Assembly: GCA_020160975.1 (NCBI GenBank)
Contig: JAIUPJ010000001.1
Span: forward strand, 420,001 to 452,000
Source of the DNA: Candidatus Saccharimonadota bacterium
Lineage (GTDB): Bacteria; Patescibacteriota; Saccharimonadia; Saccharimonadales; Saccharimonadaceae
DNA length: 32,000 nucleotides
Direction of reading: 5' to 3'
Made by a program: the position numbers and the translations under genes. This document shows, one piece after another, positions 1 through 32,000 of the stretch (positions within the stretch are counted from its first letter, which is position 1; the number at the start of each line of letters is the position of its first letter). The notes beneath the pieces are model-generated. The model was not told where the DNA came from and ran no database searches. It saw only the letters and a list, made by a program, of their open reading frames with translations.

Positions 1-652
1 GAGCAGCTGCATCAGCTGCACCGATTTTGACGACAGCATTTGTCGTATCCACAGTAAATAGCGATGAACTATTGCCGACCGTGAAAGCAGCCGTGCTGTT
101 GGTCGTGACACCAAGCGTGCCAGTAAACACCGAGTTCGATCCGAGCTGTGCAAACGCCCCACTATCAAGTCCATCCAACGTATCAGAGTTAAATGCATAG
201 GACGAGCTGCCAAGCTTGTTGCGGGGAGACATGGGGCCTTCAGAGTAGGCTTCGCAGGCGGCAGTTGTACAGGTGGCAGTCGCGGGGGTTGGGAGTTCTA
301 TCTCAAAGTAGAGAGCATTGGCATTGTTGAAGAGAGTTGGCGAAAGACTAGAGACATCACCCAGCTGGACACTAAAGAGCCCGCCCGTGGTAACGGTCAC
401 GCCAGTAGTTGCAGAGTTTGCTCGTTGCTCGCTCCAGAGGAGTGTGCCAGCGCTCGCAGCATCGTAGAGACGGAACTTCATATTGTAGGTGCCAGGAGCC
501 ATTGGGTTGCCTGAGACATCGTTAATACGACCTTGAAAGTTAAGTTTGTAGGGAATGGATTGGAGGGCAGAGGAGGGAGTGCCATGCACAAACAACACTA
601 AGCCAGCACACAAGGCTGGTAGCGCAAAAAACATCAGTCGTCGATTTCGCAC
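1..652 (-). CDS. Secreted tail-fibre-like / adhesin-like surface protein, N-terminal ~217 codons only (gene runs off the left window edge)
   Basis: Absent from the ORF track because it is open to the window edge. Minus-strand reading from GTG 652 (alt ATG 634) gives MRNRRLMFFALPALCAGLVLFVHG (signal-peptide-like). It continues IPYKLNFQGRINDVSGNPMAPGTYNMKFRLYDAASAGTLLWSEQ ... SSYAFNSDTLDGLDSGAFAQ with no stop down to base 1. These motifs are typical of N-termini of very long tail-fibre/collagen-like surface proteins (recognised from memory, not searched). Possible -35 TTGACG (706-701), -10 TATATC (682-677) and a GGAAAGGGG SD lie upstream. Confidence 0.6.
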   Translation of the reverse strand, partial: MRNRRLMFFALPALCAGLVLFVHGTPSSALQSIPYKLNFQGRINDVSGNPMAPGTYNMKFRLYDAASAGTLLWSEQRANSATTGVTVTTGGLFSVQLGDVSSLSPTLFNNANALYFEIELPTPATATCTTAACEAYSEGPMSPRNKLGSSSYAFNSDTLDGLDSGAFAQLGSNSVFTGTLGVTTNSTAAFTVGNSSSLFTVDTTNAVVKIGAADAAA

Positions 653-753
653 GCCGTTGGTCACTTGCCCCTTTCCGATATACTACTCACTCCACACCAT
701 CGTCAATGTATAGTGTGGCTCAATTGTAACTATACCGCTTATGTCATCACTTT

Positions 754-1611
754 TCAACGGGCAGTGGCGCGCTGACGGCGCAATCTACGCACGAGCACTC
801 CGCCCGCACCAACGGCAACTGTTGCAGTAATCGGTAACAACCAGCGCCAATAGCCTGTGATGGCAAAAAAATATGTCGACTTCTCCCCTGTTTCGGCGTG
901 GGCAGTTAATTTAATTACCCCTAGGTAATCTCCCTGTTGACGATAGTCAACACTTCGCGCTCGGCCTGCAAACACCAAAGGACCTTCGATTGTCTTTGTC
1001 GTATACGGCCAAACATTAACAACAATCTGCGGGTAATACCCCGTTGACTGCCTTGGATCGGCCATATTTTTGACCACAAACGAAGCAGTGAGTGCGTCAC
1101 CAATCTGAAATGGCGATGCGGCCAGCGAAGCAATGGTAGCTTTGCGGTCTGTTGAGGCGCCATTTACTATCGATAGAAGCGTCCCAACCCTTACTGATGA
1201 CTGCGCGCCCTCAACCTGCTGGGGCTGAGTAGAAGCAAAAATTGCCGCAAATACCTCACCTGACGGCAACTTACTGCTATCAATCGAAAAGGCGAGATGC
1301 AGGGTTTCGCGTGGACCTAATTCCGCTTCAGTATAATCAAGCATCACACCTTTACTGACTTGTTCATCATCAAAAAATTCGAGATTCCCTTCGTCGTCTA
1401 TTTGTCGAAACGCCTGCACCGTAAGCTTCAGCTTAACCGCGCTACCGCTAGGATTTGCAATATCAACAAAGCCTTTTTTACTCTCACGTTTTACTAACGT
1501 TGCATTGTAGTGAAGTGGTGTGATACGCAAAGAATCAGCAAAGGCACTGTGTCCCGGCAAAAGACCGCCAGCAATCATCCCAAGCACCGCCATCAGCCAC
1601 CACACTCTCAC
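754..1611 (-). CDS. Secreted two-domain beta-rich protein with C-terminal membrane anchor (DUF916/DUF3324-like, CscA-type architecture; inference)
   Basis: 285-aa ORF. The GTG start overlaps the stop of the upstream gene (GTGA at 1608-1611); alt ATG at 1593. It has a signal peptide (LLPGHSAFA/DS), two beta-rich segments, and a C-terminal hydrophobic helix plus RRLRRQR tail. Same architecture as ORF 3806-4732. Confidence 0.6.
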   Translation of the reverse strand: MRVWWLMAVLGMIAGGLLPGHSAFADSLRITPLHYNATLVKRESKKGFVDIANPSGSAVKLKLTVQAFRQIDDEGNLEFFDDEQVSKGVMLDYTEAELGPRETLHLAFSIDSSKLPSGEVFAAIFASTQPQQVEGAQSSVRVGTLLSIVNGASTDRKATIASLAASPFQIGDALTASFVVKNMADPRQSTGYYPQIVVNVWPYTTKTIEGPLVFAGRARSVDYRQQGDYLGVIKLTAHAETGEKSTYFFAITGYWRWLLPITATVAVGAGGVLVRRLRRQRATAR

Positions 1612-2996
1612 GGCAGCATCGTCCCTGTCACGGTCACAATATTGGTATATATACCCGCTGCTTGCGTACTGGTCACATCAAGCTTGAGCTTTAGCCCAAG
1701 CACATCCTTCACGCCAACCCCAGTTCGCGAGTACACCGTTGTTGCCGTACCTGGCAAGGCAGCGTAGGCGTTTCCCGCACTCCATTTTCCGTCGATCGCC
1801 GTTGCGTTCGTGCTAGCCAGACTGAACCCAAGACCTTTTGTAGTGCCTTCGCTCCATGTCGTAGGGCTTGCAACGGTTGAAGAAATTGCAGGGATTGTGT
1901 TTGGGCCACTGGTAAGATTTTGATTTTGCTGGATTGCCACGCTGTAGTTCGAAGCATCTGTACGAACAATGGCATCAAACGAAACCGCCTGTGACGAACC
2001 TGCGAGTATATCTGTCGCAAATGCAACTCCCGACGCAAGGCCTGCGCTGCCTGCAGCATACTCCGCGCCTACTTCATTGATGCTTAAAACTCGGTTATAT
2101 ATTTTGACCTCATCGATCGACCCACCAAAGGGTCGAGAAAGTCCATAAAAGTCACCAAGACAAAGGAATGCATTCGCATTTTGTAGTGTCGCCGGCACCG
2201 ACCCTGTCATCGTAAGTGCCTGCGATACTCCATCGATATACACTTTCACTCGGTTAGCTGCTGCACCTTGCGTGCCATCAAATGTGACCGTCACCTGATG
2301 CCATCCGCTCGTCCATGAGCCAGCGGGAGTTTCGACATAATTTACTCCACTATCGGTTAAACTTGACGCCACGATAAATCTCAGCCTCGTTCCGTCACTA
2401 CTCGATGTTTGCAAGGCCCATGCACCAGAGGTAGGAGTGCCACCGCTATAATCCCACTGTGATGCAAGCGTGGCATTGATCGTCTGTGGCCCAGAGGCCC
2501 AGAGCGACACGGTCATCGATTGGCCAGTAGGCAAACTCGCATTGTCTGGTACCCGAAAGTTACCTGTTGTTGCCGTTGCGTTATACCCTCCTCCGACTTT
2601 ACCGGCGACCCAACCAGAGGCTGACGATGCGGCAACACCTGCGCTATTTGCCTGCGCACTCGTGTCATACGCGGCATTTCCTGCTCCTTCATCAAGCGAC
2701 CAATATCCCACCAGTCCGTCGGGCTGCACGGTGAGCTGCAAGCTCTTTGGCAGCTGTGCCACATAACCCATACCGATTTTGTAGCTACCACCTGCGCCAT
2801 TTCCCACAATTGTTTCACCACCACTCCCCACGAGTGAGTAGCTTGATGAACCGCTTTGTCCACCAAAGTTATTTCCTACGCTTGCATCGATCACATAGCT
2901 AGATGAAGAAAAACGATATGCAGATACACCATTCGCAAAAAGCACTGCGATAGCCAGTACTGTCAGCGCGAGTAGTCCCCCTCTCTCTCGTGTCAT
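1608..2996 (-). CDS. Secreted LamG (concanavalin-A-like lectin/glucanase fold) domain surface protein with WxL-like C-terminal domain
   Basis: 462-aa ORF with signal peptide LALTVLAIAVLFANGVSA and SSSY/GSSSYSL glycine-serine repeats. A classic Laminin_G_3 pattern follows: LVGYWSLDEGAGNAAYDTS ... SLWA ... GWHQVTVTFDG ... VKVYIDGV ... GSIDEVKIYNRVLSINEV. The C-terminal ~140 aa are paralogous to ORF 4747-5364 (NTIxA...TW...GF.L...KWSA...AGIYTNIVTVTGTMLP). Confidence 0.8.
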   Translation of the reverse strand: MTRERGGLLALTVLAIAVLFANGVSAYRFSSSSYVIDASVGNNFGGQSGSSSYSLVGSGGETIVGNGAGGSYKIGMGYVAQLPKSLQLTVQPDGLVGYWSLDEGAGNAAYDTSAQANSAGVAASSASGWVAGKVGGGYNATATTGNFRVPDNASLPTGQSMTVSLWASGPQTINATLASQWDYSGGTPTSGAWALQTSSSDGTRLRFIVASSLTDSGVNYVETPAGSWTSGWHQVTVTFDGTQGAAANRVKVYIDGVSQALTMTGSVPATLQNANAFLCLGDFYGLSRPFGGSIDEVKIYNRVLSINEVGAEYAAGSAGLASGVAFATDILAGSSQAVSFDAIVRTDASNYSVAIQQNQNLTSGPNTIPAISSTVASPTTWSEGTTKGLGFSLASTNATAIDGKWSAGNAYAALPGTATTVYSRTGVGVKDVLGLKLKLDVTSTQAAGIYTNIVTVTGTMLP

Positions 2997-3003
2997 TATA
3001 TAC

Positions 3004-3012
3004 AGTATACCA
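3004..3012 (-). promoter_or_regulatory. Extended -10 promoter element TGGTATACT, 7 nt upstream of the ATG at 2996 (leaderless-type arrangement)
   Basis: Minus strand reads TGGTATACT-gtatata-ATG within the 22-nt gap between ORFs 3019-3840 and 1608-2996. The identical 9-mer occurs upstream of dnaG and pyrG. Confidence 0.45.
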
Positions 3013-3018
3013 GTCTGG

Positions 3019-3840
3019 TTATGGGAAAAACATCACAGCAAGTAGTATCAGCGCAGCACCCGTTATTCTTACTGGGGTACATATCTTGGTCGTTCGCTCA
3101 GTTCGTACAGGAATCAAAGGAAGTGTTGCAAGGGCACGATAACTCCACCATGGAGCAAGCAACAGCACCAGTCCGACCGCCACACCTAAAAAGCGCAATG
3201 CCATTATTCCAGGCTGCGACTCATAACCAGGCACCACTATATCGGCTGCAACCATAAAACCAAACACGCCATCAAGAATAAATTTAACGATCCCTTCTTG
3301 CGAGACCGCCCCTGCACTTTCAGATATTTTTTGGCCAGAAGCGACCACGCCATCATGCGTCAAAGGATTTGGCTGAGTCGCCGACGCAGACGATGAATCT
3401 GATGTGGTCGTAGGATCCTGCGCCGGAAGTGTTGGGTCATAGGCCACATCGATCGTCTCTTCAACCTGTGATGAAGTGATCGGGTCGATGCCCACCAGCC
3501 TCACCACATGGAATCCAGGGCTATACACCAAACTAAAACTATATGTAGCTGCCCCAAAATCAAGGGGTATCGTAGTACTATATACCCCATCAACATACAC
3601 CATAATTTGACTAACATTGTGCACTGTCCCAGTGATGGTGATGGCTGAATTACCCGATGAACTTGCCGGTGTAGGGCTCGTGATTTTCAAATCAGCAGGT
3701 TGATCATCGCGGACCTTTGCATTGACATTTGTTTGCGCCAAGGTAGTAGACGAAGGCAGCGCCAGGTTATACACTGCAGTGCATAATATAACTGTAGCTA
3801 CGAGCCTAGCGACGTGGCCGAAATGCTGTGGTCGACCCAT
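3019..3840 (-). CDS. Membrane protein with extracellular Ig-like/beta-sandwich domain and C-terminal transmembrane helices
   Basis: 273-aa ORF with an N-terminal signal/anchor (LVATVILCTAVYNLALP). A beta-rich segment (KITSPTPASSSGNSAITITGTVHNVSQIMVYVDGVYSTTIPL...) is followed by a Ser/Thr/Pro linker and 2-3 hydrophobic helices at the C-terminus. The start at 3840 overlaps the upstream gene by 35 nt; AAGGCGG lies ~10 nt upstream. Confidence 0.55.
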   Translation of the reverse strand: MGRPQHFGHVARLVATVILCTAVYNLALPSSTTLAQTNVNAKVRDDQPADLKITSPTPASSSGNSAITITGTVHNVSQIMVYVDGVYSTTIPLDFGAATYSFSLVYSPGFHVVRLVGIDPITSSQVEETIDVAYDPTLPAQDPTTTSDSSSASATQPNPLTHDGVVASGQKISESAGAVSQEGIVKFILDGVFGFMVAADIVVPGYESQPGIMALRFLGVAVGLVLLLAPWWSYRALATLPLIPVRTERTTKICTPVRITGAALILLAVMFFP

Positions 3841-4732
3841 TATTACGCCGCCTTACGATTTGGATTGCACCAAGAAGAACTAGTAAAGCTAAGATAAATA
3901 ACAGCCACTTAGGGGCCACAACCACGTATTGATCGGATTGAGTGTGCTTGCCAAGAACCGTTGCTTCACTATGCACTTTGTATACGCCGATCCACGCCGT
4001 TTTATCCCAGCTAATATCGACCGCACGAGTCGTATTTGGCAGTACATAGGCCTCTTGCTCATTTTGATACTTGACGTTACCAAACAAATCCATGACTGCG
4101 AATCGAGTTTTTGCTGCAAAATCTGTTTTTCCGGTATTTTCGATTCGAATTGTTGAGGTGAGTGGCGGTACAGACGTGAACCATGGCGTATCAATTGAAG
4201 CGACTTTTCCACTGGTTTCGGTTGGCCCATTGACAGTCGAGTAAAGCAGTAGTGCCAGTCGCTTTTTTCGGGAAATTCCCGTACTTTCAGCAGTTTTTGG
4301 CTGTGTCTCCACAAAAATCACTCCATAATGTCCGCCCGCTGTCGCCCCTTTGCTGACATTCATTGTAAAGGGAATGTGAATCGTTTGCTTCGGTTCAGCA
4401 TGCCAGGTTGCTTTTTCAAAGCTTATCCAGCGATATGCATCGGCGTTTGCCGGCTGACTAGTGAAGTCTGGCGTGTATGCCTCGTCTTTTACTGAGTAGG
4501 GGCCAGTATACACTTGGAAATCATACGCGGTATCACCATAATTGATGATCGTAAATTCATCGCGCACTACCGCTCCTGCGTCTACTGTCAAATGTTTAGT
4601 GGGCGGCGACAGCGTGATACTTTCTTGCACCTCTTCGGCTTGTACAGAAGCGCTGCCGACAGTACCAATAAGCAACAGGGCTACACTGAGCCCTGTGACA
4701 AATTTGAACCCATAACCCCTATGCTTTTTCAC
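3806..4732 (-). CDS. Secreted two-domain beta-rich protein with C-terminal membrane anchor (DUF916/DUF3324-like, CscA-type architecture; inference)
   Basis: 308-aa ORF with a GTG start at 4732 and signal peptide (LLLIGTVGSASVQA/EE). Contains the motif GGHYGVIFVETQP, a second beta domain, and a C-terminal helix WLLFILALLVLLGAIQIV plus RRRNN tail. Paralogous in layout to ORF 754-1611. Confidence 0.6.
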   Translation of the reverse strand: MKKHRGYGFKFVTGLSVALLLIGTVGSASVQAEEVQESITLSPPTKHLTVDAGAVVRDEFTIINYGDTAYDFQVYTGPYSVKDEAYTPDFTSQPANADAYRWISFEKATWHAEPKQTIHIPFTMNVSKGATAGGHYGVIFVETQPKTAESTGISRKKRLALLLYSTVNGPTETSGKVASIDTPWFTSVPPLTSTIRIENTGKTDFAAKTRFAVMDLFGNVKYQNEQEAYVLPNTTRAVDISWDKTAWIGVYKVHSEATVLGKHTQSDQYVVVAPKWLLFILALLVLLGAIQIVRRRNNGSTTAFRPRR

Positions 4733-4746
4733 TGTACCCTATGGTA

Positions 4747-5364
4747 CTATTTTGCAGTCGCCGTGTAAACAACTTGGTCGGTGTAAGTTCCAGTCGGCTT
4801 TGTGTTGTCGACTTTTGCGGCGTACCACACCACCGTCTGGTCGTTTGAGGCAGTGGTAGACGTGCTCTTGAGAGTGTAAGGAGTACCCTGTGCCGGGATT
4901 GCCGACCATTTTGAAGTGCTAGTTGTGCTGTTTGTTTCGACAGAATAGGTTGCATCAAACCCGGTACCGCCAGGCAGCGCAAATCCCCAAGTGTTGGTGG
5001 CAAGTGCGGCGCCACTTCCAATTGCATTTGCCGATGCAGCAATGGTGTTGCCACCGCTCGTGAGAGTGTAGGTGGTATCGGCATCGGCCAGTGTCAAAAG
5101 ATATCCTAATGTGTCGTTTGTGTTCACCGTCAATGTATCGCTTGCGCTCGACAGCACTGCGCTCGCACCAGGTGTCAAGTTGATATCGACGTTATTGCTC
5201 GTGCCCTGAGAAGTCGTAGTGAGAGTAATCGTTGCCGCAACAATTGCACGAACTGTTGGGCTTACCGTCACTGCATCTGCCTGGAACGACGGCACAGTAA
5301 CCAGTCCCAGCGCAAGTGTCGCACCCGCTGTTGCCAACAAAGATGATTTGAAGATTTTTTTCAT
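4747..5364 (-). CDS. Small secreted beta-rich surface protein, WxL-like domain (inference)
   Basis: 205-aa ORF with signal peptide MKKIFKSSLLATAGATLALGLVTVPSFQA/DA and Thr/Ser/Ala-rich beta-strand composition. It has an internal TWGF motif and the C-terminus GTYTDQVVYTATAK. Homologous to the C-terminal domain of ORF 1608-2996. AAGGAAA SD-like element upstream; first gene of the cluster. Confidence 0.6.
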   Translation of the reverse strand: MKKIFKSSLLATAGATLALGLVTVPSFQADAVTVSPTVRAIVAATITLTTTSQGTSNNVDINLTPGASAVLSSASDTLTVNTNDTLGYLLTLADADTTYTLTSGGNTIAASANAIGSGAALATNTWGFALPGGTGFDATYSVETNSTTSTSKWSAIPAQGTPYTLKSTSTTASNDQTVVWYAAKVDNTKPTGTYTDQVVYTATAK

Positions 5365-5432
5365 TGTTTATTATTATTTCCTTTATAGTGTTACTGCCGA
5401 GATTGTCTCATATCGATTATGCTCTTGTCAAT

Positions 5433-6002
5433 CTAGCTAAGTAGTAATTTATACATCAATTCTTTTGTTCGCTCGTTGCTCGTGTGCTGAATACTCTGCA
5501 TGCCTGCAACCTCCGCCCCCTCGCAGTTGTCAGCAAGATCATCAATCATGACACACTCCTCGGGTCGTAGGCCAATTCTTTCAGCCATCAGTGTAAATAT
5601 GACGGGGTTTGGCTTTGCCAGCCCTTCTTGATACGACAGTACTACTGTATCGAACAGCTCATGTAGCTCCTCGCCAAAAAGCTCTTGCATCGTCCGCTCA
5701 CCGATATTACTGAGCATGCCTAGTTTGTACTCACCCTTTGCTCTCAGCTCTTTGATATACGCCACCAGCTCTTTATTTCGCACGTGCTTTTCGCGCAACA
5801 TTTTTTCAATATCACTAGGTTGCAGTCCGAGGACCTCGGCCGTCTTGGCCAAATATTCATCATATGAGATATACCCATAATCCTTCTGCAGATTGATGTC
5901 ATAGATCTCCTGACGCCGATCGTCTGGGGCCATCAACGAAATCAAGGTCAGGCTCCCACTATAGAGCACCCCAAAACAGTCAAAAATAATCCCGCGTATC
6001 AT
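5433..6002 (-). CDS. HAD-superfamily hydrolase/phosphatase
   Basis: Motif I is right at the N-terminus if translation starts at ATG 6002 (MIRGIIFDCFGVLY; DxF/DxG type). A later LSN and a C-terminal IDD acidic motif are present. The longer track ORF (to 6071) would overlap the upstream gene; TATACT-N6-ATG sits at 6014-6002. Confidence 0.8.
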   Translation of the reverse strand: MIRGIIFDCFGVLYSGSLTLISLMAPDDRRQEIYDINLQKDYGYISYDEYLAKTAEVLGLQPSDIEKMLREKHVRNKELVAYIKELRAKGEYKLGMLSNIGERTMQELFGEELHELFDTVVLSYQEGLAKPNPVIFTLMAERIGLRPEECVMIDDLADNCEGAEVAGMQSIQHTSNERTKELMYKLLLS

Positions 6003-6021
6003 ATCACTAGTATACCGATGA

Positions 6022-6618
6022 CTAGTAAATTTCGTCGAATATTGGAGAGAAATCAGGAATCTGATTGACAAACAGTGCCTGCACTTGCGCTGGCTTGGCA
6101 GTCATTGTGCCTTTAGAACCCGCACAGGTAGTCGTCCACTCTGATTGATCAGCCGTACCGTCTTTTGCCGTCTCAAATACAAACGCTAGGCCCTGCGTAG
6201 CGCACGCCCCACGTATGTCATTGTCGGCAGCATTGCGTGTATTTGTTACATCTGCTTTTGCAAGCGCGTACACAAATTGCTCATATGCTTGCCGATTATT
6301 TTCATACCTGTGTGTCAAGACTACTTGATCAAGATAACCTGTATACACCGTGTATGATCGAGAAGTAGGCGACACAGTAATTTGGTACGACTGGAACTTC
6401 TCATTTGCCACAATTGGCCCGCGCACTGCCCAGCGTACCGAGCGACCTTCATCAGTATCAACGAGGCTTGATGATATGCTGTCAGTTGCCTTGTCTTGGC
6501 TCGATGAGTTGCTAAAGAAAATCATACGACCAACCGAAAAAACCGCTGCAGTCACGAGTGCAATCACGAGCACCACAATAATGATCGGAAAAATGCGGGG
6601 ATTTGAGCCTCTATACAT
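6022..6618 (-). CDS. Hypothetical N-terminally membrane-anchored protein
   Basis: 198-aa ORF with one N-terminal TM helix (IFPIIIVVLVIALVTAAVFSV) and then a soluble domain containing two Cys. No motif recognised. Confidence 0.5.
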   Translation of the reverse strand: MYRGSNPRIFPIIIVVLVIALVTAAVFSVGRMIFFSNSSSQDKATDSISSSLVDTDEGRSVRWAVRGPIVANEKFQSYQITVSPTSRSYTVYTGYLDQVVLTHRYENNRQAYEQFVYALAKADVTNTRNAADNDIRGACATQGLAFVFETAKDGTADQSEWTTTCAGSKGTMTAKPAQVQALFVNQIPDFSPIFDEIY

Positions 6619-6664
6619 GCAATTATCATGTCACTAGAGGTAAAAAAAGTAAAGCATGTACAGT

Positions 6665-7306
6665 TTAACTATCTGCCGTGACAGCGCCATGCACTGTGCC
6701 AAGATGTCCTAGCGCAAATCGTACCGCTTCTCTCTCACGAAATACTCGCTCTTCCTCAGCCTGTGCAGAACGAACCGCATCGACAAGTCGTATCATTGAT
6801 TCAAGTGCCTCATAGTCTTCAAACATCGCTTCGCGGGTTCTCCCTCGCCACAGCTCGGCATGGTGTAAGCGCTGATCATCATCGAGTATACCGGTCAGAT
6901 AGTCGTGGCGATACGCATCGCGCTCTCGAGGCATCAATTGCATCCATAGTCGATGATTCACCGTTTCTACTGCGAGGATTGTGCGGTCACGCTCTTCACC
7001 AAAAATATCTCTTTCTGCAACTAGCCAAGCATGGGGGTCGCGCAGATCTCGCCCAGTTTGCGTACCAACGTAAAGCAGCTGCTCGATTTCGGCGGATACA
7101 CCGGCAAATGTCGCACCATCATACACATGCAACTCTCCATTGATATAACGCATCGGCAAAGGGTGATTGTCATTACTCCTCTCCATCCACACACACTTCG
7201 AATAGTCATATCTTGCAAATCCATCTGGTGTGGTATGCATTTTTTCGGCCAATTCATACAATGCTGGCCGACGAGTTTCTGTACGCGAAGCAACCATGCT
7301 GTCCAT
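6665..7306 (-). CDS. Hypothetical cytoplasmic protein (Arg/Glu/Asp-rich), unknown function
   Basis: 213-aa ORF with no TM segment and no recognisable motif. The start is probably the second ATG at 7297, which has GAAAGGAA 8 nt upstream. Confidence 0.5.
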   Translation of the reverse strand: MDSMVASRTETRRPALYELAEKMHTTPDGFARYDYSKCVWMERSNDNHPLPMRYINGELHVYDGATFAGVSAEIEQLLYVGTQTGRDLRDPHAWLVAERDIFGEERDRTILAVETVNHRLWMQLMPRERDAYRHDYLTGILDDDQRLHHAELWRGRTREAMFEDYEALESMIRLVDAVRSAQAEEERVFREREAVRFALGHLGTVHGAVTADS

Positions 7307-7418
7307 TCCTTTCGACGTTCATTGTTTGTGTGTATGAGTGTCTCTCACTGTAATACACCTCCCCACGAAAAAGCGCAAGTAATTTTAGTTGCGACCTTCT
7401 GGTGCCGCAGCAAGCTAT

Positions 7419-8393
7419 CTAGATATAGTGGCCAAACTTATGATTAGAAAGTCCGTGTTCGCGTATCAATTGGTTTAGCTTGTCGCGCATGGGTGCATGA
7501 TTCACAAATCGCCAGTCAGCCAGATCACCAAACAAATCCGGCAAAATGCATAGCACCACTACAGGCACGCGCTGAGCGCCATGACCGTTGTATTCAATGA
7601 TATAGCTCTGTTTGTCGCCTTCCATCAGTTCACGCTCCGTCAACCGGCCTTCGTGCACCAGCTGTTCCATGCGTCGTCGAAACGAGCTCGGCGTTTTGAC
7701 ATCGATGTTGATATAGCGCCGATCCTCGGGGTCTTGTACCTGAAGGTCAATGCCTAGCGCGTCCTGGGCACGATCGGTCATAAACGCATGAAATCCGCTA
7801 TCCTTTGCGGCCAAATACACCGCAACTTCTCGGGTAAGACCGCGGATAATCGATGTCCACTGCTCTTCACTAAAGCACGGCGCGCCAACCCGTTTGCAGA
7901 TCCGATCAGCCGCTTGTTTGACTCGATCAGCAAACTGTCGCCGATGCTCGTCGTCGAGGTTCAAAATTGTCGCCACCAGCGTATCGTTAAAATCAATGAG
8001 TTCAAATAATCGCTCTTGCTTGTTGCGATACCCATGAGGAAACTGGTCCATCTGCTGTTGCGCCAGCACAGCACGCGGCGCTTGCGCTAGGAGCGCCACC
8101 AAGCCATCGCTCGGGTCATTGGTCTGCTGGAACTGCTTTTGCAGCTTGTCGATGTAGCGGTCGAGGGCATGCACCTCGGGTCGGCGCTGCAGTCGTGCCA
8201 CTACCTGCTCTTCGGCGCAGTCAAAAAAATCCGTACTACGACAAATATACTGCACTGGTTCAGGCGCAAGCAGATGCTGCTGATCCTGTCGTGTGTCGCG
8301 AAAACGTATTTGCCGCTGGCGGTAGCCACGAAGTCCATGTCGGCGGCGCAACGGCCGAAAGTGTTGCCAGTGGTGTCGAAAACGATGATGCAT
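7419..8393 (-). CDS. Hypothetical protein with possible PD-(D/E)xK nuclease-like core (low-confidence inference)
   Basis: 324-aa ORF. The segment LTREVAVYLAAK ... ALGIDLQVQD ... RYINIDVKT fits the E ... hhhDhhh ... hhh(D/E)xK pattern of restriction-endonuclease-fold proteins. The first ~40 residues are extremely R/H-rich and no SD precedes ATG 8393, so the true start is uncertain. Confidence 0.45.
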   Translation of the reverse strand: MHHRFRHHWQHFRPLRRRHGLRGYRQRQIRFRDTRQDQQHLLAPEPVQYICRSTDFFDCAEEQVVARLQRRPEVHALDRYIDKLQKQFQQTNDPSDGLVALLAQAPRAVLAQQQMDQFPHGYRNKQERLFELIDFNDTLVATILNLDDEHRRQFADRVKQAADRICKRVGAPCFSEEQWTSIIRGLTREVAVYLAAKDSGFHAFMTDRAQDALGIDLQVQDPEDRRYINIDVKTPSSFRRRMEQLVHEGRLTERELMEGDKQSYIIEYNGHGAQRVPVVVLCILPDLFGDLADWRFVNHAPMRDKLNQLIREHGLSNHKFGHYI

Positions 8394-8478
8394 GAAAAGT
8401 TTTTTGTTTTTAGTGAATTATTCTACCTATAAAAATAGCATAAACAGTTTGAAAAGTCAATGCTGTCCTTTCTTGCGT

Positions 8479-8859
8479 CTACAGCAAGGTCACTTCGCGC
8501 TTGACGAACGTCTTGTCGTTAAGCCAGGCGCGTTCGGCGGTGAAACGATAATGACCGAGTTCGCTGCCGCGGTCTTCGACGAGCACGCCGTGTCCACTCA
8601 TGTACACACCGGCTTGTTGTTCGGTATTAAAGATCACGACCGACATTGCCGGGCGATCGGTGAGCGCCTGCGAGTGGAGGGTATCGAGTTTTGAATCCCA
8701 CTCAAATTCATTTCCCTGCCATCGTGCGATGCGTACCGGCACCGCCCAAGGCCTGCCGTCGTCCAGTGTGACTGCCAGCACCATAAAGTGCTGTTCGGCC
8801 AGAAATTCTTGTACAAATTTTTTATCCTGATTACTGCTTTCCAGTGCTTCCATATCCAC
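8479..8859 (-). CDS. Pyridoxamine 5'-phosphate oxidase-like (FMN-binding split-barrel) family protein
   Basis: 126-aa [27 protein letters not shown] ... MSVVIFN ... [13 protein letters not shown] matches the general PNPOx-like/general-stress-protein-26 pattern. It overlaps the dut 3' end by ~25 nt. Confidence 0.55.
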
Positions 8860-9269
8860 CTACTCCCCTTTCGGTAATATCTAGTTCACCAACCTCATCC
8901 CACTCAACCGTTTCGTACTGCTGCACGATCATCTGCGCGATACGCATACCCGGCTCGACAGTAAATGGCTCGTTGCTAGTGTTTAGCAATATCACGCCCA
9001 CTTCACCACGATAATCTGCATCGATCGTTCCCACGCCATTGGCCAGCATAATGCCGTGTTTTGCCGCCAATCCGCTGCGTGCCCGTATCTGCGCTTCGTA
9101 CCCAGTCGGCAACGCCATGGCAAACTCCTGTCGGAATAATAATCCGCTCATGTGGCGCAATTATCACTGGCTCATCGATGCACGCTGCCACATCCATCGC
9201 CGCCGCTTGCGCTGTTTGGTACTGTGGAACTACGGTATTTACATTGAGTTTTTTGAATTTAATTTTCAT
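8831..9269 (-). pseudogene. dut: dUTP diphosphatase (dUTPase) interrupted by a 1-nt frameshift
   Basis: Track ORFs 9003-9272 and 8831-9160 are the N- and C-terminal parts of one trimeric dUTPase in frames offset by 1. The N-terminal part reads MKIKFKKLNVNTVVPQYQTAQAAAMDVAA...ERIIIPTGV. The C-terminal part reads [24 protein letters not shown]...[17 protein letters not shown]...RIAQM...[10 protein letters not shown]. Removing one T from the GTTT run (forward AAA 9122-9124) gives a continuous 145-aa Dut; the span is 439 nt = 146 codons + 1. Confidence 0.85.
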
Positions 9270-9657
9270 CAATCAACTTCTCTATCCGTTTCTTTATTTC
9301 ATCGCGTACTGCGCGGTCTATTTCGATAGTGCGATTTTCTTCGTAGTGGGGATCGGCGACATCCCACAACTCTGCCTTGTAACTCTTGGTCACATAGCTC
9401 GGCATATAGGGTGTCGGAAACCAAACTACTTTGTCTGCTGCATCGACTATCTCTTGCGTTAGCTGATCGCTCTTCTGACCCGCCATAGTCAAGCCAATCT
9501 CTTTCATCCCCGTTTCGCCGCGTTCAGAAGCATGATTTTTCAGCGTTGCGATCGCACCTGCGCTGGTTGCATCGTGCGACTTTGTGAATGTATTATAAAT
9601 TGTCTCTGCCATTTGACTGCGAATCATATTACCTTCGCAAACGAAAAGAATCTTCAT
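9259..9657 (-). CDS. Low-molecular-weight protein-tyrosine phosphatase family protein
   Basis: MKILFVCEGNMIRSQMAE carries the C-x5-R-S P-loop. VADPHY supplies the DP general acid. There are no extra Cys pair residues expected for ArsC. The start ATG 9657 overlaps the upstream stop (TAATG). Confidence 0.8.
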   Translation of the reverse strand: MKILFVCEGNMIRSQMAETIYNTFTKSHDATSAGAIATLKNHASERGETGMKEIGLTMAGQKSDQLTQEIVDAADKVVWFPTPYMPSYVTKSYKAELWDVADPHYEENRTIEIDRAVRDEIKKRIEKLIDEN

Positions 9658-10274
9658 TACTTTTCCTTTTTCTCTGCCATCACATATAGCCAATTCTTGT
9701 CTTTATATATTGTTTCACGTATATCTGTAACCAAAAAATTTGCCCTTTCAAGCTTTGCTCGTAGCTCATCTGCCTGGAAATAGCGAAAATATCGCGGAAG
9801 CCCCAACTGCTGATCTTCAGTGAGCTCTCCATCCCTCTCAATTACCGAAAAAGCGAGTTTACCGTCCTTTACTAGCGCAGCATGGATGTTTTGTAGTGCA
9901 GATGAAAAATCTTCATCAGTAAAATGCAGAAACACTGCGCTCGCATACACAACATCCCACTTGCCTTCAGGAGCTTCAGCAATAATGTCTAAGCGTAATG
10001 GCGAATGGCCATGCTGCCGCAAATAGTCCAAGAAGCCACCCGACGCATCCGTTACCTGCACCTTGTAGCCCTTGCTGGCGAGATATCTCGCGTCTCTCCC
10101 GTGCGCGCTGCCAATTTCCAAAATACGTGCGTTTTGTGGCACATCACGAAAAACATCGCCGAGCCAATCGTTATAAAACCCCTCGCGTGAACGCGTCATA
10201 TCTCGATTCACATATGGCTCAATGCTTTTGTTATAGGTATGGATGGTTTGGCTATTTTGCTGCGACATGTCCAT
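9657..10274 (-). CDS. Class I SAM-dependent methyltransferase
   Basis: Motif I ARILEIGSAHGRDARYLASKGYKVQVTDAS, then post-I/II elements (WDVVYASAVFLHF, LVKDGKLAF). Paralogous to ORF 10818-11465. Confidence 0.8.
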   Translation of the reverse strand: MDMSQQNSQTIHTYNKSIEPYVNRDMTRSREGFYNDWLGDVFRDVPQNARILEIGSAHGRDARYLASKGYKVQVTDASGGFLDYLRQHGHSPLRLDIIAEAPEGKWDVVYASAVFLHFTDEDFSSALQNIHAALVKDGKLAFSVIERDGELTEDQQLGLPRYFRYFQADELRAKLERANFLVTDIRETIYKDKNWLYVMAEKKEK

Positions 10275-10821
10275 TGCCCTCCAGCCACTGCAAGAGTATC
10301 AAGGCAACACGCCCTTCTTTCATGTCGCCCACTAGTATCATTCGTCTTGCCTCCTCAAAACCTACCCACACATCCGCCTCAATCATCTCACCAATCTCTA
10401 ACTCTTGTCCGGCCGAGCTCAAGCTCCATTTGTGAGCTACAAATACGTACAAATCCCACTCGACAGTCGCACCAAGTGTAGACTTCTCGACGAACTCAAT
10501 TTCTTCCACCTCAATGCCCGCTTCTTCGCGTGCCTCAGCAACTGCTTTAGCTTTTGCAGCAAGTAAAATATCTTCGTCACGCATACGAAATGCTGCAAAC
10601 TCATCAAGCGTGTCAAATACCTTCCTTCCCGGCAGCCGGTAGTCCCACTCTTCCAGTTCATGACGAAACTCTTTAGTGAGCAAAATCTTTTTTGCTGCAT
10701 CATCGACGATGATGACACGAACACCTGGTGCTCTGCGTGCAACTTCAAATATACGACCATCGTCTTGCTTTATCTGCACGAGTTCAAATATCTTTCCCTT
10801 TGCAACTATCTCTTCGCTCAT
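10252..10821 (-). CDS. Nudix hydrolase (ADP-ribose pyrophosphatase-like)
   Basis: 189-aa ORF. The Nudix-box core AVAEAREEAGIEV (RExxEExGU) is preceded by LPGRKV, with an apparent insertion in the box. Overlaps both neighbours. Confidence 0.7.
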   Translation of the reverse strand: MSEEIVAKGKIFELVQIKQDDGRIFEVARRAPGVRVIIVDDAAKKILLTKEFRHELEEWDYRLPGRKVFDTLDEFAAFRMRDEDILLAAKAKAVAEAREEAGIEVEEIEFVEKSTLGATVEWDLYVFVAHKWSLSSAGQELEIGEMIEADVWVGFEEARRMILVGDMKEGRVALILLQWLEGNGHVAAK

Positions 10822-11465
10822 GCAGGCTTCTTTCCGACAAAACGCACAAGGTGATGTACTCCCTTGTCAATATCTTTATATGTCTCGCCTTTTTCATCAC
10901 AGATAATGACATCAAATTTCTCGGCAAATTTCTTTACTGACTCCGCACTAAAATATCGTTTTTTTGTACCCTCGGTCTCGAAATAATCACCTTCTAGCTT
11001 CGTGCCGCTATTGTATTCAGGGTCATTTACTGAGTTCACTAGAAATGCCACAATACCGCCCGGCTTTAGCACTCGATATATCTCATTGAAGACCTGTTTG
11101 GTAGTTTCTGTATCGAAATAGTGCAACGCGAGATGCGAATAAACGACATCGAACTTCTCGTCATCGTAGACGAATAACTCATCCAAATTGAGCGACTCAA
11201 ATAAAATATTTTGAACATCTTGTTCGAGTTTTCGTTGCCTTGAAATATATAGTGCTGATTCTTCAAAATCAGTCGCGATAACATGAAAGCCTCTCGCCCC
11301 AGCTAGCCAAAGTCCATCTTGTCCTTGACCACAACCAAGTTCAAGGATGCGCGACCCAGCCGGAAAATATTCGACAATTTCTTCGACAAAAATTGATGGC
11401 TTTTTAGACCAATCGCGTGCAGCATAGTCATCATGTTTTTCTTGCCAAAATTGACTGTCAGCCAC
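10818..11465 (-). CDS. Class I SAM-dependent methyltransferase
   Basis: Motif I SRILELGCGQGQDGLWLAGARGFHVIATDFE; later FDVVYSHLALHYF and LKPGGIVAF. The track ORF extends to 11759 but that part lies inside polA. The first usable start after the polA stop is GTG 11465 (no ATG exists in the domain), with AAGG 4-8 nt upstream. Confidence 0.75.
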   Translation of the reverse strand: MADSQFWQEKHDDYAARDWSKKPSIFVEEIVEYFPAGSRILELGCGQGQDGLWLAGARGFHVIATDFEESALYISRQRKLEQDVQNILFESLNLDELFVYDDEKFDVVYSHLALHYFDTETTKQVFNEIYRVLKPGGIVAFLVNSVNDPEYNSGTKLEGDYFETEGTKKRYFSAESVKKFAEKFDVIICDEKGETYKDIDKGVHHLVRFVGKKPA

Positions 11466-11469
11466 TACC

Positions 11470-14103
11470 TTACACTTCCCCCCAATTATTTCCCGTGTGC
11501 ACATCCACTTGCAGTCGCACGCCGAGTTTTGGATAAATGTTTTCCATGGTTTCGACGAGCATAGTGCTGACTTTTTCGGCCATGTCTTTCGGACATTCGA
11601 TGAGGATAGAGTCGTGAATCTGCAAGAGTTGCTGGGGACGAGATGTCGCTTCGGTACTTTGGGAGACTCTGCTTTCCGCAGGAAGCGAGCTGTTCTTTTC
11701 AGCTTGCTGTGCTCCCAAATGTGCCGAAGCGACAGCGAGTTGTGTAAGGTTTTCCTCAACTCTAATCATCGCCATCTTCATAAGGTCCGCCTCGGTCCCC
11801 TGTATCGGCATGTTCGCTGCCGCACGCTCAGCGGCCTGGCGAACAACAAAGTTGCTCGACTTTACATCTGGTGTCCAGCGCCGGCGACCAAACAGTGTCT
11901 CGACAAAGCCATCATCGTGCGCCTTTTTCACCGTGTCGTCGATATACTTACGAATGTTTGGCCGCACCCGGAAGTACTCATCGATGAAATGCTGGGCCTC
12001 CTGATAATTCATATTTGCGGCGGCGGCTAGCCCGTGCTGGCTCATACCGTAGAGCACACCAAAGTTGACCACTTTGGCTTTGCGTCGCTGCTCTTTCGTG
12101 ACGGCATCGAGCGGTACTTTGTATACCTCAGCCGCGGTCTTGGCGTGAATGTCGGTACCGGCATTGAAATCATTGATCATTTTTTCGTCACCCGCCAGCA
12201 CCGCCGCAAGGCGTAGTTCAAACTGCGAATAATCGGCACTGACAAATACATTGCTCGGGTCTGGCACGAATGCATCGCGAATTTGCCGCCCCAGCTCGGT
12301 GCGAATCGGGATGTTCTGAAGATTAGGGTCGGTACTACTGAGCCTTCCTGTCGCTGCCACGTCTTGACGAAAGACAGTGTGGATGCGCCCCGCATCATCT
12401 GCCTGCTCAGGCAATGTCTTCACGTAGGTGTTGAGTAGCTTGGTCAGCTCACGGAATTGTTCGATACTCTCAATGATAGGGTGCTGGCCGCGTAGTTTGT
12501 CGAGCTCTTTTTGGCCCGTCGAAAAACCTGTCTTGCCTTTTTTTACTCCCACCGTCGAGAGGCCGAGCTCTGTATACAAAATTTCTGCAAGCTGCGCAGG
12601 GCTGGCGATATTGAATTCGTGGCCTACCATGGCGAACATTGTTTTTTGAATCTCAGCGATGTCCTTCGTAAGTTTTACCTCCATCTCGGACAGCTTGCTA
12701 CTATCAAGACGTATGCCGCGAAACTCCATGCGCGCCAACACCGGAATTAAAGGGAAGTCCATCGTGTGCGCCACATGTGCGACGTCAGGCAAGGCATCGA
12801 GTGCTTGGCTCTGCTCGTCATAGAGCGCCCAAATCGCACTGATAGCGAGCTTTGGATCGTCAATCGCTTCCATCCCCACCAGGTCAGCTAGTTCGCGCGA
12901 TTTACGCAGGGGGTTTAGCAAGAATGAGCCTTGCTCGGTATCATGATGAACTTCAGGCAATTCCGTCTCCCCATTTGCCAGCAAGTCTTTCAAAAATGCC
13001 TTGGTGTTGTGACCAACGATAGGCACTTTCGCAACAACATCTGCAGCCACTTTTCGTGACAATTTGGCGGCCTTGCTGCGCTCGTGGCTCAACCAGACGC
13101 CGTCGCCATCTGGCCAAACGATCAGTTCTTTGGCCATCAGCAGCACGGCGCGCGAGTGGCTGGCCGGCATCTCTTCGGCTGACTCGACCACCGCTAGATC
13201 TGGTGTGCCGCTAGAACTAGTGTCAGTATCACGCATGTGTTCAGGCAGATTGCGTAGTAGACTGCGAAACTCAAGTTTCGTGAGCAATTCTTTTAATTTG
13301 TGCGTGTCGAGATCACTCACATCCATAGCCTTGAGATCGAGTGGCACCGGCGCATCAAACCACAGCTCGGCAACTTTTTTGCTCAGCTCAGCCGATGCTT
13401 TGCCTGCCTCAAGCTTGCGGCGCGTTGCATCTTTGATTTGCCATAGATTCTCGTAAATTCCGTCGAGCGTTTCGTATTGTTGGAGCAGCTGCACAGCTGT
13501 CTTTTCCCCAATGCCCGGCACACCGGGAATGTTGTCACTTGAGTCGCCTTTCAGCGCCTTGAGGTCAAGAAATTGGTCGACACGAATACCGTATTTTTCG
13601 GTAAAACTTTCGGGCTTGAACAGGTCGATATTTGTCAGACCTTTTTTCAACGCATAGACATGCACCAACGGGTTGACAGCCTGTAGTGCGTCGAGGTCGC
13701 TAGTAATCAAACAAACTTCAATCCCCTGCTCGCTGGCCTTCCGAGCAAGTGTCGCCAATATATCATCGGCCTCATAGTCATCCAGCTCATATAGCGGCCA
13801 GCCAAACGCCGCCAATAACTCGTGGAGGATTGGAATCTGTGCATAGAAATCCGCCGGCGCAGGCTTGCGACCAGCTTTGTAGTCTGGGTAGATCTCGAGT
13901 CGCTTGCGAATATTCGTCTTGGGCTTGTCCCACGCCACACAGGCGTAGTCGGGCTTGAGTTTCTTGAATAACTCGAGCGAAAGAGCCGCAAACCCATACA
14001 CCCCGCCGGTCGGTGTGCCATCGGCGGTCGAAAGATTTGGCATGGCATAGTAACCGCGATAGAACACAGACTTGCCATCAATAATCACTAAACGTTTCGC
14101 CAT
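11470..14103 (-). CDS. polA: DNA polymerase I
   Basis: 877 aa. The 5'-nuclease domain reads LVIIDGKSVFYRGYYA...YEADDILATLA...GDSSDNIPGVPGIGEKTA. Family-A polymerase motifs are DYSQFELRLAA, KVVNFGVLYGMS and QIHDSILIE. The Exo I DxE motif of the 3'-5' exonuclease domain is not visible, so it is probably proofreading-inactive. TATAAT (14115-14110) lies 6 nt upstream of the ATG. Confidence 0.97.
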   Translation of the reverse strand: MAKRLVIIDGKSVFYRGYYAMPNLSTADGTPTGGVYGFAALSLELFKKLKPDYACVAWDKPKTNIRKRLEIYPDYKAGRKPAPADFYAQIPILHELLAAFGWPLYELDDYEADDILATLARKASEQGIEVCLITSDLDALQAVNPLVHVYALKKGLTNIDLFKPESFTEKYGIRVDQFLDLKALKGDSSDNIPGVPGIGEKTAVQLLQQYETLDGIYENLWQIKDATRRKLEAGKASAELSKKVAELWFDAPVPLDLKAMDVSDLDTHKLKELLTKLEFRSLLRNLPEHMRDTDTSSSGTPDLAVVESAEEMPASHSRAVLLMAKELIVWPDGDGVWLSHERSKAAKLSRKVAADVVAKVPIVGHNTKAFLKDLLANGETELPEVHHDTEQGSFLLNPLRKSRELADLVGMEAIDDPKLAISAIWALYDEQSQALDALPDVAHVAHTMDFPLIPVLARMEFRGIRLDSSKLSEMEVKLTKDIAEIQKTMFAMVGHEFNIASPAQLAEILYTELGLSTVGVKKGKTGFSTGQKELDKLRGQHPIIESIEQFRELTKLLNTYVKTLPEQADDAGRIHTVFRQDVAATGRLSSTDPNLQNIPIRTELGRQIRDAFVPDPSNVFVSADYSQFELRLAAVLAGDEKMINDFNAGTDIHAKTAAEVYKVPLDAVTKEQRRKAKVVNFGVLYGMSQHGLAAAANMNYQEAQHFIDEYFRVRPNIRKYIDDTVKKAHDDGFVETLFGRRRWTPDVKSSNFVVRQAAERAAANMPIQGTEADLMKMAMIRVEENLTQLAVASAHLGAQQAEKNSSLPAESRVSQSTEATSRPQQLLQIHDSILIECPKDMAEKVSTMLVETMENIYPKLGVRLQVDVHTGNNWGEV

Positions 14104-14117
14104 ACTTCTATTATACG

Positions 14118-14432
14118 CTAGATACCTCTGTCAAAGTCGAAAGTGTATTGTGGAGAAATGCCATGCGGAAGGTAAAGTGCTTTGAGTTGCTGTGCAACGG
14201 TGCCGTCAAGCTTTTTGCGCACGGCGGACTCCCATAGTGTCTTGGCGTCGGTATTATCAGTAGGCGTACGATCTGCAAGTGCCGCGGCACGTGCAACCAA
14301 TACAACGTCGACCACCTTGAGTCCAAGCTCGAAACGATTGTCTCTGTCCTCAACATGAGTATTGACGCCCTTCAAAAATCCCACGCTACGCATGACTCGT
14401 AGATGCTGCTTGTGCGCTCTCTCTTCATTCAT
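14118..14432 (-). CDS. Hypothetical small protein
   Basis: 104-aa ORF filling the gap upstream of polA and divergent from the kinase gene. No motif recognised. Confidence 0.4.
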   Translation of the reverse strand: MNEERAHKQHLRVMRSVGFLKGVNTHVEDRDNRFELGLKVVDVVLVARAAALADRTPTDNTDAKTLWESAVRKKLDGTVAQQLKALYLPHGISPQYTFDFDRGI

Positions 14433-14498
14433 ACGAAATCACTATGTCGTACGGTGGTGAGAAGTGCAAGCTCTCGCTCGCCATGGTACACTGCTTAT

Positions 14499-15077
14499 AT
14501 GAGCGAATCCCGATCACCTGCAAAAATCTTGGCCTTTGTCGGTCTCCCCGGTTCAGGTAAATCAGAAGCCACAGAATACCTCACTGCAAAGGGCATCCCA
14601 AAAGTCTATTTTGGCGGTGTCATCTTGAGCGCGCTCAAAGACGCCGGGCTGGAATGGAGCGAAGCCACCGAAAAGGAATTCCGTGAAGAAATTCGCCAAC
14701 GAGAAGGTAAAGATTTTGTTGTCAAACGGATGGTGAAGGAGATTCATGGCCTTATCGATGCCGGCCAGCGGCACATTGTTGCCGATGGGCTCTACTCGTG
14801 GACTGAGTACAAAATTCTCAAACATGAATTTCCTGGAAAGCTGATCGTGGTTGCAATTGTGGCGCCAAGACATATCCGTCACCATCGATTGACACTCCGG
14901 CCTATTCGACCTATGACCGCCGATGAAGCAAATGCGCGCGACTGGGCGGAGATCGAAAGCCTCGAAAAAGGCGGGCCGATCGCCATTGCCGACTATTTCA
15001 TTCACAACGACAAAGACCTCGTACGTCTTCATGCTGCCATCGATATGGTCCTCAGCGAAACTCATTTCCTTGATTAG
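14499..15077 (+). CDS. P-loop nucleotide/nucleoside kinase-like protein (UPF0200 / dephospho-CoA-kinase-like family; inference)
   Basis: Walker A FVGLPGSGKSE lies near the N-terminus when started at ATG 14499 (MSESRSPAKILAFVGLPGSGKSEATEYL). The overall pattern VYFGG...REG...VADGLYS...E...RD..E resembles the small archaeal/bacterial UPF0200 kinases. TGGTACACT-N6-ATG sits immediately upstream. Confidence 0.7.
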   Translation: MSESRSPAKILAFVGLPGSGKSEATEYLTAKGIPKVYFGGVILSALKDAGLEWSEATEKEFREEIRQREGKDFVVKRMVKEIHGLIDAGQRHIVADGLYSWTEYKILKHEFPGKLIVVAIVAPRHIRHHRLTLRPIRPMTADEANARDWAEIESLEKGGPIAIADYFIHNDKDLVRLHAAIDMVLSETHFLD

Positions 15078-15132
15078 TCCCCCTATGGTTTGCTATACTG
15101 CAGCTATTAGAAGTAAGGAGTAGTTTTTTATC

Positions 15133-15516
15133 ATGGATCAACATCAACCCCAGAATCAACCAGTTCCCCCGGTAGCACCCGTACCGCCAGCTCCCGGTCA
15201 GCCAGTTGCGGGCCAGTCAGTTGTCTACGCCGAGAACCCCGGCCAGACACTCGGTATTGTAGGGATTATCCTCAACTTTTTTGGCATTGGTCTCGGGGGG
15301 ATCATCCTCGGCGTCATGTCACGCAGTAAATCAAAAGCTGTTGGCGCATCGACTACGCTAGGCACCATCAGCTTGGTCTGGGGGATTATCGCGACCGTAC
15401 TGACATTACTGTGGGTGATCTTCATGATTGTCATGTTCGTCATTGCAGCAGTAGCAAGCGATAGCAGCACCAGCTCTTCAGACTACAGCTCGAGTAGTAA
15501 TTATTCAAGCTACTAG
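15133..15516 (+). CDS. Small membrane protein, DUF4190-like (Pro/Gln-rich N-terminus, two TM helices, Ser-rich tail)
   Basis: 127-aa ORF with AAGGAG SD 13 nt upstream and TGCTATACT promoter-like element at 15095-15103. TM helices are LGIVGIILNFFGIGLGGIILGVM and ISLVWGIIATVLTLLWVIFMIVMFVIAAV. Confidence 0.65.
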   Translation: MDQHQPQNQPVPPVAPVPPAPGQPVAGQSVVYAENPGQTLGIVGIILNFFGIGLGGIILGVMSRSKSKAVGASTTLGTISLVWGIIATVLTLLWVIFMIVMFVIAAVASDSSTSSSDYSSSSNYSSY

Positions 15517-15535
15517 GTCAATCTGCTCCTCAAAC

Positions 15536-15563
15536 AAAACCCCTCCAGCACGGAGGGGTTTTT
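15536..15563. terminator. Bidirectional rho-independent terminator between convergent genes (15133-15516 and rpoD)
   Basis: AAAA-CCCCTCC-agcac-GGAGGGG-TTTTT: a 7-bp GC stem and 5-nt loop, with an A-tract on one side and a T-tract on the other. Confidence 0.75.
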
Positions 15564-15581
15564 GCGCGTGTTAAGTCGATA

Positions 15582-16577
15582 CTACTGTAGGTACTCGTAC
15601 AGCTTTTTAGCGTCCTTGTGCTTGCGCAGTTTGGCAAGTGCCTTTGCCTCAATCTGACGAATGCGCTCGCGGGTGACGGCAAATTCTTGTCCAACTTCTT
15701 CGAGCGTGTGGCTCTTGCCGTTCTCGAGTCCAAATCGCATCTTGATGATCTTTTGCTCGCGCTCAGACAGTGTGGAAAGTACCGACTGCACCTGCTCCTT
15801 GAGCAACTGATTGGCGGCCGACTCTTCTGGCGTAGCGCTATCTTCATCCTCGATAAAATCACCGAGCACCGAATCCTCGTCCTCGCCATCACGCCCAACG
15901 CCCGCGTCGAGGCTTGAGATGTCTTGCTTGATCTTGATGACGTATTCGACTTTTTCAGGCTCCATTTCGAGCTCTTTGGCCAGCTCTTCGATCGATGGCT
16001 CGCGGTTGAGCTCCTGGGTCATGCGGCGCTGGGTTCGGAGCAATTTGTTGATCGTCTCCACCATATGCACCGGGATACGAATCGTCCTGGCCTGGTCGGC
16101 GATGGCACGGGTAATTGCTTGGCGAATCCACCAGGTAGCATAGGTACTGAACTTGAACCCCTTGTCTGGATCGAATTTTTCTACGGCACGCAACAAACCA
16201 GTATGACCCTCTTGGATCAAGTCGAGAAAATCAAGGCCACGGCCACTATAGCGCTTGGCAATCGACACCACCAGACGCATGTTCGCCTCGGCCATCTTGT
16301 CTTTGGCACGCTTGTCACCTGCCACCACGCGCTGCGCGAGTGCCAGCTCTTCCTCGGCTGAAAGCAGTGGAATCTTGCCGATTTCGCGCAAATGCAACCG
16401 AACAGAGTCGTCACTAATATCATCAAAGTACTGACCTGCGTTTAGAATATCTTCGGGCGTATCTTCGTCTTCTTCCAGCAGCTCATCTGGCGCCGGCTCT
16501 TCAAAGTCAGCTGGACTTACTACCTGCTCTTCTTGGTCATCTGCTATGTCATTGGTCACTTGGTCATCGTTTGCCAC
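15582..16577 (-). CDS. rpoD: RNA polymerase primary sigma factor (sigma-70 family, compact form)
   Basis: Region 2 reads [53 protein letters not shown]. Regions 3 and 4 are also present ([24 protein letters not shown]). The acidic N-terminus is short, and the gene overlaps the dnaG stop by 14 nt. Confidence 0.95.
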
Positions 16578-18315
16578 GTGCTATCTCCTTGATAAGTAAG
16601 TTGAGTTGGCGACGCAAATCATCAGCTTTTGTTTCGTCATCAGCCTCTTCTGCGTTTCTCAACTCAGTGATTAATATGTCTCGGGTTTGTTTCTTGTCTT
16701 CGTGTTCAATCTGCCGTAACAAGCGTGCTGTTTCGAAGTAGCGGTCGTTTCCGTCCCACTCAGCATATCGCGTGTCGGCGCGCAATAGAACTATCTTTAC
16801 ATACGTATCGTATTTTTGCAAATCGTCAGGGGTGTCGACAAGCACTTGACCACGATGTGCCGCCAAATACCGTGCCAACGCCTGGCGCTCTTCGCCGTGC
16901 AGCAAATCAAACTGTAGATGCGTCAGCAACTCTTGACTTGGTACGTCTATTGCCGTCAATGCAAGTAAGCTATCCTCGATCGAATAATCAGGCGCCGGGT
17001 CGACAGCCGATGCCTGTTTGATCGGTCGTAACTGCGGAGTTGCCTGCTTGGTATCGTGAGATTTTGCCTGAACCGCTGACAAACTCGTGCCGGTCATCTC
17101 GGCAATTTTTCGCTCGTAGTGGTCTCGCTCGACCGCATCGTGGAGGCTCCTGACAATTGCCAGGCCAGCATTAGTAAAGGCACGTTTGCCACTAGCAGTA
17201 GTGATATCAACCCGCGCCCGGTATTGGTCCAACACCCAATCAACTGCTGGCTGTCGTGCGTCAATCGCTTGTCGCCACAGCGCGACATCTTGCTGAATCA
17301 GCTCGTCGGGGTCTTTCGCTCCATCGGGCAGAGAAACAACCGTCAACTCCACTCCAACCTGCGAACCCAGCCCAATCGCTCGTTCGGTTGCCGCAATACC
17401 TGCCTTGTCGCCATCGTAAGCCAGGCGCACATCGCCGACGAGTCGTTTGACTGCCCGCAGATGGTGTTCGGTCATCGCTGTCCCCGCCGTCGCGACAACT
17501 TGGCGAACTCCCGCCTGATGGCTACTGACGACATCCAGATTGCCCTCGACCATCACAATATAGTCAGTTAATCGAACTGCTTCTTTAGCTTGGCTCAGTC
17601 CAAAAATATGACGACCTTTGTCATAAATAATTGTCTGCGGCGTATTGAGATACTTTGGTGCTCCCTCTACATCTTCGATAATACGCCCCGTAAACCCAAT
17701 CACCTGTCCACTCGGATCCATTAGCGGTATCATCACGCGTCCACGGAACATATCACCACCAAATCGATTTGTCAGGCCAGCATCTGCCAGTTCCTTTTTC
17801 GTAAAGCCTTTCTTGCTCAGTGCCGTCGTCAATGCCTGCCCCGAATCAGGAGCGTATCCAATCAAAAAATCAGTCACCACTTGCTTTGACAGCCCGCGCC
17901 GCTCAAACACATATTTCATAGCGCGCTGACTGCGTAGCAAGCATTGCTGGTAGTACTTGGCCGCCCAGTCGTGCGCCTCATATGCTCGTTTTTTGCGACG
18001 CGCCAATTCCTGACTACCTTTTGTTTCGTACATCGATAGATCTACCCCGGCTTTTCGGGCCAAAAGCTCGAGTGCTTGGCGAAAATCCATCCCCTCGACT
18101 TCCATCACAAATGAGAAAACATCACCGCCTTTATTGCTGCTAAAATCATGCCAAATGTTTTTGTCGGGACTCACAAAAAAACTCGGTGTTTTTTCACCAC
18201 TAAACGGACTGAGACCTTTGAAGTTGCGGCCAGCTCGCTTGAGTTCTACGTACTCACCAATCACATCTTCAATGGCAAGCCGCGACCGAATCTCCTCCTT
18301 GGCTTCTCCCTGCAT
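16564..18315 (-). CDS. dnaG: DNA primase
   Basis: 583 aa. The N-terminal zinc-ribbon-like region is [41 protein letters not shown], with the ligand positions substituted. The RNA polymerase core and TOPRIM are present ([18 protein letters not shown]). Classic dnaG-rpoD operon order. Confidence 0.95.
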
Positions 18316-18321
18316 ACTTTC

Positions 18322-18330
18322 AGTATACCA
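18322..18330 (-). promoter_or_regulatory. Extended -10 promoter TGGTATACT, 6 nt upstream of the dnaG ATG (leaderless-type)
   Basis: Minus strand reads TGGTATACT-gaaagt-ATG(18315). No SD can fit. Confidence 0.5.
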
Positions 18331-18503
18331 CCCCTTATAGGAGGGGCCTGCCCCTCCGTCTCGTTCAAAGTAAATTTGAACTTCGGCCCCTCCCCGCTAA
18401 AGATAAGGAGGGGCCTGCCCCACCACTTGTTGCCAACATGGATTCGGCAACAGAGCTCCTCCCAGCTTAAGATAAGGAGGGCCACACCACTCCAACTCTT
18501 CCC
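18331..18503. repeat. Three tandem ~67-68-nt units, each with a TA(A/G)GGAGGG(G)CC core flanked by CCCCTCC-like complements and an internal unit-specific hairpin
   Basis: Cores are at 18338-18357 (TAGGAGGGGCCTGCCCCTCC), 18405-18425 (TAAGGAGGGGCCTGCCCCACC) and 18473-18490 (TAAGGAGGGCCACACCAC). C-rich partners are at 18331-36, 18387-95 and 18456-63. Unit-specific hairpins are GTTCAAA-gtaaa-TTTGAAC (18363-81) and TGTTGCC-n11-GGCAACA (18428-52). Confidence 0.6.
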
Positions 18504-18534
18504 GTCTGTTATCTCTTATGGTTAAATAGATGAA

Positions 18535-19251
18535 ATGGATCCATTCAATCCTCAGCCGACACCGCAGACGCCTCCTCATGCACAGCCCGGAGGAATGGAT
18601 CAACCTGTGCCGGCATCGACCTTACCCCAGCCAGTACCGCTCTCATCGGTCTCTTCCTCGTCTCCCCACCAGTACAGCAATGATTATCTCGATCAAATAG
18701 CCGTCGCCCCGCCTTCCAAAGCGCCCAACAAGTTTGCGGTGATCGGGCTGATCGCAGGAGTTCTTATCGCTGCTACCTTTGCGCTTATTCTCATCACTAG
18801 CGCTGGTGGGCCGGACTCAACGAGTCAAATCGCTACCATCAAAGCTCGCGTTACTACCCTCCAAACCGTCTCGACCGAGCAACAAAAACGTCTCAACGAA
18901 AACGACATTGCCACCGCCAATGCCACCCTGTCTTCAACTCTTGCCACGATGAAAACCGACATCACTGGTCTTTCCTCCAAGAAGACAGACGATGCAAAAA
19001 AAGCCAGTGCCACTGAGTCGGCATACAGCACCAAACTCTCGACAACACTCGCCGATGCGTCGCAGCGTGGCACACTCGACCGACAATATACCGTGCAAAT
19101 GACCTACGAACTGACTGTTCTCAGAGGCATGCTAGTCAAACTCAAGTCGAGTAGCAAAAGTAGTAAAATCACTACCTTTGCTACCACATCGATCGCCAAT
19201 ATCGATCTGATTCTCCAGCAGTACAATTCTTTCTCAGCAACAAAAAGCTAG
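18535..19251 (+). CDS. Hypothetical single-pass membrane protein (Pro-rich N-terminus, Ser/Thr-rich helical ectodomain)
   Basis: 238-aa ORF with TM helix FAVIGLIAGVLIAATFALILIT. TGGTTAAAT (18519-27) lies 7 nt upstream of the ATG; no SD. Confidence 0.55.
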   Translation: MDPFNPQPTPQTPPHAQPGGMDQPVPASTLPQPVPLSSVSSSSPHQYSNDYLDQIAVAPPSKAPNKFAVIGLIAGVLIAATFALILITSAGGPDSTSQIATIKARVTTLQTVSTEQQKRLNENDIATANATLSSTLATMKTDITGLSSKKTDDAKKASATESAYSTKLSTTLADASQRGTLDRQYTVQMTYELTVLRGMLVKLKSSSKSSKITTFATTSIANIDLILQQYNSFSATKS

Positions 19252-19263
19252 GCTTGCTTTCGC

Positions 19264-19602
19264 CTACTCTGTGACTAAGCGGTAACTCAGTAGTGCCAGG
19301 TCTTTGATCTCATCATCGCTCAGCTGCCCACTACAAATTATCGTATTCCAGTGTTTTTTGTTGAGGTGGTAGCCAGGAACAACAGTCTCGTACTTCTCGC
19401 GAAGCGTTTCGGCCAATACTGGGTCGCACTTCAAACTCACGCGGAGTGGCTTGCTGTCGTCTGCGATCAACGCAAACATCTTTTCATCCTCACCCGCACT
19501 TTTGCGACCGACTTTGTAGACGCTAGTACCCTGACCAAAGGGAAAGTCTAACCAGGCATTGGGAAAGCTCAGCAAATAGGTCTCTAGTTCTTTATGGGTC
19601 AT
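19264..19602 (-). CDS. MmcQ/YjbR family DNA-binding protein
   Basis: 112 aa. The motifs FPFGQGTSVYKVGRK..FALI and PGYHLNKKHWNTI are characteristic of the YjbR (DUF419) family. Confidence 0.8.
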   Translation of the reverse strand: MTHKELETYLLSFPNAWLDFPFGQGTSVYKVGRKSAGEDEKMFALIADDSKPLRVSLKCDPVLAETLREKYETVVPGYHLNKKHWNTIICSGQLSDDEIKDLALLSYRLVTE

Positions 19603-20154
19603 CTACACCTTCACCTTCTTCAGATAATACTTCAGCTCTTCGATGCTTCCACGGATATCTTCGAGTGCTCGATGCGACTCGGGTTTGGCAAATTTCTTTT
19701 TGTACTTACCTTCCATCACTACTTTCCAGGCACTGACATCCAGCATGCGGTAGTGCAGCCTGTTGTTTACCCGTGGCCACCATTGCTCGATAAATTTTCG
19801 ATCCTGATGAATTGAGTTGCCACCAAGCAGCACCGGACCTTCGTCGAAATGCTCATCGATGAATGCCAGTAGTTCTCCTTCGATAACGTCGAGTGCTTTG
19901 CCGCGCATATTCTGCTCGAGCAGCCCATCGCGCGCCTCGGCATTTTCATCCCAAAATGCCGCATTTGCGGCCAATTTCTCTGATAGAGCCGCGATATCAT
20001 GCTGCACCACGCCCTCATAGGTGGCAAGCTCCTTGAAATCCCAGTCAGTTGCTATTGCTGCCACTTCGAGTATCACGTCGTCACGCGGACTCAGTCCGGT
20101 CATCTCGAGGTCTACCCATAAAATTCGTTTTGGTTTAAATGCTGGTTTTGTCAT
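19603..20154 (-). CDS. orn: Oligoribonuclease (DEDDh 3'-5' exoribonuclease)
   Basis: ILWVDLEMTGL (Exo I), ILEVAAI, GNSIHQDRKFI (Exo II) and HRALEDI (Exo III with His). 183 aa. TATACT-N6-ATG upstream. Confidence 0.9.
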   Translation of the reverse strand: MTKPAFKPKRILWVDLEMTGLSPRDDVILEVAAIATDWDFKELATYEGVVQHDIAALSEKLAANAAFWDENAEARDGLLEQNMRGKALDVIEGELLAFIDEHFDEGPVLLGGNSIHQDRKFIEQWWPRVNNRLHYRMLDVSAWKVVMEGKYKKKFAKPESHRALEDIRGSIEELKYYLKKVKV

Positions 20155-20168
20155 AGTTCTAGTATACG

Positions 20169-23012
20169 TTAGTCCTCAATACCTTTCATCACCTTCAAAT
20201 CACTATACGCCCACAACTTTGATGATTTGTCGCCACCAATGTGCTGGAAAAAAACCTCTCTACCATCAGTCAATCGACAACCTGATGGGATAAAAACGGT
20301 GTCGTCAAGAATAAAATTACGAACAATCGGCTTTCCTCGATGATAGTACAGCTTTACATCCCTACCATCTGTCAACGCAAACTTTCGTGGCGAGCGCTGT
20401 TTGATCGAGGCAACGACATGACTCGGTGCATACTTTTCAACGCTCAAACCTTCTTCATATAGCCAAGCTCTTAGTCCTTCGTCAATTTGACCGAGGCTTC
20501 GTGACTCGCGAGAAAGTCGGTGAATCTGTGCATCAATATCAGCCGAACTCAACAGAGGATACTCGGCAAACGTATAGGGCACCTCATCGGGTGGAATCAG
20601 GTGCGACAGGTCACTGAGCTCGTGGACAATACGTCGTAAGCTATTCTGTACTTCTCCTGGATGTTCTTTTGCTCCCGCAAACAGCAGCTCCGCACCCTCC
20701 GCGGTCGGCATCTGCTCAGATGGAGTGGTCTCGCGTCCCACACGAATACGCCCTAATCTTTTCTCGACACGCTGCTGCAATCGTCCACTGCTATCGAGCT
20801 TAGGCTCAAGCGGTCGCTCTACAATAAGATGCTCTGCATACCCCACCGCATCTGCAGGATCAATGCCTTCAATCACATGCTCTAAGATATGAACAATCTC
20901 CTGCTGGCCGTCACGAAACACTTCAAAACGACGCGGCCAGCCGACCACGAATTGACTCGAACACCCAGCAGCAATAACACTCCTGCTGCTAATCTTGCGC
21001 TGCGCACCTGCTGTACCTTCGCGAAAGATATTGCGATAAAGCGAGGTCCTACCCTTGTCCTCGCTACCTACTTTTTCGTAAATATTATCGACCAACCCTG
21101 CCAGCATAGCAGTAACAATCGCTCTCTTATCGGCGTCACTTGCTGCCCGCATATGAATATCGTATGGGTTGTACCCCAGCGCACGCATCATCTTGTCCCA
21201 CTGCTTATGTGCTCGTATCACATTTTTTGCATCGAACCCTTCTTCGGATAGCCGTACTTCAGTGTCCCCTGGGCGCACATACATACCTCTGGTCGCCAAG
21301 AATAAATCCAGCTGCGCAACATAATCATTGTCGGCGCCCTCACGAACATACTGCTTCCAGCCAGTACCCGCATCTTTTGCATAATATGCCAAGCCACCAA
21401 CCTCAAGCGCTGCCGCGATCGCAGTAATTTGTGCGATATTCTCTATCGGATACCCGCGTATCCAGGCCTCAACAATGCCTCTCGAAAGCTCCGGTCGAAC
21501 TGGAAATATATCCATCTTCTTGCCAATCGATGTAACATTATTTTGTTCATCGAGCGCACCTAAACGATAGAGCGATTCTTGTGCGGCAACGATTGTCGCC
21601 TCGCTCACATCATTCATCATGAAACGATTGACATCGATCGGATCGAATCCAATGGCGGTAGTATTCAGCACCAGCCGCGATATATTCATGCTATAGATTT
21701 GTGCAGGAGCAAATGGTTCACGATCAACAAGTGGCACAAAGGTAAAGTCGCCCTCCGACTCCTCACCTGGTTTCGTCAGAATACCAATGCCCCCATCGAC
21801 ATCACGGCCAGCTCTTCCGAGCTGCTGAATAATCTCAGCTTGTGATGCATAACGTGTCATCAGCCCAGGAGTACCTTCTTCGTCAAGCTCTGGACGTCGC
21901 GCCAGGCCATCAGCAATCACAAGCGGTACGCCGCTAATCGTAATGCCTGACTGCCCTGCCGAACTCGACACAATCAGCATACGCTCGTCTTCTTGCGGGT
22001 CAAGGTAAATGTTTGCAATAGCTGCACTCGTTAATTTTGCATGCAGCGGATAGAAACGGACGCGCTCCGAACTGCCTTTCAAGTTTTCGTCGAGTGCTTT
22101 TATCGCGTTGTCGATGCGCCCTGAAATTTCGGCTTTTCCTGGAGCAAAAGTCAGCGCTTTTCTCGCACCATCTTCAATATCAGTGCTCCAGCCATATTTC
22201 ACATATGCTTCAGCCGGAGTAAGTTCTGGTTCCTCGATAATCGTGAGGTCGAATGGCCGTCCGTCAACATGCACCGTTGGGGTTTTTCGACCGTTCACCG
22301 AGTCCATCGTCTGGCGAATCCGGTCTTTGTCCTGAGTCGCGCTCGATAGAATCAACCGTGCACTCGGCATCTCCGTAAGCATCGAGGCTGTCACTGCCAC
22401 CGCTCGCTCTACTTCTACATCACCCTCGTGTATTTCATCGGCAATCACGACAAACGGTCTGTCCTTATAGTTCGCTCGCACTTCAGGAAATGTTCGTAGA
22501 TACGTCCCAGCCGTCATAAACACAACCTTATTTGTGTCCTTCCTGTGGGATCGATCACCATGAGAAATACCGAGTAGCTCTTCGGCAAGTTGAGGCGTGC
22601 GCTGATTACTAAGCTCGTCGATTGCACGGGCATACACATTTTCTGCAATCAAAATCCGCGGAACAAGCACGAAAATACGCTCATATCCTTCCCCAAGTAA
22701 ATACTGCCATGGCTGAGTAGTTTTTCCGCTCCCAGTCTCTCCCTCAAGAATCGTAACTTGGTTTTTGTGAACGGTTAAGATTAGCTCATCACGCTTCTTG
22801 GCAATTGGCAGCTGCGGATCGCCGAGCCCCCTTAGTCCATTGGCGATCGTCCGGACTTCAGGCAGGCCTGCTGAGCGCGCTAAACGCCGCCGAGTCAATT
22901 CTCGCGCGTATGCCTGGCGTTCATATCCCGATGCTGGCCGTGGAAAAATATGCGTCTCTTCGGCGTGTACAATCGCAGGATTTGGTCTAGTAGATTTTCT
23001 TTGACGAGCCAT
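20169..23012 (-). CDS. DEAH/RHA-family ATP-dependent helicase (HrpA/HrpB-like) with long divergent C-terminal region
   Basis: Motif I ILEGETGSGKTTQ, motif II VIADEIHEGD, motif III SAT and motif VI QQLGRAGRDVDG. 947 aa. Confidence 0.85.
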   Translation of the reverse strand: MARQRKSTRPNPAIVHAEETHIFPRPASGYERQAYARELTRRRLARSAGLPEVRTIANGLRGLGDPQLPIAKKRDELILTVHKNQVTILEGETGSGKTTQPWQYLLGEGYERIFVLVPRILIAENVYARAIDELSNQRTPQLAEELLGISHGDRSHRKDTNKVVFMTAGTYLRTFPEVRANYKDRPFVVIADEIHEGDVEVERAVAVTASMLTEMPSARLILSSATQDKDRIRQTMDSVNGRKTPTVHVDGRPFDLTIIEEPELTPAEAYVKYGWSTDIEDGARKALTFAPGKAEISGRIDNAIKALDENLKGSSERVRFYPLHAKLTSAAIANIYLDPQEDERMLIVSSSAGQSGITISGVPLVIADGLARRPELDEEGTPGLMTRYASQAEIIQQLGRAGRDVDGGIGILTKPGEESEGDFTFVPLVDREPFAPAQIYSMNISRLVLNTTAIGFDPIDVNRFMMNDVSEATIVAAQESLYRLGALDEQNNVTSIGKKMDIFPVRPELSRGIVEAWIRGYPIENIAQITAIAAALEVGGLAYYAKDAGTGWKQYVREGADNDYVAQLDLFLATRGMYVRPGDTEVRLSEEGFDAKNVIRAHKQWDKMMRALGYNPYDIHMRAASDADKRAIVTAMLAGLVDNIYEKVGSEDKGRTSLYRNIFREGTAGAQRKISSRSVIAAGCSSQFVVGWPRRFEVFRDGQQEIVHILEHVIEGIDPADAVGYAEHLIVERPLEPKLDSSGRLQQRVEKRLGRIRVGRETTPSEQMPTAEGAELLFAGAKEHPGEVQNSLRRIVHELSDLSHLIPPDEVPYTFAEYPLLSSADIDAQIHRLSRESRSLGQIDEGLRAWLYEEGLSVEKYAPSHVVASIKQRSPRKFALTDGRDVKLYYHRGKPIVRNFILDDTVFIPSGCRLTDGREVFFQHIGGDKSSKLWAYSDLKVMKGIED

Positions 23013-23071
23013 AGTATTGTATGCATTACTCGCCCACCATTACTTCTTCTAGCCTACCATACTACGGAGCC

Positions 23072-23104
23072 AAAAAACAAAGCTGCCCTCAAATGAGAAG
23101 GCAG
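23072..23104 (-). terminator. Rho-independent terminator downstream of mscL
   Basis: Minus strand reads CTGCCTTC-tcattt-GAGGGCAG (8 bp including one G-U), followed by CTTTGTTTTTT. Confidence 0.6.
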
Positions 23105-23127
23105 GTCTTGTTTTTTAAGAGCGACGA

Positions 23128-23532
23128 TTAGTCTTTTTTCTTGTCTATTCGATCAAGCTTGGCGATATGCACGAGTTGATAGATCACAAATGCCGTCGCC
23201 AGCAGCGTGATGACCGAACTCAAGATTGCACCCCAGCCAATAGCCACTTCTGGCTGATCGGCAGTTTTCTCGAGAATAACCCACTTCAAACTATTAAGAT
23301 CGACACCGCGGGTCAACAATGCCACGATTGGCGAAATAAATTCGTCAACAATCACTTTCACACTCGCACCAGCCGCAGTACCGATAGCCAGACCGACTGC
23401 GAGTCCGACAACACCTTGCTCGCGCACAAAACTCATAAATCCAGAACCATGACTCGCTACACCCTTGAGGCGGGCTGCTGCCGCAATCTTGCGAACTTCA
23501 TCAGCACGAATTGCTTTTTCGCTTTTTGCCAT
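23128..23532 (-). CDS. mscL: Large-conductance mechanosensitive channel
   Basis: 134 aa. FMSFVREQGVVGLAVGLAIGTAAGASVKVIVDEFISPIV is the conserved TM1 region. A second TM helix and a C-terminal charged helix follow. Confidence 0.92.
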   Translation of the reverse strand: MAKSEKAIRADEVRKIAAAARLKGVASHGSGFMSFVREQGVVGLAVGLAIGTAAGASVKVIVDEFISPIVALLTRGVDLNSLKWVILEKTADQPEVAIGWGAILSSVITLLATAFVIYQLVHIAKLDRIDKKKD

Positions 23533-23586
23533 TTCTGTAACACTCCTTTAGATGACTCCTTTAGATGATGAGCAAATTATAATCGC

Positions 23587-24723
23587 CTACGAAGGAAATG
23601 ACAAGCGTTCGGACAAGAGCGACAATAGGTATTCGCCGCGGCGGATTTTTGCCGTGCGTAGTGTGCCGCCGCCATCGATTGCCTCGTATCGAGTAATGGC
23701 CTCGGTGACAAGCGCTAGCGCTGCTCGTTTCTCTTCATCAGTACCTTTATCTGCCTGCTGCATAGCTGCACTTCGAAGGGTATCGGGGAGGAAAAAAGCA
23801 CTCCGCGTTCCACGCGCCGCACCCAGACTTGCATCAATTGCACGGGCCAGGGTTACCATGTCGCCAAACCGTCTTGCCCTTGCAAGTTGGTTTTTGAGTA
23901 AACGCGGCGCCAGCATAGTATTACGCGGATCAACGTCTGGATACGTGCCTGCTAAGTTTTCAATCGCTGTCATTGCATCATCAAGCCGGCCTGCTTGCGC
24001 TGCACTCAGCGAATCGAAATAATGCTGCACGATGCCACGCCCCGGATACGATGGATAGGTACGCATAATTGGAGTAAAGTCTGCTTGCGTAAGTCGCTCG
24101 TGCCGATGCTTGTGATCGGTCGCAAAATGGAGCCACGGACGACGATTCATAAGATCCGCCCTTACATCATCGTCATCAATTTTGTCTCGTAGCATTTCAC
24201 TATCAAACGTATTTTCTGCAAAAAGCTCTCCTACCGCCAGTTGATCGAGCGGATGTGCTCCACCAATCACCTCGGTGATGTCGAGATACAATTCTTTATC
24301 CGCAACCGACAACATAAAGGCCTTGTTTGAGCCAGGCTTAAAAATAGTCACAAACGCATGCTGGTTTGCAAAACTAATATAGTGTTCAACACCTAGCTTA
24401 TCCAAACATTCCGACGCCACAATCGTGTAGCCATAACAATTTGTTACCGGCCGCTCATGGAGTGCGGCTGGATCGAGCGGCGGCAATTGCGCCTCACTCA
24501 TCGACGAAAAAGACAGCGTATGCCGGACGAGATTACCGACCTCTACGGCAACTTCTACGGTATCGGCAAATGTGTGCCTACCGCTTGTCTCTTCAAATGC
24601 CGCAGCAACACGCTTCATACGTGGAGAATCAAGCAAGGGTGCCTGCAGAATCGTGGGATCACGCTCTCGAAATGATACTTTTGGCGTAATCAGCCCCGAA
24701 GAAAGTAGTCTTTCGTCGAACAT
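23587..24723 (-). CDS. Hypothetical protein; possible transglutaminase-like/papain-fold Cys-His-Asp core plus helical C-terminal half (low confidence)
   Basis: 378-aa ORF. VTNCYGYTIVASECLDKLGVEHYISFANQHAFVTIFKPG...SVAD resembles the C...H...D spacing of transglutaminase-like cysteine peptidases. TATAAT-N7-ATG upstream. Confidence 0.5.
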   Translation of the reverse strand: MFDERLLSSGLITPKVSFRERDPTILQAPLLDSPRMKRVAAAFEETSGRHTFADTVEVAVEVGNLVRHTLSFSSMSEAQLPPLDPAALHERPVTNCYGYTIVASECLDKLGVEHYISFANQHAFVTIFKPGSNKAFMLSVADKELYLDITEVIGGAHPLDQLAVGELFAENTFDSEMLRDKIDDDDVRADLMNRRPWLHFATDHKHRHERLTQADFTPIMRTYPSYPGRGIVQHYFDSLSAAQAGRLDDAMTAIENLAGTYPDVDPRNTMLAPRLLKNQLARARRFGDMVTLARAIDASLGAARGTRSAFFLPDTLRSAAMQQADKGTDEEKRAALALVTEAITRYEAIDGGGTLRTAKIRRGEYLLSLLSERLSFPS

Positions 24724-24753
24724 AAATTATATTATATAATATAAGTTGAATTA

Positions 24754-26391
24754 TTACAATCGATTTGGTGCCACAATGCCGAGCACCGTCAGTCCGGCCT
24801 GCAGCGTATCGGCATACTGGGCCACCAGGGCGGCGCGATGCGCTTCCTGATCACTCCCAACCACTTGATTGTTTTCGTAATAGCGGTTGAATTCTTGTGC
24901 CAATTCAAACAGATACGCACAAATATGATGCGGCTCGAGTGTATTCATCGCGAGATTCATCATATCAGCATACTCGGTCATTTTGCGCACCAGTGGACGA
25001 TCTTCGTCATGCAGCTCATCCAAGGCACCGACGCTTTGTACCTTATCGAGAATACTGCGCGCTCTGGCATGCGCGTACTGCAAATAGCTTCCCGTGTTGC
25101 CCGTCAGGCTCACCGCGTCGCCAATATTAAACACCACGTCCCCACCAATCTTCACCTTCAGAAATTGGTAGCGTAATGCTCCCGCCACAATTTGATCGCT
25201 GGCTTCCCCGCCACGCACTTCGATGGCTTTTTTAAATTCATCAAATAGCCACTCAATCGTCACCACGTCGCCAGTTCGTGAGCTCATTTTTCCCGTCGAC
25301 AATTTCACGAGGCCAGTCGGAATGTTCACTAGCTTGCCTTTCATCTCAGGCAGTATCAGTTCCGTCGCTGCAATCACACCCTTGAAGTACGCACCCTGCT
25401 CATTGCCCGTCACGACAATACACTGGCTCAGCGCCGGGAAGTCCGCTGCCTTGAGCTGAATCAACCCCATGTCGCGCGCCGCATACAGTCCACGGCCATT
25501 GCTACCAACAAACACATTGTCAAACGAGCCGTGCTTACTCCCCTCAAAAATCAATGCGCCGTTTGATTCAGTAAAGATGTCTGGCACATGTTCGCGCACC
25601 GTCTTCACTCCCACTGGGTCAGCTTCGCTTTCAAAATACCGCTTTTCGATTTGCACATTGCCAAGCCGCTTTACATTGGCATCAATCTGTCGAAAGCTCC
25701 AGTCAAATACCACGTCATACACTGTCTTGTAGAGTGGGTCCTTGCGCTCAAACGACTGTTTCGCCAGCTCATCAATCTCCGTCTTGGCCGATTCGTCTTC
25801 CTTGTAGACACGCGCACCCTCGGCATACATTTTGCCCATAAACGCATTGCGCTCTGCTTCCGGCACCTCGGCCAGCTTTGCCACATCTCCCTGAACGTAT
25901 CGCAACAATGCCCACATACTTTTTCCCACATGCGCACCGACATCGCCATGATAGCTGACGCGTTTTACCGCAGCACCACTCACCGCCAAGAGATTTGCCA
26001 TCGTATCGGCCACAATCGCGTTATAGGCATGCCCGATGTGCATCGGTTTAAACGGATTTGGGTTGTTGGTCTCAATCACTACCGTCTGGCCACGACGCGT
26101 CGCGCCTGGCTCTTCAGCCAGCAGCCTCAGTAGTGTCGGATCGCTCAGCCGAATATTGATAAATCCCGGACCGGCCACAGTCACGTTCGCGATATCTTCG
26201 TGCGTCCGCAACTCTTCCGCGATTGTTTCGGCGATCTCACGAGGATTCTTGCCAACCGTTTTTGCCAATTGCATGGCGACATTTGTCGCCGCGTCGCCAA
26301 ATTGCGCATCTGGCCGCTCCAGTGTCACTGGTTGCGTCACACCAAACAGCTCGCGTACCACTGATTCAATCAACAAAGAAATAGACTCCAT
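24754..26391 (-). CDS. argS: Arginine--tRNA ligase
   Basis: Class I signatures PMHIGHAYN (HIGH) and GKMSSRTG (KMSKS variant); a DALR-type anticodon-binding end is present. Start taken at ATG 26391 (MESISLLIESV...). The 51 extra codons in the track ORF look non-coding (Cys-rich junk). Confidence 0.95.
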   Translation of the reverse strand: MESISLLIESVVRELFGVTQPVTLERPDAQFGDAATNVAMQLAKTVGKNPREIAETIAEELRTHEDIANVTVAGPGFINIRLSDPTLLRLLAEEPGATRRGQTVVIETNNPNPFKPMHIGHAYNAIVADTMANLLAVSGAAVKRVSYHGDVGAHVGKSMWALLRYVQGDVAKLAEVPEAERNAFMGKMYAEGARVYKEDESAKTEIDELAKQSFERKDPLYKTVYDVVFDWSFRQIDANVKRLGNVQIEKRYFESEADPVGVKTVREHVPDIFTESNGALIFEGSKHGSFDNVFVGSNGRGLYAARDMGLIQLKAADFPALSQCIVVTGNEQGAYFKGVIAATELILPEMKGKLVNIPTGLVKLSTGKMSSRTGDVVTIEWLFDEFKKAIEVRGGEASDQIVAGALRYQFLKVKIGGDVVFNIGDAVSLTGNTGSYLQYAHARARSILDKVQSVGALDELHDEDRPLVRKMTEYADMMNLAMNTLEPHHICAYLFELAQEFNRYYENNQVVGSDQEAHRAALVAQYADTLQAGLTVLGIVAPNRL

Positions 26392-26446
26392 ACTAAAGTC
26401 TATTGTAACACCGGTGACTAGCGCTGCCCAAATGGACGGTGACGAA

Positions 26447-26602
26447 TTATTCTTCGTCAAACTGCAACACATCTGGCTGGCTATACGGAGCGACCGGCAA
26501 AATACCACGGCTATGCTCACTTTGTAGCACTTCGCGTAGCACATCCATGTCGTCTGCTGTCAGCGTATCTGAGATCATTTCTGTTTGTTTTTCTTCTGCC
26601 AT
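26447..26602 (-). CDS. Possible small acidic protein (51 aa), unannotated
   Basis: Below the track length cut-off. ATG 26602 to TAA 26447 gives MAEEKQTEMISDTLTADDMDVLREVLQSEHSRGILPVAPYSQPDVLQFDEE. It is preceded by TGCTAATAT-N6-ATG, the same promoter/leaderless layout seen at other genes. It fills the pyrG-argS gap. Confidence 0.35.
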   Translation of the reverse strand: MAEEKQTEMISDTLTADDMDVLREVLQSEHSRGILPVAPYSQPDVLQFDEE

Positions 26603-26633
26603 ACTTACATATTAGCATAAACACTATAAAAAG

Positions 26634-28214
26634 TCAAGATTGAGCGGCGCGGATGAGGCCGAGGAAGAGCGGGTGTGGGCGAGTCGGGCGGGAGCGAAAT
26701 TCGGGGTGAGCTTGGGTGGCGATGAAATAGGGGTGGTCGCTCGCCTCAACAAATTCCACTAATTTGCCATCAGGACTCGCGCCGCTGATGACCAGGCCGC
26801 CGCGCTCGATTGCTTCGCGGTATTTCTGGTTGACTTCATAGCGGTGGCGGTGGCGCTCGACGATGTCTTGCTCACCGTAGACCGTATGTGCCAGCGAATT
26901 GGCTGCCAGATGCGCCGGGTAGTCACCGAGCCGCAAGGTACCACCGGTCGACTCCTTGCCCTCTTGACCTTCCATGATGTAGACCACGGGATGCGGCGTA
27001 CTCTCATCGAATTCTGTGCTATTTGCACCTTCTAGCCCTGCCTTGCGAGCAGCAGCTATCACGGCCACCTGTAACCCAAGACAAATGCCCAGATACGGCT
27101 TGTTGTGACTGAGGGCATAGTTGGCCGCCGCAATCTTACCTTCGACACCACGCACACCAAAGCCGCCCGGCACCAAAATAGCATCAACCGCCGACAGCGC
27201 CTCTTCATTCACCTCTTCAGCACTTATCCACTCTATCCTGAGCCCCACACCTTCACTCCACGCCGCCGCTTTGAGCGCTTCGAGTACAGAGATATACGTA
27301 TCTTCATTGTCCATGTATTTTGCAATCAAACCGACTGTTATCGTCTGCTCTTTTGGCGCTTGCTGGCGCTTCACCAAGTCGTGCCACTTGCTGAGATCTG
27401 GTTTGTTGTGGTTACCCGTAAATTTCTCGAGGATTGGCGCCAGCGAACTCTCAGCCACGATGCCAGGTATCTTAAAGACACTGTCGACATTTGGCATCAT
27501 CAGCACCGCACCTTCTTCCACACCGCCAAACATCGCGATTTTACTCCGAATTGCCTTGGGAGCTGGCTCGTCAGTCCGCACCACGACAACGTCAGGCACG
27601 ATACCAAAGCCACGCAAATCATTGAGTGCATTTTGAGCAGGCTTACTCTTGAACTCTTTGCTGGTGCCAATAAACGGGACGTAGACCACATGAATATAGA
27701 GTGAATTCTCGCGCCCTACGCGACGACCAAATTCACGAATCGCCTCCACGAAACTAAGCCCCTCGTAGTCACCGACCGTCCCGCCAATCTCAACAATGTG
27801 AACATCACTTCCCTGGCTTGCTTCTACAATTGATTCCATGATCGCTCCTGTCAAATGTGGCACCAACTGTATTGTTTTGCCGCCAAACTTCCCTGCGCGC
27901 TCATCAGCAATTAAATCACGCAGTAGTCGCCCGCTCAGCGTGGCGCTCTTTTTTGTAAATTCGTCGTCGAGAAATCGCTCGTAGTGCCCTAGATCGAGGT
28001 CGGTCTCAGCCCCGTCTTTCGTCACAAAGCACTCTCCGTGCTCCGCAGGATTCAAAAGACCCGCATCCACATTGAGATACGGGTCGCATTTTTGAATAGA
28101 AACAGACAGGCCCTTGGCCTTCAGCACCGCGCCGATGCTCGCCGCTGTGATGCCCTTTCCTACCCCAGAAAGCACACCCCCTGTTACAAAAATATATCGT
28201 GTCTGTTTACCCAT
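26634..28214 (-). CDS. pyrG: CTP synthase
   Basis: 526 aa. The N-terminal synthetase reads YIFVTGGVLSGVGKGITAAS. The C-terminal class I glutamine amidotransferase has GICLGLQ (catalytic Cys) and HPEF. Strong SD GGAGGGGG upstream. Confidence 0.97.
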   Translation of the reverse strand: MGKQTRYIFVTGGVLSGVGKGITAASIGAVLKAKGLSVSIQKCDPYLNVDAGLLNPAEHGECFVTKDGAETDLDLGHYERFLDDEFTKKSATLSGRLLRDLIADERAGKFGGKTIQLVPHLTGAIMESIVEASQGSDVHIVEIGGTVGDYEGLSFVEAIREFGRRVGRENSLYIHVVYVPFIGTSKEFKSKPAQNALNDLRGFGIVPDVVVVRTDEPAPKAIRSKIAMFGGVEEGAVLMMPNVDSVFKIPGIVAESSLAPILEKFTGNHNKPDLSKWHDLVKRQQAPKEQTITVGLIAKYMDNEDTYISVLEALKAAAWSEGVGLRIEWISAEEVNEEALSAVDAILVPGGFGVRGVEGKIAAANYALSHNKPYLGICLGLQVAVIAAARKAGLEGANSTEFDESTPHPVVYIMEGQEGKESTGGTLRLGDYPAHLAANSLAHTVYGEQDIVERHRHRYEVNQKYREAIERGGLVISGASPDGKLVEFVEASDHPYFIATQAHPEFRSRPTRPHPLFLGLIRAAQS

Positions 28215-28240
28215 GTGTGGTTTCCCCCTCCATGGAATTT

Positions 28241-28249
28241 CAGTATACC
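28241..28249 (-). promoter_or_regulatory. Extended -10 promoter TGGTATACT for pyrG (here followed by a ~20-nt leader with GGAGGGGG SD)
   Basis: Minus strand reads TGGTATACT-gaaattccatGGAGGGGGaaaccacac-ATG(28214). Confidence 0.5.
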
Positions 28250-28453
28250 ATGTAAGAAATCACCTACGCTAGATGTAGCGTAGTATGTTGTGTATTCTAC
28301 TCTAGGTGTAGCGGAGAGTCTCAAAGACGCGGTGCTCGCCATGAGCGCATCGATGGTTCATACTTTCATTATCACCTCTTACGCACTTGCAGACAAGGGT
28401 CTTTTTCACCACATTTATTATGACACCACCTTACCTACGACAGCGCCCATGTG

Positions 28454-29671
28454 TTACGTTGTCATCATGACAAGCAGCGCCGCATTCAGCACCACACAAA
28501 GTGCCACGATTACCATGGCTGCGCGGCTGAGCCATGGTGCATTGACGTGACTCCCCATCACTTGTCGGCTGCGGGTCAATAGCAACAACGGGATCAGCGC
28601 AAACGGAATGCCAAACGACAATGCTGCCTGCGAAATCAGTAACGTAACAGTGGGATCAGCCCCAATCAAAAGTAGCCCGAGCGCCGGAAGAATCGTGATG
28701 AGTCGCCGCACAAAAAGACTGAGGTTTTTGTCATAGAGTCCCGACATGATTGCCGCCCCCGCCTGCGAGCCGACTGCTGTCGATGCAAATCCCGATAGTA
28801 ATAATCCCAGTGCAAATAATGTCGCTATGCCTCCGCCCGCAATCTGCTGGATGCTGTGGTAAATCTGCTCCAGTGTTTCGCTCGGCGCGCCCTGCAAACT
28901 ACTAGCTGCAAACAGTAGCATACTGATATTGACCACTCCCGCAAATGCCAGTGCCACAACAATATCAACCCGCGTCGCCCTCAGTAGCTCAGGAATAGCT
29001 CGTTTGTGGCGCCCTAAAAATCGGTCACGGGACAGCGCCGAGTGCAAATACACCACATGAGGCATGACGGTCGCACCCAACATTGCCACTGCCAACAATA
29101 CCGTGTCCCGGCCAGCCAATTGCGGTACCAGACCGGATACCATATCGTTGATAGCTGGCGGGTGTTGCGCGAGGCCAACAAAAAATCCAAGCGGCAAGAG
29201 CAGCAGCATACCAATAATAATTCGCTCGAACAAAACCTGCTCTCTGCGCGTATAAAGCAAGAGGAGAAGCATCGACACTATGCCAGTCAACACGCCACCA
29301 AGTGGCAATGGGATGCCAAACAGCAAATAGAGTGCCAATGCTCCGCCGACCACCTCTGCGATATCGGTCGCAATCGCCACCGATTCGGCCTGCAGCCAGT
29401 ACATAAATCGCCATTTGCCTATCAATCGCTCGCCGAGCAGTTCGGGTAACGATTTCCCTGTCACGATACCGAGTCGTGCCGACAAATATTGCACTACCAT
29501 GGCCATACCGTTTGCCACTACCAGCACCCATAGCAGCAAATATCCGTGCTGCGCACCGGCACTAAAGTTTGCCGCAAAGTTCCCCGGATCAACATAGGCC
29601 ACCGCCGCCACAAAGGCCGGGCCAAGCAAATGAATGATCCGTCGACTTGTGATTCTACGCGCTGCCAACAT
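28454..29671 (-). CDS. mntH: Nramp-family divalent metal (Mn2+/Fe2+):H+ symporter
   Basis: LGPAFVAAVAYVDPGNFAANF (DPGN motif) and about 11 TM helices across 405 aa, starting from ATG 29671. The longer track ORF (29749) would overlap the upstream gene by 95 nt. Confidence 0.9.
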   Translation of the reverse strand: MLAARRITSRRIIHLLGPAFVAAVAYVDPGNFAANFSAGAQHGYLLLWVLVVANGMAMVVQYLSARLGIVTGKSLPELLGERLIGKWRFMYWLQAESVAIATDIAEVVGGALALYLLFGIPLPLGGVLTGIVSMLLLLLYTRREQVLFERIIIGMLLLLPLGFFVGLAQHPPAINDMVSGLVPQLAGRDTVLLAVAMLGATVMPHVVYLHSALSRDRFLGRHKRAIPELLRATRVDIVVALAFAGVVNISMLLFAASSLQGAPSETLEQIYHSIQQIAGGGIATLFALGLLLSGFASTAVGSQAGAAIMSGLYDKNLSLFVRRLITILPALGLLLIGADPTVTLLISQAALSFGIPFALIPLLLLTRSRQVMGSHVNAPWLSRAAMVIVALCVVLNAALLVMMTT

Positions 29672-30257
29672 ATTTTTGCGCCAGAGGCAGGGTGATGGTA
29701 CGCGTAATATCAGCTCCCCGTGAAAGAGCCGCGATCGGTCGATATTCATATCCGACGTGGATCAGTCTGGCGCCCCGTTTTTTTGCCTGCTGAAGAGCGG
29801 GAAGGAGATCGGTATCGGCACTAACGATAACGAGTTCTGTGTCCTCGCTCGCCTCCACGACGGCACGTACCGCCAAACCGACGTCAACGCCTTTCTCAGT
29901 CAATTTCCAGCTCGCGTGCTGACATTGTTGGCATGGATCAAGTTCGCGCGCACGCAGGTATCCTACCTTAATGAACTGGATTTTTTGCTGCTGAATGTGA
30001 TTCATGAACTTTGCCTGATTACGAATATACCGTTCAGACTTCTCGCGCAGTTCGTCGGTCATGTCATACCGCTGCAGGCGTGCCCCAAACCAGAGAATCT
30101 CGACGGGCTTGTTGTCGCTAAGGAGCTCTTCGAGCAGTCCGCGAAAATCAAAGGCCTGAATGATCTCACGTGCAGCGCGCTTTCCTTGCGCATCAGCAAG
30201 AAGTGTCCGTATACCATACACGAGATTTTCGCCATCGATCAACACCACTCGTCTCAT
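29655..30257 (-). CDS. NYN-domain (LabA/DUF88-like, PIN-fold) protein, putative RNase
   Basis: MRRVVLIDGENL ... EKGVDVGLAVRAV ... LVIVSADTDLLPALQQAKKRG are the conserved acidic motifs of the NYN/LabA family. Start taken at ATG 30257 (alt TTG 30275). It overlaps the mntH start by 17 nt. Confidence 0.8.
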   Translation of the reverse strand: MRRVVLIDGENLVYGIRTLLADAQGKRAAREIIQAFDFRGLLEELLSDNKPVEILWFGARLQRYDMTDELREKSERYIRNQAKFMNHIQQQKIQFIKVGYLRARELDPCQQCQHASWKLTEKGVDVGLAVRAVVEASEDTELVIVSADTDLLPALQQAKKRGARLIHVGYEYRPIAALSRGADITRTITLPLAQKYVGSA

Positions 30258-30319
30258 CTTTACATCATACAACAAAAGACCTCGCGAGGACCGAAATCCA
30301 AGCGAGGTGCTGTACCTGT

Positions 30320-30348
30320 ATTGTACCGTATCATAAACGATGCGTCAA
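30320..30348 (-). promoter_or_regulatory. Sigma-70-type promoter for the NYN-mntH operon: TTGACG-17 nt-TACAAT
   Basis: Minus strand: -35 TTGACG (30348-30343), a 17-nt spacer and -10 TACAAT (30325-30320). It is followed by a leader hairpin ACCTCGC...GCGAGGT and TCTTTTGTTGT (30276-30312). Confidence 0.5.
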
Positions 30349-30540
30349 CATTGCAATAATCATTTGTCAATAGCAGTAGCGTTATATCTCTGTTATGCTT
30401 CATCTCTTTGATGACAATAACACAACATAGGATAACGTCTACCCATAAGTATGAAAAATCATAGTTGACAATCTAATGATTTGCAATCATAAGAACTATC
30501 CCTGCGCTGCCCTTTTCGTAGCGATCGAACTAGCTACTTG

Positions 30541-30583
30541 TGTGATGAATATCACAGACCATCAGAGTCGGCGGGGGTATACT
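30541..30583 (+). promoter_or_regulatory. CRP/FNR-type palindrome TGTGA-tgaata-TCACA (30541-30556) centred ~41.5 nt upstream of the predicted start site of a TATACT (30578-30583) promoter
   Basis: A perfect match to both half-sites of the TGTGA-N6-TCACA consensus, and the only such site in the window. The promoter has no recognisable -35 or TG extension, as expected for an activator-dependent class II promoter. Confidence 0.45.
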
Positions 30584-30606
30584 AAGAAGCACAAAGGAGG
30601 TGGAAG

Positions 30607-30708
30607 ATGAATACAGATAATCAAGAAACCCCACCAGATAGCGGCGAAGTTCGGTCGTGTAATTGCTGCAAGTGTTGCACTTGCAATGACGGATGCGACT
30701 GCAAATAG
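30607..30708 (+). CDS. Unannotated 33-aa cysteine-rich peptide (metallothionein-like or RiPP-precursor-like)
   Basis: Below the track cut-off. AAAGGAGGTG SD sits 4 nt before ATG 30607; the stop is TAG 30706-30708. Translation is MNTDNQETPPDSGEVRSCNCCKCCTCNDGCDCK, with 8 Cys in the last 16 residues. It has its own promoter and a strong terminator. Confidence 0.6.
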   Translation: MNTDNQETPPDSGEVRSCNCCKCCTCNDGCDCK

Positions 30709-30741
30709 TTCACTCTGCACTAGAGTGCACCCTCGCAATAA

Positions 30742-30770
30742 TACACGGCCTACCTAGGTCGTGTATTTTT
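30742..30770 (+). terminator. Rho-independent terminator after the Cys-rich ORF (also faces the convergent CYTH gene)
   Basis: CACGGCCTA-cc-TAGGTCGTG (9-11 bp including one G-U) followed by TATTTTT. It is preceded by a smaller hairpin CACTCT-gcact-AGAGTG (30711-30727). Confidence 0.65.
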
Positions 30771-30778
30771 ATGTATCG

Positions 30779-31366
30779 CTATAACGCCGCACCAAATTCC
30801 TGCGGAACCGGGTCGTCAAACCGTACCAGCGGAATGTCGATAACGCCGCGCACGGACATAGCTGGATAGACCATTCGGTACACCACATCCACACCGCCAA
30901 ATACCGCCTCATCCCAGCTGAATCCAAGTATTGCCGCGGCCTCGCGGATAGAGGCTTCGTTGTCACCCTCGATTTCTATATACGGAGGCATCCAGGGCCA
31001 TACATCGATCACCACCTCAACATCCCCAAGCTTCCAGGTTTCGCGACGCGACTCTTGGTAGGTGTGAAAAATCATGCCACTGGCTTCCAGTAGTGCCTTA
31101 GTAGCATCAAAATCATCCACGGTTGTTTCAATCTCGTTCGCCGCCTCGATGCCAGTTTTTAAATGCTGCTTGTAGGTAAGCGTCACTTTGTTTCCCTCAT
31201 CGCGTAGGCGCAAAAAAGCATCCTTTGCCGCCATGTCAGGAGTTTCCATCAGTGCACGGCGCATCAATCGCATCGGCTGCTCGCACACCGCGCCAGCAGC
31301 AAGCAGACGCTGCTGGATCGCATCAATAGTAATATTGATGAACTTTACTTCGATTTCCGTCTTCAT
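30779..31366 (-). CDS. CYTH-domain protein (class IV adenylyl cyclase CyaB / triphosphate tunnel metalloenzyme family)
   Basis: The N-terminal ExExK signature is MKTEIEVKF. It is followed by FLRLRDEGNKVTLTYK, ANEIETTV and YIEIEG, typical of the CYTH beta-barrel. 195 aa; the start is 4 nt after the nrdB stop. Confidence 0.85.
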   Translation of the reverse strand: MKTEIEVKFINITIDAIQQRLLAAGAVCEQPMRLMRRALMETPDMAAKDAFLRLRDEGNKVTLTYKQHLKTGIEAANEIETTVDDFDATKALLEASGMIFHTYQESRRETWKLGDVEVVIDVWPWMPPYIEIEGDNEASIREAAAILGFSWDEAVFGGVDVVYRMVYPAMSVRGVIDIPLVRFDDPVPQEFGAAL

Positions 31367-31369
31367 ATA

Positions 31370-32000
31370 CTATTTGTCATCGTTCTCGGCTGGCTCGTTC
31401 TCGGTGCCATCACTCGTTTCTTTGAGCTTTGCCTCGGCGTTACCGGCATTGACTTCGTAACTCGTGTTAGTACTTTCAAAGAAGTTAACCAGCTCATAAG
31501 TATCATTGGCCGTCGCCATCCATTTTGCAGGATTAGAGACATTGTAGTGCGGCTCAAATCCGAGCTCCTCGAGACGGCGGTCGGTTAAGTACTTCACATA
31601 CTGGTTAATGTAGTCAGCGTTGAGGCCCAGAATACCATTTGGCAGCAATGCACGGTTATACTCTTCCTCCATCGCCACGCCGTCAAGAATCATTTGCTTA
31701 ATCTCCGCGGCAAATTCCTCATCTTGCAAATCTTCGTTTTCTTCGATCGTAGTCAAAATCAGGTTGATGCCGAACTTGAGATGGAGCGACTCGTCACGCA
31801 CGATCCAGTCAATCAAGCTGCCGAAGTTACGTAACAGATTTCGTTGTCGGAAACTGAGCGCAACCATAAAGCCACTATAGAACCAGATGCCTTCAAGAAT
31901 AATATTGTACGCAACCAAGTTACGGATGAAGTCTTTTTTGCCATCAGTCGTGGTGATGTCCATCGTGTCTTCTGTCATGCGACGGATAAATTTGGTCTCA
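31370..32000 (-). CDS. nrdB: Ribonucleotide reductase class I beta subunit (R2), C-terminal part; gene continues past right window edge
   Basis: ILEGIWFYSGF ... WIVRDESLHLKFGINL (di-iron E-x-x-H helix) ... NFFE...YE, then an acidic C-terminal tail. The frame stays open from 31978 to base 32000 (ETKFIRRMTED...), so the track Met is internal. Confidence 0.9.
   Translation of the reverse strand, partial: ETKFIRRMTEDTMDITTTDGKKDFIRNLVAYNIILEGIWFYSGFMVALSFRQRNLLRNFGSLIDWIVRDESLHLKFGINLILTTIEENEDLQDEEFAAEIKQMILDGVAMEEEYNRALLPNGILGLNADYINQYVKYLTDRRLEELGFEPHYNVSNPAKWMATANDTYELVNFFESTNTSYEVNAGNAEAKLKETSDGTENEPAENDDK

Follow-up and report, generated by a model that had tools for sequence, protein, structure and literature searches.

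The six genes at the beginning of the analysed window (the whole stretch of 32,000 nucleotides) probably encode a Sec-dependent, usher-less pilus, which would be assembled by chaperones through donor-strand exchange and would form a distinct 'type 1' variant within the Pam family. The product is most likely a thin adhesive pilus, a simpler Pam variant that combines a short pilin with a lectin-bearing tip protein. The pilus would probably let the epibiont attach to the host-cell surface, with glycans as the presumed ligand. This reading draws on direct observations of the gene set, the topology and folds of the products, their homology to Pam and DUF916/WxLIP proteins, and conserved synteny. 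The organism is an ultrasmall member of the Saccharibacteria (CPR) and has the reduced genome that the preliminary description supposed.

The six co-directional genes are real, each ORF being on the minus strand at the position first described (Table 1). Hydropathy, together with AF2 models of g1 and g2, bears out that every product is secreted or membrane-anchored. The reported spacing of 14–22 nt or overlaps holds from g1 through the g4–g5 junction (g1–g2 gap, 14 nt; g2–g3 overlap, 35 nt; g3–g4 gap, 22 nt), while g5 and g6 are 89 nt apart. The GTGA overlap of g4 and g5 exists with the 285-aa start of g5; a public gene call begins six codons later (279 aa), leaving a 14-nt gap and no overlap. 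Since the g5–g6 gap holds a promoter-like site, g6 may be transcribed separately from g1–g5. Another such site falls in the 68-nt gap preceding g1. The number of promoter-like sites in the region was no higher than chance, and the terminator scan gave the same outcome.

Table 1. Genes and candidate sites of the locus, in window coordinates.
Feature	Position	Strand	Description
g1	4747-5364	(-)	205 aa
g2	3806-4732	(-)	308 aa, GTG start
g3	3019-3840	(-)	273 aa
g4	1608-2996	(-)	462 aa
g5	754-1611	(-)	285 aa, or 279 aa from ATG at 1593
g6	1..664	(-)	first 221 codons inside the window; start at 664, runs off the window
Candidate donor strand of g1	5215..5259	(-)	residues 36-50, TVRAIVAATITLT...
Most conserved g2 hairpin	4232..4336	(-)	residues 133-167, GGHYGVIFVETQP...RKKRLALLLY; candidate strand-donating F-G hairpin
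Promoter-like site 5' of g1	5402..5431	(-)	TTGACA-18-TG-GACAAT, 10/12 matches, consensus match only
Promoter-like site, g5-g6 gap	729..757	(-)	TTGAAA-17-TATAGT, 10/12 matches, consensus match only

The apparatus was not at first recognised as a described one, but the Pam pilus family of CPR bacteria was published in 2026, defined by cryo-EM and operon analysis (Troman et al., bioRxiv 10.64898/2026.03.03.709456). The set described from Ca. Mycosynbacter amalyticus comprises the pilins PamA/B/E/T, the chaperones PamC/D and PamR; cryo-EM shows that the pilin C-terminal domains polymerise by donor-strand exchange (bioRxiv 10.64898/2026.03.03.709456). A single organism, with its canonical operon, is the source of all Pam structures. 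The NCBIfam Pam models (NF058578, NF058579 and NF058581, dated June 2026) match the families of the window and were the only recurring matches for those of g1, g3 and g4. The window's own proteins all score below the NCBIfam cut-offs, which counts against the pilus reading, and g2, g3 and g5 of the window have no NCBIfam match.

The g1 product is predicted to be a short secreted pilin, with a donor-strand-like N-terminal extension and an incomplete-Ig pilin domain behind its signal peptide, and is the predicted polymerising subunit. Both hydropathy and the AF2 model (pLDDT 87) place its only hydrophobic segment in the N-terminal signal peptide. The window protein matched NCBIfam CPR_Pam_pilin_C at E 1.3e-4 (22 bits, cut-off 55), and 42 of its 53 relatives also match this model, the best at 3.4e-8; Pfam SCPU gave a weak match in 11/53. 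In hhalign profile comparisons, g1 matched the small pilin that canonical pam loci encode (E 2.8e-26) and the C-terminal domain of PamA/B-like pilins (E 6e-13). Its top PDB folds are almost exclusively the chaperone-usher pilins CfaB, CsuA/B, FimA and Caf1; with a best E of 1.2e-2 and a TM of about 0.5, these matches are weak, a further point against a pilus. Residues 36–50 are a candidate donor strand from sequence and model: positions 38, 42, 46 and 48 are hydrophobic in 100% of 53 homologues and alternate with polar residues, and residues 46–50 are modeled as a confident strand (pLDDT block 95).

By sequence comparison, the C-terminal domain of g4 belongs to the same domain family as g1 (BLASTP E 0.003; hhalign E 1.9e-12), and it also matches the PamA/B-like C-terminal domain (hhalign E 4e-7). 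It is preceded by a signal peptide, the sole hydrophobic segment by hydropathy, a PamT-like N-terminal module with three S-x-S-Y-x-L/I motifs (residues about 27–90), and the LamG lectin domain noticed earlier, which Pfam Laminin_G_3 places at residues 143–309 (E 3.7e-18). NCBIfam PamT was matched by 14/27 g4 relatives through their N-terminal 90 residues. The protein is a predicted tip adhesin, both its tip position and its ligand being presumed.

The third gene is predicted to encode a PamR-like membrane protein that would serve as the pilus base or anchor. Hydropathy marks one hydrophobic segment at its N-terminus and three at its C-terminus; between them lies one Ig-like domain followed by an S/T/P-rich linker. 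Pfam Glucodextran_B Ig-like was matched below threshold (E 2.7e-5), and NCBIfam PamR by 7/30 relatives (best 5.3e-6). The g3 and PamR families align with 94% probability (hhalign E 1.2e-7, 103 columns) over one Ig domain only, which also weighs against the pilus reading.

On sequence and model, g2 is most likely a membrane-tethered PapD-like or WxLIP-like chaperone, with a pair of Ig-like domains between its signal peptide and a TM helix (residues 275–298) that is followed by a basic tail, and g5 is predicted to be a second one, paralogous to it (BLASTP E 6e-8). Their families align with 99.8% probability (hhalign E 2.7e-29), and the 259 aligned columns take in the TM region. Each begins with a signal peptide, continues with two beta-sandwich domains and a C-terminal helix, and closes with a tail that has 6 K/R among its last 15 residues; the hydrophobic segments of g5 stay under the hydropathy threshold, yet its alignment with g2 spans that region. 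Matches to the chaperones of canonical pam loci reached E 6.5e-63 and 7e-43 for g2 and 1.9e-36 for g5 (hhalign). In Foldseek searches of the PDB, the g2 model (pLDDT 90.7) ranked Enterococcus faecium WxLIP on top (9i1y and 9i25, the latter a WxLIP–long WxL complex; E about 6e-13), followed by the chaperones CfaA, CsuC, FimC and Caf1M at 1e-9 to 1e-7. Pfam PF06030 was weakly matched by 10/41 g2-family members. Actinobacterial proteins above the Pfam threshold for PF06030 received 56–66 bits from the g2-family HMM, and hhalign aligned the family with true DUF916 proteins at 99% probability (E 6e-18). Profiles and models thus make g2 and g5 relatives of Gram-positive DUF916/WxLIP proteins. The DUF916/DUF3324-like partners suggested at the outset are upheld in their DUF916/WxLIP half, and DUF3324 (PF11797) was never detected at the sequence level.

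The most conserved part of g2 is a hairpin with invariant or near-invariant G133, G134, H135, Y136, G137, V138, F140, E142, K157 and R158, modeled as strands 133–144 and 158–167 with a lower-confidence loop in between. It is a candidate strand donor by analogy with the WxLIP hairpin, which AF2 predicts to complete the WxL sandwich.

These likenesses raise the alternative of a WxL/Csc-like, non-filamentous complex, in which g2 and g5 would be docks that permanently hold g1 and g4 by strand insertion, without any polymer; g1 would be the analogue of the small WxL protein and g4 that of the large one, with a host-binding LamG domain. [quoted passage not shown] WxLIP, the nearest solved relative of g2, is currently read as a docking protein for such a complex (PMC10599100), which speaks against the pilus reading. 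With the WxL/Csc clusters found in Lactobacillales and Bacillales, the locus shares a small subunit, a large one in which N-terminal binding domains precede a C-terminal domain like that of the small one, an anchored partner with two Ig domains and a C-terminal TM helix, and a long hairpin of that partner predicted to complete the subunit's beta-sandwich. Small protein, large protein and anchored partner make up the defining WxL layout (PMC10599100), which upholds the architecture first proposed, and two chaperone-like genes for two subunit genes would fit 1:1 docking. The small protein, however, cannot be counted as WxL: none of the 53 g1 relatives matched Pfam WxL (PF13731) at E<=1, and no WxL chain was among the top 50 PDB folds of g1. 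By sequence, the cluster therefore does not qualify as a WxL cluster proper. It also has two anchored partners instead of one, lies in a CPR lineage, and includes the PamR-like g3, for which the WxL cluster defined in PMC10599100 has no equivalent. With the conserved donor-strand-like extension of g1, its resemblance to polymerising chaperone-usher pilins and the polymerisation of the homologous Pam pilin domains, we consider a non-filamentous complex rather unlikely.

The Pam pilus is the closer comparison. By profile comparison, each of g1–g5 has a homologue in canonical pam loci (L053–L080), and g6 resembles a protein encoded beside them. Both types come from one phylum-level lineage (Saccharimonadia), and all their parts carry Sec signal peptides. 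Each has a pair of PapD-like chaperones with a TM helix at the C-terminus, a domain homologous to the C-terminal domain of Pam pilins, and both a PamR-like and a PamT-like component; a tail-fibre-like gene lies next to either type, and neither has an usher. If the locus were simply the pam operon already known from Ca. Mycosynbacter amalyticus, an orthologue diverged beyond the NCBIfam cut-offs, this full set of counterparts could be explained, all the more as Pam homologues are under-detected by sequence searches (bioRxiv 10.64898/2026.03.03.709456). We nevertheless regard orthology as improbable. The canonical loci form a separate group in which g2 is only 25–29% identical, and their order differs (chaperone, convergent small pilin, one or two 340–370-aa two-domain pilins, chaperone, PamR); in one example, L075, the pilins score 157–159 bits on NCBIfam Pam_pilin_C and PamR 197 bits. 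The locus lacks any PamA/B/E-type pilin with N-terminal domain, linker and C-terminal domain, an absence that counts against the pilus reading as well; the one candidate for a polymerising subunit is a single-domain pilin of FimA size, extended at its N-terminus. Its PamT-like protein bears a LamG domain. Instead of the two FnIII domains and single TM helix of PamR, g3 combines one Ig domain with three hydrophobic segments at its C-terminus, and the locus is flanked by Fpg/HolA, not by ATP synthase. Parts of both types stand next to each other in some genomes (L012, L018 and L020), which favours paralogy over orthology. Pam filaments have been imaged for the canonical operon only, a point against the pilus reading; the window type is known here from genes and models.

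Among Gram-negative chaperone-usher pili, especially the archaic Csu and class 5 CFA/I systems, the shared features are the chaperone folds next-best for g2, the pilin folds of g1, and an N-terminal extension on an incomplete Ig domain. Here there is neither an outer membrane nor an usher gene, the chaperones are membrane-tethered and not periplasmic, and sequence similarity to Pfam chaperone or pilin families is not significant. Actinobacterial plasmids carry a comparable gene pair (Clavibacter pCCh, Cellulosimicrobium pCPRO01), in which a secreted protein of ~210 aa is encoded directly 5' of a DUF916-TM protein, the profile-level homologue of g2; on pCPRO01 a LamG protein comes next. At their C-terminus the small proteins have the motif G-x-Y-S-S-T-[IL]-T-L, which resembles the C-termini of g1 and g4, but they have no detectable sequence similarity to g1; neither a second chaperone nor a PamR-like gene turned up with these pairs. 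The variant hints at a single usher-less donor-strand system that would embrace Pam pili, the DUF916 clusters of Actinobacteria and WxL clusters.

The order g1-g2-g3-g4-g5-g6 on one strand is kept in ~30 species-representative Saccharibacteria genomes, which answers the call for a synteny check. As it recurs at only 36–50% protein identity, the arrangement is not due to chance. The upstream, housekeeping-type genes (HAD hydrolase, u2 and u4) are equally syntenic in the same loci, as expected if unrelated envelope proteins, with no joint function, stood together only through the high synteny of Saccharibacteria genomes; the promoter and terminator scans would fit this too. It is a very improbable explanation for two paralogous chaperone-like genes and two genes with a common pilin-like domain, tightly spaced or overlapping. 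The same five families also occur together in the second, rearranged locus type, and a DUF916 gene with a small secreted protein upstream on the actinobacterial plasmids; co-occurrence therefore survives rearrangement.

In the pilus that we propose, g1 and g4 would be exported by Sec, each with an incomplete Ig-like pilin domain. The paralogous g2 and g5, held on the outer side of the membrane by their C-terminal helix, would each cap a subunit by inserting a strand of the conserved F-G hairpin into its groove; which chaperone serves which subunit we infer. The tip adhesin g4 would nucleate the fibre, joining a lectin to a pilin domain by the logic of FimH or PapG. Subunits of g1 would then join in turn, the N-terminal amphipathic strand of each displacing the chaperone strand of the previous subunit, and g3, with its PamR-like Ig domain and polytopic membrane anchor, would end or tether the fibre.

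The g6 product is probably a separate secreted tail-fibre-like adhesin with its own promoter, and would be a trimeric-fibre-type adhesin encoded alongside the pilus. Its full length, taken from a contig (L083) 100% identical to the window, is 682 aa, large but short of the 'very large' protein announced earlier. It has an N-terminal signal peptide without further hydrophobic segments. Like Bdellovibrio mosaic adhesive trimer (MAT) fibres and phage tail fibres, it is secreted, Gly/Ser/Thr/Ala-rich and fibre-like in sequence. Pfam gave no match over the full 682 aa; NCBIfam Bdello_MAT_N weakly matched the N-terminal 140 residues (E 6e-8) below its cut-off (32.6 versus 60 bits). A tail-fibre-like protein is a conserved neighbour of the pam operon (bioRxiv 10.64898/2026.03.03.709456), and the C-terminus of g6 (..VNRVYVESDY) resembles the fibre proteins adjoining canonical pam operons.

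The cluster consists of six genes, g1 to g6 in order of transcription (see table), and their preliminary description as co-directional open reading frames was borne out. The topologies proposed for their products agree with hydropathy and with the AF2 models. The genes are closely packed, with 14 nt between g1 and g2, a 35-nt overlap of g2 and g3, 22 nt between g3 and g4, and a 4-nt overlap of g4 and g5. An 89-nt gap containing a promoter-like site separates g5 from g6, and a second such site lies just upstream of g1. Since the promoter and terminator scans gave totals not above chance, it is the spacing that argues for co-transcription. A short palindrome at 4734-4747, GTACCCTATGGTAC, covers the g1 stop codon and the g1-g2 gap; it could be a weak attenuator tuning the ratio of putative pilin (g1) to chaperone (g2), or a chance occurrence.

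Genes of the surface-protein cluster, listed in order of transcription (window positions)
Gene	Position	Strand	Length	Remark
g1	4747-5364	-	205 aa	ORF found at these coordinates
g2	3806-4732	-	308 aa	ORF found at these coordinates
g3	3019-3840	-	273 aa	ORF found at these coordinates
g4	1608-2996	-	462 aa	ORF found at these coordinates
g5	754-1611	-	285 aa	279 aa in the public gene call
g6	from 664, leaving the window	-	682 aa	full length, from the public contig L083

Conservation was assessed by scanning the GTDB species representatives with a pattern, which yielded 168 g2 relatives; the best 80 of these all belong to Saccharibacteria/Saccharimonadia MAGs. The order g1-g2-g3-g4-g5-g6 on one strand, hereafter type 1, was found by tblastn in about 30 of the best 80 genomes, at 36-50% identity. 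The remainder of the window is ordinary chromosome, with PolA, DnaG, ArgRS, CTP synthase and Nramp. Upstream of the cluster, three minus-strand ORFs without a Pfam match occupy 6022-6618 (198 aa, TM segment at the N-terminus), 6665-7306 (213 aa) and 7419-8393 (324 aa); in most related loci the first and third of these keep their synteny with the cluster, and the second is poorly conserved. At window 9001-11000 the GC skew is strongly negative (-0.17 to -0.28) and GC content (0.46-0.47) lies below that of the surroundings; in L083, which is 100% identical to window 1-14732, this region holds methyltransferase genes, a gene matching LMW phosphatase and one matching dUTPase/DCD. The Southlakia Tn-seq paper says nothing relevant about a cluster of this kind.

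Single-protein Pfam and NCBIfam scans returned only the LamG domain of g4, a weak match of g1 to CPR_Pam_pilin_C (NF058581; 22.1 bits, E 1.3e-4, cut-off 55 bits) and a weak NCBIfam match of g6 to the Bdellovibrio MAT-fibre N-domain, so that family-wide scans were needed. The g1 match pointed to a preprint on the Pam pilus family of CPR bacteria. In the filaments of Ca. Mycosynbacter amalyticus, studied by cryo-EM, donor-strand exchange joins the two-domain pilins PamA and PamB into a polymer; encoded in the same operon are the PapD-like chaperones PamC and PamD, each with a TM helix at the C-terminus, the tip-like PamT and the RbmA-like anchor PamR, and its conserved neighbourhood includes a tail-fibre-like gene and ATP synthase genes (bioRxiv 10.64898/2026.03.03.709456). 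The earlier impression that the cluster was of an undescribed kind therefore fails, this kind having been described in 2026.

Across the g1 family, CPR_Pam_pilin_C matched 42 of 53 relatives at E<=0.01, and hhalign aligned g1 with the C-terminal domain of PamA/B-like pilins at 98% probability (E 6e-13). Judged by these profiles, g1 is homologous to the Pam pilins yet lies beyond the curated family boundary. In its AF2 model (pLDDT 87.2), a beta-sandwich is preceded by an N-terminal extension that includes a confidently predicted strand; the fold matches of the model are weak and almost exclusively to chaperone-usher pilins (CfaB, CsuA/B, FimA, FimI, Caf1). The archaic chaperone-usher pilin family SCPU was weakly matched by 11 of the 53 relatives. 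In the extension, positions 38, 42, 46 and 48 are strictly hydrophobic in all 53 homologues, with polar residues alternating. This pattern is a donor-strand signature and suggests a candidate role for the segment.

The partner proteins g2 and g5 are paralogues. The AF2 model of g2 (pLDDT 90.7) starts with a signal helix and continues through two beta-sandwich domains to a TM helix (residues 275-298); this is the architecture of WxLIP, the DUF916-DUF3324-TM partner in WxL/Csc clusters. The closest folds in the PDB are those of E. faecium WxLIP (9i1y) and of WxLIP with a long WxL protein (9i25), both at E ~6e-13, followed by RbmA and then by CfaA, CsuC, FimC, Caf1M and CupB2; the most conserved part of g2 is the hairpin corresponding to that of WxLIP. 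PF06030 gave sub-threshold matches in 10 of 41 g2 relatives and 1 of 31 g5 relatives. A tblastn search of 7.3 Gb of plasmids with g2 returned five weak matches, three of them annotated DUF916 proteins of Actinobacteria, which score above the Pfam threshold for PF06030 and are recovered by the g2-family HMM at 56-66 bits (hhalign probability 99%). The anchored partners g2 and g5 are relatives of DUF916/WxLIP proteins.

Actinobacteria are the usual hosts of Saccharibacteria. On two of their plasmids (Clavibacter pCCh, L081:5218-7032; Cellulosimicrobium pCPRO01, L082:5049-10204), a secreted hypothetical protein of ~210 aa ending in G-[DS]-Y-S-S-T-[IL]-T-L-[ST]-L-F-E is encoded directly upstream of the DUF916-TM gene. 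LamG and GH43 genes adjoin this pair, the LamG gene lying downstream of DUF916 in one case. The DUF916 loci of Cohnella and Streptomyces contain no WxL genes, and their context is uninformative.

A WxL/Csc cluster is defined by at least two WxL-domain (PF13731) proteins and a WxLIP composed of PGBD (PF06030/DUF916), HBD (PF11797/DUF3324) and a TM helix. PF13731 was not matched by g1 or g4 at E<=1, nor by any of the 53 g1 relatives, and PF11797 was never matched. Of the preliminary WxL/Csc interpretation, the layout and the DUF916-like partners are retained, and the WxL identity is abandoned. The main alternative to a pilus, a non-filamentous docking complex of the WxL type, would suit the WxLIP-like fold of g2 and would have to do without a recognisable WxL domain; we consider it unlikely. 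PDB sequence searches with g1, g4, the g1 and g2 family profiles and two DUF916 proteins found nothing, Pam structures and WxLIP alike being out of reach by this route.

The folds of g2 and g1 resemble those of the chaperone and pilin of chaperone-usher pili. In contrast to those systems, which have an outer-membrane usher and a periplasmic chaperone, the chaperones of the window are membrane-anchored. No usher-sized ORF occurs in the cluster, and none of the Pfam chaperone-usher families was matched by the window proteins. The locus does not belong to this class, which is defined by a periplasmic chaperone, an usher and pilins with an N-terminal extension.

The C-terminal domain of g4 and g1 represent one common domain, and the former also aligns with the C-terminal domain of PamA/B-like pilins (profile-profile E 4e-7). 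NCBIfam PamT (NF058579, cut-off 240) matches 14 of 27 g4 relatives through their N-terminal 90 residues at ~28 bits, with no match of the window's own g4 at E<=0.1; g4 carries an inserted LamG domain. Residues 27-90, common to the N-terminus of the PamT model, form a highly conserved module with three S-x-S-Y-x-[LI] motifs and invariant Y53, G60 and Y72. Over the LamG region (residues 92-319), 25 of 27 relatives match NCBIfam TafC (best E 1.1e-16). This model represents a subunit of the Tat-fimbriae of haloarchaea, which are likewise reported to be assembled by strand donation (PMC12337348), so that a LamG-bearing subunit would recur in another donor-strand filament. The g3 family aligns with the PamR family at an hhalign probability of 94%, across one Ig domain only; NCBIfam PamR (NF058578) weakly matches 7 of 30 g3 relatives and not the window's g3, which carries three hydrophobic segments at its C-terminus by hydropathy.

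Canonical pam operons (type 2) were compared with the window locus. Such operons occupy the more distant loci L053-L080, among them L075:5510-15749. Two or three tail-fibre-like genes come first; next are a chaperone and, in convergent orientation, a small pilin resembling g1, then one or two two-domain pilins of 340-370 aa, and finally the second chaperone and PamR. The L075 pilins of 340 and 371 aa score 157-159 bits on Pam_pilin_C, and a protein of 415 aa from that locus reaches 197 bits on PamR. The small pilin shares 42% identity with g1 and is possibly not named in the Pam preprint. Every type-1 component compared (g1-g5) has a type-2 counterpart by profile-profile comparison, with E 2.8e-26 for g1 against the small pilin, 6.5e-63 and 7e-43 for g2 against the chaperones, and 1.9e-36 for g5.

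A Pam system is characterized by two-domain major pilins of the PamA/PamB/PamE type, in which a linker donor strand lies between an N-terminal sandwich of nine strands and the C-terminal domain, and by an RbmA-like PamR that has a pair of FnIII domains and a TM helix at its C-terminus. No ORF within window 1-5364 has the two-domain pilin architecture, and the L075 pilins match only the g1 pilin domain in tblastn. The pair of PapD/FimC-like chaperones anchored by a C-terminal TM helix is represented by g2 and g5, and of the Pam neighbours the fibre gene is present (g6), whereas ATP synthase genes are absent from the window and from 6 kb past its edge. There is no canonical pam operon elsewhere in the 32-kb window. 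Three hybrid loci (L012:164-4082, L018:7692-11645 and L020:7857-11654) carry a type-2 chaperone and convergent small pilin directly upstream of a type-1 g1-g2-g3 block, which suggests that modules are shuffled between types 1 and 2. No g4, g5 or g6 homologues were detected in them, and a fib159-type fibre gene follows the block in L012 and L020. Given the missing two-domain pilins and ATP-synthase context, the different gene order, scores that all fall below the curated Pam cut-offs, and the mixed genomes, the window locus is not simply the described pam operon.

We consider it reasonably probable that the locus encodes a type-1 Pam-like pilus, Sec-dependent and usher-less; its membership of the Pam/DUF916 family is far more certain than this full mechanism. 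In such a pilus, g1 would be the short pilin that polymerises, g4 a PamT-like adhesin with a lectin tip, g2 and g5 the tethered chaperones, g3 the membrane anchor and g6 an accompanying fibre adhesin. It is the alternating-hydrophobic extension of g1 that speaks for assembly by donor-strand exchange.

The predicted filling of the WxL sandwich by the WxLIP hairpin amounts to donor-strand complementation not called by that name. The Pam preprint mentions neither WxL nor DUF916, the WxLIP paper mentions neither chaperone nor pilus, and neither cites the other system. We tentatively propose, at somewhat less than even chances, that Pam pili of CPR, WxL/WxLIP clusters of Firmicutes and the small-secreted-protein/DUF916 pairs of Actinobacteria all branch from one ancient donor-strand system that works without an usher in single-membrane bacteria and is built on a membrane-tethered DUF916-type chaperone. 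If so, the window locus would be its minimal form, consisting of a pilin the size of FimA, a tip adhesin with a lectin domain and a pair of tethered chaperones. The WxL-domain proteins would in that case count as pilin-like subunits whose groove WxLIP fills, and polymerisation or strand exchange might occur in WxL clusters as well.

Saccharibacteria live attached to host bacteria, and to our knowledge their recognition and holding of the host is largely without a known mechanism. The locus, conserved across dozens of species, is a candidate second adhesion apparatus of these epibiotic CPR bacteria in addition to type IV pili and the canonical Pam pilus; the obvious candidate for its receptor-binding module is the LamG domain of g4. 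The previously unreported homology of Pam chaperones and WxLIP/DUF916 ties a structure-solved CPR pilus to the WxL clusters of enterococci, listeriae and lactobacilli. These clusters are linked to virulence and gut colonisation, and their mechanism has been vague since 2006; if the link is true, donor-strand complementation offers a directly testable one.

The C-terminus of g6 resembles fibre proteins adjoining type-2 operons. A prophage tail-fibre module was considered for g6 and rejected on account of the chromosomal housekeeping-gene context and the Sec signal peptide. Just past window position 1 (L083:16117-16965), g6 is followed by two genes of 123 and 153 aa with a hydrophobic start and no Pfam match; genes of similar size follow g6 in three related loci (L001, L008 and L039), and the two may be part of the fibre module.

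Follow-up and report, generated by a model that had tools for sequence, protein, structure and literature searches.

The window analysed here, a stretch of 32,000 nucleotides from a Saccharibacterium, carries on its minus strand nrdB (cut by the window end), a CYTH gene, an NYN gene, Nramp/MntH, pyrG, argS, mscL, a helicase gene, dnaG, rpoD, polA, and others. Homologues of the neighbouring proteins are named as Candidatus Saccharibacteria or Saccharimonadales. The CYTH gene (30779-31366, minus strand) is the last gene of the nrd cluster; it is predicted to encode a triphosphate tunnel metalloenzyme, and its start lies 4 nt after the nrdB stop codon. Between the CYTH and NYN genes is an ORF of 33 codons with eight cysteines, MNTDNQETPPDSGEVRSCNCCKCCTCNDGCDCK (30607-30708, plus strand), whose stop (30708) is separated from the convergent CYTH stop (30779) by a gap of 70 nt. 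The ORF is preceded by a spacer of 331 nt (30276-30606), and it is in this spacer, which makes up ~1% of the window, that a perfect CRP-type palindrome is found.

Is the 33-codon ORF a gene? It is annotated by no public gene caller, as judged by exact-sequence look-up, and searches of Pfam (even at E <= 10), NCBIfam and the PDB gave no match to the 33-residue peptide. A protein search with a 40-residue in-frame extension of the peptide gave no candidates. Nevertheless, the ORF has the surroundings of a gene. A Shine-Dalgarno sequence that can be read 5 nt before the ATG, AAGGAGGT (30594-30601, plus strand), precedes it, and an intrinsic terminator, consisting of a 12-pair stem followed by a T run (30740-30767, plus strand), would end a predicted monocistronic transcript. 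The peptide is 24% cysteine, and a role in metal or redox buffering may be proposed from this composition only. Membership of a metallothionein family was considered and rejected, given the lack of any match in Pfam, NCBIfam or the PDB and a likeness that is compositional only.

Comparison of strains adds to this picture. Sixteen strain-level copies of the locus are available, of which five are identical to the window and 11 are variant, and their 631-nt alignment contains 49 variable positions. The spacer varies at 27 of its 331 positions (~8%) and the 3' untranslated stretch at 11 of 70. Within the ORF, codons 2-10 have accumulated five non-synonymous changes and one synonymous change among strains, while the Cys-rich codons 11-33 are invariant in 10 of the 11 variant sequences, with 0 variable positions in 72 nt (P ~0.002 at the spacer rate, an estimate from the alignment counts). 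The Cys-rich part of the ORF is, by this reading of the alignment, under constraint, and the N-terminal part is under none. The one exception is sequence L010, which lies at a contig end and has C18Y, a stop at codon 24, and C32F (the equivalents of window positions 30659, 30678, and 30701); this is either a decayed copy of the peptide gene or an assembly error. Taken with the Shine-Dalgarno sequence and the terminator, the strain-level constraint makes the Cys-rich ORF look like a real gene.

The palindrome itself, TGTGATGAATATCACA (30541-30556, no strand assigned), reads TGTGAT-GAAT-ATCACA and is a candidate CRP-type consensus operator. A scan of both strands of the 32-kb window for exact TGTGA-N6-TCACA returns this single match against an expectation of 0.03, and a match arises in 3 of 100 dinucleotide shuffles of the window. 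The palindrome also agrees with the longer consensus TGTGAT-N4-ATCACA at all 12 of 12 positions, for which the analytic expectation of an exact match is ~0.002 per window (32000/4^12). When up to two mismatches to the longer consensus are allowed, there are 3 matches in the window as against 1.87 expected. The 331-nt spacer also has, 134 bp upstream of the perfect one, a weaker second CRP-like site with two mismatches, TTTGATGACAATAACA (30407-30422, no strand assigned). A spacer of this length would be expected to contain about 0.02 sites of this quality, a comparison that is post hoc and of modest significance.

Could such a palindrome have arisen by chance, with no regulatory role, so that the peptide gene, if it is expressed at all, is transcribed from a constitutive weak promoter? 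Dozens of textbook motifs could have been recognised, and the expectation of 0.03 has to be multiplied accordingly. Moreover, no further site of the TGTGA-N6-TCACA type, and hence no second strong site, is present in ~52 kb of the genome (the window and 10 kb beyond each end), a point in favour of chance. On the other hand, chance accounts poorly for a 12/12 match located in a spacer that makes up so small a part of the window, and for a second site, even a weaker one, in that same spacer.

The surroundings of the palindrome bear on this question as well. Between the palindrome and the ORF there is a single good -10 hexamer, TATACT (30578-30583, plus strand; 5/6), which is invariant among strains and predicts a transcription start near 30590. 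The distance from the centre of the palindrome (30548.5) to the first T of TATACT is 29.5 bp, and the centre would be at -41.5 if transcription started 7 nt after the hexamer, the start being predicted. A -10-like hexamer (at least 5/6, with A2 and T6) would fall at the class II spacing, give or take 1 nt, with a probability of ~0.019, a value to be read with the fact that TATACT was picked as the -10 after the fact; TATACT is one of just three -10-like hexamers on the plus strand of the spacer. This is a further argument against a chance palindrome. At a spacing of 17 nt, the -35 position is occupied by the weak CAGACC (30555-30560, plus strand; 3/6), onto which the right arm of the palindrome extends, and the promoter scan found no TG extension before TATACT.

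Most other gene fronts in the window are of a different kind, scoring 9-11/12 against sigma-70 or having a TG extension. Among them are TTGTCA-17-TATAAT before mscL, TTGTAA-17-TATAAT, and TTGACG-17-TACAAT before the NYN gene, together with several fronts that have the TG, and an RpoD-type sigma factor is encoded in the window. The 29.5-bp spacing, the weak -35, the lack of a TG, and the canonical promoters elsewhere thus form an architecture that is coherent for an activator-dependent class II promoter. A sequence-only reading of this DNA had proposed a perfect CRP-type site at 30541-30556, the only TGTGA-N6-TCACA in 32 kb, and both statements hold in the two-strand scan, with correct coordinates. 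It had also placed the site at a class II position relative to TATACT, and the spacing to this hexamer fits, the start site again being a predicted one. The same reading had described the promoter as lacking a -35 or TG, unlike others in the window, which agrees with the scores given above, and its positions for TATACT, for TTGACA at 30465-30470, and for CATAAG 17 nt further on are all accurate. The site is real and statistically unusual, and the promoter in which it lies looks activator-dependent.

The last two of these hexamers form an alternative promoter candidate, TTGACA-17-CATAAG (30465-30493, plus strand), whose -10 is poor and lacks T6, and which fell short of the promoter-scan criteria. 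Another alternative upstream start is offered by an extended -10 candidate from the promoter scan, TGTTATGCT (30391-30399, plus strand). These upstream candidates are relevant to the idea that transcription begins upstream and that the palindrome acts in RNA, as a small hairpin in the 5' UTR affecting stability or translation. A 6-bp stem is indeed present in both the minimum-energy and the centroid folds. However, the stem has 6 pairs only and a loop of 4 nt, the folding z-score of the region (-1.6) is not significant, and no Rfam match is obtained at the gathering threshold or at E <= 1. The hairpin is also 37 nt from the Shine-Dalgarno sequence and would not sequester it. An RNA element is very unlikely on these grounds.

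More consideration is due to the possibility that the palindrome is the operator of a repressor, or of another family whose sites have a TGTGA/TCACA core, and that the bound protein would block RNA polymerase at the -35. Overlap with the -35 suits repression as well as it suits class II activation, and TTTGATGACAATAACA is situated just downstream of the extended -10 candidate, which is a typical repressor position. Rex is one such factor; its consensus is TTGTGAA-N4-TTCACAA, with a core identical to that of CRP, and a redox-responsive repressor of this type might be thought apt for Saccharibacteria, which are largely fermentative. By contrast, positions 6 and 11 of the palindrome are T and A, as in CRP sites, and not A and T. 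By inspection only 10 of 14 positions match Rex, those at 1, 7, 12, and 18 being different, and the outer T/A of the 18-mer is G/G here. A repressed promoter would, in addition, normally keep a -35 or TG that can be recognised, and here both are lacking. As a specific candidate the Rex operator was rejected, as it has in common with the palindrome only the TGTGA/TCACA core and is a worse fit than CRP. Repression in general we regard as unlikely, while keeping it in view.

Which protein might bind an operator of the CRP type? Pfam searches of all larger ORFs of the window, and inspection of a further 10 kb on either side, found no Crp/Fnr or other recognisable DNA-binding regulator in these ~52 kb, about 5% of the ~1-Mb genome, and the lack of a regulator nearby counts in favour of an accidental palindrome. 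About 950 kb of Saccharibacteria loci, which represent a single genomic neighbourhood, likewise gave no tblastn match to CRP or FNR of E. coli. Five FNR-family regulators have been described in the complete genome of 'Candidatus Teamsevenus rhizospherense' (PMC6031116). The family therefore exists in the phylum.

Conservation of the site was considered both among strains and among species. In the strain alignment, 21 nt spanning the site (30538-30558) are invariant in all 16 sequences, but this carries no weight because such invariance is expected by chance in ~17% of cases at the spacer rate. Among species, 80 loci from species-representative Saccharibacteria genomes were compared. The order nrdB-CYTH-(Nramp)-pyrG-argS recurs widely in this set, and the peptide and NYN genes are absent from these CYTH-anchored loci. 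The closest relatives of the NYN gene (77-80% identity) adjoin an MmeI-type restriction-modification gene, and beside them there is no peptide gene and no palindrome. Since the peptide gene and its promoter occur, among the Saccharibacteria loci compared, only in this species, a cross-species footprint of the site is not possible.

CRP-type sites are not clearly enriched in the non-coding DNA of the related loci. In ~81 kb of such DNA (the 80 loci and the window), TGTGA-N6-TCACA with at most one mismatch occurs 5 times, including TGTGATGAATATCACA, against ~2.4 expected. One perfect TGTGA-N6-TCACA, TGTGACATATTTCACA, is present upstream of nrdB at a contig end in another species (locus L015, UBA669, positions 6-21). 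It is followed after 28.5 bp by CATAAT, then by a Shine-Dalgarno sequence and the nrdB ATG at 90, a geometry that equals that of the window site to within 1 nt and that counts in favour of the operator reading. Other species do not keep a site of this type in front of nrdB. The lack of enrichment in related genomes, and of any conservation signal above chance, counts in favour of an accidental palindrome. Weighing these observations with the 12/12 match, its placement, and the spacing to the -10, we consider chance a doubtful explanation of the site, yet one that deserves real weight.

The gap in which the peptide gene resides is worth describing in its own right. Between the CYTH and Nramp genes (window 29750-30778; loci L011-L014) there is a variable insertion spot, which is filled here by the peptide and NYN genes, in L012 and L014 by other, unrelated sequence, and in L011 and L013 by an ORF resembling an IS200-type (Y1) transposase, as read from its translation. 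Within 10 kb of the nrd cluster, locus L001 contains a Replic_Relax-family gene (248-1099) and a Y1-transposase-like gene (4518-5126), which hints at mobile DNA near the cluster. The NYN gene has a leader with a feature of its own (window 30258-30318, minus strand): a hairpin (CACCTCGC...GCGAGGT) with a U run after it, positioned between the NYN promoter and the start codon. This hairpin is kept in NYN relatives that have a different upstream neighbour (L211, L215, L216); its stem is invariant and its loop varies, and covariation is absent. Attenuation is one conceivable function; another is as a site at which the NYN RNase cleaves its own message.

Could the signal be supplied locally? The sequence-only reading had drawn attention to the convergent CYTH-domain gene 70 nt downstream of the ORF, a distance that is correct, and had raised the possibility of a local cyclic-nucleotide circuit. 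In its full form this idea holds that the CYTH protein is a class IV adenylyl cyclase, the cAMP from which activates CRP and thereby switches the peptide gene on. In its favour are the proximity of the two genes, the public annotations that name homologues of the CYTH protein 'class IV adenylate cyclase', and a weak match to the cyaB equivalog TIGR00318. However, the match scores 35.6 bits against a cutoff of 57.95. Among solved structures, the closest to the CYTH protein is that of the triphosphatase SaTTM (E = 1.2e-6), and at E <= 1 there is no match to any CyaB chain.

Three signatures of true class IV cyclases have been set out by Vogt et al. [quoted passage not shown] All three are missing from the CYTH protein. 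Its N-terminus is MKTEIEVKF, with 3 residues before ExExK and no HF motif; a protein that starts MKTEIEVK cannot carry HFxxxxExExK. Residues M1, E4, E6, and K8 are invariant in 26 homologues, as are R53 and R55 of the retained LRLR. The IEIEG motif is also kept, with E131 and E133 invariant and aligned to E135/E137 of SaTTM. By the published criteria (PMC8233210), the absence of HF and the presence of RxR and ExE mark the protein as a triphosphatase and not as a class IV cyclase; our prediction is a triphosphate tunnel metalloenzyme that belongs to the nrd cluster.

The adjacency of the CYTH and peptide genes, for its part, looks incidental. In most of the 80 Saccharibacteria loci the CYTH gene comes after nrdB, as a rule at a distance of no more than a few hundred nt, while the peptide and NYN genes occupy a variable gap only in this species. 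The proposed local circuit did not survive these comparisons, with none of the three cyclase signatures, a score below the TIGR00318 cutoff, and SaTTM as the closest relative, and we judge a cAMP circuit run by the CYTH protein to be most improbable.

What, then, is the likely function of the palindrome? Our prediction, to which we attach about an even chance, is that a CRP/FNR-family regulator uses it as a class II-type operator and thereby drives the gene for the Cys-rich micro-protein. A dimeric factor of the CRP/FNR family, encoded elsewhere in the genome, would bind the palindrome. The operator would lie ~41.5 bp upstream of the implied start, in the place of a functional -35, and the bound regulator would recruit RNA polymerase directly in the class II style. 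Activation would give a short monocistronic transcript of ~180 nt, ended by the strong terminator and encoding the 33-residue peptide with its eight cysteines. Redox state, oxygen, a cyclic nucleotide, or a metabolite are candidate effectors; the effector is probably not cAMP from the neighbouring CYTH gene. The transcription start, the binding protein, and activation rather than repression are elements that we infer.

Small Cys-rich ORFs are also found inside the nrd operons of Saccharibacteria. ORFs of 11-26 codons that start with ATG and are rich in cysteine lie between nrdA and nrdB in 9 of the 49 species with adjacent nrdA and nrdB (loci L001, L002, L017, L018, L035, L042, L045, L065, and L077). 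Seven of the nine also pass a stricter scan, having a Shine-Dalgarno-like sequence before the ATG. The copy in the species studied here, MDKKCNCSCECCMNCSECNVNLTDDK, is just past the right end of the window (L001 8341-8421), and that in L042 is MTETTCTCECCKNCDNCTK. None of these nrdA-nrdB ORFs is annotated or has a Pfam match. Their compositional likeness to the window peptide suggests a link between Cys-rich peptides and ribonucleotide reductase. It may even be that there is an unrecognised Saccharibacteria family of micro-proteins tied to ribonucleotide reductase, of which the window carries an extra, longer copy under a CRP/FNR-type activator-dependent promoter, although we see this as rather a long shot.

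Upstream of nrdA in L001 there are three palindromes (5630-5645, 5741-5756, and 5774-5790) that resemble NrdR boxes, ACGCTATATATAGCGT being an example, and ordinary control of the nrd cluster by NrdR seems indicated. The window palindrome was itself considered as an NrdR box and rejected, as the arrangement of the NrdR consensus is the opposite one (ACAC...GTGT); real NrdR-like boxes are those upstream of nrdA.

Transcriptional regulation in the CPR/Patescibacteria is almost unexplored, and a consensus operator with class II geometry provides a concrete and inexpensive test case, with a single palindrome and a single tiny gene. As a prediction, the operator is a further instance of a known element type in a poorly studied phylum. 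If the proposed family tied to nrd were true, a metal- or redox-buffering peptide for ribonucleotide reductase would be coupled to an environmental signal in a CPR bacterium. The Cys-rich micro-ORFs that lie within or next to nrd operons, all of them unannotated, may merit separate study. The CYTH result has a wider bearing. CYTH genes of Saccharibacteria are widely labelled 'class IV adenylate cyclase', a label used in published metabolic comparisons of the group; two such comparisons (PMC8386444, PMC9040727) report an annotated 'adenylate cyclase', the family being unnamed. Because the CYTH protein and 25 aligned Saccharibacteria homologues carry the triphosphatase signature, cAMP signalling should not be inferred from these proteins.

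How does the locus compare with known systems? In the class II CRP- and FNR-dependent promoters of E. coli, such as galP1, the regulator site is centred at -41.5. The window site resembles these promoters in both half-sites, which match TGTGAT/ATCACA at 12/12 positions, and in having its centre 29.5 bp before the -10, with a poor -35 overlapped by the site. It differs in its host, a Saccharibacterium of the CPR/Patescibacteria, in its flanks, which are not A/T-rich as they are in the 22-bp CRP consensus of E. coli, and in its target, which here is a 33-codon ORF with a predicted start. We know of no CRP regulon described in Saccharibacteria. The canonical FNR box is TTGAT-N4-ATCAA and not TGTGA-N6-TCACA. 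Proteins of the same family as the FNR-family regulators of Teamsevenus could supply the binding protein, and no binding sites for those regulators are reported (PMC6031116).

The CYTH protein has ExExK, LRLR, and IEIEG in common with SaTTM (Saci_0718, PDB 7NS8) and other CYTH triphosphate tunnel metalloenzymes (PMC8233210). The match to SaTTM is remote, and the Saccharibacterial CYTH gene differs in having a conserved place right after nrdB, a position from which a part in nucleotide or phosphate metabolism may be suspected. As for the peptide, small metallothioneins offer an obvious comparison, those of fungi that bind copper having ~25 residues. The peptide is likewise very short, with 24% Cys arranged in C-x-C and C-C clusters; it has no detectable homology to these proteins, and the likeness is in composition only. 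By the same measure of composition, its nearest relatives are the tiny Cys-rich ORFs in Saccharibacterial nrd operons.

Follow-up and report, generated by a model that had tools for sequence, protein, structure and literature searches.

The question raised by this locus is whether a very short reading frame of high cysteine content, sited between an RNR operon and an NRAMP (MntH) importer gene, is a gene at all, and if so what its product would do. The window, i.e. the whole stretch of 32,000 nucleotides that was analysed, is from a species of Candidatus Saccharibacteria (TM7) with a genome of about 1 Mb. Relatives of the CYTH protein encoded beside the reading frame were looked for in GTDB genomes, and all of them are from Candidatus Saccharibacteria (TM7), the best with an identity of 73%. 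Those large ORFs of the window that have a Pfam match are of the replication, transcription, tRNA-synthetase and other housekeeping types.

Read from the window end towards lower coordinates, the gene order is nrdB (minus strand, cut by the window end), CYTH (minus), the peptide gene (plus), NYN (minus), NRAMP/MntH (minus) and pyrG (minus), the peptide gene being convergent to CYTH and divergent from NYN. The initial annotation had placed the peptide gene 350 nt from an mntH operon. The divergent NYN gene, which is followed by mntH on the minus strand, has its start (30275) 332 nt from the ATG of the peptide; the start of mntH itself is 858 nt away.

In most relatives, nrdA, small ORFs, nrdB, CYTH and mntH form one co-directional string, and the NRAMP importer and RNR are conserved neighbours. 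The CYTH-mntH junction has been opened in the window species, where it holds the peptide gene and NYN; in other lineages this junction is empty, or it carries an IS200-like Y1 transposase or another gene. NYN is normally sited elsewhere, in surroundings that differ from those in the window and contain no Cys-rich ORF.

The reading frame and its expression signals

The ORF occupies positions 30607-30708 of the plus strand, starts with ATG and stops with TAG, and has the 33-aa product MNTDNQETPPDSGEVRSCNCCKCCTCNDGCDCK. Two parts can be distinguished, an acidic and polar N-terminal half (codons 1-17, 30607-30657, plus strand) and a Cys-rich core (codons 18-33, 30658-30705, plus strand) with the pattern C-x-C-C-x-C-C-x-C-x3-C-x-C-K. 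The final 16 residues, CNCCKCCTCNDGCDCK, contain 8 Cys, which corresponds to 24% of the residues of the peptide and 50% of those of the core. Both the position of the ORF and the figure of 8 Cys in 16 residues are exactly as first reported. The Cys density was compared with that of 200 dinucleotide-preserving shuffles of the 32-kb window. The maximum number of Cys per 16-aa stretch in six frames was 8 in the window against 4-7 in the shuffled sequences, where 7 was reached in 2 of the 200 and 8 in none. The cysteines form CxC, CC and CCxCC motifs, with Lys, Asn, Asp, Thr and Gly as spacer residues, and the peptide contains neither Phe, Tyr, Trp nor His.

A textbook Shine-Dalgarno (SD) sequence had been claimed for the ORF, and this was confirmed: AAAGGAGGTG (30593-30602, plus strand) matches the anti-SD over 10 nt and is separated from the ATG by a 4-nt spacer. 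On both strands of the window it is the sole anti-SD match of 8 nt or more, the next best match before any gene being one of 7 nt.

The -10 element GGTATACT (30576-30583, plus strand) is situated 23 nt before the ATG of the peptide and represents a recurrent -10 motif of the same genome. In dnaG, polA, an RNase T-like gene and further genes, either (T)GGTATACT or TATAAT precedes the ATG by 6-7 nt, and the mRNAs of these genes are evidently leaderless. At pyrG, a gene with an SD, the motif is placed 27 nt upstream, an arrangement like that of the peptide gene. From the 23 nt between GGTATACT and the ATG, a transcription start at about 30590-30591 is predicted, with a leader of 16-17 nt consisting almost entirely of the SD. 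The -35 region of the peptide gene is weak (CAGACC, 3/6), and a scan for the sigma-70 consensus gave no promoter match on the plus strand.

Further upstream, a perfect TGTGA-N6-TCACA palindrome, TGTGATGAATATCACA (30541-30556), was found, which is a candidate operator for a regulator of the CRP/FNR family. The centre of the palindrome (30548.5) lies 41.5-42.5 nt upstream of the predicted start, and the palindrome overlaps the poor -35 region. For this geometry, the start position was predicted from the distance between -10 and ATG that the leaderless genes of this genome show. In class II CRP/FNR-dependent promoters the dyad is placed near -41.5 and overlaps a weak -35. TGTGA-N6-TCACA is the only strong dyad adjoining the -10 element and the only perfect site of its kind in the window, approximately 0.03 being expected per 32 kb (4^-10); within 430 kb of Saccharibacteria loci a perfect site is found at one locus only, and it is invariant across 10 of 10 sequences of the same species. 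The initial claim of an own, regulated promoter is hence confirmed only in part, by the -10 element and by the palindrome, and was not matched by the sigma-70 scan of the plus strand.

The operator-like site is of the CRP/FNR type and not of the ArsR/SmtB, CsoR or MerR type. Among the large ORFs (at least 120 aa) of the 32-kb window no Crp/Fnr gene was found using Pfam, and likewise no ArsR/SmtB, CsoR or MerR gene. Other candidates for regulation were rejected. A MerR-type promoter (TTGACA at 30465-30470, a 19-nt dyad spacer and TAAGAA) would have a poor -10, and its dyad fits a minus-strand promoter of NYN better. Only one GGGGGTAT half-site is present of a CsoR box, and as an NrdR box the dyad is of the wrong type. 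A link to cAMP via a neighbouring 'class IV adenylate cyclase' is weak, CYTH having a score of 35.6 bits where the cut-off is 58. CYTH accompanies the RNR operon in all relatives, whether the peptide is present or absent.

Downstream of the ORF, two hairpins had been claimed, the second of them a strong terminator, and both were found. The first (30708-30730, plus strand; -8.0 kcal/mol, z -2.5) overlaps the stop codon. Two strain variants of it each retain one mismatch, and covariation therefore lends this hairpin no support. The second belongs to an intrinsic terminator (30737-30774, plus strand) with a stem of 12-13 bp and a loop of 2-4 nt followed by TTTTTAT, and its hairpin (30737-30770) has a folding energy of -17.1 kcal/mol and a z of -5.8. 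The terminator reaches to within 5 nt of the stop codon of CYTH, which is convergent. A scan of positions 29000-32000 against Rfam with E up to 10 gave no riboswitch or known RNA; a CRISPR-DR match inside CYTH (E = 3.9) was ascribed to chance.

Taken together, the exceptional SD, the genome-typical -10 element, the correctly oriented terminator, a Cys density beyond chance and the invariance of the Cys core described below indicate that the ORF is very probably a genuine, independent and translated micro-gene. It was called by no annotation pipeline and would have been missed because of its small size, as the initial annotation had proposed.

Conservation, RNA structure and alternative readings of the ORF

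The same-species set comprised nine further sequences from JGI, ENA and Logan assemblies, all with a CYTH of 95-100% identity. The ORF is retained with an intact frame in 10 of 10 same-species sequences, which represent 8 haplotypes, and thus in all same-species loci (L038-L046). Within the 503-nt spacer, none of the 51 sites of the Cys core and stop codon are variable, against 34 of the 452 sites elsewhere (Fisher p = 0.038). The N-terminal half is tolerant to substitution: 5 of its 51 sites vary, and four of the five changes are non-synonymous (N2D, N5D, Q6H and P9Q, in addition to one synonymous change). Judged from these haplotypes, there is constraint on the Cys core but none on the N-terminus. 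As the core is invariant at synonymous sites too, peptide-level selection cannot here be told apart from RNA-level selection or simply a low divergence.

Outside the species, the CYTH-mntH slot of 23 GTDB species and of three additional lineages (CYTH at most 75% identical) does not contain the ORF, which in the genomes compared is confined to one species-level lineage. Only 38 nt of the spacer, next to NYN, have a detectable homologue in other loci. Synteny based on NYN led to MAG contigs of 98% identity, which stop about 70 nt short of the ORF. A lack of conservation in relatives had at first been named as an observation that would speak against the gene, and the outcome is divided, since the ORF itself is conserved within one lineage only, but a class of mini-ORFs of similar composition is present in relatives.

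Searches with the window peptide in Pfam and NCBIfam at E up to 10 gave no family match, and neither PDB chains (E up to 10) nor PHROGs contained a match. A 40-aa stop-to-stop version found nothing in an index of 5.8 billion proteins, exhaustive phmmer against 1.84 billion representatives resulted in 0 matches, and exact-sequence look-ups of the peptide found nothing. Metagenomes were scanned with the Cys-codon pattern, and among the matches listed most were (TGC)n repeats and eukaryotic poly-Cys frames.

The contrast between a variable N-terminal half and an invariant C-terminal core is reminiscent of a leader and a core, and the initial annotation had offered as an alternative that the peptide is a RiPP precursor. 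The acidic N-terminal 17 residues would then be the leader, the Cys-rich tail would be the core, and the enzyme would be encoded elsewhere. Cys-rich cores are indeed known in ranthipeptides (SCIFF) and in MNIO substrates. This alternative did not fare well, and we consider it very improbable. No radical SAM, LanM-like, YcaO or MNIO protein, protease or exporter was found in about 37 kb, i.e. among the large ORFs (at least 120 aa) of the 30.6 kb towards lower coordinates and among the called genes of approximately 7 kb on the other side (in L038). Moreover, no NCBIfam model matched at E up to 10, the SCIFF model TIGR03973 included, the peptide has no signal peptide and no motif recognisable as a site of leader cleavage, and the genome is small (about 1 Mb).

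The restriction to one species-level lineage, with a slot that is rearranged in relatives, and the absence of a homologue in the searches could also mean that this is not a functional peptide gene, but either an ORF that is young or arose fortuitously, or an element at the level of RNA, in a spacer that was rearranged. In the RNA version, three consecutive hairpins (30667-30685, 30708-30730 and 30737-30770) would be the element, and the spacer would result from insertion of NYN between CYTH and mntH. The first of these is an 8-bp hairpin formed by an inverted repeat inside the Cys core. The whole transcript does fold better than shuffled sequences (z -2.9), and TGCA-rich Cys codons make hairpins by themselves. 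Chance does not readily give the Cys density, however, nor does this reading account for the window's only long SD being placed at optimal distance from an ATG, with a genome-typical -10 upstream and a correctly oriented terminator downstream, or for a frame that is intact in 8 haplotypes. We therefore regard it as distinctly unlikely.

A regulatory rather than a structural role of the RNA is suggested by a second pairing. The ORF segment GGTCGTGTAATTGC (30653-30666, plus strand) is a possible antiterminator arm, and it can pair with GCAATAATACACGGCC (30735-30750, plus strand), which is the 5' arm of the terminator; the ORF contains GGTCGTGTA, a repeat of the terminator 3' arm. This pairing, whose significance is uncertain, is the minimum-energy fold once the terminator 3' arm is omitted. 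The ORF could accordingly be a cysteine-sensing element, where the position of the ribosome on the Cys codons chooses between terminator and antiterminator, and where read-through RNA would extend into the CYTH-nrd operon in antisense direction. In favour of such a sensor are the dependence of Saccharibacteria on host amino acids, the competition of the alternative 14-bp pairing with the terminator, and the invariance of the core even at synonymous sites.

There is also a precedent. Polycysteine short ORFs of mycobacteria are Cys-responsive attenuators, which are leaderless, are located at the 5' end of cysteine-metabolism operons and act in cis (bioRxiv 10.1101/834739). The window ORF resembles these in being unannotated, in its runs of Cys codons and in a candidate RNA structure that involves the Cys codons. 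It differs from them in having a leader with a very strong SD and a terminator of its own. The mycobacterial attenuators have co-directional cysteine-metabolism targets downstream, whereas the gene following the window ORF is convergent, nothing co-directional is found downstream, and no cysteine-metabolism genes are nearby. Furthermore, the 9-mer repeat behind the alternative pairing has a chance expectation of roughly 0.08 (a rough estimate), a ribosome stalled at the first of the Cys codons would cover the antiterminator arm, so that it is hard to see how the switch would work, and the sequences are from one species only and give the alternative pairing no covariation support. A cysteine-sensing function is consequently quite improbable.

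Cys-rich mini-ORFs next to nrdA

The same genome contains a second Cys-rich mini-ORF, approximately 2.3 kb past the window end. It encodes MDKKCNCSCECCMNCSECNVNLTDDK (L038, 4341-4421), has the SD AAGGAG and follows directly after nrdA. Corresponding nrdA-adjacent mini-ORFs were found in L020 (MTDNTCTCNCECCKSCDTCNK), L021 (MSEDKCTCTCDCCTNCDKCNK) and L016 (MSDVQCDCTCSCCQNCNTCSTK), and in shorter forms in L003 and L022. Those of L038, L016, L020 and L021 have SDs and encode peptides of 21-26 aa with 7 Cys. The pattern is CxCxCxCCxxCxxC, including a conserved CxxCxxC stretch. In L020, L021, L003 and L022 the ATG overlaps the stop codon of nrdA (ATGA), and the mini-ORFs are always positioned before a conserved CxxC protein of 57-60 aa, which ends with C-[DE]-G-C-[EQ].

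The pattern CxCxCxCCxxCxxC is kept between lineages with a CYTH of only about 50% identity, and it is kept although the Cys codons alternate between TGT and TGC. This is good evidence for translation of the nrdA-adjacent ORFs and for selection at the peptide level. The RNR operon of about 12 of 17 relatives contains no Cys-rich ORF, and two of the Cys are lost in one strain group, so the mini-ORFs are dispensable and fast-evolving.

Nine such Cys-rich peptides were looked up as exact sequences in 15 billion predicted proteins, and none of the nine was present. The nrdA-adjacent family, as defined here from genome sequences, is a new description and is in no database searched. At least three phage contigs have credible ORFs of 19-20 aa with the CxCxCxCCxxCxxC pattern and with SDs. 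They are from a viral scan with the nrdA-family pattern, in which the matches listed were likewise dominated by trinucleotide repeats and poly-Cys frames; tblastn against a phage collection found nothing, probably due to low-complexity masking.

Going by the similar mini-ORFs in relatives, the phylum does encode peptides of this kind, and the window peptide is of the same type. It shares with the nrdA-adjacent mini-ORFs the phylum, the genome (L038), the size class, the spacer residues N/D/E/K/T/S and a strong SD, and a C-terminal Lys is found both in several nrdA-adjacent members and in the window peptide. The Cys spacing is different, being CxCCxCCxCxxxCxC in the window peptide and CxCxCxCCxxCxxC in the nrdA-adjacent family. 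Moreover, the nrdA-adjacent ORFs lie inside the operon and have no N-terminal extension, whereas the window gene is located outside the operon on the opposite strand. The mean local alignment score of the window peptide against the nrdA-adjacent family was 49.3, compared to 47.0 +/- 5.2 for shuffled cores, and 642 of 2000 composition-matched shuffles aligned to the family as well as the window peptide did. Nucleotide similarity around the RBS and start between the window gene and the nrdA-adjacent ORFs is marginal. With a differing Cys spacing, a score at the level of composition and a marginal nucleotide similarity, homology with the nrdA-adjacent family is not demonstrable.

The two kinds of mini-ORF might nevertheless be connected through RNR. 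The window gene would then be a displaced paralogue of the nrdA-adjacent mini-ORFs, encoding an accessory peptide that serves class I RNR and not a general metal buffer; its task could be that of a metallochaperone or of a mini carrier (iron-sulfur or redox) in assembly of the NrdB cofactor, or it could take part in a thiol relay. Small redox proteins (YfaE, NrdI, NrdH) are common in RNR operons and provide a precedent. A Cys-rich ORF follows nrdA in the very same genome and recurs in L016, L020, L021, L003 and L022, the CxxCxxC stretch is conserved in that family, and the window gene lies less than 100 nt past the end of the RNR operon. The window peptide itself lacks CxxCxxC, however, and beyond the unproven homology it is to be considered that its gene is convergent to the operon, with a promoter and a terminator separate from it, and that the absence of a Cys-rich ORF from the operon in some 12 of the 17 relatives makes such a peptide dispensable for RNR. 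We find a role as RNR accessory peptide unlikely.

A wider proposal is that an unannotated class of Cys-rich micro-proteins of 20-33 aa is dedicated to the class I RNR of Saccharibacteria, for instance as mini metal-cluster or redox carriers or as metallochaperones acting together with a split-off CxxC tail protein and the NRAMP importer of the operon, with the window gene as a second copy under separate CRP/FNR control. This is speculative, and we hold it to be less likely still. If true, the micro-proteins would represent an accessory factor of RNR of a new kind, with versions also in phages.

A proposed metallothionein-like peptide and its possible biological meaning

The reading that we prefer, although tentatively and as somewhat short of probable, is that the micro-gene is real and that its product is a metallothionein-like peptide of the metal-thiolate type. 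It is based on the gene-like anatomy, the extreme and constrained Cys core with its CxC, CC and CCxCC motifs, the lack of aromatic residues, the lack of a fold in the apo form, neighbouring genes for a metal importer and a metalloenzyme, and the precedent of MymT. AF2 gave no fold for the window peptide (pLDDT 61, no usable model), a result which would be expected for an apo-metallothionein and is a weak indication from modelling.

The initial annotation had regarded the peptide as a candidate metallothionein, and its composition agrees with this. By a loose, operational definition metallothioneins have a low mass, a high Cys content, Cys in CxC, CC or CxxC motifs and few or no aromatic residues, and the window peptide agrees with this and is free of His. 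What could not be found was a profile match to the curated metallothionein families (Pfam Metallothio*, PF02069), or a match in NCBIfam or PDB. A metal-sensing repressor of the kind known from the SmtA/SmtB and MymT/RicR loci was not found among the large ORFs (at least 120 aa) of the window, nor was the operator of such a repressor found at the gene.

Among known metallothioneins (MTs), the fungal Cu-MTs of the Neurospora type have 25-26 aa and 7 Cys, and the alpha-domain of vertebrate MTs contains CCxCC. The window peptide looks like these in its tiny size, in being Cys-dense with CxC, CC and CCxCC, and in having no aromatics or His and no predicted metal-free fold. It is unlike them in its bacterial (CPR) host, its 17-residue acidic N-terminal extension and its CRP/FNR-like operator.

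The bacterial SmtA/BmtA proteins are approximately 55 aa long, use Cys and His as ligands and have an ArsR/SmtB repressor. They (PF02069) and the proposed window peptide would have in common that both are cytoplasmic bacterial metal-thiolate proteins. In contrast to SmtA/BmtA, the window peptide has no Pfam match and lacks His, and none of the large ORFs nearby is smtB-like. The fold of BmtA proteins is zinc-finger-like, and MymT is a Cu(I) metallothionein of Mycobacterium tuberculosis with a mass of 4.9 kDa that is encoded by a small non-annotated ORF (PMC7558416). Similarly to MymT, the window peptide is a bacterial Cys-rich peptide of a few kDa from a stand-alone small ORF missed by annotation. 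MymT is controlled by the copper-responsive repressor RicR, and it is unlike the window gene in this respect, as the window has no operator of the CsoR/RicR type.

From the sequence features given above we infer transcription, translation, the type of regulator, metal binding and a physiological role as follows. Transcription would start about 7 nt after GGTATACT from a promoter that has no good -35, and an activator of the CRP/FNR family, bound to TGTGA-N6-TCACA near -42 in class II geometry, would probably be needed. The 16-17 nt leader with the strongest ribosome-binding site of the window would give strong translation, and the transcript would be ended by the intrinsic terminator. The predicted product is a cytoplasmic peptide of 33 aa, in which the acidic N-terminal half would be disordered and tolerant to change, while the eight thiolates of the last 16 residues would fold round metal ions as a metal-thiolate cluster. 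The peptide could then buffer thiophilic ions (Zn, Cu(I), Cd), or serve as a sink for them, in the manner of a metallothionein. Considering that its gene is sited between the RNR operon and the NRAMP (MntH) importer, its role may be to keep competing metals away from RNR and from the manganese economy of the cell.

If the peptide binds metal, the Candidate Phyla Radiation would have its first described metallothionein-like protein, and one that is among the smallest of bacteria. In genomes of about 1 Mb every retained gene is informative, and the class of Cys-rich mini-peptides is one that standard gene calling misses, as seen from the nine look-ups among predicted proteins. With its promoter architecture the locus also offers a candidate regulatory site, something rare in this phylum, about whose control of transcription hardly anything is known. 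Finally, the link between RNR, CYTH and mntH, together with the parallel family in the RNR operon, is a lead on how these epibionts may manage metals or thiol redox for the synthesis of DNA precursors.

The spacer around the peptide gene

The junction between the CYTH gene and mntH was compared in three other loci (L047, L049 and L051) and in the window (30276-30778), and it is a variable slot. It is empty in L047, occupied by an IS200-like Y1 transposase in L049 and by an unrelated gene in L051, and in the window species it holds NYN together with the peptide gene. Upstream of nrdA in L038, a locus of the same genome as the window, there is a Y1 transposase as well.

The peptide gene carries a 10-nt match to the anti-SD. 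In many genes of the window (T)GGTATACT or TATAAT is placed 6-7 nt upstream of the ATG and an SD is absent, as at the - strand starts at 18327, 14115, 20166, 3009 and 6014. This arrangement makes leaderless mRNAs appear common in this organism, and the SD of the peptide gene is all the more conspicuous for it.

On the NYN side, a 38-nt element consisting of a hairpin and a T-run (30276-30313, -) lies just upstream of the NYN start. It is 92% identical to the sequence upstream of the NYN genes in other species of Saccharibacteria (L031-L037), where identity at the level of the NYN protein is 77-80%. The element may represent a conserved 5'-UTR or act in the manner of an attenuator. Further into the spacer, a 10-3-10 inverted repeat, TCTAATGATT-TGC-AATCATAAGA (30472-30494), overlaps a promoter-like site on the - strand. 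The 10-mer TTGCAAT(A/C)AT occurs in three copies in the spacer (sites at 30472-30494, 30351-30360 and 30733-30742). The repeat and the 10-mer copies may be regarded as candidate operators of the divergent NYN-mntH unit.

The annotation of one strain includes a predicted ORF of 55 aa that runs across the peptide gene (L046 667-834, -, corresponding to window 30617-30784, +). The gene finder made this call because N5D introduces an ATG in the +1 frame there and a second change abolishes a stop. This ORF is an annotation artefact, as the other strains lack a start codon in that frame. A strain with 98% identity is represented by two assemblies (L029/L030, MAG GCA_035405045.1), in which the contigs end at the equivalent of window ~30537, adjoining the TGTGA-N6-TCACA palindrome and ~70 nt short of the peptide ORF.

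Cysteine-rich mini-ORFs beside nrdA and on phage contigs

An unannotated family of Cys-rich ORFs of 11-26 aa, with the pattern CxCxCxCCxxCxxC, is located immediately downstream of nrdA, often overlapping its stop codon. A minority of Saccharibacteria carry such an ORF (L016 2122-2190, L020 2290-2355, L021 2373-2438, L003 2057-2101 and L022 1930-1965), including the genome of the window, ~2.3 kb past the window end (L038 4341-4421, +). TGT/TGC swaps leave the Cys positions intact.

Within the species, comparison of the spacer between nrdA and sp57, the next small gene of the RNR operon, showed that ~11 of 26 codons of the mini-ORF differ between L038 and both L040 and L041-L045, although these strains share 98-100% identity in the CYTH protein. 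Two of the Cys are missing in L041, L043 and L044. The spacer is a within-species hot spot of recombination or hypervariability.

The same Cys pattern also appears in SD-bearing ORFs of 19-20 aa (MEKCDCKCECCKDCEKCNAE, MNKCECNCECCKNCEDCNK) on AT-rich IMG/VR phage contigs (L254 2561-2641, -; L270 4307-4387, +; L271 547-639, +). The neighbours of these ORFs are structural and terminase genes, and RNR genes are not adjacent.

The small CxxC protein of the RNR operon

Nearly all Saccharibacterial RNR operons encode a conserved protein of 57-60 aa ending in ...C-[DE]-G-C-[EQ] (sp57; L038 4436-4609, +, with counterparts in the nrdA-nrdB spacer of L001-L023), which had no match in Pfam, NCBIfam or PDB. 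The C-terminus of NrdA is here devoid of Cys, and the protein covers only positions 3-788 of the 822 positions of the NF005101 profile. Taken together with the CxxC end of the small protein, this raises the possibility that the two Cys serving as redox shuttle in the C-terminal tail of NrdA have been split off as a separate small protein.
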